Source: Oscillospiraceae bacterium UBA6370 (GTDB lineage Bacteria; Bacillota; Clostridia; Oscillospirales; Oscillospiraceae). Taken from it: a stretch of 48,369 bases of DNA. The notes below the pieces were generated by a model. The model saw nothing but the letters and a program-made list of their open reading frames with translations. It was not told where the DNA came from and did no database searches. A program made the translations under genes and the position numbers. Shown here piece after piece: positions 1-48,369 of this stretch (positions within the stretch are counted from its first letter, which is position 1; every line of letters starts with the position of its first letter). The stretch covers positions 1 to 48,369 of the forward strand of contig DJRC01000081.1 of the NCBI GenBank assembly GCA_002437735.1. The letters run 5' to 3'.

Positions 1-2
1 AA

Positions 3-215
3 GCGGAGGAGCAGGCCGCGTCCGGCGACTTCGAGAAGGGCGACAAGGTCATACTGAACGGCCGCCTCTACCGCGACAGCTACGGGAATGGCCCAGGCCA
101 GACCCGGAGCAATTACCCCTGCACCATCACCATCAAGGTCGACACGTCCCGGCCCTGCCCCTACCACGTAGACGGCATCGGCTGGGTCTATCCGTCGAGC
201 CTCACAAAAGCGTAA
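3..215 (+). CDS. 3' end of tail/baseplate hub protein (XkdQ-like position) with C-terminal SH3-like domain (partial)
   Basis: Open frame from the window edge reads ...FEKGDKVILNG...PYHVDGIGWVYPSSLTKA*, with TAA at 213-215; it lies directly upstream of the spike/wedge genes. Confidence 0.65.
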   Translation, partial: AEEQAASGDFEKGDKVILNGRLYRDSYGNGPGQTRSNYPCTITIKVDTSRPCPYHVDGIGWVYPSSLTKA

Positions 216-227
216 AGGAGGGAGCGA

Positions 228-626
228 ATGAGCCAAGCAGAAGGCAATCCCGGAATGAACAACCTGGCACGGACGCTCCAGAGCCGCATGGCGGCCACCC
301 AGCAGGCCAACCAGGGCATGGCCGAGGACTTCGGCATCATCCAAGGCGATTATAGCCTCCTCACAAACACCTACCCCATCCCCATCCCGAAGAGCGACTA
401 CCTCGTATGCCGCCAACTCACCCTCGGCGACACCGGGGAAAAGCTGACGGACACCGCGACGGACGGGAGCCACGGAGGGCACACGGCCGGGGACGGGACG
501 CACACCCACAAGGTCCTTATCCCGGAGAAGATGCGGAAGCTGAAGCCGGGCGACCGTGTCCTTGTGAAGTGGGTCCAGAACGACGCCGTCGTCATCGACA
601 TCGTTCTCCCGGCCTCCGTGCTTTGA
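228..626 (+). CDS. Phage baseplate spike-like protein (XkdR/DUF2577-like)
   Basis: SD AAGGAGG; His-rich tip (SHGGH...THTH) followed by LKPGDRVLV; position before the xkdS-like gene. Confidence 0.7.
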   Translation: MSQAEGNPGMNNLARTLQSRMAATQQANQGMAEDFGIIQGDYSLLTNTYPIPIPKSDYLVCRQLTLGDTGEKLTDTATDGSHGGHTAGDGTHTHKVLIPEKMRKLKPGDRVLVKWVQNDAVVIDIVLPASVL

Positions 627-639
627 GAGGAGGAACCGC

Positions 640-1086
640 ATGGCAAATCAACTTTTCCCGGTATTCGACGTGCCGGAAGTAAGCACCCCGGCCGCGGCCA
701 GCGAGCGGAAATACAAGCCGAGCGTCTACTTCGACTATGACCTGGGCGACTTCCGACGCGACAGCGGCGGCAACATGGTCGAGGCCAGCGGGCATGACGC
801 CTACATCCAATGGTGCCTGAAGACCTGCATGACCGAGCGCTTCACGCGCCTCGCCTACTCCACAGACATCGGCACGGAGCTGATAGACGCCCTCGACCAG
901 GACACCCGCGAGGCCGTCGAGAGCGCCGTCGAGCGCACCATCACCGAAGCGCTCATGGTAAACCCGCGGACCGAATACGTCCGCGCCTTCACTTTCACAT
1001 GGGAAGCCGCCGAGCTTCGCTGCACCTTCATCGTCAAGGGCCGCGAGTGGGAAGAGCGGCAGCTTTCCGTCAACTACACGCAGTAA
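640..1086 (+). CDS. Baseplate wedge protein, XkdS/DUF2634 (gp25-like)
   Basis: Motifs QWCLKTCMTERF..AYSTDIG.E and ERTITEALMVNPR; lies immediately before baseplate J. Confidence 0.85.
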   Translation: MANQLFPVFDVPEVSTPAAASERKYKPSVYFDYDLGDFRRDSGGNMVEASGHDAYIQWCLKTCMTERFTRLAYSTDIGTELIDALDQDTREAVESAVERTITEALMVNPRTEYVRAFTFTWEAAELRCTFIVKGREWEERQLSVNYTQ

Positions 1087-1098
1087 GGAGGGCCACCT

Positions 1099-2229
1099 AT
1101 GGCAGATTTTGTGCTCCCCTCCTGGCTGAACGACCAGGACGCGGAGACCATACAGCAGCGCATGATGAAGGCGCTCCCCGCCGACATCGACAACACCGAG
1201 GGCGGCTTCCCCTACGACTTCACCATGCCGACGGCGCTGGAGAAGGCGGAGCTTTTAGAGTTCTTCTTGCCGGAGACCCTGAAAATCATGTTTCCACAGT
1301 GGGCCTACGGCGAATGGCTGGACCTTCACGCAAAGGGCGTCGGCCTCACCCGGAAGCCCGCGAACCAGGCGTCCGGCTACCTCACTGTGACCGGCATCGC
1401 CGGGACAGTCATCCCGGCCGGCTTCACCTTCGCGGTCCCGGCCATCGACGACAGCCCGGCCATTGAGTACCAGACCCAGGAGGAGGCCGTCATCGGCGAA
1501 GACGGCGAGGTTTCCATCTACGTCGTCGCCGTAGAGGCAGGCACAGGCGGGAACGCGCCGGCCGGAAGCATCGCCATCATGGCGAAGCCCATGACCGGCA
1601 TCACCAGCATCACGAACCCGCAGGCCATGACCGGCGGCACGGCAGAAGAGGACGACGACGGCCTCCGCGCTCGTATCGCCGAAATCGACCACGCGGCCGG
1701 CTCTTCTTTCGTCGGCTGCGATGCGGACTACATCCGCTGGGCGAAGGAAGTGCCCGGCGTCGGAACGGTCCTAATCGACACGCAGTATGAAGTGGACCAC
1801 CCGAACTGGGTCCGCCTCGTCATCCTCGACAGCAACGGCGAACCGGCCAACGAACAGATCCGCAGCGCCGTCTATGACCACATCATGGGGCCGGAGGAGC
1901 GGAGCATCAAGCGCCTGGCGCCCATCGGAGCCATCCTGTTCGTGGAGGCCCCGAACGGCACCACAATCTACTACTACATTTCCGGCCTGAAGCTGGAGCC
2001 GGAGGCGGACGGGGAGACCGTTCTCGAAGCCTTCCGGGAGAACCTACGCACCTACTACGTCACCGCCAAGGAAGAAGGCGTCGTCCGCCATACCCGCGTC
2101 TGCGCCGTCCTCTCCAGGACCGCAGGCGTCGTCGACTTCGGCGGCCTCACCATGAACGGCGACACCGAAAACATCAACATCCTGACTGACGGCTACCCCG
2201 TCACAGGAGAAGTGAAAACGGGGGAATAA
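1099..2229 (+). CDS. Baseplate J / XkdT-like protein
   Basis: Motifs A.GEWLDLHA..VGLTRKPA, GG...EDDDGLRARI and DYIRWAKEVPGVG. Confidence 0.93.
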   Translation: MADFVLPSWLNDQDAETIQQRMMKALPADIDNTEGGFPYDFTMPTALEKAELLEFFLPETLKIMFPQWAYGEWLDLHAKGVGLTRKPANQASGYLTVTGIAGTVIPAGFTFAVPAIDDSPAIEYQTQEEAVIGEDGEVSIYVVAVEAGTGGNAPAGSIAIMAKPMTGITSITNPQAMTGGTAEEDDDGLRARIAEIDHAAGSSFVGCDADYIRWAKEVPGVGTVLIDTQYEVDHPNWVRLVILDSNGEPANEQIRSAVYDHIMGPEERSIKRLAPIGAILFVEAPNGTTIYYYISGLKLEPEADGETVLEAFRENLRTYYVTAKEEGVVRHTRVCAVLSRTAGVVDFGGLTMNGDTENINILTDGYPVTGEVKTGE

Positions 2230-2232
2230 GAA

Positions 2233-3042
2233 ATGGCATTTGACATTGAGCATTTCCCCACAAGCGCAGCGGCCAAGCGGATGCTTGACCGCGTTTCTCC
2301 GATTTACGAACAGTCCTATGTTGGTAAGTGGATTTACCAGGTCATGGGACTGGAAATGGATGAAGCCCGGCTTGCCTTCGAGGAGCTGCGGCTTCAGGCG
2401 TTTCCTGAAACGGCTACATGGGGGTTGAGATATTGGGAAGACCGATACGGACTACCGACGGACGAGGCCCGCGACCTGGAAGAACGACGCGCCGAGCTTT
2501 TGAGCCGACGCGGTGCCAGGGCGCCTATGAACCCCGCCCGTGTGGAAAACATCATCAGCAGCCTGCTCAACCTGCCCGTTTTTGTGACGGAAGACGTGGT
2601 GCCCTACACCTTTGCGGTGGAAATCGCCACGGGAGAGCGCGTGGTGGACTTGCTACGGGCATACGAGCGCCTCCTGGAAATCAAGCCGTCACACCAAGCG
2701 GTGCAGTTGATAACCAGGCACAAAACCATGGACGCGACGGCCAGGCTTGGCGCAGGAATGATGCTCTTCAGCATCACGCCGCTACCCGAACTGCCGGAGG
2801 ACCACAGCTTCATGGCCCAGGCAAGCATCGAGGGCGGCGCCCAAATCACCTCCAGGACCACCCTCCCGGAGATGGCCGAAGCACACCCATTCATCACCAC
2901 AGCGCAAGTGGCGGCAGCGGTCCAGGCCGCAACCTACACGCCGCTCCCGGAGTATGAAGCCCCCAGGCCGCCTCTGCGCGGCACCTGGGAAGTCAACGGA
3001 GCGGGAGCCATCATCACCAGCACCGCACTCCCAGAAATCTAA
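2233..3042 (+). CDS. Baseplate protein XkdU/YmfQ (DUF2313-like) with C-terminal repeats
   Basis: FPETATWGLRYWE..YGL and EIKPSH motifs; follows baseplate J. Confidence 0.85.
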   Translation: MAFDIEHFPTSAAAKRMLDRVSPIYEQSYVGKWIYQVMGLEMDEARLAFEELRLQAFPETATWGLRYWEDRYGLPTDEARDLEERRAELLSRRGARAPMNPARVENIISSLLNLPVFVTEDVVPYTFAVEIATGERVVDLLRAYERLLEIKPSHQAVQLITRHKTMDATARLGAGMMLFSITPLPELPEDHSFMAQASIEGGAQITSRTTLPEMAEAHPFITTAQVAAAVQAATYTPLPEYEAPRPPLRGTWEVNGAGAIITSTALPEI

Positions 3043-3063
3043 TCCAAGAGGAGGAGCAGCCCT

Positions 3064-4272
3064 ATGTACGGGTTCACCATCACGAAGCAGGGGCGCAAGC
3101 TCCTTGCTTCCCTTATTGCGGGCCAGCAGCTCGTCATCCTCGGCGTTCAGGTCGGCTCCGGCAAAGTGCCGGAAGGCCAGGACCCCCGCGACCTGACGGC
3201 CCTGATTGCGCCCTTCGCGGAAGCCACCACCACTACACCCGTGCGGGACAACGACAAGGTCTCCTTCATCGTTGAATACCGCAGCGACATGGGCGGCGGC
3301 CTCACGGAGGGACGTTACCTCAACGAGTACGGCGTATTTGCACTTGACCCGGAAGACGGCAAGGTGCTCCTTTACTACGCCAATCTCGGCGACTACCCGG
3401 AATGGGTATTCGCATACAGCGCCACCCAGCCCCCGACCATTCGCCGCTACCCCGTCCAAATCGGCGTGGCGACCGACGCCGAAGTTGTTCTCGACTTCAA
3501 AGCCGGCGCCTTCGTCACCGCGGACGAAGTAACGGCCCTTGTGAACAAGGCTGTGGAGGAGGCGGGCGGGACCAGCGAGGAGAAGGTCAAAAACCTTATC
3601 TCCGAGCACAATTCGGACCCGAACGCCCACAGCGAGGTCCTGGCGCAGGCCGTGCAGACCACATTCGACAAACTCGTCGAGCAGGGCACGGTCATCGACA
3701 AGGAGGAAGTGCAGACGCTCATCGCTCAGGCCATCGCGGCCGGCGGCGGAAGCTACGGCGGCCTCCTCGACCTCACTATTCCCGCTGCCGGATGGACCCC
3801 GGCGGAAGCCCCTACCGAAGAATACGCTTACACCTGCGACGTTGCAGCCGAAGGCGTCACCGCGGACCACTGGCCCATCGGTGCGCCGAAGCTCGGCAGC
3901 TTCACCGCGGGTCAGGAGGCAGGTGTCGTCGGCGGATGCGAAACCATGGACGGTTATGTCCGGTTCTACTCTAAGCGCATCCCGACCGTCGACATCCAGG
4001 CCGCCATCGTCGTCTTCACCCAGGGCAGCACCAGCGGGAACATCGCAACGAAGGACACACCCGGCGTTGTAAAGCCCGGCGATGGCCTCACCGTCGGAGA
4101 GGACGGAACGCTTTCCCTTGACCTCGGAAGCGGCCTCGCCCTCGACGAAACCGGCAAGGTCCAGGTCGACACCGAAACCGTTGTAACCGGCGCCGATATG
4201 GTAAACGAAGAAGAGGTCAAAAAAGACGTCGCGGACATCCTCAACGGGGAAGACGACGACGCAAATACTTAA
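3064..4272 (+). CDS. Tail fibre / tail-collar fibre protein
   Basis: N-terminal ITKQGRKLLA...VGSG...LNEYGVFA.DP..G.VLLYY (baseplate-attachment domain type); EHNSDPNAH and ATKDTPGVVKPGDGLTV.EDGTL fibre motifs. Confidence 0.8.
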   Translation: MYGFTITKQGRKLLASLIAGQQLVILGVQVGSGKVPEGQDPRDLTALIAPFAEATTTTPVRDNDKVSFIVEYRSDMGGGLTEGRYLNEYGVFALDPEDGKVLLYYANLGDYPEWVFAYSATQPPTIRRYPVQIGVATDAEVVLDFKAGAFVTADEVTALVNKAVEEAGGTSEEKVKNLISEHNSDPNAHSEVLAQAVQTTFDKLVEQGTVIDKEEVQTLIAQAIAAGGGSYGGLLDLTIPAAGWTPAEAPTEEYAYTCDVAAEGVTADHWPIGAPKLGSFTAGQEAGVVGGCETMDGYVRFYSKRIPTVDIQAAIVVFTQGSTSGNIATKDTPGVVKPGDGLTVGEDGTLSLDLGSGLALDETGKVQVDTETVVTGADMVNEEEVKKDVADILNGEDDDANT

Positions 4273-4290
4273 TTTTTGGAGGAACACATC

Positions 4291-5166
4291 ATGTCTAAGA
4301 ACATCACCACCAAGACCACCATCCAGAACCTCGCTGCCCAGATTAAGAAGGACTTCGTCAAGAAGACCGCCTTCACCCCCGTTGAGACCGCTGCCAAGAA
4401 CGCCTTCAAGAGCGCGAAGGTCGACGGCAACTCCGTCCAGTTCTTCACCAGCGCCGACAAGTCCGGCACCGCCGCCTTCACCTTCGATTTCCCGAAGGAA
4501 ATCTTCCTGGACCAGACCAAGACTGAGTTCGTCGACGTCTTCGCCTGGAGCGAGGCCACCTATCCCGGCTCCACCAATCCCAACCTGGAAGGCAAGCCCG
4601 TCATGGTCCTGGCCGTTAAGGGCAGCGACGACACCTGCACTTACTCCTTCCTGAACATGGCCTCCCTGGTCGATACCTACAAGGCCAAGGTCCAGGACAA
4701 GGACGCCTCCACCACCATCGAGATCGCTGGCTACGAGGTTGAGGTCAAGGTCAACATCTCCAAGGCGGACAACAACGCCCTGGAGCTGAAGGACGACGGC
4801 CTGTATGTCCCCAAGGCTGCGGTCGTCGACATCAGCGGCAAGGCCGACAAGGTCGCCAAGGCTACTGCCGGTAACCTCGCCGGCCTGGACGAGAACGGCA
4901 ACCTGACCGATTCCGGCAAGAAGGCCTCCGACTTCGTGACCGCCGAGGCCGGTAAGCGCCTGATGACCGACGAGGAGGGCACCAAGCTGGCCGGTATCGC
5001 CGAGGGCGCCACCAGGGTCGAGGCGTCTGCCACCAACGGCAACATCAAGGTCAACGGCGAGGAGAAGACCGTCTACACCCTGCCTGAGACTGTTCTGCAT
5101 GACAGCGACATCAGCGACTACACCGCCGAGGAGATCGCTGCCCTGCTGGCCGACGACGAGGGCTAA
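4291..5166 (+). CDS. Phage fibre-like structural protein
   Basis: SD GGAGG before ATG 4291; fibre-type motifs KADKV..ATAGNLAGLDENGNLTDSG and KLAGIAEGA; strongly biased codons. Confidence 0.65.
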   Translation: MSKNITTKTTIQNLAAQIKKDFVKKTAFTPVETAAKNAFKSAKVDGNSVQFFTSADKSGTAAFTFDFPKEIFLDQTKTEFVDVFAWSEATYPGSTNPNLEGKPVMVLAVKGSDDTCTYSFLNMASLVDTYKAKVQDKDASTTIEIAGYEVEVKVNISKADNNALELKDDGLYVPKAAVVDISGKADKVAKATAGNLAGLDENGNLTDSGKKASDFVTAEAGKRLMTDEEGTKLAGIAEGATRVEASATNGNIKVNGEEKTVYTLPETVLHDSDISDYTAEEIAALLADDEG

Positions 5167-5196
5167 TCCATAACCAGCCGAAGGAGGTAAAACCCC

Positions 5197-5664
5197 ATGG
5201 CAAGGAAGAAATTCAAACTTCCGCTTGATGTGGGGTTTCCCGCCCTGTGCAGTCATATCAAGGAAATCAGAAAGACCGCGGAGGATTCGTCCTCCGCGGT
5301 CTCTGCGCTGGCCCAGGCCACAAGCGACGCTCTCAACGAGGTCGACGGCATCCTCCAGGAGAAGCTCGACCTCGTTTCTCCCGTCAGTTTCACCATCCCG
5401 ACGACGGGATGGAAGACCGACAGCGCCGTTTCCGGCTACACCAAGTATTACGACCTCGCCGTCGACGGCCTCCTGGCCTCCGACATCGTGGCCGTTGACG
5501 TAGCCCCGGCCAGCACGGACATCGCCAGAGCGGCAAACTTCACCAACACCGAAACCCTCGCCGGGGTCCTGCGGCTCCGCGCTAAGAGCGTACCCACCGC
5601 AGCAATCACGGCGCAGTATCACATCACCAACACCGCAAAATACGCGGTGGAAGAGGAGGCATAA
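5197..5664 (+). CDS. Phage tail-associated hypothetical protein (possible fibre adaptor)
   Basis: SD AAGGAGG; N-terminal helical segment followed by a beta domain resembling part of the 3064-4272 protein. Confidence 0.65.
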   Translation: MARKKFKLPLDVGFPALCSHIKEIRKTAEDSSSAVSALAQATSDALNEVDGILQEKLDLVSPVSFTIPTTGWKTDSAVSGYTKYYDLAVDGLLASDIVAVDVAPASTDIARAANFTNTETLAGVLRLRAKSVPTAAITAQYHITNTAKYAVEEEA

Positions 5665-5666
5665 AA

Positions 5667-7496
5667 ATGGCATTTGGCCCCTTCAACGTGGGAGGCGGCT
5701 CCGCCCAGGGCGGCGGCTCTGCCTCCAGCGTTCTCTACGACAACAGCAAAACCCACATCGCGGCCAGTAACGTCCAGGACGCCCTCGACACCGTGCTGGA
5801 CGCGACCCTCCCGACCCTCGTCATCACGGCCCCGGCCGGAAGCGCCCTCGTCATCACCAACGGAAGCACCGTCATCAACGGCACCAGCGGCACCGACGGG
5901 ACCTTCACCACCAAGCTCCCGAACACCGGCACCTGGACCATCCAGGCCAGCAAGGACGGAGAGAGCACGGAGGGCACGGTCAATGCCGCGGAGGTTGGCG
6001 GCAACTACGCAATCACCCTGGCGTACTTCGCCGCCACCATCAACGTCACGGCCGTCGCCGGAGCGGTCGTCAAGGCCGTTTGCGGCTCCGATACCTTCTC
6101 CGCAACTGCGGCCAGCAACGGCAAGGCCGCCATCACCGTGAAGAAGGCCGGGACTTACACCATTTCCGGCACCTACGACGGAGCAGGCTCCAATACCGCC
6201 TCCGTCAACGTCACCACCAACGGCGCCAGCTACACCGCCACGGTGAAATTCATCACCCTGACCGTGACCGCGCCCGCAGGCAGCACCATCACCGCAAAGA
6301 ACGGCAGCACGACCAAGACCGGCACCGGCGGCACCGTCACCTTCTATCTCCCGAACACCGGCACCTGGACCGTCCAGGCGACGAAGAGCGGAGAAACGGC
6401 CAGCGACACCGTCAGCGTCACCGCCTACCAGGCATACAGCGTCGAGCTGGCCTACGTGAAGATTTACGGCGTTACGTGGGATAAGAGCAGCAAAACGACC
6501 CTGACCCGCACCGACGACGCTGCGCTCTTCACCGACCCCGTCCCCAGCGTTGGCGGCGCCGCAGGCTCCTCGCCTTTCGACAAATGCCTGCCCTGGTCCG
6601 GCATGGTGAAGGAGAGCCGCACCGGCGGCGTCATGGTGAAAATTCCGAAGTTCTGGTATAAGTGGACCGACGCCAACGGCACCCTGACGCTCCAGATTGC
6701 CGACAAGGCCGTTTCCGGCTTCCACGTCAGCCCGGCCCACGCGGACCGCGGCGACGGCAAGGGCGAGCGCGACTACGTCTACATCGGCCGCTATAAGTGC
6801 GCCGCCAGCACCTACAAGAGCGAGACCGGGAAGAAGCCGCAGACCAACCAGACCCGCGCCTCTTTCCGCACCAGCATCCACAACCTCGGCTCGAACATCT
6901 GGCAGCAGGACTTTGCGATGTTCTGGACGACCCGTATGCTCTACCTCGTCGAATACGCCAACTGGGACGGCCAGGCGGCCATCGGCTTCAACTGCGGCAA
7001 CAACAGCAGCACCGAGAATATGGGCACCACGGACAGCATGACGTATCACACCGGCACGAAGCTCTCCAGCAAGACGACCTACGGCACCGGCGTCCAGTAC
7101 CGCTGGATTGAGGACCCGTGGGGCAACGCCCTGGAGTGGTGCGACGGCATCTACTTCTCCGGCTCCAACGTCTACTGCATCAACAATCCCGCGAACTTCA
7201 GCGACAGCAGCGGAGGCACGAAGACCGGGACCAGACCGACCTCCGGCGGCTACATTTCCGCCTGGGGCATCCCGACGGTCTCCGGCTTTGAATACGCCCT
7301 CTATCCCTCTGCGGTCGCAGGCAGCGAGACCACCTACATCGCCGATTGCTGCAGCTACGACAGTTCCGGCGTGGTCCTCTGCGTGGGCGGCAACTGCAAC
7401 CAGTACCGCTACCACGGCCCGTTCTACCTGGACGGCAGCTACTCGGCCTCGTACTCGAACAGCGTCATCGGCTCCCGACTCCAAGAACTCCCCTGA
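5667..7496 (+). CDS. DGR target protein: receptor-binding tail protein with Ig-like repeats and C-terminal C-type-lectin-fold (FGE-like) variable domain
   Basis: YDN...NVQDALD fibre motif; three beta-sandwich repeats; IEDPWGNALEWCDG and C-terminal ...VGG...IGSRL pattern typical of DGR targets; the 3' end carries VR. Confidence 0.92.
   Translation: MAFGPFNVGGGSAQGGGSASSVLYDNSKTHIAASNVQDALDTVLDATLPTLVITAPAGSALVITNGSTVINGTSGTDGTFTTKLPNTGTWTIQASKDGESTEGTVNAAEVGGNYAITLAYFAATINVTAVAGAVVKAVCGSDTFSATAASNGKAAITVKKAGTYTISGTYDGAGSNTASVNVTTNGASYTATVKFITLTVTAPAGSTITAKNGSTTKTGTGGTVTFYLPNTGTWTVQATKSGETASDTVSVTAYQAYSVELAYVKIYGVTWDKSSKTTLTRTDDAALFTDPVPSVGGAAGSSPFDKCLPWSGMVKESRTGGVMVKIPKFWYKWTDANGTLTLQIADKAVSGFHVSPAHADRGDGKGERDYVYIGRYKCAASTYKSETGKKPQTNQTRASFRTSIHNLGSNIWQQDFAMFWTTRMLYLVEYANWDGQAAIGFNCGNNSSTENMGTTDSMTYHTGTKLSSKTTYGTGVQYRWIEDPWGNALEWCDGIYFSGSNVYCINNPANFSDSSGGTKTGTRPTSGGYISAWGIPTVSGFEYALYPSAVAGSETTYIADCCSYDSSGVVLCVGGNCNQYRYHGPFYLDGSYSASYSNSVIGSRLQELP
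5916..6379 (+). repeat. Intragenic 32-nt direct repeat (5916-5947 / 6348-6379) encoding LPNTGTWT(I/V)QA
   Basis: ctcccgaacaccggcacctggacc(a/g)tccaggc occurs twice with one mismatch. Confidence 0.85.
7340..7482 (+). repeat. DGR variable repeat (VR) including IMH
   Basis: Ungapped alignment to 7890-8032 (offset 550); all 15 mismatches lie opposite TR adenines. Confidence 0.97.
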
Positions 7497-7503
7497 TGGG
7501 GGA

Positions 7504-7523
7504 CCGGGGGCCGCAGCCCCCGG
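7504..7523 (+). promoter_or_regulatory. DGR post-VR hairpin/cruciform (8-bp GC stem, 4-nt loop)
   Basis: ccgggggc-cgca-gcccccgg just after the target stop codon; no U-tract; matches the geometry of the Bordetella phage BPP-1 retrohoming hairpin. Confidence 0.85.
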
Positions 7524-7565
7524 AGCTTCCGAAAAGCGTGAACCCACCGTAAGGAGAACCAGCCC

Positions 7566-7808
7566 ATGAGACAGAACAAAAAGCACACCCCCGCCGGGAG
7601 GCAGTACGCCAACACCGGCATGGGCGGGACCCCCTACGCAGTCCGGGAGACCACCACCCAAAACGGAGAGCGGCGCTGGGCCATCCAGCGCCGCTCGACC
7701 GCTACCGGGGAATGGATAAGCACCGGCCCCGCGGAATGGGAGACTCCCGCCGCAGCACAGGCCACCCTCGACCGCATCGCGCAGGCGAACGGGTGGCCCG
7801 CGATATAG
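7566..7808 (+). CDS. Small hypothetical protein (80 aa) in the DGR accessory-gene position
   Basis: SD AAGGAG at 7551-7556; lies between VR and TR; Trp-rich, predicted beta strands plus one C-terminal helix. Confidence 0.7.
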   Translation: MRQNKKHTPAGRQYANTGMGGTPYAVRETTTQNGERRWAIQRRSTATGEWISTGPAEWETPAAAQATLDRIAQANGWPAI

Positions 7809-7889
7809 TAAGACAAACCGGCACCCATTAGGGCGCCTCGGGATTGTCTGCGCCTTGGAGCCTCGGCCGTTTCCTGGCTGTTGCGCGTC

Positions 7890-8032
7890 CGCCGATTACT
7901 GCAACTACAACAGTTCCGGCGTGGTCCTCTACGTGGGCGGCAACTACAACCAGAACCGCAACCACGGCCCGTTCTACCTGAACGGCAACTACACGGCCTC
8001 GAACACGAACAGCAACATCGGCTCCCGACACC
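7890..8032 (+). ncRNA. DGR template repeat (TR) with IMH*
   Basis: Near-copy of VR; in the VR frame it contains 11 AAC and 6 TAC codons; 38 adenines in 7891-8030. Confidence 0.96.
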
Positions 8033-8170
8033 TTGTTAGCAAACCCCAGCACATCTATGGCGCAGGCTTTCGCGCACCGCTTGGTGAAGATATTGCCATC
8101 AGGACTTCGTTTAGTACGACCGGAAGGCACCTGGAAAGACGGAGAGGCAAACAAGGAAAGGTGACGACTT

Positions 8171-9271
8171 ATCAAAAGAATAGGGCACGTCATGGAACAA
8201 ATCGTCGCGGACGACAACGTCCGCCTCGCCATTTTGAAGGTCAACAGCGCGCATCACCAGCACGGCGTCTGCGGCTGGGTACTCCGTACCCTGGACGAGC
8301 GCGTCGAAGAGCTGAAGCGTATCGCGCAGGACCCGAAATGGCAGGCGTCGCCGCCCCGGACATTCGCGTTCTATGACAAAAGCGCCGGCAAATGGCGGGA
8401 CGAAGTATGCGAGCCGCCCATCTGGCCGGACCAATATATCCACCACATGATTGTCCAGGCCCTGGAACCCATATTGATGAAGGGCATGGACCACTGGTGC
8501 TGCGGGAGCATCCCCGGACGCGGCATCAGCCACGGAATGAAGGGGATAAAGCGGTGGCTGAGGGAAGACCCCAAGGGGACCCGCTACGCCGCAGAACTCG
8601 ATATAAAATCGTTCTATCGCAGCATCAACCCACGGTATGTCATACGGTGGCTGGCCCGGAAGATAAAGGACCGCGCAGCCCTGCGTCTAATATGGGCCAT
8701 CATCAAAAACGGCATCAAAATCGGGTACTATATCAGCCAATGGATGGCGAACGCCATGCTTCAACCCTTGGACCACCTTATCCGGGAGAAGCTGGGCGTC
8801 CAACACTTCCTGCGCTACATCGACAACCTGACCCTCTTCGCCAGCAGCAAGAGGAAGCTCCACAAGGCGATAAAGGCCATCAGCAAATGGCTGACCTCCG
8901 TCGGCCTCCGCCTGAAAGAGAACTGGCAGGTTTACCGGGTCAGTGCCCGCATGGTGTCTGCCCTGGGCTACCGCTACAACCACCAGAAGACCCTCCTCCG
9001 CAAGCGGAACCTTCTCCGCCTGAAGCGCCAGCTCGCCCGCGCCTATAAGAAGATAGACGCCGGCCGAAAGCTGGCCGTTTCTATGGCGGCCGGTCTGCTT
9101 TCGAGGCTCGGCCAACTGAAGCATTGCGACAGCCGCGACCTCCGCCGGGCCATCGTTCGGCCTGGACTAATCAAAATCCTGAAAGACGTTGTGCGAGAGC
9201 ACAGCCGCAAAAGAAAGGAGCAAAGCCAAAAATGGAACAGAACACCCGCACCCAGTACAGCTTCGGCGTAA
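8171..9271 (+). CDS. DGR reverse transcriptase (catalytic motif YIDN; probable ATC start at 8171, first ATG at 8192)
   Basis: RT motifs: DQYIHH, CCGSIPGRG, ELDIKSFYRSI, GIKIGYYISQWMAN (DGR-type IG..SQ), FLRYIDNL, GLRLK, LGYRY; immediately downstream of TR. Confidence 0.93.
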   Translation: MKRIGHVMEQIVADDNVRLAILKVNSAHHQHGVCGWVLRTLDERVEELKRIAQDPKWQASPPRTFAFYDKSAGKWRDEVCEPPIWPDQYIHHMIVQALEPILMKGMDHWCCGSIPGRGISHGMKGIKRWLREDPKGTRYAAELDIKSFYRSINPRYVIRWLARKIKDRAALRLIWAIIKNGIKIGYYISQWMANAMLQPLDHLIREKLGVQHFLRYIDNLTLFASSKRKLHKAIKAISKWLTSVGLRLKENWQVYRVSARMVSALGYRYNHQKTLLRKRNLLRLKRQLARAYKKIDAGRKLAVSMAAGLLSRLGQLKHCDSRDLRRAIVRPGLIKILKDVVREHSRKRKEQSQKWNRTPAPSTASA

Positions 9272-9615
9272 TGAAGCTCATGGGCGAAGAGCAGCAGGTC
9301 CTCCGCGTCAAATCTAAGGACCCCATCACCCTCACGCCAGGCCGCTACCATACGGTCACCGAGGAGTTCCCCGACATGACCGTCACCCACAACTTCAAGG
9401 TCGACTACATCGTCGCCGAGGACAGCGACGCCGACGGCTACGTCTATAAGTGGTTCGCCCTCAAAGAGCACCACACCGCCACGGACCGCAGCCCGAAGGC
9501 CATCCAGCTCTCCGAGCAGAACGCCGCCAACCTGGACTACGTCTGCATGATGGCCGGTATCGACCTGCCGACTGAAGACGAACCGCAGCAGAAGGAGGAC
9601 AGCACCGATGAATGA
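9232..9615 (+). CDS. Phage tail-associated hypothetical protein (XkdW-like position)
   Basis: SD GAAAGGAG at 9213-9220, ATG 9232; C-terminal NAANLDYVCMMAGIDL; overlaps the RT end by 40 nt. Confidence 0.7.
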   Translation: MEQNTRTQYSFGVMKLMGEEQQVLRVKSKDPITLTPGRYHTVTEEFPDMTVTHNFKVDYIVAEDSDADGYVYKWFALKEHHTATDRSPKAIQLSEQNAANLDYVCMMAGIDLPTEDEPQQKEDSTDE

Positions 9616-9769
9616 GCACAGCCCGAAGTTTGAGCGCGTAAAGCGCTACTACGACACCGGCCTCTGGAACGCGGCGATGGTACGCAACGCCACGAAGAAC
9701 CCGAAGGCCTCTCCGTGGATTACCGAGGCCGAGGCCGAGGAAATTCTGTCCGGCGGCGCCAATGAGTAA
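9608..9769 (+). CDS. XkdX family protein (53 aa; not in ORF track)
   Basis: Translates as MNEHSPKFERVKRYYDTGLWNAAMVRNA...WITEAEAEEIL, matching the XkdX pattern K.YY..GLW...V......IT..E..EI. Confidence 0.85.
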   Translation: MNEHSPKFERVKRYYDTGLWNAAMVRNATKNPKASPWITEAEAEEILSGGANE

Positions 9770-9941
9770 CCTTCAGATGATAGAAGCGCTCTGCACCCTC
9801 TGCGAGGAGCAGAACCGCGTCCTGAAGGCCATGGCCCGGCGCCTCGGCGAGCTGGGCGACACCGCCCTCACCGACGAGATCGCTGCGGCCGACGAGCGCT
9901 ACCGCCAAATCATCGGGTCCAACGAATTCCTGGACCCGTAA
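9762..9941 (+). CDS. Small hypothetical phage protein (59 aa; not in ORF track)
   Basis: MSNLQMIEALCTLCEEQNRVLKAMARRLGELGD...; overlaps the XkdX stop; codon usage matches neighbours. Confidence 0.65.
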   Translation: MSNLQMIEALCTLCEEQNRVLKAMARRLGELGDTALTDEIAAADERYRQIIGSNEFLDP

Positions 9942-9945
9942 CCGA

Positions 9946-9976
9946 AGCCGCCCTCTCCGCGAGGGCGGCTATTTCT
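9946..9976 (+). terminator. Stem-loop ending the tail operon
   Basis: agccgccctc-tccgc-gagggcggct followed by a weak T tract (atttct). Confidence 0.6.
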
Positions 9977-9996
9977 ATGCAAAGGAGGGAGCCAAC

Positions 9997-10395
9997 ACGG
10001 GAAGAAAATACACCCCGAAGCACCTGGCGGACACCTACGACCAGGCAAAGCGCAAACTCGAACTGCGCTATGAGCGGAAGGAGCTGAAGCGCAAAGAGCG
10101 CATGAAAAGCTCCTCGCTCCTCTGGCTGTGGGAATTCAGCAAGAAGGCGGTCCGCATCTGCATGACCATCTACGTCCTCGTCATCGCCTACGCCATGACG
10201 GCCATGTGGACCCGGAACGATTTCACCTACCTGGGGACGCTCATCGAGCAGACCAGCGACATCCTGAAGGTCTGCGTCTTCGGCTACCTCATCAAGGCCG
10301 GCGCCGAGAACGTCGTCCGCATCCGCACCTCGCCGCAGGCCCCGGAAGAGGACCCGCAGCCGCAGGAGGACGACGGCCCCGTCGTGCCGCAGTAA
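9997..10395 (+). CDS. Lysis-module membrane protein (holin-like); probable ACG start at 9997, first ATG at 10102
   Basis: Two hydrophobic segments with EFSKK...KAGAEN; frame is open back to an ACG placed just after SD AAGGAGG. Confidence 0.65.
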   Translation, partial: TGRKYTPKHLADTYDQAKRKLELRYERKELKRKERMKSSSLLWLWEFSKKAVRICMTIYVLVIAYAMTAMWTRNDFTYLGTLIEQTSDILKVCVFGYLIKAGAENVVRIRTSPQAPEEDPQPQEDDGPVVPQ

Positions 10396-10416
10396 CAAAG
10401 AAGGAGGAACCACAAA

Positions 10417-11340
10417 ATGACCGAAAACCAACTCCGCGCCAAAGTAGTCACAGCGGCAAAAGGCTGGTACGGGTGCAAAGAGGCCGACGGGAGCCACAAG
10501 CCCATCATCGACCTCTACAACACCCAGAAACCGCTCCCCCGCGGCTACAAGATGAAATACACCGACGCCTGGTGCTCGACCTTCGCCAGCGCCGTCGCCA
10601 TTAAGGCCGGCATGACCGACATCATCCCGACCGAGTGCGGCTGCGAGGCCCATATCAAGCGCTTCAAGGCCATGGGAGCCTGGCAGGAGGACGACACCTA
10701 TGTCCCGAAGCCCGGCGACTATATCTTCTATGACTGGCAGGACAACGGCGTCGGCGACTGCACCGGCGCAGCGGACCATGTCGGCATCGTCGTCGAAGTG
10801 AACGGGACCACCATCACCGTCATCGAAGGCAACATGAACGACGCCGTCGGCTACCGCCGCATCGCCGTCAACGGCCGCTATATCCGCGGCTACGGTGTCC
10901 CCAACTACGCCAAGAAGGCCGCGGGCGGCAAGCAGACCGACGAAGGAACGGGCAACACCAAGGACACGACCCCGTCCGGCACCTACGCCGTGGGCGATAC
11001 TGTCCAATTCCTCGGTGGCCCGCACTACACCAACGCCGTCGCCGCCAAAGCCGCCGGGAAACCGAGCGCAGGCCCGGCCCGCATCACGGCCATCAAGAAG
11101 GGCACCGCGCACCCCTATCACGTTGTCCACACCACCAGCGCCTCCGGCGTCTACGGCTGGGTCGATGCCGCGAGCATCGCCGCCGCGGCCGGCGAACAGA
11201 CCTACACCGTCGTTTCCGGCGACACCCTTTCGGCCATCGCCCGGAAGTACGGCACCACCGTCAAGAAGCTCGCCGCCTACAACGGCATTTCCAACCCCAA
11301 CATCATCCGGGTCGGCCAGACCCTCCGCATCCCTAAGTAA
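10417..11340 (+). CDS. Endolysin: CHAP + SH3-like + LysM
   Basis: CHAP motifs [27 protein letters not shown]-terminal [19 protein letters not shown]...[14 protein letters not shown]. Confidence 0.93.
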
Positions 11341-11357
11341 GGAGAAAGGAGGACGCC

Positions 11358-11651
11358 ATGAGTGAAAGCATCGAAATTCAGTTGACGCGCATCGACGAGC
11401 GCAGCAAGCGCAACGAGGGGCGCATCAAGCTCCTGGAAGAGAACCAGGAGACCCTTCACAAGCTGGTGACGAGCGTCGAGCTTATCGCCAAGAGCCAAGA
11501 GCGCATCGAGGGGACCGTCGGAGAGCTGACCGGGAAGGTCGAAAACCTGGAGCAGGCCGACGGAAAGAAGTGGCGGGCCGTCGTAGAGAAGGTCGTCACC
11601 GTCATCGTTGCCGGCATCATCGGCTATATGCTCGCCCACGTCGGGTTTTAA
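11358..11651 (+). CDS. Coiled-coil protein with C-terminal TM helix (XhlA-like lysis-associated)
   Basis: SD AGGAGG; heptad region followed by KWRAVVEKVVTVIVAGIIGYML. Confidence 0.75.
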   Translation: MSESIEIQLTRIDERSKRNEGRIKLLEENQETLHKLVTSVELIAKSQERIEGTVGELTGKVENLEQADGKKWRAVVEKVVTVIVAGIIGYMLAHVGF

Positions 11652-11670
11652 GAAAAAGGAGTGATACCCT

Positions 11671-12189
11671 ATGGACATTTCCACCATCATCGGGACCTTC
11701 GCCAACGCGCTTATCGCCGCGGCCGCGACCGCTACGGCCGCGCTTGTCGCCTACGGCATCCGTCGCCTGGCGGAGTACCTGAAGAACCGCACCACCAGTG
11801 CAGACGCCAAGCGCTTCATCGACGAGGCGAGCGACGCCATCAGCGCCGCCGTTGCGGCCACCTCGCAGACCTATGTCGACGCCCTGAAGGCTGCCGGAAA
11901 CTTCACCAAGGAGAACCAGGAAAAGGCCGCAGAGGCCGCCCTGGAGACCGCCAAGAGCCTTCTCGCAAAGGACGCCGCCGACTTCATCGCCGGCGCATAC
12001 GGGAGCCTGGACGCCTACCTGAAGCCCAAAATCGAAGCCGAGGTCCGCAGTCAGAAGGCCCTCCAGCCTGCCGCCAAGACGACCAAGGCCACGGAGGAGA
12101 CCACCACCGTCGCCGCTACTACCGCCGCCGCTACTGCGGCCGCCGTGGCCCAGCGGGCCATCATGCAGCAGCCTGAAGACACCAAGTAA
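11671..12189 (+). CDS. Putative holin (LL-H-like)
   Basis: Single N-terminal TM helix; AV.ATSQTYVDALK...KIEAEV pattern; lysis cassette position. Confidence 0.75.
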   Translation: MDISTIIGTFANALIAAAATATAALVAYGIRRLAEYLKNRTTSADAKRFIDEASDAISAAVAATSQTYVDALKAAGNFTKENQEKAAEAALETAKSLLAKDAADFIAGAYGSLDAYLKPKIEAEVRSQKALQPAAKTTKATEETTTVAATTAAATAAAVAQRAIMQQPEDTK

Positions 12190-12207
12190 AATCTCGCCTT
12201 TCTGCAC

Positions 12208-12250
12208 AAAGACCGCCGAGTGAGTTTGTATATCATTCGGCGGTCTTTCT
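12208..12250 (+). terminator. Terminator after lysis cassette
   Basis: aaagaccgccga ... tcggcggtcttt inverted repeat. Confidence 0.75.
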
Positions 12251-12252
12251 CC

Positions 12253-12316
12253 TTGCTTATTAACCAACGCCGGTATATTATTGCGTCACAACGAACGAAT
12301 AACCAACGGCAGTTAA
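12253..12316 (+). promoter_or_regulatory. SigmaA-type promoter with repeated operator-like motif
   Basis: TTGCTT(12253)-17 nt-TATTAT(12276); TAACCAACG at 12261 and 12300. Confidence 0.6.
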
Positions 12317-12330
12317 TGGAGGACACCGAA

Positions 12331-12540
12331 ATGAAAAAGCTGACCCTTAACACCATGCGCGAAGGCTACGGCATCGACCAGATCCGCGAGACCATGACGG
12401 TCGGCGAGCTGATGAATTTCCTTGCACAGTACGACGAAGACACGCCAGTCTTCCTGAGCTTCGACGGCGGCTACACCTACGGCGGCATCACCGAGCAGCG
12501 CTTCGAGGAAGACTACGGCACCGAAGAGGAGGAGAACTGA
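12331..12540 (+). CDS. Hypothetical phage protein
   Basis: SD GGAGG; TMTVGELMNFLAQYDEDTPV...GYTYG. Confidence 0.75.
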   Translation: MKKLTLNTMREGYGIDQIRETMTVGELMNFLAQYDEDTPVFLSFDGGYTYGGITEQRFEEDYGTEEEEN

Positions 12541-12542
12541 AC

Positions 12543-13046
12543 ATGACGACCAAAGAGCAGGAGCGCAACGCGCTCGCCAAGATTATGAAAATCGTCGCCG
12601 ACCTCGGCGAGGGCAGCTACATCGCAACAGCCTTTGAAGGCTGCTTCGAGATTGCCCGCGAGAACATCGACAACGACTGGGCCTGCTCCATGAAGCAGAA
12701 AGCCGAGAGCGCAGAGGAGAAGCGCATCGAGGCCGAACTCGGCTACAACCGCCTCGTTGACAAGCTCGCGGAGAGCGAGAAGGCCGTCGCGGAACTCCGG
12801 GAGCGTACCCTTTCCGCGGACGACATCGCTGACCTCTCCAAGCTCCTCACCGAAAAGGTCCTCTACCTCGGCAACGAGGTCAGCAGCGACGCCGAGCGCA
12901 TCGTCGAAGCCGCGGACCGGCCGGACAGCGCGGAATTTCGGAGCGCCGTCAAGGACCACCGCACGGTCAAGGCGGGAATGACCCGATACACCGCCCTCCT
13001 CGCCAGAGTGAACGCCATCAGAAAGAAAGACCAGACGCCGGAATAA
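12543..13046 (+). CDS. Hypothetical coiled-coil phage protein
   Basis: SD GGAG; packed against the previous gene; phage-like codons. Confidence 0.75.
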   Translation: MTTKEQERNALAKIMKIVADLGEGSYIATAFEGCFEIARENIDNDWACSMKQKAESAEEKRIEAELGYNRLVDKLAESEKAVAELRERTLSADDIADLSKLLTEKVLYLGNEVSSDAERIVEAADRPDSAEFRSAVKDHRTVKAGMTRYTALLARVNAIRKKDQTPE

Positions 13047-13089
13047 TAAGCAGCCCGCCCCGGAGGAACGAAGGCAGAAAGGACCAGAT

Positions 13090-13284
13090 ATGACCTATAC
13101 TGAAATTCTTGAATGGGCCAGAAGAGGCATCAAGGCTGAACAGGCCCGCATCCGAGAGATGCAGGAGAAAGCCCTGGAGGGCCAGGCCCTCCCCCTCGCC
13201 CGGCAGGCGCAGGACGCCATCGACAAGCTGGACGTCCACCTCGCAACCCTCGACGAAATCCAGGAACTGCACGACAGAAAGTGA
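13090..13284 (+). CDS. Hypothetical phage protein
   Basis: SD AAGGA; short helical protein. Confidence 0.7.
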   Translation: MTYTEILEWARRGIKAEQARIREMQEKALEGQALPLARQAQDAIDKLDVHLATLDEIQELHDRK

Positions 13285-13295
13285 AGGAGAAGCAC

Positions 13296-13826
13296 ATGAA
13301 AATCATCACCGCTGAGACCAAGGTCGTCTACACCATCGAATACACCTTCGAGGACTACAAGGCCGCCCGCGAGACCTACCTGAAGGACCCCGCCCTGAAG
13401 CGGCGCTATCCCCGCGCCTTCTGCGAGTTTCATAGAGACCCGGAGGACGAGACCGGCGAACTTGCCTTCGTTTCCCTCTCCGTCATCACGTCGCGCCGCA
13501 GCGCCCCCAACGATACCTTCTCTGCGATGGCCCGTATCTGGGGTTATGACGGCTGGCAGAACTGCGGCTTTTACGACGAGAAGACCGGCAAGCGCCAGAT
13601 GACGGTCTACCACAGGACCGAGGCGCAGGAGCAGAAGAGCGCCGTCGAACAGCTTCACGACCGCTATGGCTGGCCCCTGAAAATTCACGCCAGAGGGTGC
13701 GACGCCTACCTCGTCGGCGCCCAACCCCTAAACGAAGGCGACCCAGAGCCGATATACCGCTTCCCCGGAGGCGACAGCCTCGTCGATAAGGCCGAGCTAA
13801 GAGTGGCCGGGAGGAACGAGGAATGA
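13296..13826 (+). CDS. Hypothetical phage protein
   Basis: SD AAGGAG before ATG 13296 (alternative GTG at 13281); ATGA-coupled to the next gene. Confidence 0.7.
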   Translation: MKIITAETKVVYTIEYTFEDYKAARETYLKDPALKRRYPRAFCEFHRDPEDETGELAFVSLSVITSRRSAPNDTFSAMARIWGYDGWQNCGFYDEKTGKRQMTVYHRTEAQEQKSAVEQLHDRYGWPLKIHARGCDAYLVGAQPLNEGDPEPIYRFPGGDSLVDKAELRVAGRNEE

Positions 13827-14101
13827 CGCAGCTCCACATGAGGCAGTTTAACGGGATGACCTTCGGCATGGAGGCACAGAACCCGGCGGCCCTTAGGACC
13901 CTGAAAAAGAAGGTTTACTATGCCGAGATAATCCCGAATGGCCGATGCCTCCCCGTAAAGCGCCAGTGCGTCGCGGCCGAGTACGTCGCCGCGGTCATGG
14001 GCCGGGCGGCCTGGCTCGTCGCCGAAAGCCATTTGATGGAAACCGTAAGTTGGGACGACAGCGGCGACATCTACATCATCTACAAGGAGGACCTGAAATG
14101 A
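13823..14101 (+). CDS. Hypothetical phage protein
   Basis: ATGA overlaps on both sides. Confidence 0.65.
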   Translation: MTQLHMRQFNGMTFGMEAQNPAALRTLKKKVYYAEIIPNGRCLPVKRQCVAAEYVAAVMGRAAWLVAESHLMETVSWDDSGDIYIIYKEDLK

Positions 14102-14625
14102 AGCGCCTGAAGAACGAGAACATCCGCCTGAAGGACGGCACGGCCGCCACCCTCTCGACCGCGCAACTCCCGGACGGAAGCTATGAGACCATGCTCTACT
14201 GCGGCCCGGCCATGACCGAGCTGGCCGTCGTCCAGAGCGACACCGAGGCGGCGGCCCTCGCCGCCCACAAAGACATCAAGGCCAACTACCACGTCGAGGC
14301 CCCGGCCGGGAAGTATAAGGACCTGGCAGACTGCCTGCGAGCGGCCAAAGAATACGCCCTCGCGCACAGAGGGAGCGACGACGGCGGCACCTGCAACTTC
14401 GACGCGCCGACCATCGCCCTCCCTGGCTGGGAAAAGGCGAAGGTCGAAGCCGCGGCCGCGGAGGCCGGAACCGGCTGCTTCGTCTGGAACGCCTTCGGCG
14501 GCAGGCTCTTCGTTTTCCCCATCGGCGGAGGCCAGGGCAACGCCCGGACCAAGGCCGCCGAGATTGCCCGCGACTTCCTCCAGGCCGCAGGCTTCAACGC
14601 CGGGATGTACTACCAGATGGACTGA
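14098..14625 (+). CDS. Hypothetical phage protein (DGGTCNFD motif)
   Basis: SD AAGGAGG, ATG 14098; in frame with ORF 13945-14625. Confidence 0.7.
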   Translation: MKRLKNENIRLKDGTAATLSTAQLPDGSYETMLYCGPAMTELAVVQSDTEAAALAAHKDIKANYHVEAPAGKYKDLADCLRAAKEYALAHRGSDDGGTCNFDAPTIALPGWEKAKVEAAAAEAGTGCFVWNAFGGRLFVFPIGGGQGNARTKAAEIARDFLQAAGFNAGMYYQMD

Positions 14626-14641
14626 CAAGGAAGGGGCTGAA

Positions 14642-14854
14642 ATGATAGACTACCAAGCCATCATCGCGCAGCTCCAGGAGGAGCGCCGCGCTGTCTGGGC
14701 CTACCGCTACGGAGGCATGGTCCCGGCCTACTACTGCACTGCCCTGCGGGCCGCCATAGCGGCCCTGGAGGAGTGCGAAGCCTGCCGAAGCGCCGCAGAC
14801 CAGGCGGCAGAAGAACGGACGAAGGGAGCAGCGGAAAGTGAAGTTATGCGATAG
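14642..14854 (+). CDS. Hypothetical phage protein
   Basis: SD-like AAGGGG, ATG 14642. Confidence 0.55.
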   Translation: MIDYQAIIAQLQEERRAVWAYRYGGMVPAYYCTALRAAIAALEECEACRSAADQAAEERTKGAAESEVMR

Positions 14855-15083
14855 GTGCCGGGTGCCCGGCTGCCTGCTGAACTACGGCGGGAAAGCCTGC
14901 CAAAACGCCAGGAAGCAGGAATGCCCGGACGTAATTTTTACCCGCGCAGACAAAATCAGAGAGATGGAGGACGAGGAGCTGGCAGACTTCCTCGCGTACA
15001 CCTGGGCCATCAAAGCCAAAGCCTGGCACACAGACGGCGGCGAGGTCCTGGCATGGCTCAAAGAACCGGAGGAGGAGCTATGA
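14838..15083 (+). CDS. Small Cys-rich phage protein
   Basis: CDRC..PGC...; TRADKIREMEDEELADFL...WLKEP pattern. Confidence 0.7.
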   Translation: MKLCDRCRVPGCLLNYGGKACQNARKQECPDVIFTRADKIREMEDEELADFLAYTWAIKAKAWHTDGGEVLAWLKEPEEEL

Positions 15084-15256
15084 AGAGCACAGGAACCCCG
15101 TGCCGGAACTGCCTGCACAGCAAGCGACAGACCTGGGAGCACCCATGTTGCGACTGCATGAGCGACGAGGACATCGCCCTCGCCCACATGAACCCAAACC
15201 ACCCGGTCGACTTCGTCCACTACGAACCGAAGGAGGACCCCTATGACAGAACGTGA
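15080..15256 (+). CDS. Small Cys-rich phage protein
   Basis: SD GGAGGAG, ATGA overlap; CRNC...PCCDC. Confidence 0.65.
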   Translation: MKSTGTPCRNCLHSKRQTWEHPCCDCMSDEDIALAHMNPNHPVDFVHYEPKEDPYDRT

Positions 15257-15785
15257 ACGCCTGATAGAGAAGCTGATGAAGACCAAGGCTCTCGCCGAGC
15301 GCGGCGTCGGAGGAGAGCGCGAGAACGCCGAGCGCATCCTCACGGCCATGCTCCAGAAGTACAGTATCAGCCTCGATGACCTGGAGAGCGAAGAGGAAAC
15401 GACCCACTGGCTCACCTTCAAGACGGACCTGGAGCGCCGCCTCCTCCATCAGCTCGCCTACAAATACTGCGGCAGCGGCCACGCTTACGGCTGCATCGGC
15501 AAGTACACCAACCGGCCCAGGAAGAAGGTCGGCATCGACTGCACCAACGCCATCTACATCGAAATCGAGGCCGACTTCGATATGTACCGCCGGGCACTGG
15601 AAGAAGACCTCGAAATCTTCTACTCCGCCTTTATAGCGAAGAACAACATATACCCGCCCCCGGAGCTGGCCGGAGACCTGGATGACGACGGCGACGTGGA
15701 CTATGAGCGCCAGATGAAGGTGGCGGCCATGGCCAAGGGCATCGAGCGCAGGACGCGCAACAAAGCCCTCCCATCAGGGGAATAA
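15243..15785 (+). CDS. DUF2786-like domain protein
   Basis: LIEKLMKTKALAERGVGGERENA..L..MLQKYSI N-terminal pattern. Confidence 0.75.
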   Translation: MTERERLIEKLMKTKALAERGVGGERENAERILTAMLQKYSISLDDLESEEETTHWLTFKTDLERRLLHQLAYKYCGSGHAYGCIGKYTNRPRKKVGIDCTNAIYIEIEADFDMYRRALEEDLEIFYSAFIAKNNIYPPPELAGDLDDDGDVDYERQMKVAAMAKGIERRTRNKALPSGE

Positions 15786-15790
15786 AAGCG

Positions 15791-15910
15791 AAGCACCGGT
15801 CAAGCACTGTACTTGCACCAGACAAGCACCGTACTCGCACAGTACAAGCCCAGCCCATTACCCATTACTATTAACCCATTACCCATTACTGGAACCCGTA
15901 GTTATCCACA
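15791..15910 (+). repeat. Origin-like element: five 11-bp tandem repeats, four CCCATTA heptamers, DnaA box
   Basis: aagcaccggtc/aagcactgtac/ttgcaccagac/aagcaccgtac/tcgcacagtac (15791-15845); CCCATTACCCATTACT at 15854 and 15875; TTATCCACA at 15902-15910. Confidence 0.75.
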
Positions 15911-15932
15911 GCGCGGGAGGAAGGAGCCGAAA

Positions 15933-16928
15933 ATGAGCATTGAGATTTTGAGAGACCATATCGCCGGCGCCCTCTACGGCGTGGCCGTAGGCGACGCCAT
16001 GGGCGGCCCGGTAGAGTTTATGACGCGGGGCCAGATCGTCGCGAAATACGGCGGCCCCGTCGACCGCATGGTCGGCGGCGGCTGGCTCGGTCTTGTCCCC
16101 GGAGAGACCACAGACGACACCGCGATGACCCTGGCCGTTGCCGAGGGCATCATGGCGAACCCGGACGACCCGGCCCAGGAAATCGGCCGTCGCTTCATTT
16201 CCTGGGCCAATAGCCGCCCGAAGGACATCGGCGCGACCTGTGCAAGCTCCATCGCCATCGCCAAGAACTGCGCGGCGAAGGAACGCCGCACCATCCCCGA
16301 CTTCATCATGTGGACCTTTGCGGCCCACCTGACCGCAGAGCACAATGGAGACCGCAGCGGAGGGAACGGTGCCCTCATGCGCTGCATCTACCCGGCGCTC
16401 TACTACACGGACCGACTGCGGGCCGTCAGAGAGGCCGTCAACCAGGGCCGCATGACCCACAAAAGCGCGGACAGCGATGACGCTTGCCTATTCTACGCCG
16501 ATGTGGTACACTACCTCGTAAGACACGCCGCAGGGAGCGACGACGCAAAGGCCCTGCGGGAATCAGCGGCCGGCGGCCTCCTGGTGAGCCACATTTGCAA
16601 TATGGCCTCCGGGACCCCGTACAAAATTAAGGACCTCCCGGACACGCCGGAAGGACTGCGGCCGTCCGGCTACTGCGTAGACAGCCTGAAATGCGCCATG
16701 TACGCCTGGGCGCACACGACCAACTTCAAGGCCGCGCTCGTCACGGCCGTCAACCTTGGAGGGGACGCGGACACCATAGGAGCCATCTGCGGCGGCCTGT
16801 GCGGCGCTGTGTACGGTTACAACGACATCCCGGCCGAATGGATAGCCTACCTATCCGAGGCCGACAGAGAGCGCCTGAACGCGGCTGTCGCGGCCGCGGT
16901 GGAAAACTGGAAGGAGGCAAAAATCTGA
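15933..16928 (+). CDS. ADP-ribosylglycohydrolase (DraG/ARH family)
   Basis: GDAMG, TDDT, DIG, GNGALMR, TH and GGDADT motifs intact; SD AAGGAG. Confidence 0.93.
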   Translation: MSIEILRDHIAGALYGVAVGDAMGGPVEFMTRGQIVAKYGGPVDRMVGGGWLGLVPGETTDDTAMTLAVAEGIMANPDDPAQEIGRRFISWANSRPKDIGATCASSIAIAKNCAAKERRTIPDFIMWTFAAHLTAEHNGDRSGGNGALMRCIYPALYYTDRLRAVREAVNQGRMTHKSADSDDACLFYADVVHYLVRHAAGSDDAKALRESAAGGLLVSHICNMASGTPYKIKDLPDTPEGLRPSGYCVDSLKCAMYAWAHTTNFKAALVTAVNLGGDADTIGAICGGLCGAVYGYNDIPAEWIAYLSEADRERLNAAVAAAVENWKEAKI

Positions 16929-17242
16929 TGGCAGGACACGGAAGACCGATGAAGGGCAAAAGCCGGAGAATACCCCTGACCGTGAACGCCCCCCTCGCCC
17001 TGGTGGATGCCATCGACGAATACGTCGCCGAGCGCGACGCGATGGAGGACGGGTCCTATTCTCGCTCCGACTTCTACACCGAGGCCGCCATCGCCTTCCT
17101 TCAGGCCAAGGGCAAGAGCTACGCCGACGAAGAGGTCCACCTGCGACGTTGCAAAACCGTTGCAGAAAACGACGCGGAGAAAGAGGACGGAGAGAATAGA
17201 GAGAAACACCGCGAAGAAGGCGGCGAAAAAGAGCCGATGTGA
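16928..17242 (+). CDS. Ribbon-helix-helix (CopG/Arc-like) DNA-binding protein
   Basis: GRP..GKSRRIPLTVNAP..LVDAIDEYV...SRSDFYTEA; TGATG coupling to the ARH gene. Confidence 0.75.
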   Translation: MAGHGRPMKGKSRRIPLTVNAPLALVDAIDEYVAERDAMEDGSYSRSDFYTEAAIAFLQAKGKSYADEEVHLRRCKTVAENDAEKEDGENREKHREEGGEKEPM

Positions 17243-17312
17243 CGTGATGTGAAACATCGGTAAACGAGCTGGAGTGACCGCTCGCTCAGTTGATTTGTCG
17301 ATTTAACATTTC

Positions 17313-17340
17313 AAAGCCCCCGGCTGCGGTCGGGGGCTTT
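17313..17340 (+). terminator. Terminator at prophage right end
   Basis: aaagcccccggc-tgcg-gtcgggggcttt. Confidence 0.8.
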
Positions 17341-17380
17341 GCCTATATCCGTGTGATGATTTTATGATAATCGTATATAA

Positions 17381-17434
17381 TTTATCGTATTACGATAAAA
17401 ATATATTGACAAACGAAAAGTCATGCGATATACT
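17381..17434 (+). promoter_or_regulatory. Palindromic operator plus sigmaA promoter
   Basis: TTTATCGTA-T-TACGATAAA (17381-17399); TTGACA(17406)-17 nt-TATACT(17429). Confidence 0.8.
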
Positions 17435-17467
17435 CTCCTCATCAAGCATCTTGAGGAGGTCAGAAAA

Positions 17468-18028
17468 ATGAAGTGGAACCGTTGGATCGTCAAGGCAGCC
17501 AAGATCATCACAAAATTTACAGAGCTCGGCTATTGGATGACAGCCGCTCTCATGCTCACAGCCGGAATATACTCGTTTGTGGACCGCACATTTCTTGCGG
17601 ACGCTCTGGCCGGATCGATCCGTACCGGCCGTATGGATCTCAGTGTCCTCGGCTTTGAGTTCAGCGTTCCGACCGCGAACGGCATTGATATGCGGGCAAT
17701 GCTCCTGTTCTTTGCCGCAGCCGTTGTACTCCCTTCCCTCATGGCGATGATCTTCCGCAATCTCTACCTTATCATCAAAAGGTCGGAGGGCAACACGGTC
17801 TTTCAGTCGGATAATATCCGTATGCTCCGCGAGATCGGCATTTTCGCCATCTCCATTCCGCTCATTGGGCTTACGCTGAGCACCGTGTGCCGTCTGATCT
17901 TCGGCACCGATAGCGTCGAAACGAGCGTTCGGCTCTACGGCTTCTCCATGGGTCTTGTGATCCTCTGCCTGACGCAGTTCTTTGCGCGCGGCGTGGAGCT
18001 GGAACAAGATGTGGAAGGGCTTGTGTAA
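17468..18028 (+). CDS. DUF2975 membrane protein
   Basis: Four TM segments; F...NIRMLREIG and FARGVELEQDVEGLV; paired with an XRE gene. Confidence 0.85.
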   Translation: MKWNRWIVKAAKIITKFTELGYWMTAALMLTAGIYSFVDRTFLADALAGSIRTGRMDLSVLGFEFSVPTANGIDMRAMLLFFAAAVVLPSLMAMIFRNLYLIIKRSEGNTVFQSDNIRMLREIGIFAISIPLIGLTLSTVCRLIFGTDSVETSVRLYGFSMGLVILCLTQFFARGVELEQDVEGLV

Positions 18029-18247
18029 ATGGGAAAGATCATTCTGAGACTGGACCGCATGATGGTCGAGCGAAAAATGTCGCTGAACGAGCTGGCGGAG
18101 CACGTCGGCATCTCCAACGTGAACCTGTCCAAGATCAAGAACAATAAGGTGACGGCGATCCGCTTCTCCACGCTCGCTGCGATCTGCGAGGCGCTTAACT
18201 GCGATGCCGGCGATATTCTTGAATACCGGGAAGATGACAAAGCCTGA
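18029..18247 (+). CDS. XRE/Cro-C1 HTH regulator (YozG-like)
   Basis: LRLDRMM.ERKMSLNELAE.VGIS.VNLS.IK..K..AIRFSTL..ICEAL.C..GDILEY. Confidence 0.92.
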   Translation: MGKIILRLDRMMVERKMSLNELAEHVGISNVNLSKIKNNKVTAIRFSTLAAICEALNCDAGDILEYREDDKA

Positions 18248-18252
18248 ATGAG

Positions 18253-18283
18253 AAATCGGAAAGCCGACGGCTTTCCGATTTTC
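18253..18283 (+). terminator. Intrinsic terminator
   Basis: aaatcggaaagcc...ggctttccgatttt. Confidence 0.8.
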
Positions 18284-18287
18284 CCCC

Positions 18288-18342
18288 TTGACAATATCGA
18301 TATTCGATAGTATACTCTGCTCAAGAATATCGAATATCGATA
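18288..18342 (+). promoter_or_regulatory. SigmaA promoter with two TATCGA-N3-TCGATA operators (probable PadR sites)
   Basis: TTGACA(18288)-17 nt-TATACT(18311); tatcgatattcgata (18295-18309) and its exact reverse complement (18328-18342). Confidence 0.8.
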
Positions 18343-18357
18343 AAAGGAGGCGGCGCG

Positions 18358-18714
18358 ATGGCACGCGAAAAATTTCAGACACTCACCGAGCAGATGTTTT
18401 ACGTCCTCCTCTGTCTGCGCGAGGAATGCTGCGGCATGGACCTGATGGAGCGCATCCGCCTGCTCACGAGCGGCCGCGTGAGCGTCGGCCCCGGCACGCT
18501 CTACAATCTTTTAGAGCAGTTCGCCGCCGAGGGCTACATCATCGAGACCAAATGCGAGGGCCGCCGCCGCAGCTACGTTCTCACCGAAAAGGGCGAGGAG
18601 CGGCTGCACGGCGAGATGGACCGCCTGACGGCGCAGATGAACGATTACCAGCGACTTTTGAAGGGAGGCGACAAGCCATGCGAACTGACCGATGGAACAA
18701 GAAGCGAGAACTGA
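18358..18714 (+). CDS. PadR family transcriptional regulator
   Basis: LTEQMFYVLL.L...GRVSVGPGTLY...RRRSYVLTEKG. Confidence 0.92.
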   Translation: MAREKFQTLTEQMFYVLLCLREECCGMDLMERIRLLTSGRVSVGPGTLYNLLEQFAAEGYIIETKCEGRRRSYVLTEKGEERLHGEMDRLTAQMNDYQRLLKGGDKPCELTDGTRSEN

Positions 18715-20120
18715 ACCTCTACGCCTTCTACGACCACACGGGACTCGAGCGGCACCTAGAGAAAATGGCCGCCAACGGCTGGATGCTCGAATCCGTCGGC
18801 ACCTACGCCCTGCGCTACCGCCGCTGCGAGCCGAAAAGGTTCCGCTTCGCGGTGGTCTACTATCCCAAGTCCGACAGCTTTTGTCCCGACGAGCCAAACC
18901 ACGAGAACCTGACCTTCTGGGACTACTGCGCCGGCGCGGGCTGGCAGATCGTCACGCAGCGCGGCGACACGCACATTTTCTGCAACGAGGACCTTGACGC
19001 CGTGCCCATTGAGACCGAGGCCGTCGTGCAGGTCGAAACGATGGAGCGCGCCAAGAAGGGCTATGTGCGCAGCAACACGATCACGGTCGCCTGTATGCTG
19101 CCGACGATGCTCTATCTTTGGGTGTCGCAGCTCAGGCGCGATCCGGTCGCCTTCCTCGCGGACGGCTACGACCTCACCATGATGCTGATGGTCCTCGTCA
19201 TGATCCTCCTCTTCGGCGTCGAGCTGCTCGGCTACCGGCTCTGGCTGCGCAGGGCGAAGCGCAACGCCCGCGAGCTGGGCATCTTCACGCCCACCCACTC
19301 GAGCCGCTGGCTGAGCTTCCTGCGCTCGATCTGGATCTTTGTTTTCTGGGCGCTCATGGTCATCCCCCTGCTTTTCCGCAGCGCCGGCCTGTGCATCGTT
19401 CTCGTCTCCACCGGCGCTGTACTCGTCCCCATCGGCGGAGCAGTGCTCGTCGGCAAGCAGGTACGGAAAAGGAACGTACCGCCGAAAAAACGCAGGCTCA
19501 TCTTAGCGTTTACGGTTCTCTGCTCCGCCTTGGTATCCGTCATGCTGATGATCGGCGTCATGACCTACGGTATGTCAAGCGGCTGGTTTGACGACGTGCC
19601 GAAAAACGCGGAGGAATACACCTACTCCTACACCGTCGGCGGCAGCCCGCAGGTCGGCTACCTCTACCATGACACGCTCCCGCTCTATGTGCAGGACCTG
19701 ACCGACACCGATTACGACCGCTATTCCTGCGAGGCCCTCGAGCGCGGAAGCTCCGTCTTCGTCCGGCAGGTCGAATACCGTCAGGAGCTTCCCTACGACG
19801 TGCGCTGGACCGAAAAACATGACCCGCCGCTGCCGGAGCTGTCCTACACCGTCATCGACGTGAAGCTTTCCCCGCTCTTTGACTTCTGTCTCCAAAGCAC
19901 GCTGCGCGCAGAAGAGCGCTATGGCAGCGAATACCGCGAGACCGATCCCGCGCCGTGGGGCGTTGACCGAGTCTGGCAGCTCTGGGAGGTTGGAAATAAC
20001 GCACCCCTCAACACCTGGCTGCTCGTCTGCGGCAGCCGCATTGTGGAGTTCAAGCCACGCGACTTTTCACCCGATGCCGCGCAAATGGCTGTGATCGGTG
20101 AAAAGCTCGGCAAAGGATGA
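18678..20120 (+). CDS. DUF2812 domain membrane protein
   Basis: YDHTGLERHLEKMAANGWML...AGW; TM segments; typical PadR partner; SD GGAGG before ATG 18678. Confidence 0.85.
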   Translation: MRTDRWNKKRELNLYAFYDHTGLERHLEKMAANGWMLESVGTYALRYRRCEPKRFRFAVVYYPKSDSFCPDEPNHENLTFWDYCAGAGWQIVTQRGDTHIFCNEDLDAVPIETEAVVQVETMERAKKGYVRSNTITVACMLPTMLYLWVSQLRRDPVAFLADGYDLTMMLMVLVMILLFGVELLGYRLWLRRAKRNARELGIFTPTHSSRWLSFLRSIWIFVFWALMVIPLLFRSAGLCIVLVSTGAVLVPIGGAVLVGKQVRKRNVPPKKRRLILAFTVLCSALVSVMLMIGVMTYGMSSGWFDDVPKNAEEYTYSYTVGGSPQVGYLYHDTLPLYVQDLTDTDYDRYSCEALERGSSVFVRQVEYRQELPYDVRWTEKHDPPLPELSYTVIDVKLSPLFDFCLQSTLRAEERYGSEYRETDPAPWGVDRVWQLWEVGNNAPLNTWLLVCGSRIVEFKPRDFSPDAAQMAVIGEKLGKG

Positions 20121-20121
20121 A

Positions 20122-20153
20122 AAAGCTGAGGCGGCATGAGCCGCCTCAGCTTT
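20122..20153. terminator. Bidirectional terminator
   Basis: aaagctgaggcggc-atga-gccgcctcagcttt between convergent genes. Confidence 0.85.
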
Positions 20154-20156
20154 CAT

Positions 20157-20828
20157 TTACCTATTCGGCTCCATGTCGCCGGAGAGTGTGTCAAGGTATT
20201 GGTAGTACGGCATCAGGAAGCGGAAGCCGTCGAGCACCTCGTCCTTGAGCCGCGGCGTGAAGAGCACGCCCTCGGGGTTATCGTCATAGCCGATGGCAAT
20301 GTTTTTGCGGTTGTACCACAGGTTCAGCAGCCTGCCCGCATCGCCCTTCGGCCGCTTGAATTCCTCGCCGGAGAGCACAAATTTTGATTTGTTCAGCCGC
20401 CGCGCCAGCCTTTCAAGCGGCTTAGGATCGTTCTCGATCCGCGCGCGGAGCTTTGCCATCGTCGCCGCCCCCGCGTCCCAATAGCCGCAGCCGTAGCTGA
20501 AATAGTTCGGCGCAAGCTCAAAATAGAGCGCGGGCACGCTCTCAAAGCGCTCGTGCGGCCGCTCGATGGTGAACCACAGATGCTCCTTGTACGGCCCGCG
20601 TCCGTGCAGCCGCCGCGCGTCGCGGTAGATGCGGCAGACGTGCAGCCGCCAGTCCTGCCTGGGATAGTCCTCCGCCAGCGCGGAAAAGACCTCCTTCCCC
20701 AGTTCACGCATGGGAACGTCCACATAGTCCGTAAACTCCTGCTTGTGCGCCAGGAACCAGCCCCGCTCGTTATTCAGGCTGATGCCCCAGAGGAAGTCGA
20801 TGGCGTTTTGCGAAAAGCCCTGAAACAT
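20157..20828 (-). CDS. DUF2461 family protein
   Basis: F.GF....DFL.....NN.R.WF..HK and RIYRD.R....PYK motifs. Confidence 0.88.
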   Translation of the reverse strand: MFQGFSQNAIDFLWGISLNNERGWFLAHKQEFTDYVDVPMRELGKEVFSALAEDYPRQDWRLHVCRIYRDARRLHGRGPYKEHLWFTIERPHERFESVPALYFELAPNYFSYGCGYWDAGAATMAKLRARIENDPKPLERLARRLNKSKFVLSGEEFKRPKGDAGRLLNLWYNRKNIAIGYDDNPEGVLFTPRLKDEVLDGFRFLMPYYQYLDTLSGDMEPNR

Positions 20829-20992
20829 AGAAATGACCTCTTTGCTTTTGTTTTCGTCAGTTTATCAGCTTTTCCGCGCCGCGTAAAGTGACAAATGCAA
20901 CCACAAAAGAAAAAACGCAGCCTAAGCTGCGCTTTCTCTTTCTACAACGAACGAGAGGAGGAAACTCTCAGAAGTTGGCTTATTGTCCGCTC

Positions 20993-22162
<1,170 letters not shown>

Positions 22163-22271
22163 CTACTTATTACCTCACATTGCGCTCATCGCGCTGCGGT
22201 ACTTTTTTCCACACGAAAATCGCGCCGTCCTGCAAAGGATATGAACAGCTTTCCCAAAGGAGGCGCACTTT

Positions 22272-23099
22272 ATGATGCCGCTTGACGAAAAAGACCTTCA
22301 GCTTCTGACCGAGGTCCTGCCGAACGTTTCGGCCCAGCTCCGCTCCTCGATGGCGAACGTGTTTGCCGCGGCGAACCGTCTCGCGCCGGCGGAAGCGCGC
22401 GAGGCCGACCCCGTGCTGGACAAAAATGCAGCCATCCTCACGATGAGCTGCCATCAAATGCTGCGTCTGGTCGGCAATCTCTCCGCCGTGAGCGAGCTGG
22501 TGCAGGGCGGACGCTTCCGGCTGTGCAACGACGATATCGTCGGCTTCTGCCACGCGCTCTGCGAGCGCGCGGAGCCTCTTTTCGCGCTGCGCGGCGTCAC
22601 GCTGCGCTTTTCCGCCAGCCACGAGAGCCACATCATCGCGTTCAACGCTCCCATGCTCGAGCGCGCGCTTTTGAACCTGCTCTCCAATGCGCTGAAATTC
22701 ACGCCGGAGGGCGGCACGGTCAACGTGCGCGTCAAATGCGGCGAGCGTCATGTGCAGCTCACCGTGGCCGACACGGGCTGCGGCATCGAGCCGGAGCGCC
22801 TTGCCCACATCTTCGAGCGCTATCTGGATACGGACCGCCTTGATCCTGCGCCGCCGCACGGTCTCGGCGTCGGGCTGGCCCTCTGCCGCCGCATCGCGCA
22901 GGGCCACGGCGGGATGCTCGTGGCGGAATCCGCCGTCGGCAAGGGCTCGGCCTTCACGCTCTCGCTGCCCAACGCCCGCTCGACCGAGCTGTCGCTGTCC
23001 GACCGCCGCTTTGATTACGCCGGCGGCTTCGACCATGTTCTCATGGAGCTGAGCGACGCGCTGCCGAGCCGCGCATTTCTGCAAAAATACCTGGATTGA
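22272..23099 (+). CDS. Cytoplasmic histidine-kinase-like ATPase with degenerate H-box
   Basis: N box NLLSNALKFT, G1 DTGCGI, G2 GLGVGL; the H-box region reads NVSAQLRSSM. Confidence 0.85.
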   Translation: MMPLDEKDLQLLTEVLPNVSAQLRSSMANVFAAANRLAPAEAREADPVLDKNAAILTMSCHQMLRLVGNLSAVSELVQGGRFRLCNDDIVGFCHALCERAEPLFALRGVTLRFSASHESHIIAFNAPMLERALLNLLSNALKFTPEGGTVNVRVKCGERHVQLTVADTGCGIEPERLAHIFERYLDTDRLDPAPPHGLGVGLALCRRIAQGHGGMLVAESAVGKGSAFTLSLPNARSTELSLSDRRFDYAGGFDHVLMELSDALPSRAFLQKYLD

Positions 23100-23111
23100 G
23101 GAAATTTCTCT

Positions 23112-24179
23112 ATGGCAAAGAAGGTTTTAGTCGGTATGTCGGGCGGCGTGGACAGCGCCGCCTGCGTTCTCCTGCTCCAGAAGCAGGGCTATGATGTCAG
23201 CGGTATCACGCTGCGGCTGCACCATTATAAGGATCGTCCCGGCACCTGCGGCAGCGCCGACGACATCGAGGAGGCTGCGCGCGTCGCCGCGCAGATGGGC
23301 ATTTCCCATCGGGTGCTCGACCTGTGCGACCTTTTCCGCCGCGAGGTCATGGGCCACTTCGTCTCGGAATACTGCGCGGGCCGCACCCCGAACCCCTGTC
23401 TGGACTGCAACCGTGAGCTGAAGTTCGGCGCGATGCTCGACTGGGCGCTCGACCACGGCTTCGACTCCGTTTCCACCGGGCACTACGCCCGCGTCGGCTT
23501 CGACGCGGCATCGGACCGACACCTGCTCCTGCGCGGCGTGGACACACATAAGGACCAGAGCTATGTGCTCTACCAGATGACACAGCGGCAGCTCGCGCAT
23601 CTGCTGCTTCCCGTCGGCGAATACAGCAAGCCGGAGATCCGCACCCTCGCCGCGGACTTTGGTCTTGAAAACGCGCAGAAGCCCGACTCGCAGGATATCT
23701 GCTTCGTCCCCGACGGGGACTATGTGCGCTTCCTGCGCGAGTTCGGCGGCGTCACGCCCGAGCCGGGCGACTTCGTCGATACGAGCGGCCGCGTCCTCGG
23801 CCGTCACCGCGGGCTGGTCGCCTACACCACCGGCCAGCGCAAGGGCCTCGGCGTGAGCGCCGACCGCCCGCTCTACGTCCTCTCCAAAAGCGCCGCAGAC
23901 AACACCGTGCTCCTCGGCGACAATGCGGAGCTGTTTTCCTCCGCCCTGCTCGCCTCGCGCGTGAACTGGATCGTCACGCCGCCCGCAGAGCCGCTGCGCG
24001 TCACCGCCAAAACGCGCTATTCCCAGCGTGAAAGCGCCGCGACCGTCACGCCGCTGGACGGCGGCGCGGTTCGCGTGGACTTCGACGAGCCGCAGCGCGC
24101 CATCACCGCGGGGCAGGCCGTGGTCTTTTACTGCGGCGACACCGTCGCCGGCGGCGCGACCATCGACAAGGCTCTATAA
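23112..24179 (+). CDS. mnmA: tRNA 2-thiouridine(34) synthase
   Basis: SGGVDS, TPNPC..CN, TGHYAR, KDQSY, SQDICF, YTTGQRKG, GQAVVFY. Confidence 0.97.
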   Translation: MAKKVLVGMSGGVDSAACVLLLQKQGYDVSGITLRLHHYKDRPGTCGSADDIEEAARVAAQMGISHRVLDLCDLFRREVMGHFVSEYCAGRTPNPCLDCNRELKFGAMLDWALDHGFDSVSTGHYARVGFDAASDRHLLLRGVDTHKDQSYVLYQMTQRQLAHLLLPVGEYSKPEIRTLAADFGLENAQKPDSQDICFVPDGDYVRFLREFGGVTPEPGDFVDTSGRVLGRHRGLVAYTTGQRKGLGVSADRPLYVLSKSAADNTVLLGDNAELFSSALLASRVNWIVTPPAEPLRVTAKTRYSQRESAATVTPLDGGAVRVDFDEPQRAITAGQAVVFYCGDTVAGGATIDKAL

Positions 24180-24491
24180 AAACGAAAAACGCTCCGCCTG
24201 CGTTCCTTCCCTGAAACGCGCGGAGCTTTTTCTCACTTACCGTTCGCTGACGAACCAGTCGTCCACAAAGATCATATCGTCCACGTCGCCGCGGACGCCC
24301 TGCCACTCTCTCATGCTCTCGCCTCCCCGTGCCATACCATGCAGTATATGCGCGCGGCGGCGAAAGGTTGCACGAAAAAAGGCATTTGGGCAAAAGGAAA
24401 CCATTGGTTGACAAAACGAAACACCCGGTTGGTGGCGCAAAACGGCTGTTTTTGCTAAGCTAGTGCCATCAAAGCAAAGGAGAAAGCGCCC

Positions 24492-25775
24492 ATGAAGCTA
24501 TGTGAAAAACTCTATGAGCTCCGCCGCGCGGCGGGCCTCTCGCAGGAGGAGTTGGCCGAAAAGCTGAGCGTCTCCCGTCAGGCCGTCTCCAAGTGGGAGA
24601 ACGGCGCCGCCCAGCCCGAGCTGAGCAAGCTCGTGGAGCTCAGCCGTCTCTACGGCGTGAGCGTCGACGAGCTTTTGAGCCTTGAGGAGGCGGAAAAGAG
24701 CGAAGCGAGGGCCGCCGCAGCCGACGCGCCCACACCCGCTCCCGCGCAGGAGCCCCTTACCGCGCCGAAGAAGGTGCGCCGGCAAAGGCTCCTCCTCGGC
24801 GCGGCGGCGGTCTGCCTCGTCCTCGCCGTCGGCACGGCAATTCACAGCAGCCGCCGCGTCAAGCAGCTCGAGCGGCAGGTCAGCTCCCTGCAATCGCAGA
24901 TCCTGAGCGTGCAGTCCAATCTTTCCTCGCAGATCGCGGGCATCAGTAGCTCCGTGCGCGATGCGATGGAGGAGAGCGCCACGCTGACCGCGCAGTTCGA
25001 TTACACGGTCAAGCACTTCGACCTGGACGCCTACACCTGCACCGTCGCCTTCGCCCTCCAACCCAAGACGGTGCAGGACGACCTTGCCGTCTCCCTCCGT
25101 CTCCACTCCCTGGCCTCCGACGACGGAACGACCGCCGTCGAGCTGGTCCGCGACGAGTACGACGTCTACCGCGGCGAAGCCGTTCTCTCAATGAACGACA
25201 CCGGCTTTGAAGCCACCGCCGCCTACGATACCGGCGGCGAGCGTCAGCTCGAGACGATCCGCGATCTGCCCGGCTTTGCCGACGAGGCGCTGCCGAAGCT
25301 CTATGAGGACTTCTCCTTCGGCTACGGCCTCACCTACTCCTATTCCGACTCCATCCGCTGCAGCGTCAAGGACTGGGAGGATCCCGAGGACCACCGCACC
25401 GCGAACCTCTACCTCGGCGCTTACGACGCCGCCCTCCGGTCCGCGTGGCTCGACTATCGGGTGAACGGAAGGAGCGCCGCGCAAAGCGCGCTCAAATTTA
25501 TGGAGGCCGACGGCGACAAGCGCTCCGCCGTACAGTGGTGGATCGGCGACATTCCCGACGAGAGCACCGCCGGCGTCTACAGCATCTACGGCGCGGAGGT
25601 TGTGGAATTTGACCTACCCTACGGCGCGGAGCTGCAGGTCGTATTCCATGCGGAGCTGACCGACGGCACACGTCTCTCGGCGATGACCACGCGCGAAACG
25701 ATGCCCTCCGCCAACAATCGCTCCGACGGCGTGAGCGAGACCACCGCCATGCCCATTGTCCTCACGAAAGACTGA
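24492..25775 (+). CDS. XRE HTH regulator with TM helix and extracellular domain
   Basis: LSQEELAEKL.VSRQAVSKWENG; one hydrophobic helix followed by a coiled coil. Confidence 0.88.
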   Translation: MKLCEKLYELRRAAGLSQEELAEKLSVSRQAVSKWENGAAQPELSKLVELSRLYGVSVDELLSLEEAEKSEARAAAADAPTPAPAQEPLTAPKKVRRQRLLLGAAAVCLVLAVGTAIHSSRRVKQLERQVSSLQSQILSVQSNLSSQIAGISSSVRDAMEESATLTAQFDYTVKHFDLDAYTCTVAFALQPKTVQDDLAVSLRLHSLASDDGTTAVELVRDEYDVYRGEAVLSMNDTGFEATAAYDTGGERQLETIRDLPGFADEALPKLYEDFSFGYGLTYSYSDSIRCSVKDWEDPEDHRTANLYLGAYDAALRSAWLDYRVNGRSAAQSALKFMEADGDKRSAVQWWIGDIPDESTAGVYSIYGAEVVEFDLPYGAELQVVFHAELTDGTRLSAMTTRETMPSANNRSDGVSETTAMPIVLTKD

Positions 25776-25784
25776 TCCGTTCAG

Positions 25785-25815
25785 GGAACGCCGCCCGCCG
25801 GGCGGCGTTCCTTTT
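25785..25815 (+). terminator. Intrinsic terminator
   Basis: ggaacgccgccc-gcc-gggcggcgttcc-tttt. Confidence 0.8.
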
Positions 25816-25990
25816 GCGCTGCTCGCGGCGCTCCGCCAAAACAGCCAAGGATCGCGCCGCAGCCGTTCGAAAATTTGACGGAAAAGGAGCTTGCAAAGCC
25901 CTCCCGTTGTGCTATGATGAGGCCGAAACAAAGCGCGCCTGCAAATCCGACACCAGCACGAGGTGCTGACACAGCAGCTTGCCGGGCTGC

Positions 25991-26100
25991 AGCACATCGT
26001 TGGGAGCGGCGTGGGAGCAGCGTATGTATTCTTTCTGAAAAATCGATGAGTGACGCCGTGCTGCGCTCTCTGAACGGCTTTGCCGTGGGCGCGATGGTCC
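25991..26100 (+). pseudogene. Remnant of ZIP-family metal transporter N-terminus
   Basis: Joining frames gives STSLGAA-YVFFLK-KSMSDAVLRSLNGFAVGAMV; it is broken by an 11-bp near-duplication (26001-26022) and a frameshift. Confidence 0.5.
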
Positions 26101-26196
26101 TGCTTTTCAGCCTGCGCCTTACCCGGCTGCTGCTTCTGTTGAACAGCGTGCCCTCTGAGCGAGCAAGGGGGATATTAACGCAAGGAAGCGGGCCTG

Positions 26197-27561
26197 TCAA
26201 GGGCCGAGCAGATGCGCCAACGCGTCTTCAACCGATCTTTGCAGGCTCACTTCGATCTCCGGCGTCGAAACGGGCTGCTCCAAAAGCTCCGCTGTGGAGA
26301 CAGGAAAGTTGCCGCCCTCACGGCTGCGCAGCAGATAGATCAGCCCGAGGGTCATCGCGTTGCGCTTCGCCTCGATGATCGCAGCCTCCTCATAGCCGCC
26401 CGTCTCGCGCAGGGCGCGCACCAGTCCGTGGCGCATCTCAGCGAGATAAATGGGCTGGTAGAAGCCGCCGAACACCGTGAAATTGCGGAGAAAGTGCGCC
26501 TCCAGAAAGCAGAGAAACAGGCCAGGCAGCAGCGACCCGTCCCGCAGCCCCTCCGTCAGCGCCTGCGGCGTGAGGGGGACGGTCACAGCCTCCCCCAGCG
26601 AGCTTTGACCCGTCAGCGCCGCCGTGCCCGCGCTCTCGCGCAGCCGCAGAGGGAACAGCGCCGCGCGGCGGTCGAGTCCCCAGAAAAAGTGCGTGCCGCC
26701 GGCGTCTCCCGTCCAGCAGCCGGAAACGCCGTCCAGCGCCCGCAGCAGCGCCGCGCGCAGCTCGCGCCGGAACAGCAGTTGACAGGTGAGCGCGGCTTCC
26801 GTCCGAAGATCCCTTTCCAGCAGGCGGGCGGTGAGCGTCTCCATCGGCATCCAGAGGTACTGCGGCGCGCGGTCGGTAAAGTACCGCTGTGAAAGCATGG
26901 CGTTTATGACCGTGGTCTGCTCCCGCAGCGTACCGCAGCGCTGCACACGGTCGGAGAGCAGGACCTCGCGGCAGAAGCGCTCCAACGCGTCGGCCGTGCG
27001 AAGCGTGCAGGAGCCGTGCCGCGTCTCCTGCCGCAGGCGGTTCAGAGCATTGTCTACCATGTCCGGGGAAATGCCCTCCACAGCGGCCACGCAGGCGTGG
27101 CGCAGCTTGAACGGATAAAACGGCAACCGCAGGCAGCCTCCCGGCTTGGTGCAGTCGTAGACCAGCATACCCCGTGGGTAGACATTGTTGTCCAGTCTCG
27201 GGTTGGCACAGGACAGAAACGGAACGACCGCCCCGGTTTCGCCCTGCAACCGCAGCCACCGGTCGCAGAGGATCGTGTCCTGCACGGTCATGTACTCGAA
27301 TGCGGGATGATGGTGATTGGCGGTGGCCAGACAGCGGCGGCGCCGGAGAACATCCGCACATTCTCTGGCAGTCTCCGCACCGAAAAAGGGCGTGAAGTAG
27401 TCCCGCACCTCTGTCAGCAGATCCTCCGAGGGCAGAATATCGGGCAGCGGCCGGTGACGGATCTGTCCGAGATAGGCGAGCAGCGTGTCGCCGCCGTGCC
27501 GCCGCAGCAGCTCCGCGGCTGCCGGGTAATTTTCAGCAAGTGCCGTCATATGCTCCGTCAT
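26197..27561 (-). CDS. Hypothetical soluble protein (454 aa), enzyme-like
   Basis: Long ORF overlapping the MATE gene end; conserved-looking blocks LATANHHHP, NNVYPRG, GGTHFFWG, GGFYQ..YL. Confidence 0.75.
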   Translation of the reverse strand: MTEHMTALAENYPAAAELLRRHGGDTLLAYLGQIRHRPLPDILPSEDLLTEVRDYFTPFFGAETARECADVLRRRRCLATANHHHPAFEYMTVQDTILCDRWLRLQGETGAVVPFLSCANPRLDNNVYPRGMLVYDCTKPGGCLRLPFYPFKLRHACVAAVEGISPDMVDNALNRLRQETRHGSCTLRTADALERFCREVLLSDRVQRCGTLREQTTVINAMLSQRYFTDRAPQYLWMPMETLTARLLERDLRTEAALTCQLLFRRELRAALLRALDGVSGCWTGDAGGTHFFWGLDRRAALFPLRLRESAGTAALTGQSSLGEAVTVPLTPQALTEGLRDGSLLPGLFLCFLEAHFLRNFTVFGGFYQPIYLAEMRHGLVRALRETGGYEEAAIIEAKRNAMTLGLIYLLRSREGGNFPVSTAELLEQPVSTPEIEVSLQRSVEDALAHLLGP

Positions 27562-29314
27562 TTTGCGCCGCCTCCAGTTTGATCGAAAGCACCGTGTTGT
27601 TCATGTTCATGATGCGCGTATAGGTCTTCTGGTCGGTGAGCCGCTCGAGCAGGCTGATGTTGTTCATCTGAAGGATGTCCTCCTCGTCCACGAACGCCAG
27701 CGGGTCGAAGGGCGCGCCGTCGTCGCGGATACGGACGATCAGGCTGCCCTCCTCCAAAAGAAGGCAAATGTCGATCATGCTCACATGCCCGTTGTGGTTG
27801 ATAATGTTGAGGGCGGCCTCCTCGAAGGCGATGGCCAGCAGGACGCCCTTGTTGCGAGGAATGCCGTTCTGCTGGCAGAACCGATCGATCTCCCGGTGAA
27901 TGTCCGCGACGCTCTCCGGTTTTCCTGTGATGGAAAAGCTGTGGCAGCTCCGGTCCGTCTGATCCTCCAGACCGAGGAGAGCGACGTTCTCGCAGGTCTG
28001 TTTTTCCCGGAGCAGCGTGACCGCCGGGGACAGCAGCTCCACCAGCAGGCACCAAACGGCCACGGTGGGATTGCTGCTCCAATGGAGCCACGAGATGGCT
28101 GCCACACAGGGCAGCAGGAGAAGTATTTTGAGCACCACGTTCTGCAGCGTCAGCAAGAGCACAGACAGATTCTGCCGTTGGACGCTGGGGTAGAGTCTGG
28201 CGAGCAGATCGTTGAGCCAGAGAAAAGGCAGGCTGAGCAGCATGATGCGGAGCGCGAGCACGGTGTCTGGCTCCGCGGCGATGCCGTAGGAGTTGAGAAA
28301 CGGCGCGGAGAAGCAAAACAGTCCCGCCATGAGCGCCGCGACGAGCGCATAGGTGTACTTGGACAAAAGAGCCAGCATCTTCCGTAGCCCGTAGAAGTCG
28401 CGTTCGCCGTAGAGCATACTGCCCAGCGTGGAGATCGTCTGCAGCGCGCCGCCCGCCAGAATGCGCAGGATGAAGCGAAGCTGGCTGTACACCGCATAGA
28501 GCGCCACGCCGATGTTGCCCACGAAGTACATCAGAAGCAGGTTCACCGTCAAGCCGGAGAAAATGCGCGAGGCCTTGTCTGTGGCAAAGGAGGAGCAGGA
28601 CGAGGCCAGCTCCCGACCGGTCTCGCGCAGGTCGCCGGCACGCAGAACAAAGCGGAAGGTGCGTTTTTTGGACAGCAGGTAGGGAAGCACCACCAGAATA
28701 CCCGCCGCGTTGCCGAGCAGGGAAGCCGCGGCGGCGCCGGCGACGCCCATGCGAAGATACTTCATAAAGACAACGTCCAGCACGATGTTCGCTCCGTTGG
28801 CGGCAACGACCGAGCCCATGGCCAGCTTGGAGCGATCGTCCAGAATGGCGAAGCTGGAAAGAACGAGATTGGCGCCGACAAAGGGCGACGAGAGCAGGGT
28901 GAAGAAGGCGTAGCGCGCCACATCGCCCGCAATCGCGCCGTTGTTGGACAGGATGCCGCTGAAAAAACCGCAGAACGGCAGCAGGCACCAACAGAGAAGC
29001 CCGCCTGCGAGCGTCAGAAGAAAGGACAGGGTGAAGACCCCGTTGGCCTGGCGGAGCTTTCTCTTGCCCAGCAGGATGCCCGCGGCGACCGGTCCGCCGG
29101 AGGAGAGGACGAAGCCGAAAAGCTCCGCCACATCCACAAAGCTGTCACAAAGGCCGGCGGCAGCAACGGCGTCGGCGCCCAAAAGGGCGCCGATGAGCAT
29201 AAAGTCCACAACGGAGACCAGGTAGGTGGAGGCCGTCACCACCGTGCCGACGCCGAAAAACTCCCGCGTCTTGCTGCGTATAATGGCCTCGTTCCGCAAG
29301 TATTCATATCCCAT
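27533..29314 (-). CDS. MATE family transporter fused to C-terminal RsbW-like HATPase domain
   Basis: About 12 TM segments with NIVLD...MGVAGAAAAS; C-terminal FEEAALNII.H...IRDDGAPFDP. Confidence 0.88.
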   Translation of the reverse strand: MGYEYLRNEAIIRSKTREFFGVGTVVTASTYLVSVVDFMLIGALLGADAVAAAGLCDSFVDVAELFGFVLSSGGPVAAGILLGKRKLRQANGVFTLSFLLTLAGGLLCWCLLPFCGFFSGILSNNGAIAGDVARYAFFTLLSSPFVGANLVLSSFAILDDRSKLAMGSVVAANGANIVLDVVFMKYLRMGVAGAAAASLLGNAAGILVVLPYLLSKKRTFRFVLRAGDLRETGRELASSCSSFATDKASRIFSGLTVNLLLMYFVGNIGVALYAVYSQLRFILRILAGGALQTISTLGSMLYGERDFYGLRKMLALLSKYTYALVAALMAGLFCFSAPFLNSYGIAAEPDTVLALRIMLLSLPFLWLNDLLARLYPSVQRQNLSVLLLTLQNVVLKILLLLPCVAAISWLHWSSNPTVAVWCLLVELLSPAVTLLREKQTCENVALLGLEDQTDRSCHSFSITGKPESVADIHREIDRFCQQNGIPRNKGVLLAIAFEEAALNIINHNGHVSMIDICLLLEEGSLIVRIRDDGAPFDPLAFVDEEDILQMNNISLLERLTDQKTYTRIMNMNNTVLSIKLEAAQNDGAYDGTC

Positions 29315-29365
29315 TTTGCTTTCCGCCTTTCACGCTTCGGGACGGTCGCGCACTGGTGCGCGGGT

Positions 29366-30955
29366 CTATCCCGGGTTTCTGAGACATTCCGTATCCAGCA
29401 TTCCCAGCTGACCGGCGACGGTCGTGACCTCGACCTGCAGGCAGGTTAGGTTGGATGCCGTCGCGATAAAGTCGATCATGGAATTGATCGCGACAGCCAG
29501 AGCGAGGGCCTCGCCCGGGATGCCGAGCTGGGTGAACATGACCGTGTAGCAGGTCAGCGCGCCGCCGGGAATGGGCGGCATCGCCAGCGACAAAAGCCCG
29601 GTCACAACGATCATTGTAAGGAGCCACGCGGGCGTGATGGCCGTGCCGTAATTTTCCGCCATGCACAGGCAGGTCGCCACAAAGGCAATTGCAACGCTGG
29701 GCATATAGAGGACCTGCCCGAGGGGAACGGCAAAACGCACGAGCATCGACGGAATGCCCAGCTTCTTTTCGCAGGTCTCCAGATTGGTGGCGAACGCCGC
29801 GGAGGACGACGCCGTGGTGAGACCGATGAGGAAGGTCGGCAGCAGCTTTTGCACAAGCAGCCGGAAACTCACCTTGTGCCGCGCGGCAAGGATGCCGATG
29901 AATACGAGACACATCAGCGGGCAAAGGACATAGGTGATGACGATGGCCTTGAGGATGCCCGAGATTTCGGAGCCGAAGTCGGAGTCCAGCAGGGCGAACA
30001 GGCTGAAGAACACAAAGAGCGGGATCAAGTCACCGATGGCCTCCATGAGGAACTGGACCACCTCGTTCGTCTGCTCAATGAACGTGCGGACGGCGGCGGC
30101 ACGGTCGCCAAGGACCAGCAGGGCAATGCCGACGGCGGTACCCAGAAAAATGATCTGCAGCGTATTTCCGTTCAGGAACGGAGAGACGATATCCGAGGGA
30201 ACGATATCCAAAATGATCTGATAGATGGTCGAGAATCCGCTCAGCGCCGCGCCGCCTGAGGAGAGCTCCGGCGGGAAAAGCCATAAAAGGCAGACGGTCG
30301 CCCCCGCGCTGGCGAGGAAGCTCAGCACCGCGATGCGGCCGATCACCTTTTTTCCGATCCTTCCCATGATGGTCATATCGCCGATGTTGAAGATGCCCCA
30401 GCAGATCGCCAGGAAGATCATCGGCGAGGAGATGGCGCGCAGCAGGTTTAAGATCAGTGTAAAGAGCGGGTCAGTCACGGCTCGGACGACCGCCTGCACG
30501 CCAACGGGGAGCAGACGCTGCAGCAGACCGAGGACGACCGCCGACACGATGGCAAGCAGGAGCTTCTGCATCTGCCCCAGCTTCCGCTTTCTGGGCGGCT
30601 CTACGGTCAGGCAGTTTTCGCCGTTTTGGTAGCTCTGTGTCAGCGTGAGGCCCGCCTGCGCCAGCAGACGGCTGGAAAGCAGGCAGCTTTCTAACGCGGC
30701 GTCGCTCTGAAGCTCCTTCCCCTCGACGCGGATCTCGATCCGCTGCTTGCCCAGACGTTTTTTCGCGCAGAAGGTGACCGGCGCGCCGGGGAGTGCGGAG
30801 GACCAGCCCTCCAGGATCTCCTCCAGTGAGAGGCGAAGCCGCAGGATATCCTTTCGGTCCGCCTCCGCCTCCGTCAGAGAATTCGCGAACTCCTGCGAAA
30901 GAAGATCCACGGTCTCCGGCGACAGCCGGTAGCTTTTCTTTCTCGATGTCAGCAT
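29366..30955 (-). CDS. Dicarboxylate/amino acid:cation symporter with N-terminal degenerate HATPase-like domain
   Basis: TASSSAA, VPLG and PPIPGG motifs; N-terminal LRLRLSLEEIL. Confidence 0.9.
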   Translation of the reverse strand: MLTSRKKSYRLSPETVDLLSQEFANSLTEAEADRKDILRLRLSLEEILEGWSSALPGAPVTFCAKKRLGKQRIEIRVEGKELQSDAALESCLLSSRLLAQAGLTLTQSYQNGENCLTVEPPRKRKLGQMQKLLLAIVSAVVLGLLQRLLPVGVQAVVRAVTDPLFTLILNLLRAISSPMIFLAICWGIFNIGDMTIMGRIGKKVIGRIAVLSFLASAGATVCLLWLFPPELSSGGAALSGFSTIYQIILDIVPSDIVSPFLNGNTLQIIFLGTAVGIALLVLGDRAAAVRTFIEQTNEVVQFLMEAIGDLIPLFVFFSLFALLDSDFGSEISGILKAIVITYVLCPLMCLVFIGILAARHKVSFRLLVQKLLPTFLIGLTTASSSAAFATNLETCEKKLGIPSMLVRFAVPLGQVLYMPSVAIAFVATCLCMAENYGTAITPAWLLTMIVVTGLLSLAMPPIPGGALTCYTVMFTQLGIPGEALALAVAINSMIDFIATASNLTCLQVEVTTVAGQLGMLDTECLRNPG

Positions 30956-31009
30956 ACTTGTTTCCTCCCACTCATCCGTTCCTTTTTTGCCGCGTTTCCG
31001 AGCAAACGC

Positions 31010-31245
31010 TCACTCGATGCTCAGAATGTCGGAAAAGCCCGTGACCTCAAATATCTCCATCACGGCCTCGTTCACGTTTTTGAAACACTATTTTTCCCTG
31101 CTGCTTCATGAGCTTCTGTATCGCGAGCAGCACACGAAGGCTCGCAGAGGAGATAGACTCCGGCTTCTCCATGTCAGCTACCGGACGCGTGACGCCGCCG
31201 CAGAGCTCCTCCGGCCTCGGCGCGGTCATCGTGTCCCTCCGCATA
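31010..31245 (-). pseudogene. STAS-domain anti-sigma-factor antagonist, frameshifted and 5'-truncated
   Basis: DTMTAP...DMEKPESISSASLRVLLAIQKLMKQQG, then after a frameshift near 31080 KNVNEAVMEIFEVTGFSDILSIE*. Confidence 0.8.
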
Positions 31246-31263
31246 AAGCTCTTCCACCGGAGC

Positions 31264-31545
31264 CTATGGCTTGCTCTCCTGCCGCTCCGCCTTTCGCTCA
31301 AGCAGCATCTGATCCGTTTTCTGCCGCAGAAGCAGCAGCATATCCAGCTGCTCGGCGTTGAGGTCCAGCCCCCGCTCCCGGAACAGCGACAGGAGCTTTT
31401 CACGGTACTCGCTCTCTTGCAGCGTCGGATACTGCTTTGCCAGCTCGTTGAGCTTTTGCCGCAGCTCCTCGTTGGTGTCCGCTTCCCAGTTGAATTTGGC
31501 GGTCTCCGCAAAGGAGAGCTTTTTCTTCTTCCAAGGCCAGTTCAT
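31264..31545 (-). CDS. Hypothetical protein
   Basis: SD AAAGGA upstream; 93 aa, helical. Confidence 0.6.
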   Translation of the reverse strand: MNWPWKKKKLSFAETAKFNWEADTNEELRQKLNELAKQYPTLQESEYREKLLSLFRERGLDLNAEQLDMLLLLRQKTDQMLLERKAERQESKP

Positions 31546-31693
31546 AACAATTGTCCTTTCCGCGTCCCTGCGCTGTCATCGGCGGGCGGCATTCTTCCTT
31601 TTACGGAAAAGAATACCATATGCGTTGCCCCGCCGGAGCGGAAATGCCGGAATTGGTCATTCTGCCTCCCAAATTGGTCGCGGGCAAAAAAGA

Positions 31694-31715
31694 AAAACCG
31701 CCCTCGGGCGGTTTT
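31694..31715 (-). terminator. Intrinsic terminator after kinase gene
   Basis: aaaaccgcc-ctcg-ggcggtttt with an A-run on the left. Confidence 0.75.
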
Positions 31716-31728
31716 CCGGATTCCGTAT

Positions 31729-33006
31729 CTATGGATTGAGAATGACGCAGGCGGTGCAGACGCCTGCTTCGACCTTGTAGTGTACCTCACCCTGATAGCG
31801 CTCGGCGGCGGAAACAATGCTGTCGATCCCGATGCTCCGCTCTGCGGGCAGGCCGTTTTCCAGCTTCAAGTTGACGCAGGGGTTGCTTACCGCGAGGACC
31901 GTCTTTTTCCCGACGTTTCGGATGTGGACGCGGATGGGGCCGACGCTGTGCGCCGCAGCGCAGGCATGGAGGGCGTTTTCCAGAAGGTTCGCGAGAATGG
32001 CGACGAAGTCCACGTCGGCCACGTCGGACTGCGCGGGCGTGTCCGCCTGCGCGGTGAACGCCACGCCCGCCGCCTTCGCCTTTTCGGCGTAGGAGTGCAG
32101 CAGCTCGTTGACCATGGGGTGCGGGCACCACGCGGGGAAGCTCTCGACGGTCTCCTGCTCCTGCTCAAGATAGCGCAGAATGCCGTCGGTGTTACCCGCG
32201 CGCGCCATGGCAGCGATGCAGGCATCGTGATGCCGCTTGTCGTGGCGGATGCGGCGGCTCTCCCGCTCCGCCCGGCCGACGGTCTCCGCATAGCTCGTCA
32301 GATACTCCAGCTTCTGCTTGACGAGCGCTTCTCTGGCATCCCTGCGCATATAAAAAATGTTGCCGATGCTCAAAACGCTGACCGAGACGTAGGTGCATAC
32401 CGTGGAGCAGAAGGCGAACAACGTATCCGGCTCCACCCCGTTGTCCATGCGAATTTTGGATATAAGAGCCGTGAAGAGAAAAAGGTATATCCCGGAGACG
32501 ATGCTTAGGATTCTCCAGCTCTGCTTTCGAAAGCCGCTGACCTCGCGGAGCAGCGGTCTGCCGTATTTCCGGTAGGTGAGCAGGATAGGCAGCGCTGTGA
32601 CAATGTGGAGCGCGGTGCGCACAAGGTATTTGACCGCCGCCGGGCGGTCGGGCAGCAGAAAATAGCACAGATAAAGGCCACCGGACCAGGAGATGCAGCA
32701 CACGCAGAAAAACGTGATGAGCAGATAGACCTTTTTCCAGAAGCCGTCCGCAGACACCGTGATAAAAACAGCGGAATAGCTGAGAAAGCCGACCGTCAGC
32801 GATACCGGCAGCCGCAGCGGTGCCGGCAACAGAGCGAAGCACAGGTAGAGATCCAGCAGCAGGATAAGTCCCTCCGAGCCCCACAGCAGCGCCGTCTTTC
32901 GCACGGGCCAACGCCGCTCCTGCATCAGCAGGCCGGCCGCCAGAAGCGCCGCAAAGATCGCCAGTCCCACATAGAGGATCGTTCCGATGTAGCGGGGGTC
33001 CGTCAT
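31729..33006 (-). CDS. AgrC-like membrane sensor histidine kinase (GHKL)
   Basis: Multiple TM segments; H box RRIRHDKRHH; ILANLLENALHAC. Confidence 0.9.
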   Translation of the reverse strand: MTDPRYIGTILYVGLAIFAALLAAGLLMQERRWPVRKTALLWGSEGLILLLDLYLCFALLPAPLRLPVSLTVGFLSYSAVFITVSADGFWKKVYLLITFFCVCCISWSGGLYLCYFLLPDRPAAVKYLVRTALHIVTALPILLTYRKYGRPLLREVSGFRKQSWRILSIVSGIYLFLFTALISKIRMDNGVEPDTLFAFCSTVCTYVSVSVLSIGNIFYMRRDAREALVKQKLEYLTSYAETVGRAERESRRIRHDKRHHDACIAAMARAGNTDGILRYLEQEQETVESFPAWCPHPMVNELLHSYAEKAKAAGVAFTAQADTPAQSDVADVDFVAILANLLENALHACAAAHSVGPIRVHIRNVGKKTVLAVSNPCVNLKLENGLPAERSIGIDSIVSAAERYQGEVHYKVEAGVCTACVILNP

Positions 33007-33731
33007 CCGTTTTTGACCTCCTCCAAGTAGAAATCAAAGTACGCCTGCTTAATTTGGGCGCGCAGCCGCCGCGGAACGGGGATGCGCTCACCGCCGTCCA
33101 TGACAAGGTCCGTGCCGGAAAAGCAGCGGACGTGTGCAAGGTTCACAACGTAGGAGGCTCCACACGGGATCATGCCGCGCCGTCCCGCCAGACAATCCTG
33201 CAACTGGGCGGCGGTCAACCGTGCCGTCAGCTTCCGGCCGGAGGCCAGAGAGAAGATGCGCCGCTTGCCGTCGGTCTCGATGTACAGCACGTCCTCCAGC
33301 GCGACGCGGTGCAGCTCGCCCTCGCAGGGGAGCAGAAGCCACGTCCGCTCCTGCCGCAGGGCGATCACGCGATCCAGCGAGGCGCTGAGCTTTTCCTGCG
33401 TGTACGGCTTTTGAATGTAGTCCGCAGCGTGAAGCGCGAAAGCGTCCACCGCGTAATCCGAGCTGGTCGTTAGGAAAAGGATGTCCGTATTTTCGCTGCA
33501 CCGGAGGATGTCCCGCGCCAGCTCCGTCCCCAGCATACCGGGCATACAAATGTCCAGCAGGGCGATATCCGGGCAGCCGCTCTTCTCAAAGGCGTCCAGC
33601 ATCGCAAAGGCGGAGGAATAGACGGTCGTCTCGATGCCGTGCTCACGGTGCGCGTCCGCGTAGACGCGCAGGTTCTCCGCGATTCGCTCGCGGTCTCCAG
33701 TGTCGTCGTCGCAAATGGCTATTTTCAGCAT
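33003..33731 (-). CDS. LytTR family response regulator
   Basis: KIAICDD, LLDICMPG, DYIQKP, VLYIET, SYVVNL. Confidence 0.93.
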   Translation of the reverse strand: MLKIAICDDDTGDRERIAENLRVYADAHREHGIETTVYSSAFAMLDAFEKSGCPDIALLDICMPGMLGTELARDILRCSENTDILFLTTSSDYAVDAFALHAADYIQKPYTQEKLSASLDRVIALRQERTWLLLPCEGELHRVALEDVLYIETDGKRRIFSLASGRKLTARLTAAQLQDCLAGRRGMIPCGASYVVNLAHVRCFSGTDLVMDGGERIPVPRRLRAQIKQAYFDFYLEEVKNG

Positions 33732-33808
33732 CGTCCCGCCTCCTTCGCCGTGTTTTTCTGTATTATATACCGATGCCTGCCGCTTCGCAAGCGGTCGGTT
33801 CACCGGAT

Positions 33809-34216
33809 TCAGCCGCTTTGCGGCTTGATTTCGATGGTTCGGCCGTCGAGACTTTCGTAGATGCGGCGGGAGATGGACAGCACCGTGCGGCCCTCGGACG
33901 CGCAGCGCAGCGCTTCCAGCACGCGCACTTCGGTCTCGGCGTCCAGATCGGCGGTGATCTCGTCGGGCAGCAGCACAGCGGGATCCGCCGCGTCCCGCGC
34001 GATGGGCAAAAACTGCCATTCGCCCTGTGAGAACATCCCATCGGCGCAAGGGGTATCGCAGCCGCCCGGCAGGGCGCAGACGACCGCATCCTCCATGGCG
34101 CGGTCGAGCGCAGAGAGCGGAGCGTCCAATACGAGAATGGGCCGCGGGTAGGTCCGCGTCAACTCCAAACGCTGCGCGCTGGCCGAGCGCATATCGTCTG
34201 TGAAACGGCCGTCCAT
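33809..34216 (-). pseudogene. Degenerate ABC transporter ATPase 3' fragment
   Basis: FSQGEWQ..IAR..ADPAVLLPDEITADLDAETE...GRTVLSISRR; Walker B and H-switch are altered, and there is no Walker A. Confidence 0.75.
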
Positions 34217-34225
34217 ATGCCGATT

Positions 34226-34777
34226 TTATGGCTCATTGCTCGTGTTTGGCGAGGTATTGTCAATAATTTCCCATTTTTCGGTTTTCGGGTCTTGAACCAA
34301 ATAGAAATACTGTTCCGTGTAACCGTCGTTCAGAAAGGTTTTTGTATGGTCGTACTCCACATAGTATTTTGCCAAAACCACGACAAAATGTTCGGATAGA
34401 TATTCGTCCGTCCAGCCTCTTGATCTGGCAAGCTCGCTGCCGGCGTACATCCGGACAACACGCGCGGTTTCGCTTTCGTCCACGTCGATCTCCTCGATGC
34501 GCACGCAGATCGTATATACCTTGTCGGCTTGCCCCTCGATCGCACTTTGGACGGTTTGCGTCGGATCGGCGGAGGGCTTTTGAAACCACCGGTCAAACAG
34601 CCCAAGCTCATGCGCCGTAAAACCGCAAAGTGCCAATACGGCAACGGTGGCGGCGATCAGTATGACGAGCTTTTTGGGGCTTGCCTTCGATATGTGCGGG
34701 CACTTGTAGGAGAGAGCCTCCGCGACATATCGGTCATCCAGCTCACTCATGGCCTCGGCAAACTGCCTTGCATTCAT
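34226..34777 (-). CDS. Putative anti-sigma-type membrane-anchored protein (DUF4829-like C-terminus)
   Basis: FAEAMSELDDRYVAEA N-terminus; one TM helix; ATGA-coupled to the ECF sigma gene. Confidence 0.7.
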   Translation of the reverse strand: MNARQFAEAMSELDDRYVAEALSYKCPHISKASPKKLVILIAATVAVLALCGFTAHELGLFDRWFQKPSADPTQTVQSAIEGQADKVYTICVRIEEIDVDESETARVVRMYAGSELARSRGWTDEYLSEHFVVVLAKYYVEYDHTKTFLNDGYTEQYFYLVQDPKTEKWEIIDNTSPNTSNEP

Positions 34778-35336
34778 ATAAACACCTCTCGTTCCATCAG
34801 ATATTGTCTCAGCTTTCCGCAGATACGGGTCAGACGGACGGATACATTTTTCTCTGTAAGCTCCATAAGCCCGGCGATGTCCCTGCAGCTGTCGGAAAAC
34901 CAATAGCGGCGCATAAAGAGAACACGGTTTTCGACGGTCAGCGTGTCCAAAAAGCCTTCGATGATATGAGCTAACTCTCTATGGCTTCGATTTCGATCTC
35001 CACTGCGTTGGAGGCCGCTATGCAGGCTTCGATCTCCTCCATAGCAACCGTATAGTGACTGCTTCGTTTGGCTGCTTCTTTTCGGTAATAGAGGTTCAAG
35101 GAAATGTTCCGAACGATTTTACAGATGTAGGTCAGCAGCGGGTCGGGCTTCACCGGCGGGATCGCATTCCATGCGCCTAAGTAAGCGTCATTGACGCATT
35201 CCTCCGCGTCCTGTCGGTTGTTCAAAATGCTGTATGATAATTTACGGCAGGCTTTACCGTATTTTATATCCAGCTCTCGTATGCCCTGCTCTGAACGTTC
35301 AAAGAATAATTCGATGATTCCTGCATCCTCCATCAT
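34774..35336 (-). pseudogene. ECF sigma-70 factor, frameshifted
   Basis: Region 2 (DAEECVNDAYL..WNAIPP) is intact. An apparent 2-nt insertion near 34975-34982 causes a stop; the other frame continues ELAHIIEGFLDTL..NRVLFMRRYW...REVFI*. Confidence 0.85.
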
Positions 35337-35652
35337 TTGTACCGCCTCCTTTCCGGCTTCACCTGTATATTACGGCTTTGGCCGCAAATACTACATGATT
35401 CTCAAAGCCTCTCCGGAAAAAATATAGGGCAGCACCGCGCAATTCGGTGAGCCGCTTCGCTTGCCGAATTGCGGCATCTGCCGTTTGGCGGTGCGGCTGC
35501 TCCGACGAGCGAGGCTTCGTACAAAAAAAAGAGACGCGGCGGCCGGATGGCTGCTTCGTCTCTTGACGTTTTGTCGGGGCGCGATGGCGCCTGTACTGCC
35601 GCCGCTCTTCCCGAGCTTACTCCGTCCCTGAATACAAGCTCTGCGCCGCGGG

Positions 35653-35850
35653 CTACGGCTCCGAGAACCGCTCGTTCTCCGGCTCTGCCGCGTCGGCGGC
35701 GCGGCGCTCCGTTTCCGCGAGGGCGGCACGATGACCGGCGAGCGCCGCAAAGGGCGCGAACTGCGCCGCGCGGTCGCGCATGGGCATCCGCGGATGCGTC
35801 TGCGGTTCGGGATGCGGCAGGTCGATGATATCGTCGTATTTTCCGCTCAT
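35653..35850 (-). CDS. Short YolD-like protein (Y-family polymerase partner)
   Basis: YDDIIDLPH...HPRM...RAAQFAPFAAL.G; only 65 aa. Confidence 0.75.
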   Translation of the reverse strand: MSGKYDDIIDLPHPEPQTHPRMPMRDRAAQFAPFAALAGHRAALAETERRAADAAEPENERFSEP

Positions 35851-37367
35851 GCCTTGTGTCCTCCGATCTGGCGGTTCCGCTCGCGCGCGGTCGCTCCGTC
35901 GAGGTAGCTGCCGCCGCTGAGAATGGCGTTTTTGCCGTACTTTTTCTTGATGCCCAGCATGGCCTCCTGAATCCGGCGCTCCCGCTCCTGCCTGGCTTCC
36001 TCCTCCCGAAGCTGCCGCTCTCTCGCCACGGGATCGTCAAACAGACTGAACTGCACCGGCTGCTCCGGCTCGCGCAGGATACCCTCCTCGCGCACGAGCC
36101 GGTTGGCCGTGACGGTCAGGCGGCGGACCGTCAGCTTCGGGTCGGCCTTTTCGTCATAGATGCCGAGTACGGCGTCCACGATGCGGCGCGCCGAGGAGGT
36201 TTTCTGCCCCAGCGTCGCCGTGCCGTGCGCGTGCTTCGGGATCTTTCGGCCGTAAGGGTCGAGCACCGTCTCGCCGCGGTAGCTGCCGCTTGCCGTGTTT
36301 TCAATGTCGTATCCGACCGTCAGCGTGAGCTGATCGGTCACGAGCTGCTTTTCCAGCAGCTCCAGCGCGACTGCCTCGGCCATCTCCCGCACGACGAGCC
36401 GCGCCTTGTCATAGGAGTAGGGGCATTGCAGCACCTGACCGGAGCTGATGCTGTTCGTTTCCGGCCGGTAGGCCTTGATATCCACCATGCGGCACGGCTC
36501 CCAGCCCCAGGCGTGGTCGATGAGCAGCTCGGCGTTGACGCCGAAGAGCTTGTAGAGAAGCCCCTCGTTATAATACTCGTTCGGCTTCCCGATGGAGCAG
36601 CGCGCGACGTCGCCCATCGTGTACAGCCCGTGCTCTTCCAGCTTTTTCGCGTAGCCGCGGCCCACGCGCCAGAAGTCCGTCAGCGGACGGTGCTCCCAAA
36701 GCAGCGCACGGTAGCTCCGCTCGTCGAGCTGCGCGATGCGCACGCCGTTCTCGTCCGGCGGAACGCGCTTGGCCATCATGTCCATGGCCACCTTGCAGAG
36801 ATAGAGATTGCTGCCGATGCCCGCCGTCGCCGTGATGCCCGTCGTGTGCAGCACGTCGAGGATCATGGTCTTCGCCAGCTCGCGGGCGGTCGTGCGGTAG
36901 GTCTCCAGATAGCCGGTGACGTCCATCAGCACCTCGTCGATGGAGTAGGTGTGGATATCCTCGGGAGAGACGTACTTGAGGTAGATGCCGTAGATCTGCA
37001 TACTGACCTCGATGTATTTCGCCATGCGCGGCGGCGCCACCAGATAGTCGACCGCGAGGGACGCGTCGGCCTTCAGCGCGAGATCGTCCGCGCTCCTTCC
37101 GGTCAGCCGGCCGCCCGGCGCGCGGCGCTGCCGCTCGGCGTTGACCTGCCGCACACGCTCGATCACCTCGAAGAGCCGCGCACGGCCCGGGATGCCGTAG
37201 GCCTTCAGCGCCGGCGACACCGCGAGGCAGATGGTCTTTTCCGTGCGGCTCGGATCCGCTACTACAAGGTTTGTCCGCATCGGGTCCAGGCCGCGCTCCA
37301 TGCATTCCACGGACGCGTAATACGACTTGAGATCAATGGCGATATAGGTCCGTTCGTTTTGCGGCAT
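35847..37367 (-). CDS. Y-family DNA polymerase (UmuC/DinB-like)
   Basis: IAIDLKSYYASVEC, YSIDE, TAGIG.NLYL.KVAMD, C-terminal IGGHKA. Confidence 0.93.
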   Translation of the reverse strand: MPQNERTYIAIDLKSYYASVECMERGLDPMRTNLVVADPSRTEKTICLAVSPALKAYGIPGRARLFEVIERVRQVNAERQRRAPGGRLTGRSADDLALKADASLAVDYLVAPPRMAKYIEVSMQIYGIYLKYVSPEDIHTYSIDEVLMDVTGYLETYRTTARELAKTMILDVLHTTGITATAGIGSNLYLCKVAMDMMAKRVPPDENGVRIAQLDERSYRALLWEHRPLTDFWRVGRGYAKKLEEHGLYTMGDVARCSIGKPNEYYNEGLLYKLFGVNAELLIDHAWGWEPCRMVDIKAYRPETNSISSGQVLQCPYSYDKARLVVREMAEAVALELLEKQLVTDQLTLTVGYDIENTASGSYRGETVLDPYGRKIPKHAHGTATLGQKTSSARRIVDAVLGIYDEKADPKLTVRRLTVTANRLVREEGILREPEQPVQFSLFDDPVARERQLREEEARQERERRIQEAMLGIKKKYGKNAILSGGSYLDGATARERNRQIGGHKA

Positions 37368-37392
37368 GGCGCAGCCCTCCCCTCTGTCGGAC

Positions 37393-37427
37393 AGTATACC
37401 ACAACGCTTAGACTGGAACAAGAGTTT
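37393..37427 (-). promoter_or_regulatory. Promoter overlapped by an imperfect Firmicutes LexA box
   Basis: Minus strand TTGTTC-17 nt-TATACT with extended TG; GAAC-aaga-GTTT at 37416-37427 covers the -35. Confidence 0.65.
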
Positions 37428-37460
37428 TATTTTAGAATATTTTGCCACCGAGAGAGCCGC

Positions 37461-39260
37461 TCAGCGGGTGAGGGCGTCGAGCTCATCGACCAGCTCGCCG
37501 AACATGGCGAGCGCGGCGTCGACCGGCGCGGGGGTGCTCATATCCACGCCCGCGAGCTTCAGAAGCGAGATGGGGTCGGTGCTGCTGCCGCCGGAAAGGA
37601 AGCGCTTGTAGTCCGCGACGGCAGGCGTCCCCTCGCGCAGGATGCGGTCGGCGAGAGCGACCGCGGCGGAGAAGCCGGTGGCGTACTGGAACACATAGTA
37701 GTTGTAGTAGAAGTGCGGGATGCGTGCCCACTCAAGCGCGATCTGCGGGTCGCTCACCATATCGGGCCCGAAGTAGAGGCGGTTGAGCGCGAGGTATTTT
37801 TCGTCCAGCGCGTCGGCGGTCAGCGTCTCGCCGCGCTCTGCCATGCGCCCCAGCTCGCGCTCGAACTCGGCAAACATCGTCTGGCGGTAGACCGTGCCCT
37901 TGAACTGGTCGAGGAAGTGATTAATGAGATAGGCGCGCTCGCGCTTGTCGGTGCTCTTGCTCAGCAGATACCGCATGAGCAGCACCTCGTTGCAGGTCGA
38001 GGCGACCTCGGCGACGAAGATGACGTAATCGCTCGTGCAGACAGGCTGATTTTTGCAGCTCAGATAGCTGTGCATGGCGTGGCCCATCTCGTGCGCGATG
38101 GTGAACTGGCTGTCGAGGTCGTCGGTGTGGTTGAGCAGGACATAGGGGTGCGGGCGCGCGATGCCGGAGGAGTACGCGCCGCCGCGCTTGCCGACGTTGG
38201 GATACACGTCGAGCCAGCGATGGTCGAAGCCCTCGCGCAGCATGGCGGTGTAATCCTCGCCGAGCACAGCGAGCGCGTCGAGCACGGTGGCCTTCGCCTG
38301 CTCAAAGGGGATCTCCTCCGCCACGTCGGGGACGATGGGCGTATAGACGTCGTACATATGCAGCTCGTCCACGCCGAGCAGACGGCGGCGCAGGGCGACA
38401 TAGCGGTACATCTTGTCGAGGTTCGCATGGACGCTCTCGATGAGACTGTCGTAAACGCTCACCGGCACCTCGGTCGCGTCGAGCGCGGCGTCGAGCGTGG
38501 AGGGGTATCTGCGCGCGTTCGCAAAAAAGCGCAGCTGCTTGAACTGCGCGTCAAGCGTCGCGGCGAGCGTATTGCGGTAGCTGCCGAGCGTGGCGTAGTA
38601 GGTCTCAAACGCATTGCGCCGCAGCGTGCGGTCGCCGCTCTGGAGCAGGGGGACAAAGGTCGCGTCGGTCAGCGGCTGCTCCGTGCCCGCGCCGTCGGTC
38701 ACAGCGGAAAAGCGGAGGTCGGCGTTGTGGAACACGCCGAAGATGGCGTCGGGGCTGTCGGCCATCTCGCCGGCATTCGCCAGCAGCGCCTCGCACTCCG
38801 GGGAGAGGATGTGCGCCCTGCGGCGGCGGACCTGCTCGATGGGGCGGCGATAGGTCGTCAGCCCCGGCTGCTCGGCGTAGAAGCGCGTGAGCGTTTCATC
38901 GCTGAGCGCAAGCAGCTCGCTCGCAGCGAACGCGCCCGCGCCGGAGAGCGTGACGGACAGACTCAGCGCCTTGCCGCGCAGATCCTGATAAAAGCCGTTC
39001 GAGGTGTCCTCGTCCGCCTTGCAGTTGGCGTAGCCATAAAGCCGGCCGACGCGGACGTTCAGCTCATCGTCGAGCCGGAAATAGGCCAGCAGCGTCTCCG
39101 CGCTCTCACCGAGGCGGCCCCGATAGGCGGCGACTGCTTCGGTGTAGGGCTTGAGCGCCTCGTACTCGGACTTCCACGCCTCGTCCGAGGGGAAGATGTC
39201 GGTAAGGTCCCATGTAAACTCGGCAGCGACCTCGCTGCGCTTGCGAATCGGCTTAGACAT
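37461..39260 (-). CDS. pepF: Oligoendopeptidase F (M3B)
   Basis: TWDL..IF, GKRGGAYS, HEMGH, AEVAST.NE, WARIPHFY. Confidence 0.95.
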   Translation of the reverse strand: MSKPIRKRSEVAAEFTWDLTDIFPSDEAWKSEYEALKPYTEAVAAYRGRLGESAETLLAYFRLDDELNVRVGRLYGYANCKADEDTSNGFYQDLRGKALSLSVTLSGAGAFAASELLALSDETLTRFYAEQPGLTTYRRPIEQVRRRRAHILSPECEALLANAGEMADSPDAIFGVFHNADLRFSAVTDGAGTEQPLTDATFVPLLQSGDRTLRRNAFETYYATLGSYRNTLAATLDAQFKQLRFFANARRYPSTLDAALDATEVPVSVYDSLIESVHANLDKMYRYVALRRRLLGVDELHMYDVYTPIVPDVAEEIPFEQAKATVLDALAVLGEDYTAMLREGFDHRWLDVYPNVGKRGGAYSSGIARPHPYVLLNHTDDLDSQFTIAHEMGHAMHSYLSCKNQPVCTSDYVIFVAEVASTCNEVLLMRYLLSKSTDKRERAYLINHFLDQFKGTVYRQTMFAEFERELGRMAERGETLTADALDEKYLALNRLYFGPDMVSDPQIALEWARIPHFYYNYYVFQYATGFSAAVALADRILREGTPAVADYKRFLSGGSSTDPISLLKLAGVDMSTPAPVDAALAMFGELVDELDALTR

Positions 39261-39426
39261 AAAGCAACCTCCTTGGGGAAAAATCCTGTCCCTATTATGT
39301 GCAAAAAAGCCGCTGCGCGCAAGCCTTTTTTGGCGCACGCCGCGGCAAATTCCGTTTCCGCTCACCGCAGCTCGGCGGTAAATCGGATCCCATCGCCGCG
39401 ATCCGGATGTGTTTTCCGGAAAACGC

Positions 39427-39493
39427 TTGACTTTTATACATCAAAGCTTTAGAATAACAAAGTCCAGACCCCTGCGGGTCGGGACTTTGTTAT
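39427..39493 (+). promoter_or_regulatory. Promoter with long inverted repeat over the start site
   Basis: TTGACT(39427)-17 nt-TAGAAT(39450); IR ataacaaagtcc.gaccc-ctgc-gggtc.ggactttgttat (39454-39493). Confidence 0.6.
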
Positions 39494-39552
39494 GATTACG
39501 GAAGGAAACGGGCCGCCCTGTCGGGATGCGGACGGCCCAAGGGGAGAACATC

Positions 39553-40884
39553 ATGAAGCACACAAAAAACACGAAGAGCTTTGCCAGCCGATGGGGCTTT
39601 ATTCTGGCCTCGGTCGGCTCGGCGGTCGGCATGGCCAACGTATGGGGCTTTCCCAACAAGCTGGGCAGCAACGGCGGCGGGGCCTTTTTGCTGATCTACC
39701 TGCTGTTCGTGTTCATTTTCAGCTACGTCGGCCTGCCGGCGGAGTTTGCGATGGGCCGCCGCGCGGCGACCGGTACGCTGGGCGCCTATGAAAATGCCTG
39801 GGCGACACGCGGCAGGAGCGCGGGCAAGGCCGGCGGACTGCTCGGCTGGCTGCCGCTGGCGGGCTCCATGTGCATCGCCATCGGCTATGCCGTCATCGTG
39901 ACCTACATTCTCAAGGCGCTGGTGGATTCCCTCCTCGGCACCCTCATGAACGCGGACACCGCCGCGTGGTTCGGAGCCTTCTCCGGCACGCCCTACTCGG
40001 TCATTCCCTATCACATCGTCGTGGTCGTCGGCACGCTGCTGACACTCTTCCTCGGCGCACACAGCATCGAAAAGACCAACAAGGTCATGATGCCGCTCTT
40101 TTTCCTCATCTTCCTCGTTCTGGCGGTGCGCGTGGCGCTGCTGCCGAACGCGGCGGAGGGCTATCTTTTCATGTTCACCCCGCGCTGGGAGGCTCTGACC
40201 GATCCGATGATCTGGATCTGGGCGATGGGGCAGGCGTTCTTCTCGCTGTCCGTCACCGGCAGCGGTATGATCGTCTACGGCGCGTACCTCTCCAAGGACG
40301 AGGACGTGGTGGACGTCGCGCAGCACACGGCGCTCTTTGACACCATCGCCGCCGTGGTCGCGGCGCTGGTCATTATCCCCGCCTGCTTCTCCTACGGACT
40401 GGACGTCGGCGCGGGCCCGAGCCTGCTGTTCGTCACGCTGCCGACCATTCTGCAGGATATCCCGCTCGGCCGCCTGTTTGCCATCATTCTCTACGTTGCG
40501 ATGATCTTCGCGGGCGTCAGCTCGCTGCAGAATATGTTCGAGGCCGTTGCGGAATCCCTGATGCACAAGTTCCCCAGGCTCAGCCGCACGGCGGTGCTGG
40601 TGATCCTGTGCGTGGTGTGCCTCGGCTTCGGCATCGGCATGGAGACCATCGACAAGTGGGGCCCGTGGATGGATCTCGTCTCCATTTACATCATTCCCAT
40701 CGGCGCAACGCTCGGCGCGATCTCCTGGTTCTATGTGATGAAGAAGGCCGAGCTGCTCGACGCCGTCAACACCGGCAGCGGCAAGCTGCGCGGAAGTCTC
40801 TGGTACAGCGTGGGGCGCTACGTCTATGTCCCGCTGGCTGTGATCCTCTGCTGCGTGGCGCTGTTCATGCACGTCGCGTTCTGA
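39553..40884 (+). CDS. Sodium-dependent transporter (NSS/SNF family)
   Basis: GFILASVGSAVGMANVWGFP, NGGGAFL, GQAFFSLS, GPSLLFVTLP. Confidence 0.95.
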   Translation: MKHTKNTKSFASRWGFILASVGSAVGMANVWGFPNKLGSNGGGAFLLIYLLFVFIFSYVGLPAEFAMGRRAATGTLGAYENAWATRGRSAGKAGGLLGWLPLAGSMCIAIGYAVIVTYILKALVDSLLGTLMNADTAAWFGAFSGTPYSVIPYHIVVVVGTLLTLFLGAHSIEKTNKVMMPLFFLIFLVLAVRVALLPNAAEGYLFMFTPRWEALTDPMIWIWAMGQAFFSLSVTGSGMIVYGAYLSKDEDVVDVAQHTALFDTIAAVVAALVIIPACFSYGLDVGAGPSLLFVTLPTILQDIPLGRLFAIILYVAMIFAGVSSLQNMFEAVAESLMHKFPRLSRTAVLVILCVVCLGFGIGMETIDKWGPWMDLVSIYIIPIGATLGAISWFYVMKKAELLDAVNTGSGKLRGSLWYSVGRYVYVPLAVILCCVALFMHVAF

Positions 40885-40940
40885 GAAGGAACGGGGAGCA
40901 CGAATGGCGTACAATATTCGGTTATTCCGTCCTTAATTGC

Positions 40941-40986
40941 AAAAAGAGGCCCTGCTATCGTTTGCTGAAAGCAGGGCTCTTTTTTC
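40941..40986. terminator. Bidirectional terminator
   Basis: aaaaagaggccctgct...agcagggctctttttt between convergent genes. Confidence 0.75.
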
Positions 40987-40990
40987 TTCC

Positions 40991-42859
40991 TTATGCCGCC
41001 GGCGCCGTCTCGGACGTCTGCGGCGTCTCCGGCACGACCGGTGTCTGTGCCGGATCGGTCACCGGCACACCCGGATCGACAGCCGATGCGCCCGGATCCG
41101 TTGCCGGCACATTCGGGTCGCTCCCCGGGACCGTCGGGTCGCTCCCCGGCGCGGTCGGATCGACCGACGGATCCGCCGCCTTGCCGACGAGAATGATGCG
41201 GTTGCGGCTCTTGTAGCGGCTCGTCGCCTCATAGGTCGAGGAGAGCAGCGTCCCGTCGCCCGCGTACACGTTGCGGTAGGTCTTGACCACATAGCCGGTG
41301 TACGGCGTCTGCTCCACCTTCTGCTCGCCCGGCGCGAGCGTGTCGGTCTCGACAAGTTCCTCCTCATAGGGCGTCGTGCTAATCAGCTCCGTCACTATCT
41401 TCACATAGTGGTCGTCGGTCCTGGTGCCGAGAAGGGTAATCTTGATGTAGTCCTTTTTATCCTTCGTGAAAAAGTCCGCCTGCACCTTGATGGGGTAGAG
41501 CGTGTTGTTGCGGAACTCAAACTCCGGTCCGCCGCTCGCCACCGTCGCGTCGAGCCCGAGGCCGATGTAGTCGGAGGCGTAGCCGTGGTTCACGCGCTGC
41601 ACGATCTCAAGGTTCGCGTACAGCACCGCCGCGTAGAGCGTCGAGCTCGCCTGACACGCGCCGCCGCCGATCATATCCACGGTCTTGCCGTTGAGATAGC
41701 CCGGTGCGGGCGAATAGCCGTTTTCCGCCGTGAACGGCGTCACCAGCGGGCCGTACTTCATCGTGTCGCCCGCGTTGAGGATGTAGCCCGTGATGCGCTC
41801 CGCCGTCAGCTTCACGTTCTTGTGCCGCCCCGGCGCGCCGCCGACGCGCGTGGTGTAGCTGCTCAGCTCGTCGCGGAACAGTCCCGCCTCCAGCTGCTCG
41901 GTCGTGACCTCCGGCCGTTCGACCGTCGCCCGGACGGTGAAGATCTCCCCCGGCGCCGCCGTATCGTAGGCGCTCTGCAAGTCTTTGAGCGTGAAATGGA
42001 CTCCCGCACGGCTCGGGATAATCTTCTCATTTTCAATATCGTAGCTCGCGTTGACCTTCTCGCCCACGAGCTTTTCCCGCTCCGCCGCCAGATCGACCGC
42101 CTGCGCGGGTACGGTCTCGTAGATCGCCTCCGCGTCCGGATTGCCGTACAGCGTCACCTGAAGCGGGTAGCCCCCGCCAAGGTATGCGCCGCGCAGCGCG
42201 TCGCCGATCACACGCCGCGCCTGCTCCCGGTCCGGGATATGGCGGCCGCCCCTGCTTTTGGTCACGCTGACCTCGTTCTCAGCCGTCAGAGCGACGGCAA
42301 ACTCCACCGGCTCGCACTCCAGCGCGTCCAGCACCGGCTCCGCCGCCGCATAAAACGGCTCTCCGGATACGATGCCCTCCTCATGCTCGATAAAAAGCGA
42401 GAAAAGGAAGCTCACGCCGCTCTTGAAAAAGCCGTCGCCCTTCGCGCTGCGCACCCACGCCAGCGTATCCGCGGCCTTCCGGCAGTCGATGTCCGCCGGA
42501 ATATCGCCTAGCGCCACACCCGCGATCACCTCGCGGCTGTCTCCCTCCATCACGGCAAAGTCGAGCCGCGCGCCCTGCGCGTCAATGACCCGCCGCGCCA
42601 GCTCCGCCGCCGCCTGCTCCTCGGTCATGCCGCCGTAATCCACGCCGCCGACCGTTGTGTTGGGATAGATGGTCCCGCTCAGCGTCGCGTAGGCGCACAG
42701 TCCCAGATACGCTGCAGCCAGCACACCGAGCGCGATACCGGCAATGAGCCAGACCCTTTTGCCGCCCTTCGCCAGACGCTTGCCGCCCTTGTCGGCGCTC
42801 TCCGCCGTCTCCGCGGCCTCGTTTCTCTTTTCCTCAAAGGCACCCAGGTTTTCTTCCAT
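40991..42859 (-). CDS. VanW-domain protein with G5 domain, N-terminal TM helix and Pro-rich tail
   Basis: GGGACQASSTLY, GLDATV and FRNNT.YP; G5-like TYRNVY...S.Y; DP-x5 repeats. Confidence 0.9.
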   Translation of the reverse strand: MEENLGAFEEKRNEAAETAESADKGGKRLAKGGKRVWLIAGIALGVLAAAYLGLCAYATLSGTIYPNTTVGGVDYGGMTEEQAAAELARRVIDAQGARLDFAVMEGDSREVIAGVALGDIPADIDCRKAADTLAWVRSAKGDGFFKSGVSFLFSLFIEHEEGIVSGEPFYAAAEPVLDALECEPVEFAVALTAENEVSVTKSRGGRHIPDREQARRVIGDALRGAYLGGGYPLQVTLYGNPDAEAIYETVPAQAVDLAAEREKLVGEKVNASYDIENEKIIPSRAGVHFTLKDLQSAYDTAAPGEIFTVRATVERPEVTTEQLEAGLFRDELSSYTTRVGGAPGRHKNVKLTAERITGYILNAGDTMKYGPLVTPFTAENGYSPAPGYLNGKTVDMIGGGACQASSTLYAAVLYANLEIVQRVNHGYASDYIGLGLDATVASGGPEFEFRNNTLYPIKVQADFFTKDKKDYIKITLLGTRTDDHYVKIVTELISTTPYEEELVETDTLAPGEQKVEQTPYTGYVVKTYRNVYAGDGTLLSSTYEATSRYKSRNRIILVGKAADPSVDPTAPGSDPTVPGSDPNVPATDPGASAVDPGVPVTDPAQTPVVPETPQTSETAPAA

Positions 42860-42971
42860 TCCGGCACCCTCCTGCTGTTCTGAATCAATATCCCGCTGTG
42901 TATACCACAGCCAGTCTATTGCAGTATAGCATAGATTTTGCGAAAAAGAGTAACGATTTGGTTACAATTTT

Positions 42972-43793
42972 TTACGCCGTTTTGGCAGCCCCCGCGCGCG
43001 GGATGCGGATGGTCAGCCGGATCTCCTCGTCCGTGTCCTCCCGCTCGCACGCAGCGTCCACCCCCGCGCGCTGCATGATACCCATGCTCCGCCGGATGGT
43101 GTTGAGAAACAGCCGCACGTCCTTCACGATGAACGTCGGCCTCCGCCGCGGCGGCGTGACCGCCGCGCGCTGCAAAACCGACTCGATGTACGCCTCCGCC
43201 TGCGCCACATTGCAGCCCCGCTCCACAATGACGCGCAGCGCCGCCAGACGCTCGTTCTCGTCGCTCAATCGCAGCAGAGCGCGCGCGTGCCGTTCGGAAA
43301 GTCCGCCCTCGCGCAGCAGCGCCACGCACGCGGGCGAGAGCCGCAGCAGCCTCAGCTTGTTCGCCACCGCGCTCTGCGACTTGCCAAGCCTCTCCGCCGC
43401 CTGCTCCTGCGACAGGCCGTAGACCGCGATGAGCTTCGCGATGGCGGCGGCCTCCTCCATGTAGTGCAGGTCCTGCCGCTGCAAATTTTCGATCAGCGAG
43501 AGCAGCGCCGACTCCTCCTCGTCCGACCGCACCGCAAGGCACGGCACCTCCCGCAGCCCCGCGAGCTTCGCCGCCCGCAGCCGCCGCTCTCCCGCGATCA
43601 GCTCGTAGCCGTCCTTTCCGCGCCGCACGGTCAGCGGCTGCAAAATGCCGTAGCGCCCGATGCTCTTCGCCAGCTCGCGCAGCGCCTCCGGCTCAAAGTA
43701 TTTCCGCGGCTGATCGGGATTCGCGCGGATCGCGTCCACGCTCAGATACAGCACGCGCCGGCCCGTCCACATTCCCTTGTGCATGATCTCCAT
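42972..43793 (-). CDS. ParB/Spo0J/Noc family protein
   Basis: NPDQPRK.F, GILQPLTVR, LIAGERRLRA, ENLQRQDL, HTH; no adjacent parA. Confidence 0.92.
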   Translation of the reverse strand: MEIMHKGMWTGRRVLYLSVDAIRANPDQPRKYFEPEALRELAKSIGRYGILQPLTVRRGKDGYELIAGERRLRAAKLAGLREVPCLAVRSDEEESALLSLIENLQRQDLHYMEEAAAIAKLIAVYGLSQEQAAERLGKSQSAVANKLRLLRLSPACVALLREGGLSERHARALLRLSDENERLAALRVIVERGCNVAQAEAYIESVLQRAAVTPPRRRPTFIVKDVRLFLNTIRRSMGIMQRAGVDAACEREDTDEEIRLTIRIPRAGAAKTA

Positions 43794-43978
43794 GGTGTCC
43801 CCTCCTATCGCGGTCTCCCCCGCATCCTTGTCCCCATTCTAAAAGCGGCGGCACGCAAAGCCGCGCGAATTTTGTCAGGGAATCGGGAAAATTTTTATTT
43901 CCCCGATCTTCCTATTTACGAATCGCTCCGCTTCGTGTAAAATAAGGGAACTTATGATCGAACGAAGGGAGGCGCGCT

Positions 43979-44893
43979 ATGGCCGGCTATGTTCTGCACC
44001 TAAGCGAGCAGGAGAATATCACCCTGTCCGCCGCCGTGACGCGCCGCCTGATCGACGGCGGGGACGGCGACGCCGCCCTGCTCTACCTCTGCCTGCTCAA
44101 AAACCGCGGCAGCGCCTCCCCCGAAACGCTCCGCGCCGAGCTTCACTGGGACGAGGCGCGCCGCTCGCGCGCCGAGGCCGCCCTTGCCCGCATGGGACTC
44201 GTCAGCGCCCCGAAGCCGGAGGAGCCTGCACCCGCACCGCTCCCCGCGCCCAACGCCGAGCGCCCCGCTTACTCGCGCGAGGACGTCGCCCGCAAGTTAG
44301 AGCAGGACGCGAGCTTTTCCGCGCTTCTGCGCGAGGTCGAGCGCAAGCTCGGCCCGCTCTCCACGCCGTCCGTCGGCAAGCTCCTCGGTCTCTACGAGGA
44401 CCTCGGCCTGCCCGCCGATGTGCTCTTTCTCCTCGTCAACCACTGCATTGCCCGCCACGCCGCGCAGTACGGCGCGGGTCGGCTGCCCACCATGCGCCGG
44501 ATCGAGCAGGAGGGCTACGTCTGGGCGAGAAAGGGTCTACTTTCCTCGACCAGCGCGAACGACTACCTCAACGCCCTCCACGCGCGTGAGCAGAAATACC
44601 CCGCCTACATGGCGGTCCTTCAGCTCGGTGACCGCAGGCCCTCCCCGAGCGAGGAGAAATACCTCGCCGCCTGGGTGGACATGGGCTTCCCCGCCGAGAC
44701 CGTCGCCCTCGCGTATGATAAGACCGTCCTGCGCTGCCATGAATTCAAGTGGGCGTACTGCAACGGCATCCTAAAGCGCTGGCACGAAAAGGGGCTTCAC
44801 ACCCCCGCAGAGACCGCGGCGGAAAACGCCGCGCCGAAAAAAGAAGAAAAACCGTCCGGCGGCAAGAACGACTGGATGAAGCAATACCTGTAA
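43979..44893 (+). CDS. DnaD-domain replication protein
   Basis: Two DnaD-like repeats; YCNGILKRWHEKG. Confidence 0.85.
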   Translation: MAGYVLHLSEQENITLSAAVTRRLIDGGDGDAALLYLCLLKNRGSASPETLRAELHWDEARRSRAEAALARMGLVSAPKPEEPAPAPLPAPNAERPAYSREDVARKLEQDASFSALLREVERKLGPLSTPSVGKLLGLYEDLGLPADVLFLLVNHCIARHAAQYGAGRLPTMRRIEQEGYVWARKGLLSSTSANDYLNALHAREQKYPAYMAVLQLGDRRPSPSEEKYLAAWVDMGFPAETVALAYDKTVLRCHEFKWAYCNGILKRWHEKGLHTPAETAAENAAPKKEEKPSGGKNDWMKQYL

Positions 44894-44906
44894 GGGAGGG
44901 AACCTC

Positions 44907-45893
44907 ATGTCCTACGACGGAAAGCTCATGCGCCGCGCAATGGTCCGCTTCGAGGAAGCGAAGCAGCGCCGCGCCGACGCTCTGCACGCGCGTGAGTGCG
45001 CGGTCTACGCCGCCGTCCCCCGCATCGCGGAGATCGACGCCGCCCTGCGCGAGACCATGTCCAAGCTCATCGCCTCCGCCCTGCGCCGCGGCACGGACCC
45101 CCGCCCCGCCATCGAAGCGCTCAAGGAGGAAAACCTTGCCCTCCAGCGCGAGCGCGCCGAGCTGCTCGTCTCCCACGGCTATCCCGCCGACTACCTTGAG
45201 GATAAGCCCGGCTGCTCCCTCTGCGGCGACACCGGCTGGCGCGGCAGCGAGGTCTGCTCCTGTCTGAACGACTACTATGCCCGCGTCCAGCTCGAGGAGC
45301 TCTCCCGGCTCCTCGACCTCGGCACACAGAGCTTCGAGACCTTCTCCTTTGAAGTCTACTCCCCCTACGCTCCCCTCGATCAGGACATTTCTCCCCGCTC
45401 GAATATGGAGCGCATCTACGATGCCTGCCGTGACTACGCCTACGAATTTTCCCCCCGCAGCGGCAATCTTCTGCTCTCCGGCGATCCCGGACTGGGCAAG
45501 ACCTTCCTCTCTGCCTGCATCGCCCGCGTCGTCAGCGAGACGGGCCACTCCGTTGTCTACGACACCGCCGCCCACATCTTCGAGCGCTTCGAGGCGCAGA
45601 AATTCTCCCGCGACGAGACCGGCGGCGCGGACGAGGACGTTTCCCGCCTTCTCCGCTGCGACCTGCTCATCATCGACGATCTCGGCACCGAGCTGACCAC
45701 CGAGTTCGTCCGCAGCGCCCTCTACCAGATTGTCAACACACGCCTGATGACGAACAAAAAGACCATCATTTCCACCAACCTCTCCCCTGCCGAGCTCTCG
45801 CGCCGCTACGGCGCGAACATCCTCTCGCGCATCGAGGGCGCCTACCGCATCCTCCCCTTCTTCGGCGACGATATCCGCAAGCAGAAAAAGTAA
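44907..45893 (+). CDS. DnaC/IstB-like ATPase (helicase loader)
   Basis: CSLCGDTG..CSC zinc motif, GDPGLGKT, LLIIDDLGTE, ISTNL, SRI. Confidence 0.92.
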   Translation: MSYDGKLMRRAMVRFEEAKQRRADALHARECAVYAAVPRIAEIDAALRETMSKLIASALRRGTDPRPAIEALKEENLALQRERAELLVSHGYPADYLEDKPGCSLCGDTGWRGSEVCSCLNDYYARVQLEELSRLLDLGTQSFETFSFEVYSPYAPLDQDISPRSNMERIYDACRDYAYEFSPRSGNLLLSGDPGLGKTFLSACIARVVSETGHSVVYDTAAHIFERFEAQKFSRDETGGADEDVSRLLRCDLLIIDDLGTELTTEFVRSALYQIVNTRLMTNKKTIISTNLSPAELSRRYGANILSRIEGAYRILPFFGDDIRKQKK

Positions 45894-45902
45894 CGCATAC
45901 GC

Positions 45903-45944
45903 AAGGAAGCGGTCTCCCCGCAGGGAGACCGCTTCCTTCTTTTT
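45903..45944. terminator. Terminator between convergent genes
   Basis: aaggaagcggtctccc-cgca-gggagaccgcttcctt-ctttt. Confidence 0.85.
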
Positions 45945-45949
45945 ATTGT

Positions 45950-48010
45950 TCATTGGATGAGCATATTTTCGCCCACGACCGTCTTCGCCTCGTCCACGGA
46001 GGTGAAGTAGGCGTTGAGGATCTGCACCGCGGTCGAGGCCAGCGCGCCGCCGCTGCCGCCCTTTTCGATCACCACCGCCAGCGCGATCTGCGGATCGTCG
46101 TAGGGCGCGAACGCCACGAACACGCCGTTGCTGACCTTGCCGCCGGTCTGCGCCGTGCCGGTCTTGGCGGCGGCGTCCACCACGCAGTCCTTGAAATAAT
46201 ACGCCACGCTGCCCGACACGACCAGGTCGCGCATTCCCTGCAAGACCGCCTGCAAATTCTCCGGCTCGATGTCGATGATCTCCGCCGGCGGCTCGTCGTA
46301 CACATCGACAAGCTCGGCGCTGTCGTAGGTCCGCACCTCCTTGAGCAGGTGCGCGTTGTACCGCGTCCCGCCGCCCGCGAGCGTCGCAATGTAGTTCGCA
46401 AGCTGCAGGGGCGTAAAGAGCGAGTACGACTGGCCGATGGCGGCGGTCAGCGTCTGACCGTCCGTCCAGTAGTGCCCGTCGAGCGAGTTAACGTAGTCCG
46501 GCGTGGTCATCACGCCGATCTTCTCCGGGATCTCGATGCCCGTCGGCTCGCCGAGGCCGAAAGCCGAGGCATAGCGCGCGATCGTGGAGATGCCCGTCCT
46601 GCGTCCGATGTCATAGAAGAAGTAGTTGCACGACACCTTGATGGCCTCGGTCACGTCGATGCGCCCGTGCGTGCCGCCGTTCTGGTTGTAGAGCCAGCAT
46701 TTGTAGGCCCAGTCGCCGTAGTGATACACGCCCTTCGTCAGAATGGTGGACTTCGGCGTGATGATGCCGGTCTCCAGCGCCGCGATGGCCGTCACCGGCT
46801 TGAAGGTCGAGCCGGGCGCGTAGGTGCCCTGTGTCGCGCGGTTCCAGAACGGCTGGAGCGGATCGGTGTTGTTCTCTGTGTAGTCCTCATTGAAGGTCTT
46901 GAGCGAGAAGGTCGGGTACGACGCCAGCGAGAGCACCTCGCCCGTGCCGACCTGCACCACCGCCGCGGCGGCGCCGCGGTCGATGTCGTCCTCTGCCGTC
47001 ATGCTCTCCACCGTCTCGGCGAGAATGCGCTCCACATCCTCCTGAAAATCGATGTCCAGCGTCAGCGCGACCGTATGGCCCGGCTCCGGCTCGACGGAGT
47101 AGATCTCCCCCGTCACCTTGCCCGCAGCGTTCGTCTCCACGATGCGCCGCCCGTTTCTGCCGCGCAGATAGTCCTCAAAGACCAGTTCCACGCCGTCGTA
47201 GCCGACGTAGGCGTTCATCGCGTAGCCCTTTTCCTTGTATTCATTCCATTTCTCGCGTGGGATCTTCGTGACGCGGCCGAGAATGTGCGCCGCCGCGTCG
47301 GTCTGATACTCGCGCACGGACGACGTTCCGATGTGGATGGGCGCATACGCGCCGTCTTTCAGCTCCGCGATCAGCTCCACCGAAATATCCGACGCAATGG
47401 CCGCCGTCGAGAGCTGATTGAGCTTCGTCACCGCGAGACAGTAGCGCAGTCCGACGAGCCTGCGCGCCTCCGTGTCGGTCAGATCCCCGTCCACCTTGAA
47501 CTCCGTGCGCAGCCGCGAGAGCAGCGCCTCGGGGCTCAGCGGCGGGTCGGTGTCGGTCGTCAGCGCGTCCTCGTCCGCCCACTTCTTGCTCACAAGGTAG
47601 CTGTTGAGCGTCGTGTGCGAGCCGGAGACGGAGAAATCGTAGGCGAACGGCGCGCCCGCCGTCAGCGGCAGCGTATCCTCCCAGACGATCCCCCGGTTTT
47701 CCAGCAGCTCGATGAGCCGCAGCAGCTCCTCGTTGAGCGCCGCGTCGTCCGACGGCGCGAGCGAAGCGTCCAGCTCGAGCGTATACACGCTCCGGTTCGT
47801 CACCAGCGCCTTGCCGTTCCGGTCGGTCAGGATGCCGCGCGAGGTCACCACCGTCTCGCTCTTCGTGTTCGCTCGGATGGACCGCGCGCGGTACTCCGCG
47901 CCGTGTACGATCTGCGCGTCGAAGAGCGTCACGAAATACGCCGCCAGCACCAGCGAGAAGAGCACGCCGATCACGAGCAGCCGGCGGTTGAATTGCTTTT
48001 TGTCGTCCAC
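45950..48010 (-). CDS. mrdA: Class B penicillin-binding protein 2
   Basis: RGILTDRNG, STFK (SxxK), SCN, KTG motifs; downstream of mreD. Confidence 0.9.
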   Translation of the reverse strand: MDDKKQFNRRLLVIGVLFSLVLAAYFVTLFDAQIVHGAEYRARSIRANTKSETVVTSRGILTDRNGKALVTNRSVYTLELDASLAPSDDAALNEELLRLIELLENRGIVWEDTLPLTAGAPFAYDFSVSGSHTTLNSYLVSKKWADEDALTTDTDPPLSPEALLSRLRTEFKVDGDLTDTEARRLVGLRYCLAVTKLNQLSTAAIASDISVELIAELKDGAYAPIHIGTSSVREYQTDAAAHILGRVTKIPREKWNEYKEKGYAMNAYVGYDGVELVFEDYLRGRNGRRIVETNAAGKVTGEIYSVEPEPGHTVALTLDIDFQEDVERILAETVESMTAEDDIDRGAAAAVVQVGTGEVLSLASYPTFSLKTFNEDYTENNTDPLQPFWNRATQGTYAPGSTFKPVTAIAALETGIITPKSTILTKGVYHYGDWAYKCWLYNQNGGTHGRIDVTEAIKVSCNYFFYDIGRRTGISTIARYASAFGLGEPTGIEIPEKIGVMTTPDYVNSLDGHYWTDGQTLTAAIGQSYSLFTPLQLANYIATLAGGGTRYNAHLLKEVRTYDSAELVDVYDEPPAEIIDIEPENLQAVLQGMRDLVVSGSVAYYFKDCVVDAAAKTGTAQTGGKVSNGVFVAFAPYDDPQIALAVVIEKGGSGGALASTAVQILNAYFTSVDEAKTVVGENMLIQ

Positions 48011-48043
48011 GGCAGGCCCTCCCTTCGCGGTTCTTTGCCGTTG

Positions 48044-48369
48044 TTACAGGGTAAATTTCCGATGCAGGAACGCCAGCACCGGATGGCACACGATCAGCAG
48101 CGGCAGCGAGAGCGCCAGCTCCCGCACCGCGCGCAGCGCGATGGCGGACAGCTCCGAGCGCCCGCCAGCAAGCAGCGTGACCGCCGTGATAATATCCACG
48201 AGCAAAAACGCCGCCGTGCTCACCGCCAGCGAGCAGAGGATGCCCGGCTGCAGCACGCTCCTCGCGATAAGCGCCGCGAGCAGCGCCGTGAGCGGAAACG
48301 CGATCGTGTACAGGCACGGCAGCGGGGCGGTCAGCGCCAGATCGCACAGCACGCCGAACGCCAGCGCGA
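48044..48369 (-). CDS. mreD: Rod shape-determining protein MreD-like (3' part)
   Basis: Hydrophobic, with G.LCD motif; directly upstream of the PBP2 gene; truncated by the window edge. Confidence 0.65.
   Translation of the reverse strand, partial: ALAFGVLCDLALTAPLPCLYTIAFPLTALLAALIARSVLQPGILCSLAVSTAAFLLVDIITAVTLLAGGRSELSAIALRAVRELALSLPLLIVCHPVLAFLHRKFTL

Follow-up and report, generated by a model that had tools for sequence, protein, structure and literature searches.

Can a diversity-generating retroelement (DGR) work with a reverse transcriptase (RT) that has only the first of the two aspartates of the YxDD box? Both aspartates of this box are textbook-essential for RTs. According to Schillinger et al. 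2012, the second one is 100% conserved among 155 DGR RTs. The question is raised by a locus within the window, by which we mean the whole stretch of 48,369 nt of Oscillospiraceae bacterium UBA6370 (contig DJRC01000081.1) that was analysed here, and in which the RT carries YIDN. Our answer, to which we assign a probability of roughly 0.9, is that the locus is a complete DGR which is active now or was so very recently, with the accessory-gene-less organisation 'target-TR-RT', located where the tail-fibre module of a contractile-tail prophage ends. All features are listed in Table 1.

Table 1. Features of the DGR locus and its surroundings (positions in the window)
Feature	Position	Strand	Remarks
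Sheath initiator	640-1086	+	Pfam PF10934, 1.1e-25; PHROG baseplate wedge families among baseplate genes
Baseplate_J	1099-2229	+	Pfam PF04865, 2.3e-48; PHROG baseplate wedge families among baseplate genes
Mu Gp48-like	2233-3042	+	Pfam PF10076, 1.5e-27
Tail fibre, first gene of tail-fibre module	3064-4272	+	PHROG matches
Two small conserved phage ORFs, upstream of target	4276-5166, 5197-5664	+	PHROG matches
DGR target gene, 609 aa	5667-7496	+	phrog_5302 'tail protein', 5.6e-51
Variable region (VR)	7340-7482	+	Codons 558-606 of the 609-codon target
Hairpin with 5-bp stem, spanning target stop codon	7489-7503	+	DNA folding of the 75-nt segment behind the VR
GC hairpin, 8-bp stem, 4-nt loop	7504-7523	+	DNA folding of the 75-nt segment behind the VR
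80-aa basic ORF	7566-7808	+	At avd position of BPP-1; lineage-specific
Template region (TR)	7890-8032	+	38 A in 143 nt
Long-range helix, 5' strand	8032-8037	+	Pairs with 8150-8155 (RT-18 3' tail); RNAalifold, 10 loci
Rfam RT-18 RNA (RF03021), TR-RT spacer	8075-8158	+	76 bits; gathering score 41.3
DGR RT, 359 aa	8192-9271	+	RVT_1, 2.2e-17
RT motif A, E135-L-D137	8594-8602	+	
RT motif 4, IGYYISQ	8720-8740	+	aa 177-183
RT motif 5, YIDN	8816-8827	+	aa 209-212
127-aa ORF	9232-9615	+	40-nt overlap with the end of the RT gene
XkdX-like gene	9608-9769	+	PF09693 XkdX, 6.2e-07
Endolysin, lysis cassette (10417-12189)	10417-11340	+	PHROG
XhlA/'hemolysin'-like, lysis cassette	11358-11651	+	PHROG
Holin, lysis cassette	11671-12189	+	PHROG

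Genomic setting and target protein

The DGR is hosted by a contractile-tail prophage in the genome of a high-GC gut member of the Bacillota. A first-pass annotation of the same DNA had described the phage as contractile-tailed, which is borne out by the sheath initiator, Baseplate_J and Mu Gp48-like genes upstream of the target; the assembly also contains two sheath genes, on contigs other than this one, and the relation of these genes to the prophage is putative only. Within the tail-fibre module (3064-5664), PHROG matches comprise phrog_27381 and phrog_7037 (tail fibre) as well as phrog_31688 and phrog_23587. The DGR stands at the end of this module, whose last large gene is the target, and its parts follow one another in the order lectin-fold target, VR, GC hairpin, TR, Rfam RT-18 RNA and RT. 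Both the hairpin behind the VR and the adjacent RT gene had been noted before and are present as described. The closest named relatives of the RT belong to Oscillospiraceae and other Bacillota genomes assembled from metagenomes.

The target was modelled with AF2 (pLDDT 79.6, pTM 0.87). Its N-terminal half contains beta-sandwich repeats, and its C-terminal 330 residues (nt 6504-7493) form a C-type-lectin-fold variable domain, the VR being located within the last 50 codons. A Foldseek search with these 330 residues returned TaqVP (5vf4) as top match with an E-value of 9e-8, followed by TvpA, Mtd and FGE; a PDB search with the sequence profile of the target gave no match. At E<=1e-5 the target has 6218 homologues with diverse N-termini. 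Gene position and modelled fold make the target a probable receptor-binding protein, and on the same two features the DGR would, as the first-pass annotation inferred, drive host-range switching.

Template and variable region

VR and TR align without gaps over 143 nt at an offset of 550, whereas their flanks are unrelated on either side. The alignment reproduces the 15 mismatches listed earlier, every one of which is an A in the TR; eight are A>G and seven A>T changes, and together they affect 14 codons, altering the residue in each case. Given the 26.6% A content of the TR, the chance of 15 out of 15 mismatches falling on A is about 2e-9. The earlier count of 38 adenines likewise stands, while the length of 140 nt given with it has to be corrected to 143 nt. 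All but one of these adenines (37/38) occupy codon position 1 or 2. When all substitutions at TR adenines are enumerated, none leads to a stop codon, in agreement with the previous claim, and about 9e21 proteins are potentially accessible. VR and TR are the only two copies in the own genome, as matches to them elsewhere are absent, and the RT starts 159 nt after the end of the TR on the same strand.

At their 3' ends VR and TR share a GC-rich segment, which is kept in all 10 other loci of the clade that were folded. The same holds for the GC hairpin, for which compensatory changes in the stem were judged by eye. We infer that the GC-rich end and the hairpin are putative homing elements.

The spacer between TR and RT matches the full RT-18 model (positions 1-84 of 84), and a scan of the region 7300-8300 against Rfam at E<=1 yielded RT-18 alone, RT-10 not being found. 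Apart from the window, 13 of 17 related loci possess RT-18, i.e. 11 of the 12 with a DN-box RT plus the loci LBR48 and L016. The two internal helices of the RNA covary, with both sides changed in 8 of 10 pairs. The additional long-range helix begins at the last TR nucleotide; 95% of its cells are paired, and covariation is seen at one pair, which occurs as three pair types. It would place the 3' tail of RT-18 beside the 3' end of the TR and may thereby set the priming site. RT-18 is presumably an analogue of the BPP-1 spacer, which would give this orphan Rfam motif a concrete role.

Recent diversification

The phage L005 is 98.3% identical to the window over 7422 nt (123 differences). Within the 143 nt of the VR alone the two differ at 15 positions, a 7-fold higher divergence, and all 15 are TR-adenine sites; between the two TRs there are 0 differences. 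At 90% identity the target belongs to a cluster of 47 members, and VR codons were counted in the 15 of them that are listed. Among these 15, variation is found in 24 of the 27 TR-adenine codons, and the remaining 22 VR codons are all invariant; outside the VR, 44 of 560 codons vary. The VR differs from that of the window in 13 of the 14 full-length members among those listed. In all 10 related loci that have a DN-box RT and an identified TR/VR pair, the mismatches are mostly at TR adenines; pooled with the window, 132 mismatches are at adenines versus 9 at other bases, and 3 of the 132 changes are A-to-C.

Diversifying selection and recombination are common in the receptor-binding tips of tail fibres, so that the VR variation could in principle have arisen from point mutation plus such selection, or from recombination of tail-fibre alleles, with no retrohoming involved. 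We regard this as scarcely credible, since all 24 variable VR codons in the 15 listed of 47 cluster members are TR-adenine codons, since both the mismatches between window VR and TR and the differences between window and L005 fall on TR-A sites without exception, with the TR itself being the same in both phages, and since chance offers so little for the mismatch pattern of the window. Judged from these sequence comparisons, retrohoming is most probably the source of the variation and the DGR is active now or was very recently. The first-pass annotation had held that only deep reads would show activity; this view does not hold, as near-identical phages already provide VR-only, adenine-site-only divergence. 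Assemblies of individual read runs constitute a weak test: a contig of one run spans the stretch, with differences tabulated up to position 7354, and in three runs the VR is not covered by any single listed piece, a break that the VR/TR repeat could produce by itself.

The asparagine-bearing reverse transcriptase

The nearest solved relative of the RT is bRT of BPP-1 (8ub7, 8.4e-16). Its motif 4, IGYYISQ, fits the DGR RT signature [I/L/V]GxxxSQ, while YIDN aligns with the YMDD of bRT and departs from the YxDD by which the family is described. DGR membership still holds, and YIDN does not exclude it because the element yields the output of the family. The asparagine is no peculiarity of the window: Y[MIV]DN is present in the RT and in 119 of its 120 nearest homologues (45-100% identity), and 150 representatives at 50% identity comprise 33 with DN and 113 with DD. 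It co-occurs with a change from Lys to Glu two residues ahead of the motif-A Asp. At this position (135) Lys is found in none of the 29 DN rows that have a residue there, and Glu in only one of the 113 DD rows. The coupling of Glu135 and Asn212 failed a phylogenetically independent test, in which only 4 independent pairs were located on supported branches (sign test, p>=0.25). Our literature search found no description of a clade of DGR RTs with an Asn box, and the main text of Wu et al. 2018 (PMC5758913), in its accessible part, contains none of the terms 'YxDD', 'catalytic' or 'aspartate'.

If the second Asp is essential, as it is deemed to be and as the complete conservation cited at the outset suggests, the YIDN RT would be catalytically dead, and the VR differences would be fossils of past activity or would have been made in trans by another RT, which could be encoded in the unassembled part of the own genome (85% complete). 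This is very improbable. Decay would scatter changes, whereas the Asn is retained down to 45% identity. Furthermore, the RT is under purifying selection, given that its 6 nucleotide differences from the L005 RT are all synonymous and leave 0 amino acid differences. An RVT_1 search detected no RT but this one in the own genome, and one match in each of five related phage contigs, four of which are at least 92% complete. Finally, the excess of VR differences at TR-A sites between phages of 98.3% identity, together with the VRs unlike that of the window in nearly all full-length cluster members listed, speaks against a dead enzyme. Being the sole RT available to elements that are still diversifying, the Asn-bearing RT appears, on the population data, to be catalytically competent.

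A broader reading, which we put forward tentatively and with the odds somewhat against it, is that a large natural clade of DGR RTs works without the second YxDD Asp, Asn212 and the Lys-to-Glu exchange at 135 forming the re-wired active site of an Avd-independent enzyme, which may also explain the rarity of A-to-C changes. For bRT, dG accounts for about one fifth of the misincorporations in vitro.

Absence of Avd

Avd (Pfam PF05635 / PF22296) was detected neither in the own genome (85% complete) nor in the five related phage contigs (four at least 92% complete), and no helper protein standing in for it was identified. A DGR without Avd is a known variant. A small neighbour protein might nevertheless take its place as RT helper, which we consider unlikely for both of the candidates, the 127-aa and the 80-aa ORF. 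An ORF at or just past the RT stop is a constant feature of the 15 related loci listed (15/15, DD and NIDD RTs included), and homology to the 127-aa ORF was confirmed by alignment in 7 of these; its product, however, is acidic, not basic, and in the atlas it falls into unnamed viral clusters only, the nearest named families (YomQ_N, DUF2977, XkdX) all scoring <0.85. As XkdX follows directly, the 127-aa ORF may be no more than the gene that comes next in a PBSX-like tail module. A strong ribosome-binding site and the position that avd has in BPP-1 mark the 80-aa ORF, but it is found in the window and L005 only. It is missing from sister phages with RTs 77-79% identical and a VR-TR gap of 177-185 nt, and therefore is not a core part; this gap amounts to 407 nt in the window versus 100-185 nt in 9 other loci of the clade. 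Neither Pfam nor PHROG contains a match to the 80-aa ORF, its AF2 model (pLDDT 68.7) shows three strands and one helix with no helical bundle predicted, and Foldseek gave no match at E<=0.001.

Proposed mechanism and significance

In the mechanism that we propose, a transcript would bear the TR together with the structured RT-18 spacer, and the RT would make a cDNA from it, misincorporating opposite template adenines. This putative cDNA would then take the place of the final 143 nt in the gene of the lectin-fold target, its homing being guided by two elements, the GC-rich 3' end common to VR and TR and the GC hairpin downstream of the VR. As an outcome, at most 27 codons of the probable receptor-binding surface would be rewritten.

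DGRs acting on tail genes are well known, and as a kind the element is unremarkable. What is new lies in the catalytic centre, i.e. an Asn-bearing RT, conserved in this residue over hundreds of sequences, as the sole RT of phages with changing VRs. If biochemistry confirms this, a supposed universal of RT catalysis would be relaxed, a coupled residue pair, 135/212, would be indicated that could tune fidelity or metal use, and the compact Avd-free system of RT and RT-18 RNA would become a candidate for a targeted-mutagenesis tool. Such tools at present depend on bRT and Avd.

Comparison with known systems

The element had initially been called BPP-1-type, which is right for the mutational signature and wrong for the architecture. 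In common with the BPP-1 DGR (mtd-avd-TR-brt; 8ub7 series) it has the adenine-only flow of information from TR to VR, the C-terminal VR in a lectin-fold tail protein, a 4-nt-loop GC hairpin behind the VR, a structured RNA as TR-RT spacer, and the motif-4 signature. Unlike BPP-1 it lacks Avd, its spacer is RT-18 and not RT-10, the fold of its target is nearer to TaqVP than to Mtd, and its RT has YIDN in place of YMDD and, two positions ahead of the motif-A Asp, Glu where bRT has Lys. In the accessible text of Weinberg et al. 2017 (PMC5737381), RT-1 to RT-19 are motifs beside RT genes, some of which were guessed to be DGR-linked, and a DGR assignment is given for RT-10 only, which is placed in BPP-1. 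The RT-18 of these authors lies here between TR and RT, and an extra helix joins its 3' tail to the TR end.

Among the DGRs of Wu et al. 2018 (PMC5758913), the accessible part describes an Avd-less 'Architecture A' (75/372) as well as 'Lineage 3', and an Avd-independent mechanism was already inferred there for such elements; ours resembles them in the TR-RT core, the upstream target and the absence of an accessory gene. The Faecalibacterium phage FP_Epona (MG711462) shares the gene order of the window, namely baseplate J, tail protein, fibre, 'BPP-1-like Mtd', TR, RT, small ORF, XkdX, holin and endolysin. The TR/VR pairs of FP_Epona and of the Butyrivibrio phage Arawn are adenine-only as well, but their RTs are 34% identical to that of the window and have a YMDD box; the spacer is Rfam RT-4 in FP_Epona and has no Rfam match in Arawn.

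TaqVP of Thermus aquaticus (PDB 5vf4) is, like the target, a DGR variable protein with a lectin fold (Foldseek probability 1.00, TM 0.51-0.55), although the sequence identity is just 12-13% and TaqVP is bacterial and does not form part of a phage tail. For the catalytic centre, a parallel is provided by the RNA polymerases of mononegaviruses, right-hand polymerases whose motif C reads GDN, with Asn replacing the second acidic residue. These are RNA-dependent RNA polymerases and not RTs, with no evolutionary link, so that the parallel is one of analogy only; as an analogy, it shows that the second acidic position of motif C is not universally required.

Paired repeats and their diversification

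The variable region (VR) at the end of the target gene and the template region (TR) further downstream, proposed as a gapless pair by the first-pass annotation, indeed align over 143 nt at an offset of 550, and the sequences flanking the two repeats are unrelated on both sides (7300-7520 compared with the stretch 550 nt downstream). All 15 proposed mismatches are found (VR 7348, 7354, 7359, 7381, 7396, 7404, 7410, 7431, 7438, 7443, 7452, 7455, 7464, 7465 and 7480). The TR base is A in 15 of 15 (eight A to G, seven A to T), which, given 26.6% A in the TR, has a probability of about 2e-9. The changes fall into 14 codons and alter the residue in every case, as had been claimed; the count of 38 TR adenines likewise stands, while the length of 140 nt given with it has to be corrected to 143 nt. 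Hereby, 37 of the 38 adenines occupy codon position 1 or 2, and enumeration of all adenine substitutions yields about 9e21 possible proteins and, in agreement with the annotation, no reachable stop codon. No additional TR or VR copy is present in the assembly of the organism itself (1.43 Mb in 98 contigs, completeness 85%), and a megablast search with the cassette among deposited phages returned no match.

Table. Coordinates of features in the window
Feature	Position	Remark
Target ORF	5667-7496	609 aa; VR is its end
Direct repeat in target	5852-5962 / 6284-6394	111 nt, 74% identical
Target C-terminal domain	6504-7493	330 residues
VR	7340-7482
Post-VR double hairpin	7488-7523
GC hairpin	7504-7523	8-bp stem, 4-nt loop
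80-aa ORF	7566-7808	basic
TR	7890-8032
Long-range helix	8032-8037 with 8150-8155	6 bp
RT-18 match	8075-8158	Rfam, 76 bits
Reverse transcriptase gene	8192-9271
127-aa ORF	9232-9615	acidic
Holin	end 12189
ADP-ribosylglycohydrolase	15813-16928
MnmA-like tRNA methyltransferase	23112-24179

A near-identical phage contig from IMG/VR (L005) is 98.3% identical to window positions 4609-12030 (123 differences in 7422 nt). Within the VR, it differs at 15 positions (10.5%) compared to 1.5% elsewhere; all 15 are TR-adenine positions, the TR shows no difference, and the reverse transcriptase (RT) differs by six nucleotides and no amino acid. Among 15 of the 47 members of the cluster into which the target protein falls at 90% identity, 24 of 27 codons with a TR adenine vary, as opposed to 0 of 22 other VR codons and 44 of the 560 that lie outside the VR. 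Of the 14 full-length proteins among these 15, 13 carry a VR different from that of the window. We furthermore compared 17 related loci (nine from IMG/VR, four GTDB genomes, four GenBank phages). An adenine-biased TR/VR pair is found in 10 of the 12 whose RT has a DN box, i.e. Asp-Asn as last residues of the catalytic box, and pooling these ten with the window gives 132 adenine versus 9 non-adenine mismatches. No pair was found in the remaining two (L011 and L012), the latter of which begins close to the RT.

All 13 metagenome runs listed consist of assembled contigs instead of raw reads, and four were compared. In run X1, a single contig spans the entire stretch and shows 89 differences, the contig pieces listed for X2 stop inside VR and TR, and X4 and X6 show no depth over 7361-7481. 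Since the VR/TR repeat itself breaks assemblies, these contig patterns decide neither way on VR heterogeneity within a sample. Among the differences listed (up to 7354), X1 and X2 both carry the TR base, A, at VR 7348 and 7354.

In the DN-type loci (window, L001, L005-L010, L013-L015), the 132 adenine changes comprise 84 G, 45 T and 3 C; two phages with a YMDD box show 4 C among 22. For bRT, the RT of Bordetella phage BPP-1, published in-vitro misincorporation data assign dG about 12 points of 52, about a fifth. The scarcity of A-to-C changes in the DN loci could reflect mutational bias, but selection at the protein level, acting to avoid His, Pro, Thr and Arg, would be an equally good explanation.

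The hairpin annotated downstream of the VR is confirmed as a GC stem-loop, preceded by a 5-bp hairpin that lies directly 3' of the VR and spans the target stop codon. The GC hairpin is retained, with stem changes on both sides, in all ten other loci of the clade that were folded. Among the pieces listed, contig pieces of 33-36 nt from three of the four metagenome runs (X1, X2, X6) match the double hairpin alone, in opposite orientation and with very different flanks. The double-hairpin module seems to be common to other, unrelated cassettes.

Reverse transcriptase and spacer RNA

The adjacent RT of the first-pass annotation is present (RVT_1, 2.2e-17; phrog_1423) and carries the IGYYISQ motif-4 signature of diversity-generating retroelements (DGRs). 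Its best solved relative is bRT (8ub7, 8.4e-16), and the assembly (85% complete) contains no second RT. In the HMMER alignment, RYIDNL of the window RT is placed opposite RYMDDI of bRT, so that the YMDD box of BPP-1 contrasts with YIDN (residues 209-212) here. A Y[M/I/V]DN box is found in the window RT and 119 of its 120 closest homologues (45-100% identity; best 120 of 795, E<=1e-10), and by this comparison the Asn is no defect peculiar to the window RT. The closest deposited phage record (RT 42% identical) has a DN box too, whereas the RTs of Arawn and FP_Epona (34% identity) have YMDD and that of Lactobacillus phage LBR48 (822-1886) has NIDD. The best 150 representatives at 50% identity comprise 33 DN, 113 DD, one DS and three partial boxes. 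DN does not form a single clean clade, with 7-8 state changes in a FastTree phylogeny of 127 full-length representatives. The Tyr of the box is not constant among these relatives either (NIDD/NMDD, QMDN and HMDN in LBR48 and representatives P0268, P0272, P0261 and P0267). Two related RTs are interrupted, that of L013 (4001-5098) by one in-frame TAG and that of L016 (4001-4979) by a reading frame full of stops, which may be due to stop-codon recoding, frameshifts or decay.

DN and DD rows are best separated by residue 135, two positions before the motif-A Asp. It is Lys in 91 and Glu in one of the 113 DD rows, as opposed to Glu in 23 and Lys in none of the 29 DN rows with a residue there; in the close set, Glu is found in 116 of 120 DN rows. 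An independent-pairs test of Glu135 against Asn212 gave a p of at least 0.25 with only four pairs, which is too few, and we therefore report an association of both residues in these alignments and not proven co-evolution. Schillinger et al. 2012 give both aspartates as 100% conserved in 155 DGR RTs. Our literature search found no Asn variant of YxDD in DGR RTs, where supplementary alignments of surveys may hold uncommented DN sequences, and searches for YxDN, YMDN, YIDN or YVDN with reverse transcriptase yielded nothing on prokaryotic RTs.

Between TR and RT lies a match to the RNA motif RT-18, which occupies this place in 13 of the 17 related loci; FP_Epona differs in having RT-4 as spacer. 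The name RT-18 does not occur in the literature returned for it. As far as the accessible text of Weinberg et al. 2017 (PMC5737381) extends, RT-10 alone is tied to a DGR (BPP-1), along with the guess that other RT motifs may belong to DGRs. An alignment of ten loci contains an extra helix, whose 5' strand starts at the last TR nucleotide and pairs with the RT-18 tail. One of its pairs covaries with three pair types, and overall 97.5% of cells are paired, compared to 35-55% with partners slid. In BPP-1, the spacer brings its 3' part beside the TR end for priming. By analogy, we infer that the long-range helix would place the 3' part of the spacer beside the TR end here.

Target protein and prophage surroundings

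The target ORF has no Pfam family above threshold and matches a tail protein in PHROGs (phrog_5302, 5.6e-51). Its C-terminal domain has 6218 homologues at E<=1e-5, in which it is joined to many different N-termini, including Big_3, LRR, collagen and tail-fibre domains; no Pfam family covers the domain among these homologues, which form a very large family lacking a Pfam model. A sequence profile of the domain found no match in the PDB, and a fold search was thus used. Hereby, an AlphaFold2 model built from a 33-row alignment (pLDDT 79.6, pTM 0.87) best matches TaqVP (5vf4, E 9e-8, probability 1.00), followed by TvpA, Mtd and formylglycine-generating enzymes. As the best matches are DGR variable proteins, the modelled domain identifies the target as a DGR target of predicted C-type-lectin fold, closer to TaqVP than to Mtd. 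The N-terminal half contains a diverged direct DNA repeat, which fits tandem beta-sandwich domains, and CarboxypepD_reg-like matches below threshold.

The cassette is preceded by genes for a sheath initiator of the contractile-injection type (PF10934, 1.1e-25), for Baseplate_J (2.3e-48), for a protein resembling Mu Gp48 and for a tail fibre; downstream of the RT follow the 127-aa ORF, XkdX, endolysin and holin. The genes surrounding the DGR of FP_Epona, a Faecalibacterium phage, are arranged in the same order. The contig starts within the prophage, and genes look cellular from about 15.8 kb on; the right end of the prophage falls somewhere between the holin and the cellular genes (12200-24200). 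Two sheath genes on other contigs of the assembly are only possible members of this prophage. The closest named RT relatives belong to metagenome-assembled genomes of Oscillospiraceae and Bacillota. Between 5000 and 10200, a promoter scan returned no promoter and a terminator scan no more hits than shuffled sequence.

The accessory protein Avd (PF05635, PF22296) was found neither in the organism's own genome nor in five related phage contigs (four at least 92% complete). Wu et al. 2018 (PMC5758913) list accessory-less DGRs as Architecture A (75 of 372) and a Lineage 3 without avd; absence of Avd is therefore already known. At the avd position, between VR and TR, the 80-aa ORF has a strong ribosome-binding site, is limited to the window lineage (window and L005) and is predicted to form three strands and one helix. 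It shows no family match (atlas scores <0.9), and Foldseek gave nothing at E<=0.001; Pur-alpha-, PC4- and Sm-like rows appear at E 0.3-0.8 and carry no weight. Four differences, three of them synonymous, separate it from its L005 counterpart. The first 40 nt of the 127-aa ORF overlap the end of the RT gene, including its stop codon. Each of the 15 related loci listed has an ORF at this position; seven of these ORFs align with that of the window, and those of L010-L012, L014 and L015 have a C-terminal extension (277-281 aa). A tblastn search against phages retrieved one record, and a protein search for longer homologues, a weak test, no fusion to an RT. The product of the 127-aa ORF may belong to the tail module or act as a helper of the DGR.

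Conclusion

Taken together, we assign a probability of about 0.9 to the element being a working, Avd-independent DGR. Hereby, the Asn-bearing RT would copy the TR/RT-18 RNA, erring specifically at adenines, and the mutagenised copy would rewrite the tip of the lectin-fold protein in the tail module. The BPP-1 type assigned by the first-pass annotation holds for the adenine-only signature, while Avd, spacer RNA and catalytic box depart from the prototype. As a kind, DGRs are known; what is new compared to the described systems is the active-site variant of the RT with its Glu partner and the assignment of RT-18.

Follow-up and report, generated by a model that had tools for sequence, protein, structure and literature searches.

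The RT (reverse transcriptase) of the DGR analyzed here carries asparagine (N212) at the position of the second aspartate of the YxDD box (motif C), and this asparagine is, with high probability, the native, conserved residue of an active enzyme in which two carboxylates would suffice for catalysis and residues 135 and 212 would have been remodelled as a unit. What is new is that, in the alignments and trees examined, Asn212 co-varies with residue 135, two positions upstream of the motif A aspartate, and that the Asn state arose repeatedly. RTs with Asn or Asp at the position of N212 are hereafter denoted Asn-type and Asp-type, respectively, and pairs of residues are given in the order 135/212.

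The reverse transcriptase and its motif C

The window, i.e., the entire stretch of DNA analyzed (48,369 bp), is one whole contig of a 1.43-Mb MAG that is 85% complete. The RT is encoded on the forward strand by an uninterrupted ORF of 359 codons (8192..9271), and its identity as a DGR RT of the YxDN type follows from the predicted structure and from matches to Pfam RVT_1 (residues 66-244, E 2e-17) and to PHROG 1423, “reverse transcriptase” (E 2e-74). The four in-frame codons of motif C on the same strand (8816..8827), TAC (8816-8818), ATC (8819-8821), GAC (8822-8824) and AAC (8825-8827), specify Y209, I210, D211 and N212 in the protein context FLRYIDNLTLF, exactly as read in the first-pass annotation, which also correctly described the ORF as uninterrupted and the other RT motifs as intact. 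In the HMMER alignment with the closest solved relative, the Bordetella phage DGR RT (8ub7, E 8e-16), “ryidnltlf” is placed over “rymddivvl”, so that N212 occupies the position of the second Asp of YxDD. The remaining motifs include K67/R69, D80, the motif A aspartate D137, the thumb region, and IGYYISQ (residues 177-183, codons 8720..8740, forward strand), which is the DGR-type motif 4, or “SQ” motif, as seen in the alignment with 12 phage DGR RTs. The codons of E135-L136-D137, which comprise the motif A catalytic Asp and the co-varying residue at the -2 position, span 8594..8602 on the forward strand as computed from the ORF start. Two of the three aspartates of the canonical active site, D137 and D211, are present in the window RT, and the third position is N212.

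An AF2 model of the RT, built on 37 clade members (pLDDT 93.6), has as its best PDB match the active state of the Bordetella enzyme, bRT (8ub7_A; E 2e-17, TM 0.80/0.87, rmsd 2.1 Å), and recovers the fingers, palm and thumb of the solved DGR RT. In the model, residues 132-138 form a strand, whereas residues 205-209 and 212-217 form a hairpin. No protein encoded in the MAG other than the window RT matches RVT_1.

Organization of the DGR

The genes adjacent to the DGR, according to the ORF list and PHROG matches, encode tail, holin-like and endolysin proteins, and the related IMG/VR contigs are 47-55 kb long; the window is therefore most likely a phage genome of roughly 48 kb. The elements of the DGR follow each other in the order tail-protein target with the VR (variable repeat), hairpin, TR (template repeat) and RT, all on the forward strand. 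The target gene (5667..7496) encodes a 609-aa phage tail protein that matches PHROG 5302, “tail protein”, over residues 314-609 (E 6e-51), whereas its N-terminal part shows only weak, sub-threshold Ig-like Pfam matches. A Pfam search, relevant to the question of a C-type-lectin or FGE-like fold, detects no FGE-sulfatase match in this protein. PHROG 5302 is also the family of the DGR target of vir215.

The VR (7340..7482) lies at the 3' end of the target gene, ending 14 nt before the stop codon, and is a direct repeat of the TR (7890..8032), with 90% identity over 143 nt. The TR contains 38 adenines, and when these are placed in the reading frame of the VR, 37 occupy the first or second codon position. 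Just past the target stop codon (7494-7496), there is a GC-rich hairpin with an 8-bp stem and a 4-nt loop (7504..7523, forward strand), with a MFE of -16.1 kcal/mol when folded as DNA (z -3.3; none of 200 shuffled sequences is as stable). A hairpin placed just after the VR is a target-recognition element of DGRs. Between the VR and the TR lies an 80-aa ORF (7566..7808, forward strand) that has no Pfam or PHROG match and is probably outside the DGR proper. The spacing between VR and TR is 550 nt in the window and in the closely related locus L013, compared to 201-524 nt in the remaining 42 Asn-type loci that have a pair, so that the intervening DNA is longest in these two. Not all DGRs possess the accessory protein Avd. 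A search of the 85%-complete MAG with the Avd family, PF05635, yields no match at E <= 0.01, and the small ORFs near the RT match neither Pfam nor PHROG families, so that no Avd is detected by annotation in the window. The DGR in the window is thus complete apart from Avd, and, the fold of the variable domain aside, it has every feature by which a DGR is recognized except Avd and the YxDD box.

Asparagine in motif C is a character of a large clade

The first-pass annotation had suggested that the variant active site might belong to a whole clade, to be recognized by collecting the closest RT homologs, and had named as the adverse outcome that all of these carry YxDD and the present allele is inactive. 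A search of 90%-identity protein clusters yields 795 matches at E <= 1e-10. In 119 of the best 120 of these, which range from 99% to 45% identity and represent 3547 member sequences, the motif reads Y[I/M/V]DN; the only exception is P0112, with YVGG. At greater distances, the state is mixed: a search of 50%-identity representatives gives 5320 matches at E <= 1e-3, of which 366 are at E <= 1e-30, and among the best 150, 33 of the 147 rows that cover the motif have Asn (28 YxDN, 3 QxDN, and one each of HxDN and NxDN), the others having Asp save for three rows in which an insertion shifts the read-off. Similarly, 78 related loci were collected (9 from IMG/VR and 69 from species-representative genomes), 74 of which cover the motif, with Asn in 57 and Asp in 17. 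Thus, what the homologs reveal is a conserved YxDN clade, and the VRs within it are varied, as described below.

The hosts of the related loci are labelled mostly as Oscillospiraceae and other Clostridia and include the isolates Butyricicoccus pullicaecorum DSM 23266, Lawsonibacter sp. LCP25S3_E2, “Bacterium D16-76” and an Oscillospiraceae isolate; the clade as a whole comes mostly from gut, rumen and manure metagenomes. Among the named phages, MT838586 (42% identical) alone shares the Asn, in the form YMDN, whereas Arawn, FP_Epona, LBR48, Perkons, cr56_1, cr10_1, Hankyphage p00, VHML, vir215, MT835666 and BPP-1 (Brt) have two aspartates.

In the clade alignment, D137, D211 and the other catalytic motifs are invariant. 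Comparison of the window RT with those of L014-L017 (77-79% identity) gives dN/dS of 0.06-0.08, and comparison with L018 and L023 (56-57% identity), for which dS is saturated, gives about 0.15, within an overall range of 0.06-0.16; between the window and L013, dN is 0 and dS is 0.025. As judged from these substitution ratios, the RT is under purifying selection.

Adenine-specific variation and VR turnover in Asn-type loci

Between the VR and the TR of the window, there are 15 mismatches over 143 positions, each of them at a TR adenine (hypergeometric P 2e-10), in accord with the clean A-specific changes noted in the first-pass annotation. An A-biased TR/VR pair is retained in 44 of the 57 Asn-type loci, and in 43 of these, at least 80% of the mismatches are at A; summed over the Asn-type loci, 635 of 674 TR/VR mismatches are at template adenines. 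Among the 13 Asn-type loci without a pair, 11 have less than 800 nt upstream of the RT, and the other two are L068, with a partial RT match, and L086, in which the RT contains two stops. The share of A-to-C changes in the VR is roughly four-fold lower in Asn-type elements.

Near-identical genomes show that the VRs keep changing. The window and L013, an independent IMG/VR assembly, encode identical RT proteins and have TRs without a single difference, but their VRs have diverged at 15 of 143 positions, every one a TR-A site, compared to 108 of the remaining 7279 positions. In six more pairs of near-identical Asn-type loci, the VRs are 11-17% different and the flanks 1.3-4.5%, with TR-A sites accounting for 13/16, 16/18, 19/20, 16/16, 21/21 and 23/24 of the differences between VRs. 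This turnover shows diversification in these lineages; which enzyme performs it is not directly given by the comparison. Combined with the A-biased pairs and the selection on the RT, it makes the YxDN enzymes appear active, which favors the first of the two readings offered in the first-pass annotation, namely, that the enzyme works with Asn. In-frame stops in the RT are found in 3 of the 57 Asn-type loci (L021, L024 and L086), so some Asn-type copies are decaying. In three of four sequencing runs compared as contigs (X2, X4 and X6, but not X1), none of the pieces listed spans the region where the VR begins, at about 7310-7360; this is a weak hint of heterogeneity and carries no weight in the present argument.

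Co-variation of residues 135 and 212

In a single alignment of 175 RTs (58 Asn-type and 117 Asp-type), the residue two positions before D137 of motif A, residue 135, is the one that stands out: Glu predominates among the Asn-type enzymes (87%) and Lys among the Asp-type enzymes (82%). The counts of the residue pairs are K/D 96, E/N 51, Q/D 14, Q/N 4, Y/D 3, V/D 3, C/N 2, N/D 1 and S/N 1; neither Lys135 with Asn212 nor Glu135 with Asp212 occurs in this set. Two further residues track the state, Thr214 and Ala257, which are replaced by Val and Phe, respectively, in the Asp-type. The separately collected loci give the same picture with a broader range of residues: Lys135 is found in none of the 58 Asn-type RTs (E 36, S 7, C 6, Q 4, T 3, A 1 and one gap), and the Asp-type RTs have K (22) or Q (5). 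One apparent Glu135/Asp212 case, L011, turned out to be an artefact of the tblastn alignment, the MAFFT alignment giving Lys. Asn-type loci with S, C, T, Q or A at position 135 include ones with clean A-biased VRs (e.g., L052, with 17 of 17 mismatches at A); as far as the loci can tell, Glu135 is not obligatory with Asn212.

Repeated switching between Asp and Asn

Trees were built without the motif columns, using FastTree (175 rows) and IQ-TREE (88 rows), and excluding rows without coverage of query residues 80-245, three in four of P0011-P0120, and, because of odd or misaligned motifs, P0112 and P0198. Each tree requires 9 D/N changes, and at least 6 of these are forced by well-supported branches. 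A single origin of Asn is rejected: 9 changes are needed, and constraining into one clade a group that consists of all Asn rows and two apparent revertants, defined once the tree was known, costs 118 log-likelihood units (AU p 0.018). The phylogenies thus indicate that the D/N switch is an event that occurred several times, with at least 6-9 changes.

Glu recurs at position 135 in the separate Asn lineages of P0176, P0150, P0215 and P0225, and Gln is present in that of P0227, whereas the Asp-type sisters of these lineages have Lys or Gln; where Asp-type rows are nested among the Asn rows, this residue is Tyr (P0131) or Lys (P0178). A search around P0150 identifies a small independent lineage in which P0150 and P0271 are E/N and P0272 is V/N, with the next relatives being Y/D, Q/D and then K/D. 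The same search gave one further case, P0330, which is S/N, and the complete counts for 120 relatives of P0150 are K/D 107, Q/D 7, E/N 2, V/N 1, S/N 1, Y/D 1 and T/D 1. An independent-pairs sign test on 6 pairs, which is under-powered at this number, finds 3-4 pairs changing in the same way and none in the opposite way (p about 0.125). Neither the coupled change at residue 135 nor the repeated origin of Asn was foreseen in the first-pass annotation.

Asparagine at this position in other polymerases

The aspartates of YxDD are regarded as invariant in RTs, both in textbooks and in primary papers. All RTs are said to contain three conserved aspartates (PMC2148107), and DiGReF reported 100% conservation of both motif C aspartates in DGR RTs (PMC3521204). 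The main texts of two large DGR surveys (Wu 2018 and Roux 2021) are silent on the catalytic motif, and no description of a natural Asn at the second motif C Asp of any RT was found in the literature searched, which lay mostly outside subscription journals; a prior mention is possible.

An engineered counterpart exists in Ty1. The D211N substitution, at the second D of YXDD, leaves polymerase activity in vitro, with kpol down 223-fold and a preference for Mn2+, and transposition is lost (PMC2148107); the claim of the first-pass annotation that Ty1 RT with Asn still polymerizes therefore holds in vitro. Ty1 D211N resembles the window RT in having Asn at the second Asp of YXDD, but it is an engineered lesion, whereas YxDN is the natural, conserved state of a clade that carries a co-evolved second site and seems to be functional in vivo. 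Natural Asn at the last Asp of motif C is known outside the RTs, as GDN in ss(-) RNA viruses and as ADN in birnaviruses (PMC9752661). Like the window RT, the GDN and ADN RdRPs are right-hand polymerases in which Asn naturally replaces the final Asp of the palm motif C; unlike it, they are RNA polymerases and belong to a different family.

Alternative explanations

The simplest alternative, raised already in the first-pass annotation, is that a single recent G>A change (GAC to AAC) killed the RT and froze the DGR, the VR being a record of past activity. A D-to-N change is indeed one transition, and mutations of these aspartates in retroviral RTs are reported to disrupt polymerase function (PMC2148107), but a recent lesion is hardly conceivable given the presence of Asn in 119 of the 120 nearest clusters down to 45% identity and in 57 of the 74 related loci, the dN/dS of 0.06-0.16, and the turnover of the VR between the window and L013, which encode the same Asn-type RT protein. 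The other trivial possibility that was flagged at the outset, an assembly or sequencing error at 8825, has a negligible chance of being correct: L013 and the window have 123 differences over 7422 positions, none of them within 8816-8827, and the 99% identical proteins P0001-P0003 likewise read YIDN. Clade-wide conservation, selection and the agreement with L013 exclude both the recent mutation and the error. A more elaborate scenario holds that the YxDN RTs are dead scaffolds or RNA-binding subunits, with the mutagenized cDNA made by a host or co-resident RT. Each of the four isolate genomes with such cassettes does hold other RTs, with 2-10 RVT_1 matches, and, with no Avd found, the machinery is already unlike the BPP-1 model. 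However, A-only mismatches are the signature of DGRs, which, according to PMC3521204, are found only with the SQ-motif clade of RTs; the invariance of D137, D211 and the other catalytic motifs in the clade alignment, the lack of any other RVT_1 match in the phage contig or in the 85%-complete MAG, and the coupled change at residue 135, which argues for a maintained active site, also speak against a scaffold, and we consider this scenario very improbable. The isolate genomes themselves are of no use for excluding an RT acting in trans, other RTs being present in all four.

A different type of alternative accepts that the enzyme is active but posits that the third catalytic carboxylate moved from motif C to motif A, yielding a D137/D211/E135 triad. 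This would account for the restriction of Glu135 to Asn212 enzymes (51 of 58 Asn rows against 0 of 117 Asp rows) and for its recurrence in the independent Asn lineages P0176, P0150, P0215 and P0225, but in 22 of the 58 Asn-type loci, many of them with clean A-biased VRs, the residue at this position is instead Q, S, C, T or A, or falls in an alignment gap. Glu135 as an obligatory replacement carboxylate is accordingly rejected, and, given the clean VRs of loci that combine Asn with S, C, T, Q or A, neither is Glu135 simply the relocated third carboxylate; overall, the relocation is unlikely, albeit somewhat less so than a dead scaffold. The preferred explanation, an active enzyme with two catalytic carboxylates and a remodelled 135/212 pair, has its own difficulty in Ty1 D211N, which loses 223-fold in kpol and fails in vivo (PMC2148107).

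A possible mechanism and its implications

In the proposed two-carboxylate enzyme, the catalytic metal would be held by D137 of motif A and D211, the first Asp of motif C. The preprint on the bRT cryo-EM structure (10.1101/2023.10.23.563531) gives D138, D215 and D216 as the catalytic residues and places a putative Mg2+ at 2.2 and 2.3 Å from D138 and D215; these two residues are equivalent to D137 and D211 of the window RT. Two carboxylates may be enough for the chemistry in the DGR RT scaffold, with no carboxylate needed at the second motif C position. In canonical DGR RTs, the second motif C Asp would be partnered with the Lys at the -2 position of motif A, and in the Asn-type enzymes, the K/D pair would be swapped for E/N or for a neutral residue with N, a remodelling rather than a degradation of the site. 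In the palm of HIV-1 RT, the motif A strand adjoins the motif C hairpin. By this topology, residues 135 and 212 are expected to be neighbors and could be in contact.

The altered pair might affect the error spectrum, the rate or the preference for a metal. If Ty1 D211N is a guide, catalysis might be slower or Mn2+-favoring, which an enzyme with about 140 nt to copy may tolerate. A stronger proposal, which we put forward tentatively and with less than even confidence, is that the YxDN DGR RTs are the first natural RT lineages without the third catalytic carboxylate, having reached this state by a coupled, repeatedly evolved swap from Lys(-2)/Asp to Glu-or-neutral/Asn that changes the chemistry, possibly the metal preference, the rate, or the choice of the wrong nucleotide opposite template A; a changed choice of the wrong nucleotide is consistent with the lower A-to-C share in the Asn-type elements.

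To the extent that the comparative data reflect function, a residue long deemed essential appears to be dispensable in YxDN RTs: a large and abundant clade working with Asn would imply that the third carboxylate is not required in the DGR RT scaffold, and residue 135 would be the natural second-site partner that explains the tolerance of the Asn change. The co-variation, from K135/D212 to E135/N212, and the repeated origin turn an oddity into a testable statement about the RT active site, and the role of the second Asp, whether in binding metal A, in pyrophosphate release or in translocation, becomes directly accessible through natural enzyme pairs. The variant site also bears on how DGR RTs reach adenine-specific infidelity. 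On the practical side, annotation pipelines that demand YxDD for an “intact” RT would mislabel thousands of proteins, the best 120 clusters alone accounting for the 3547 members mentioned above.

Relationship to known DGRs

The window DGR resembles that of BPP-1 in the succession of a tail-protein target with a 3' VR, the TR and the RT, in the adenine-specific mismatches, in the GC hairpin after the VR, and in an RT with an IGxxxSQ motif and a matching predicted structure. The differences lie in the RT, with only 23% sequence identity over the structural alignment and with YMDD and Lys at the motif A -2 position in bRT versus YIDN and Glu in the window RT, and in Avd, which is required for bRT catalysis according to the preprint (10.1101/2023.10.23.563531) but is not detected in the window or the MAG. 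The nearest named phages, FP_Epona (Faecalibacterium), Arawn (Butyrivibrio) and LBR48 (Lactobacillus), at 34% identity, share with the window the “SQW” variant of motif 4, the order target, TR, RT and lysis module, and the lack of an annotated Avd beside the RT, but differ from it in having [Y/N]xDD and Lys135.

Active-site variants and the spectrum of VR changes

In the VRs of loci with Asn-type RTs (YxDN in motif C), A-to-C substitutions account for 34 of the 691 changes at A sites (46 loci), and for none of the 15 in the VR of the window (7340-7482), whereas the Asp-type relatives with the canonical YxDD show 64 of 339 (23 loci). The comparison covers the VRs of these 46 and 23 loci, drawn from the window and the related DGR loci L001-L091; the A-to-C share is lower in the Asn-type VRs with p = 2e-6 in a per-locus Mann-Whitney test, in which the loci are phylogenetically non-independent. 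Such rarity may reflect a different misincorporation spectrum of the Asn-type enzymes, or else selection on the target protein may be behind it.

A sub-lineage of RTs carries R-Q-M-D-N in motif C, i.e., the Tyr of YxDN is replaced by Gln (loci L053, L054, L057, L061, L063, L065 and L067; protein cluster representatives P0127, P0149 and P0162). In these proteins, residue 183 is Ala or Ser, so that the Gln of the ‘SQ’ motif, a hallmark of DGR RTs, is gone. Judging from these sequences, the RQMDN motif C together with the altered ‘SQ’ motif seems to represent a second case of coupled replacement in the active site. A-biased TR/VR pairs are retained in 6 of the 7 loci, with 12/15, 20/23, 19/20, 19/20, 16/18 and 20/20 mismatches located at TR adenines; L061 is the RQMDN locus that lacks upstream DNA.

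Several other family members look decayed at the sequence level, namely L021, L024 (from a Lawsonibacter isolate) and L086, all with in-frame stops in the RT, and the cluster representative P0112, with YVGG where YxDN is expected. L024 nevertheless has all 13 of its 13 mismatches at TR adenines.

The VR-to-TR interval and the target gene

A search for the accessory protein Avd (PF05635) yields no match in the genome bin of the window (85% complete), and Pfam and PHROG searches with the small ORFs in 7483-7889 likewise give no match. Given that Avd, not found here, is described as necessary for catalysis by bRT, the RT of the BPP-1 DGR (10.1101/2023.10.23.563531), the Asn-type RTs may function without Avd or with an unrecognised partner. 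The DNA that separates VR from TR contains an 80-aa ORF (7566..7808, + strand), and the DNA holding this ORF accounts for the 550-nt VR-to-TR spacing of the window and its near-identical independent assembly, L013; among the Asn-type loci that have a TR/VR pair, the other 42 show spacings of 201 to 524 nt.

Contigs from metagenome runs X1, X2, X4 and X6 were compared with the window, and contig breaks were inspected in 7265-7540. In 4 of the 4 runs, there are short contigs that match only 7488-7523 (~35 nt; the target-gene end and the hairpin), with unrelated sequence beyond, so that this element seems to be common to other loci of the same communities. Among the matches listed, no contig from X2, X4 or X6 spans ~7310-7360, the VR start; the pieces end or begin within the VR at 7390 and 7363 in X2, and break at 7307 and 7536 in X4 and at 7265 in X6. 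Because VR and TR share no identical 31-nt run, the breaks near the VR start could stem from VR heterogeneity within a sample, although these data give only a hint of it.

A 111-nt direct repeat (5852-5962 and 6284-6394; 74% identity) is located in the target gene, in its N-terminal half. Given that the two copies overlap weak Ig-like or CarboxypepD_reg-like Pfam matches, the tail protein encoded by this gene probably contains tandem Ig-like domains.
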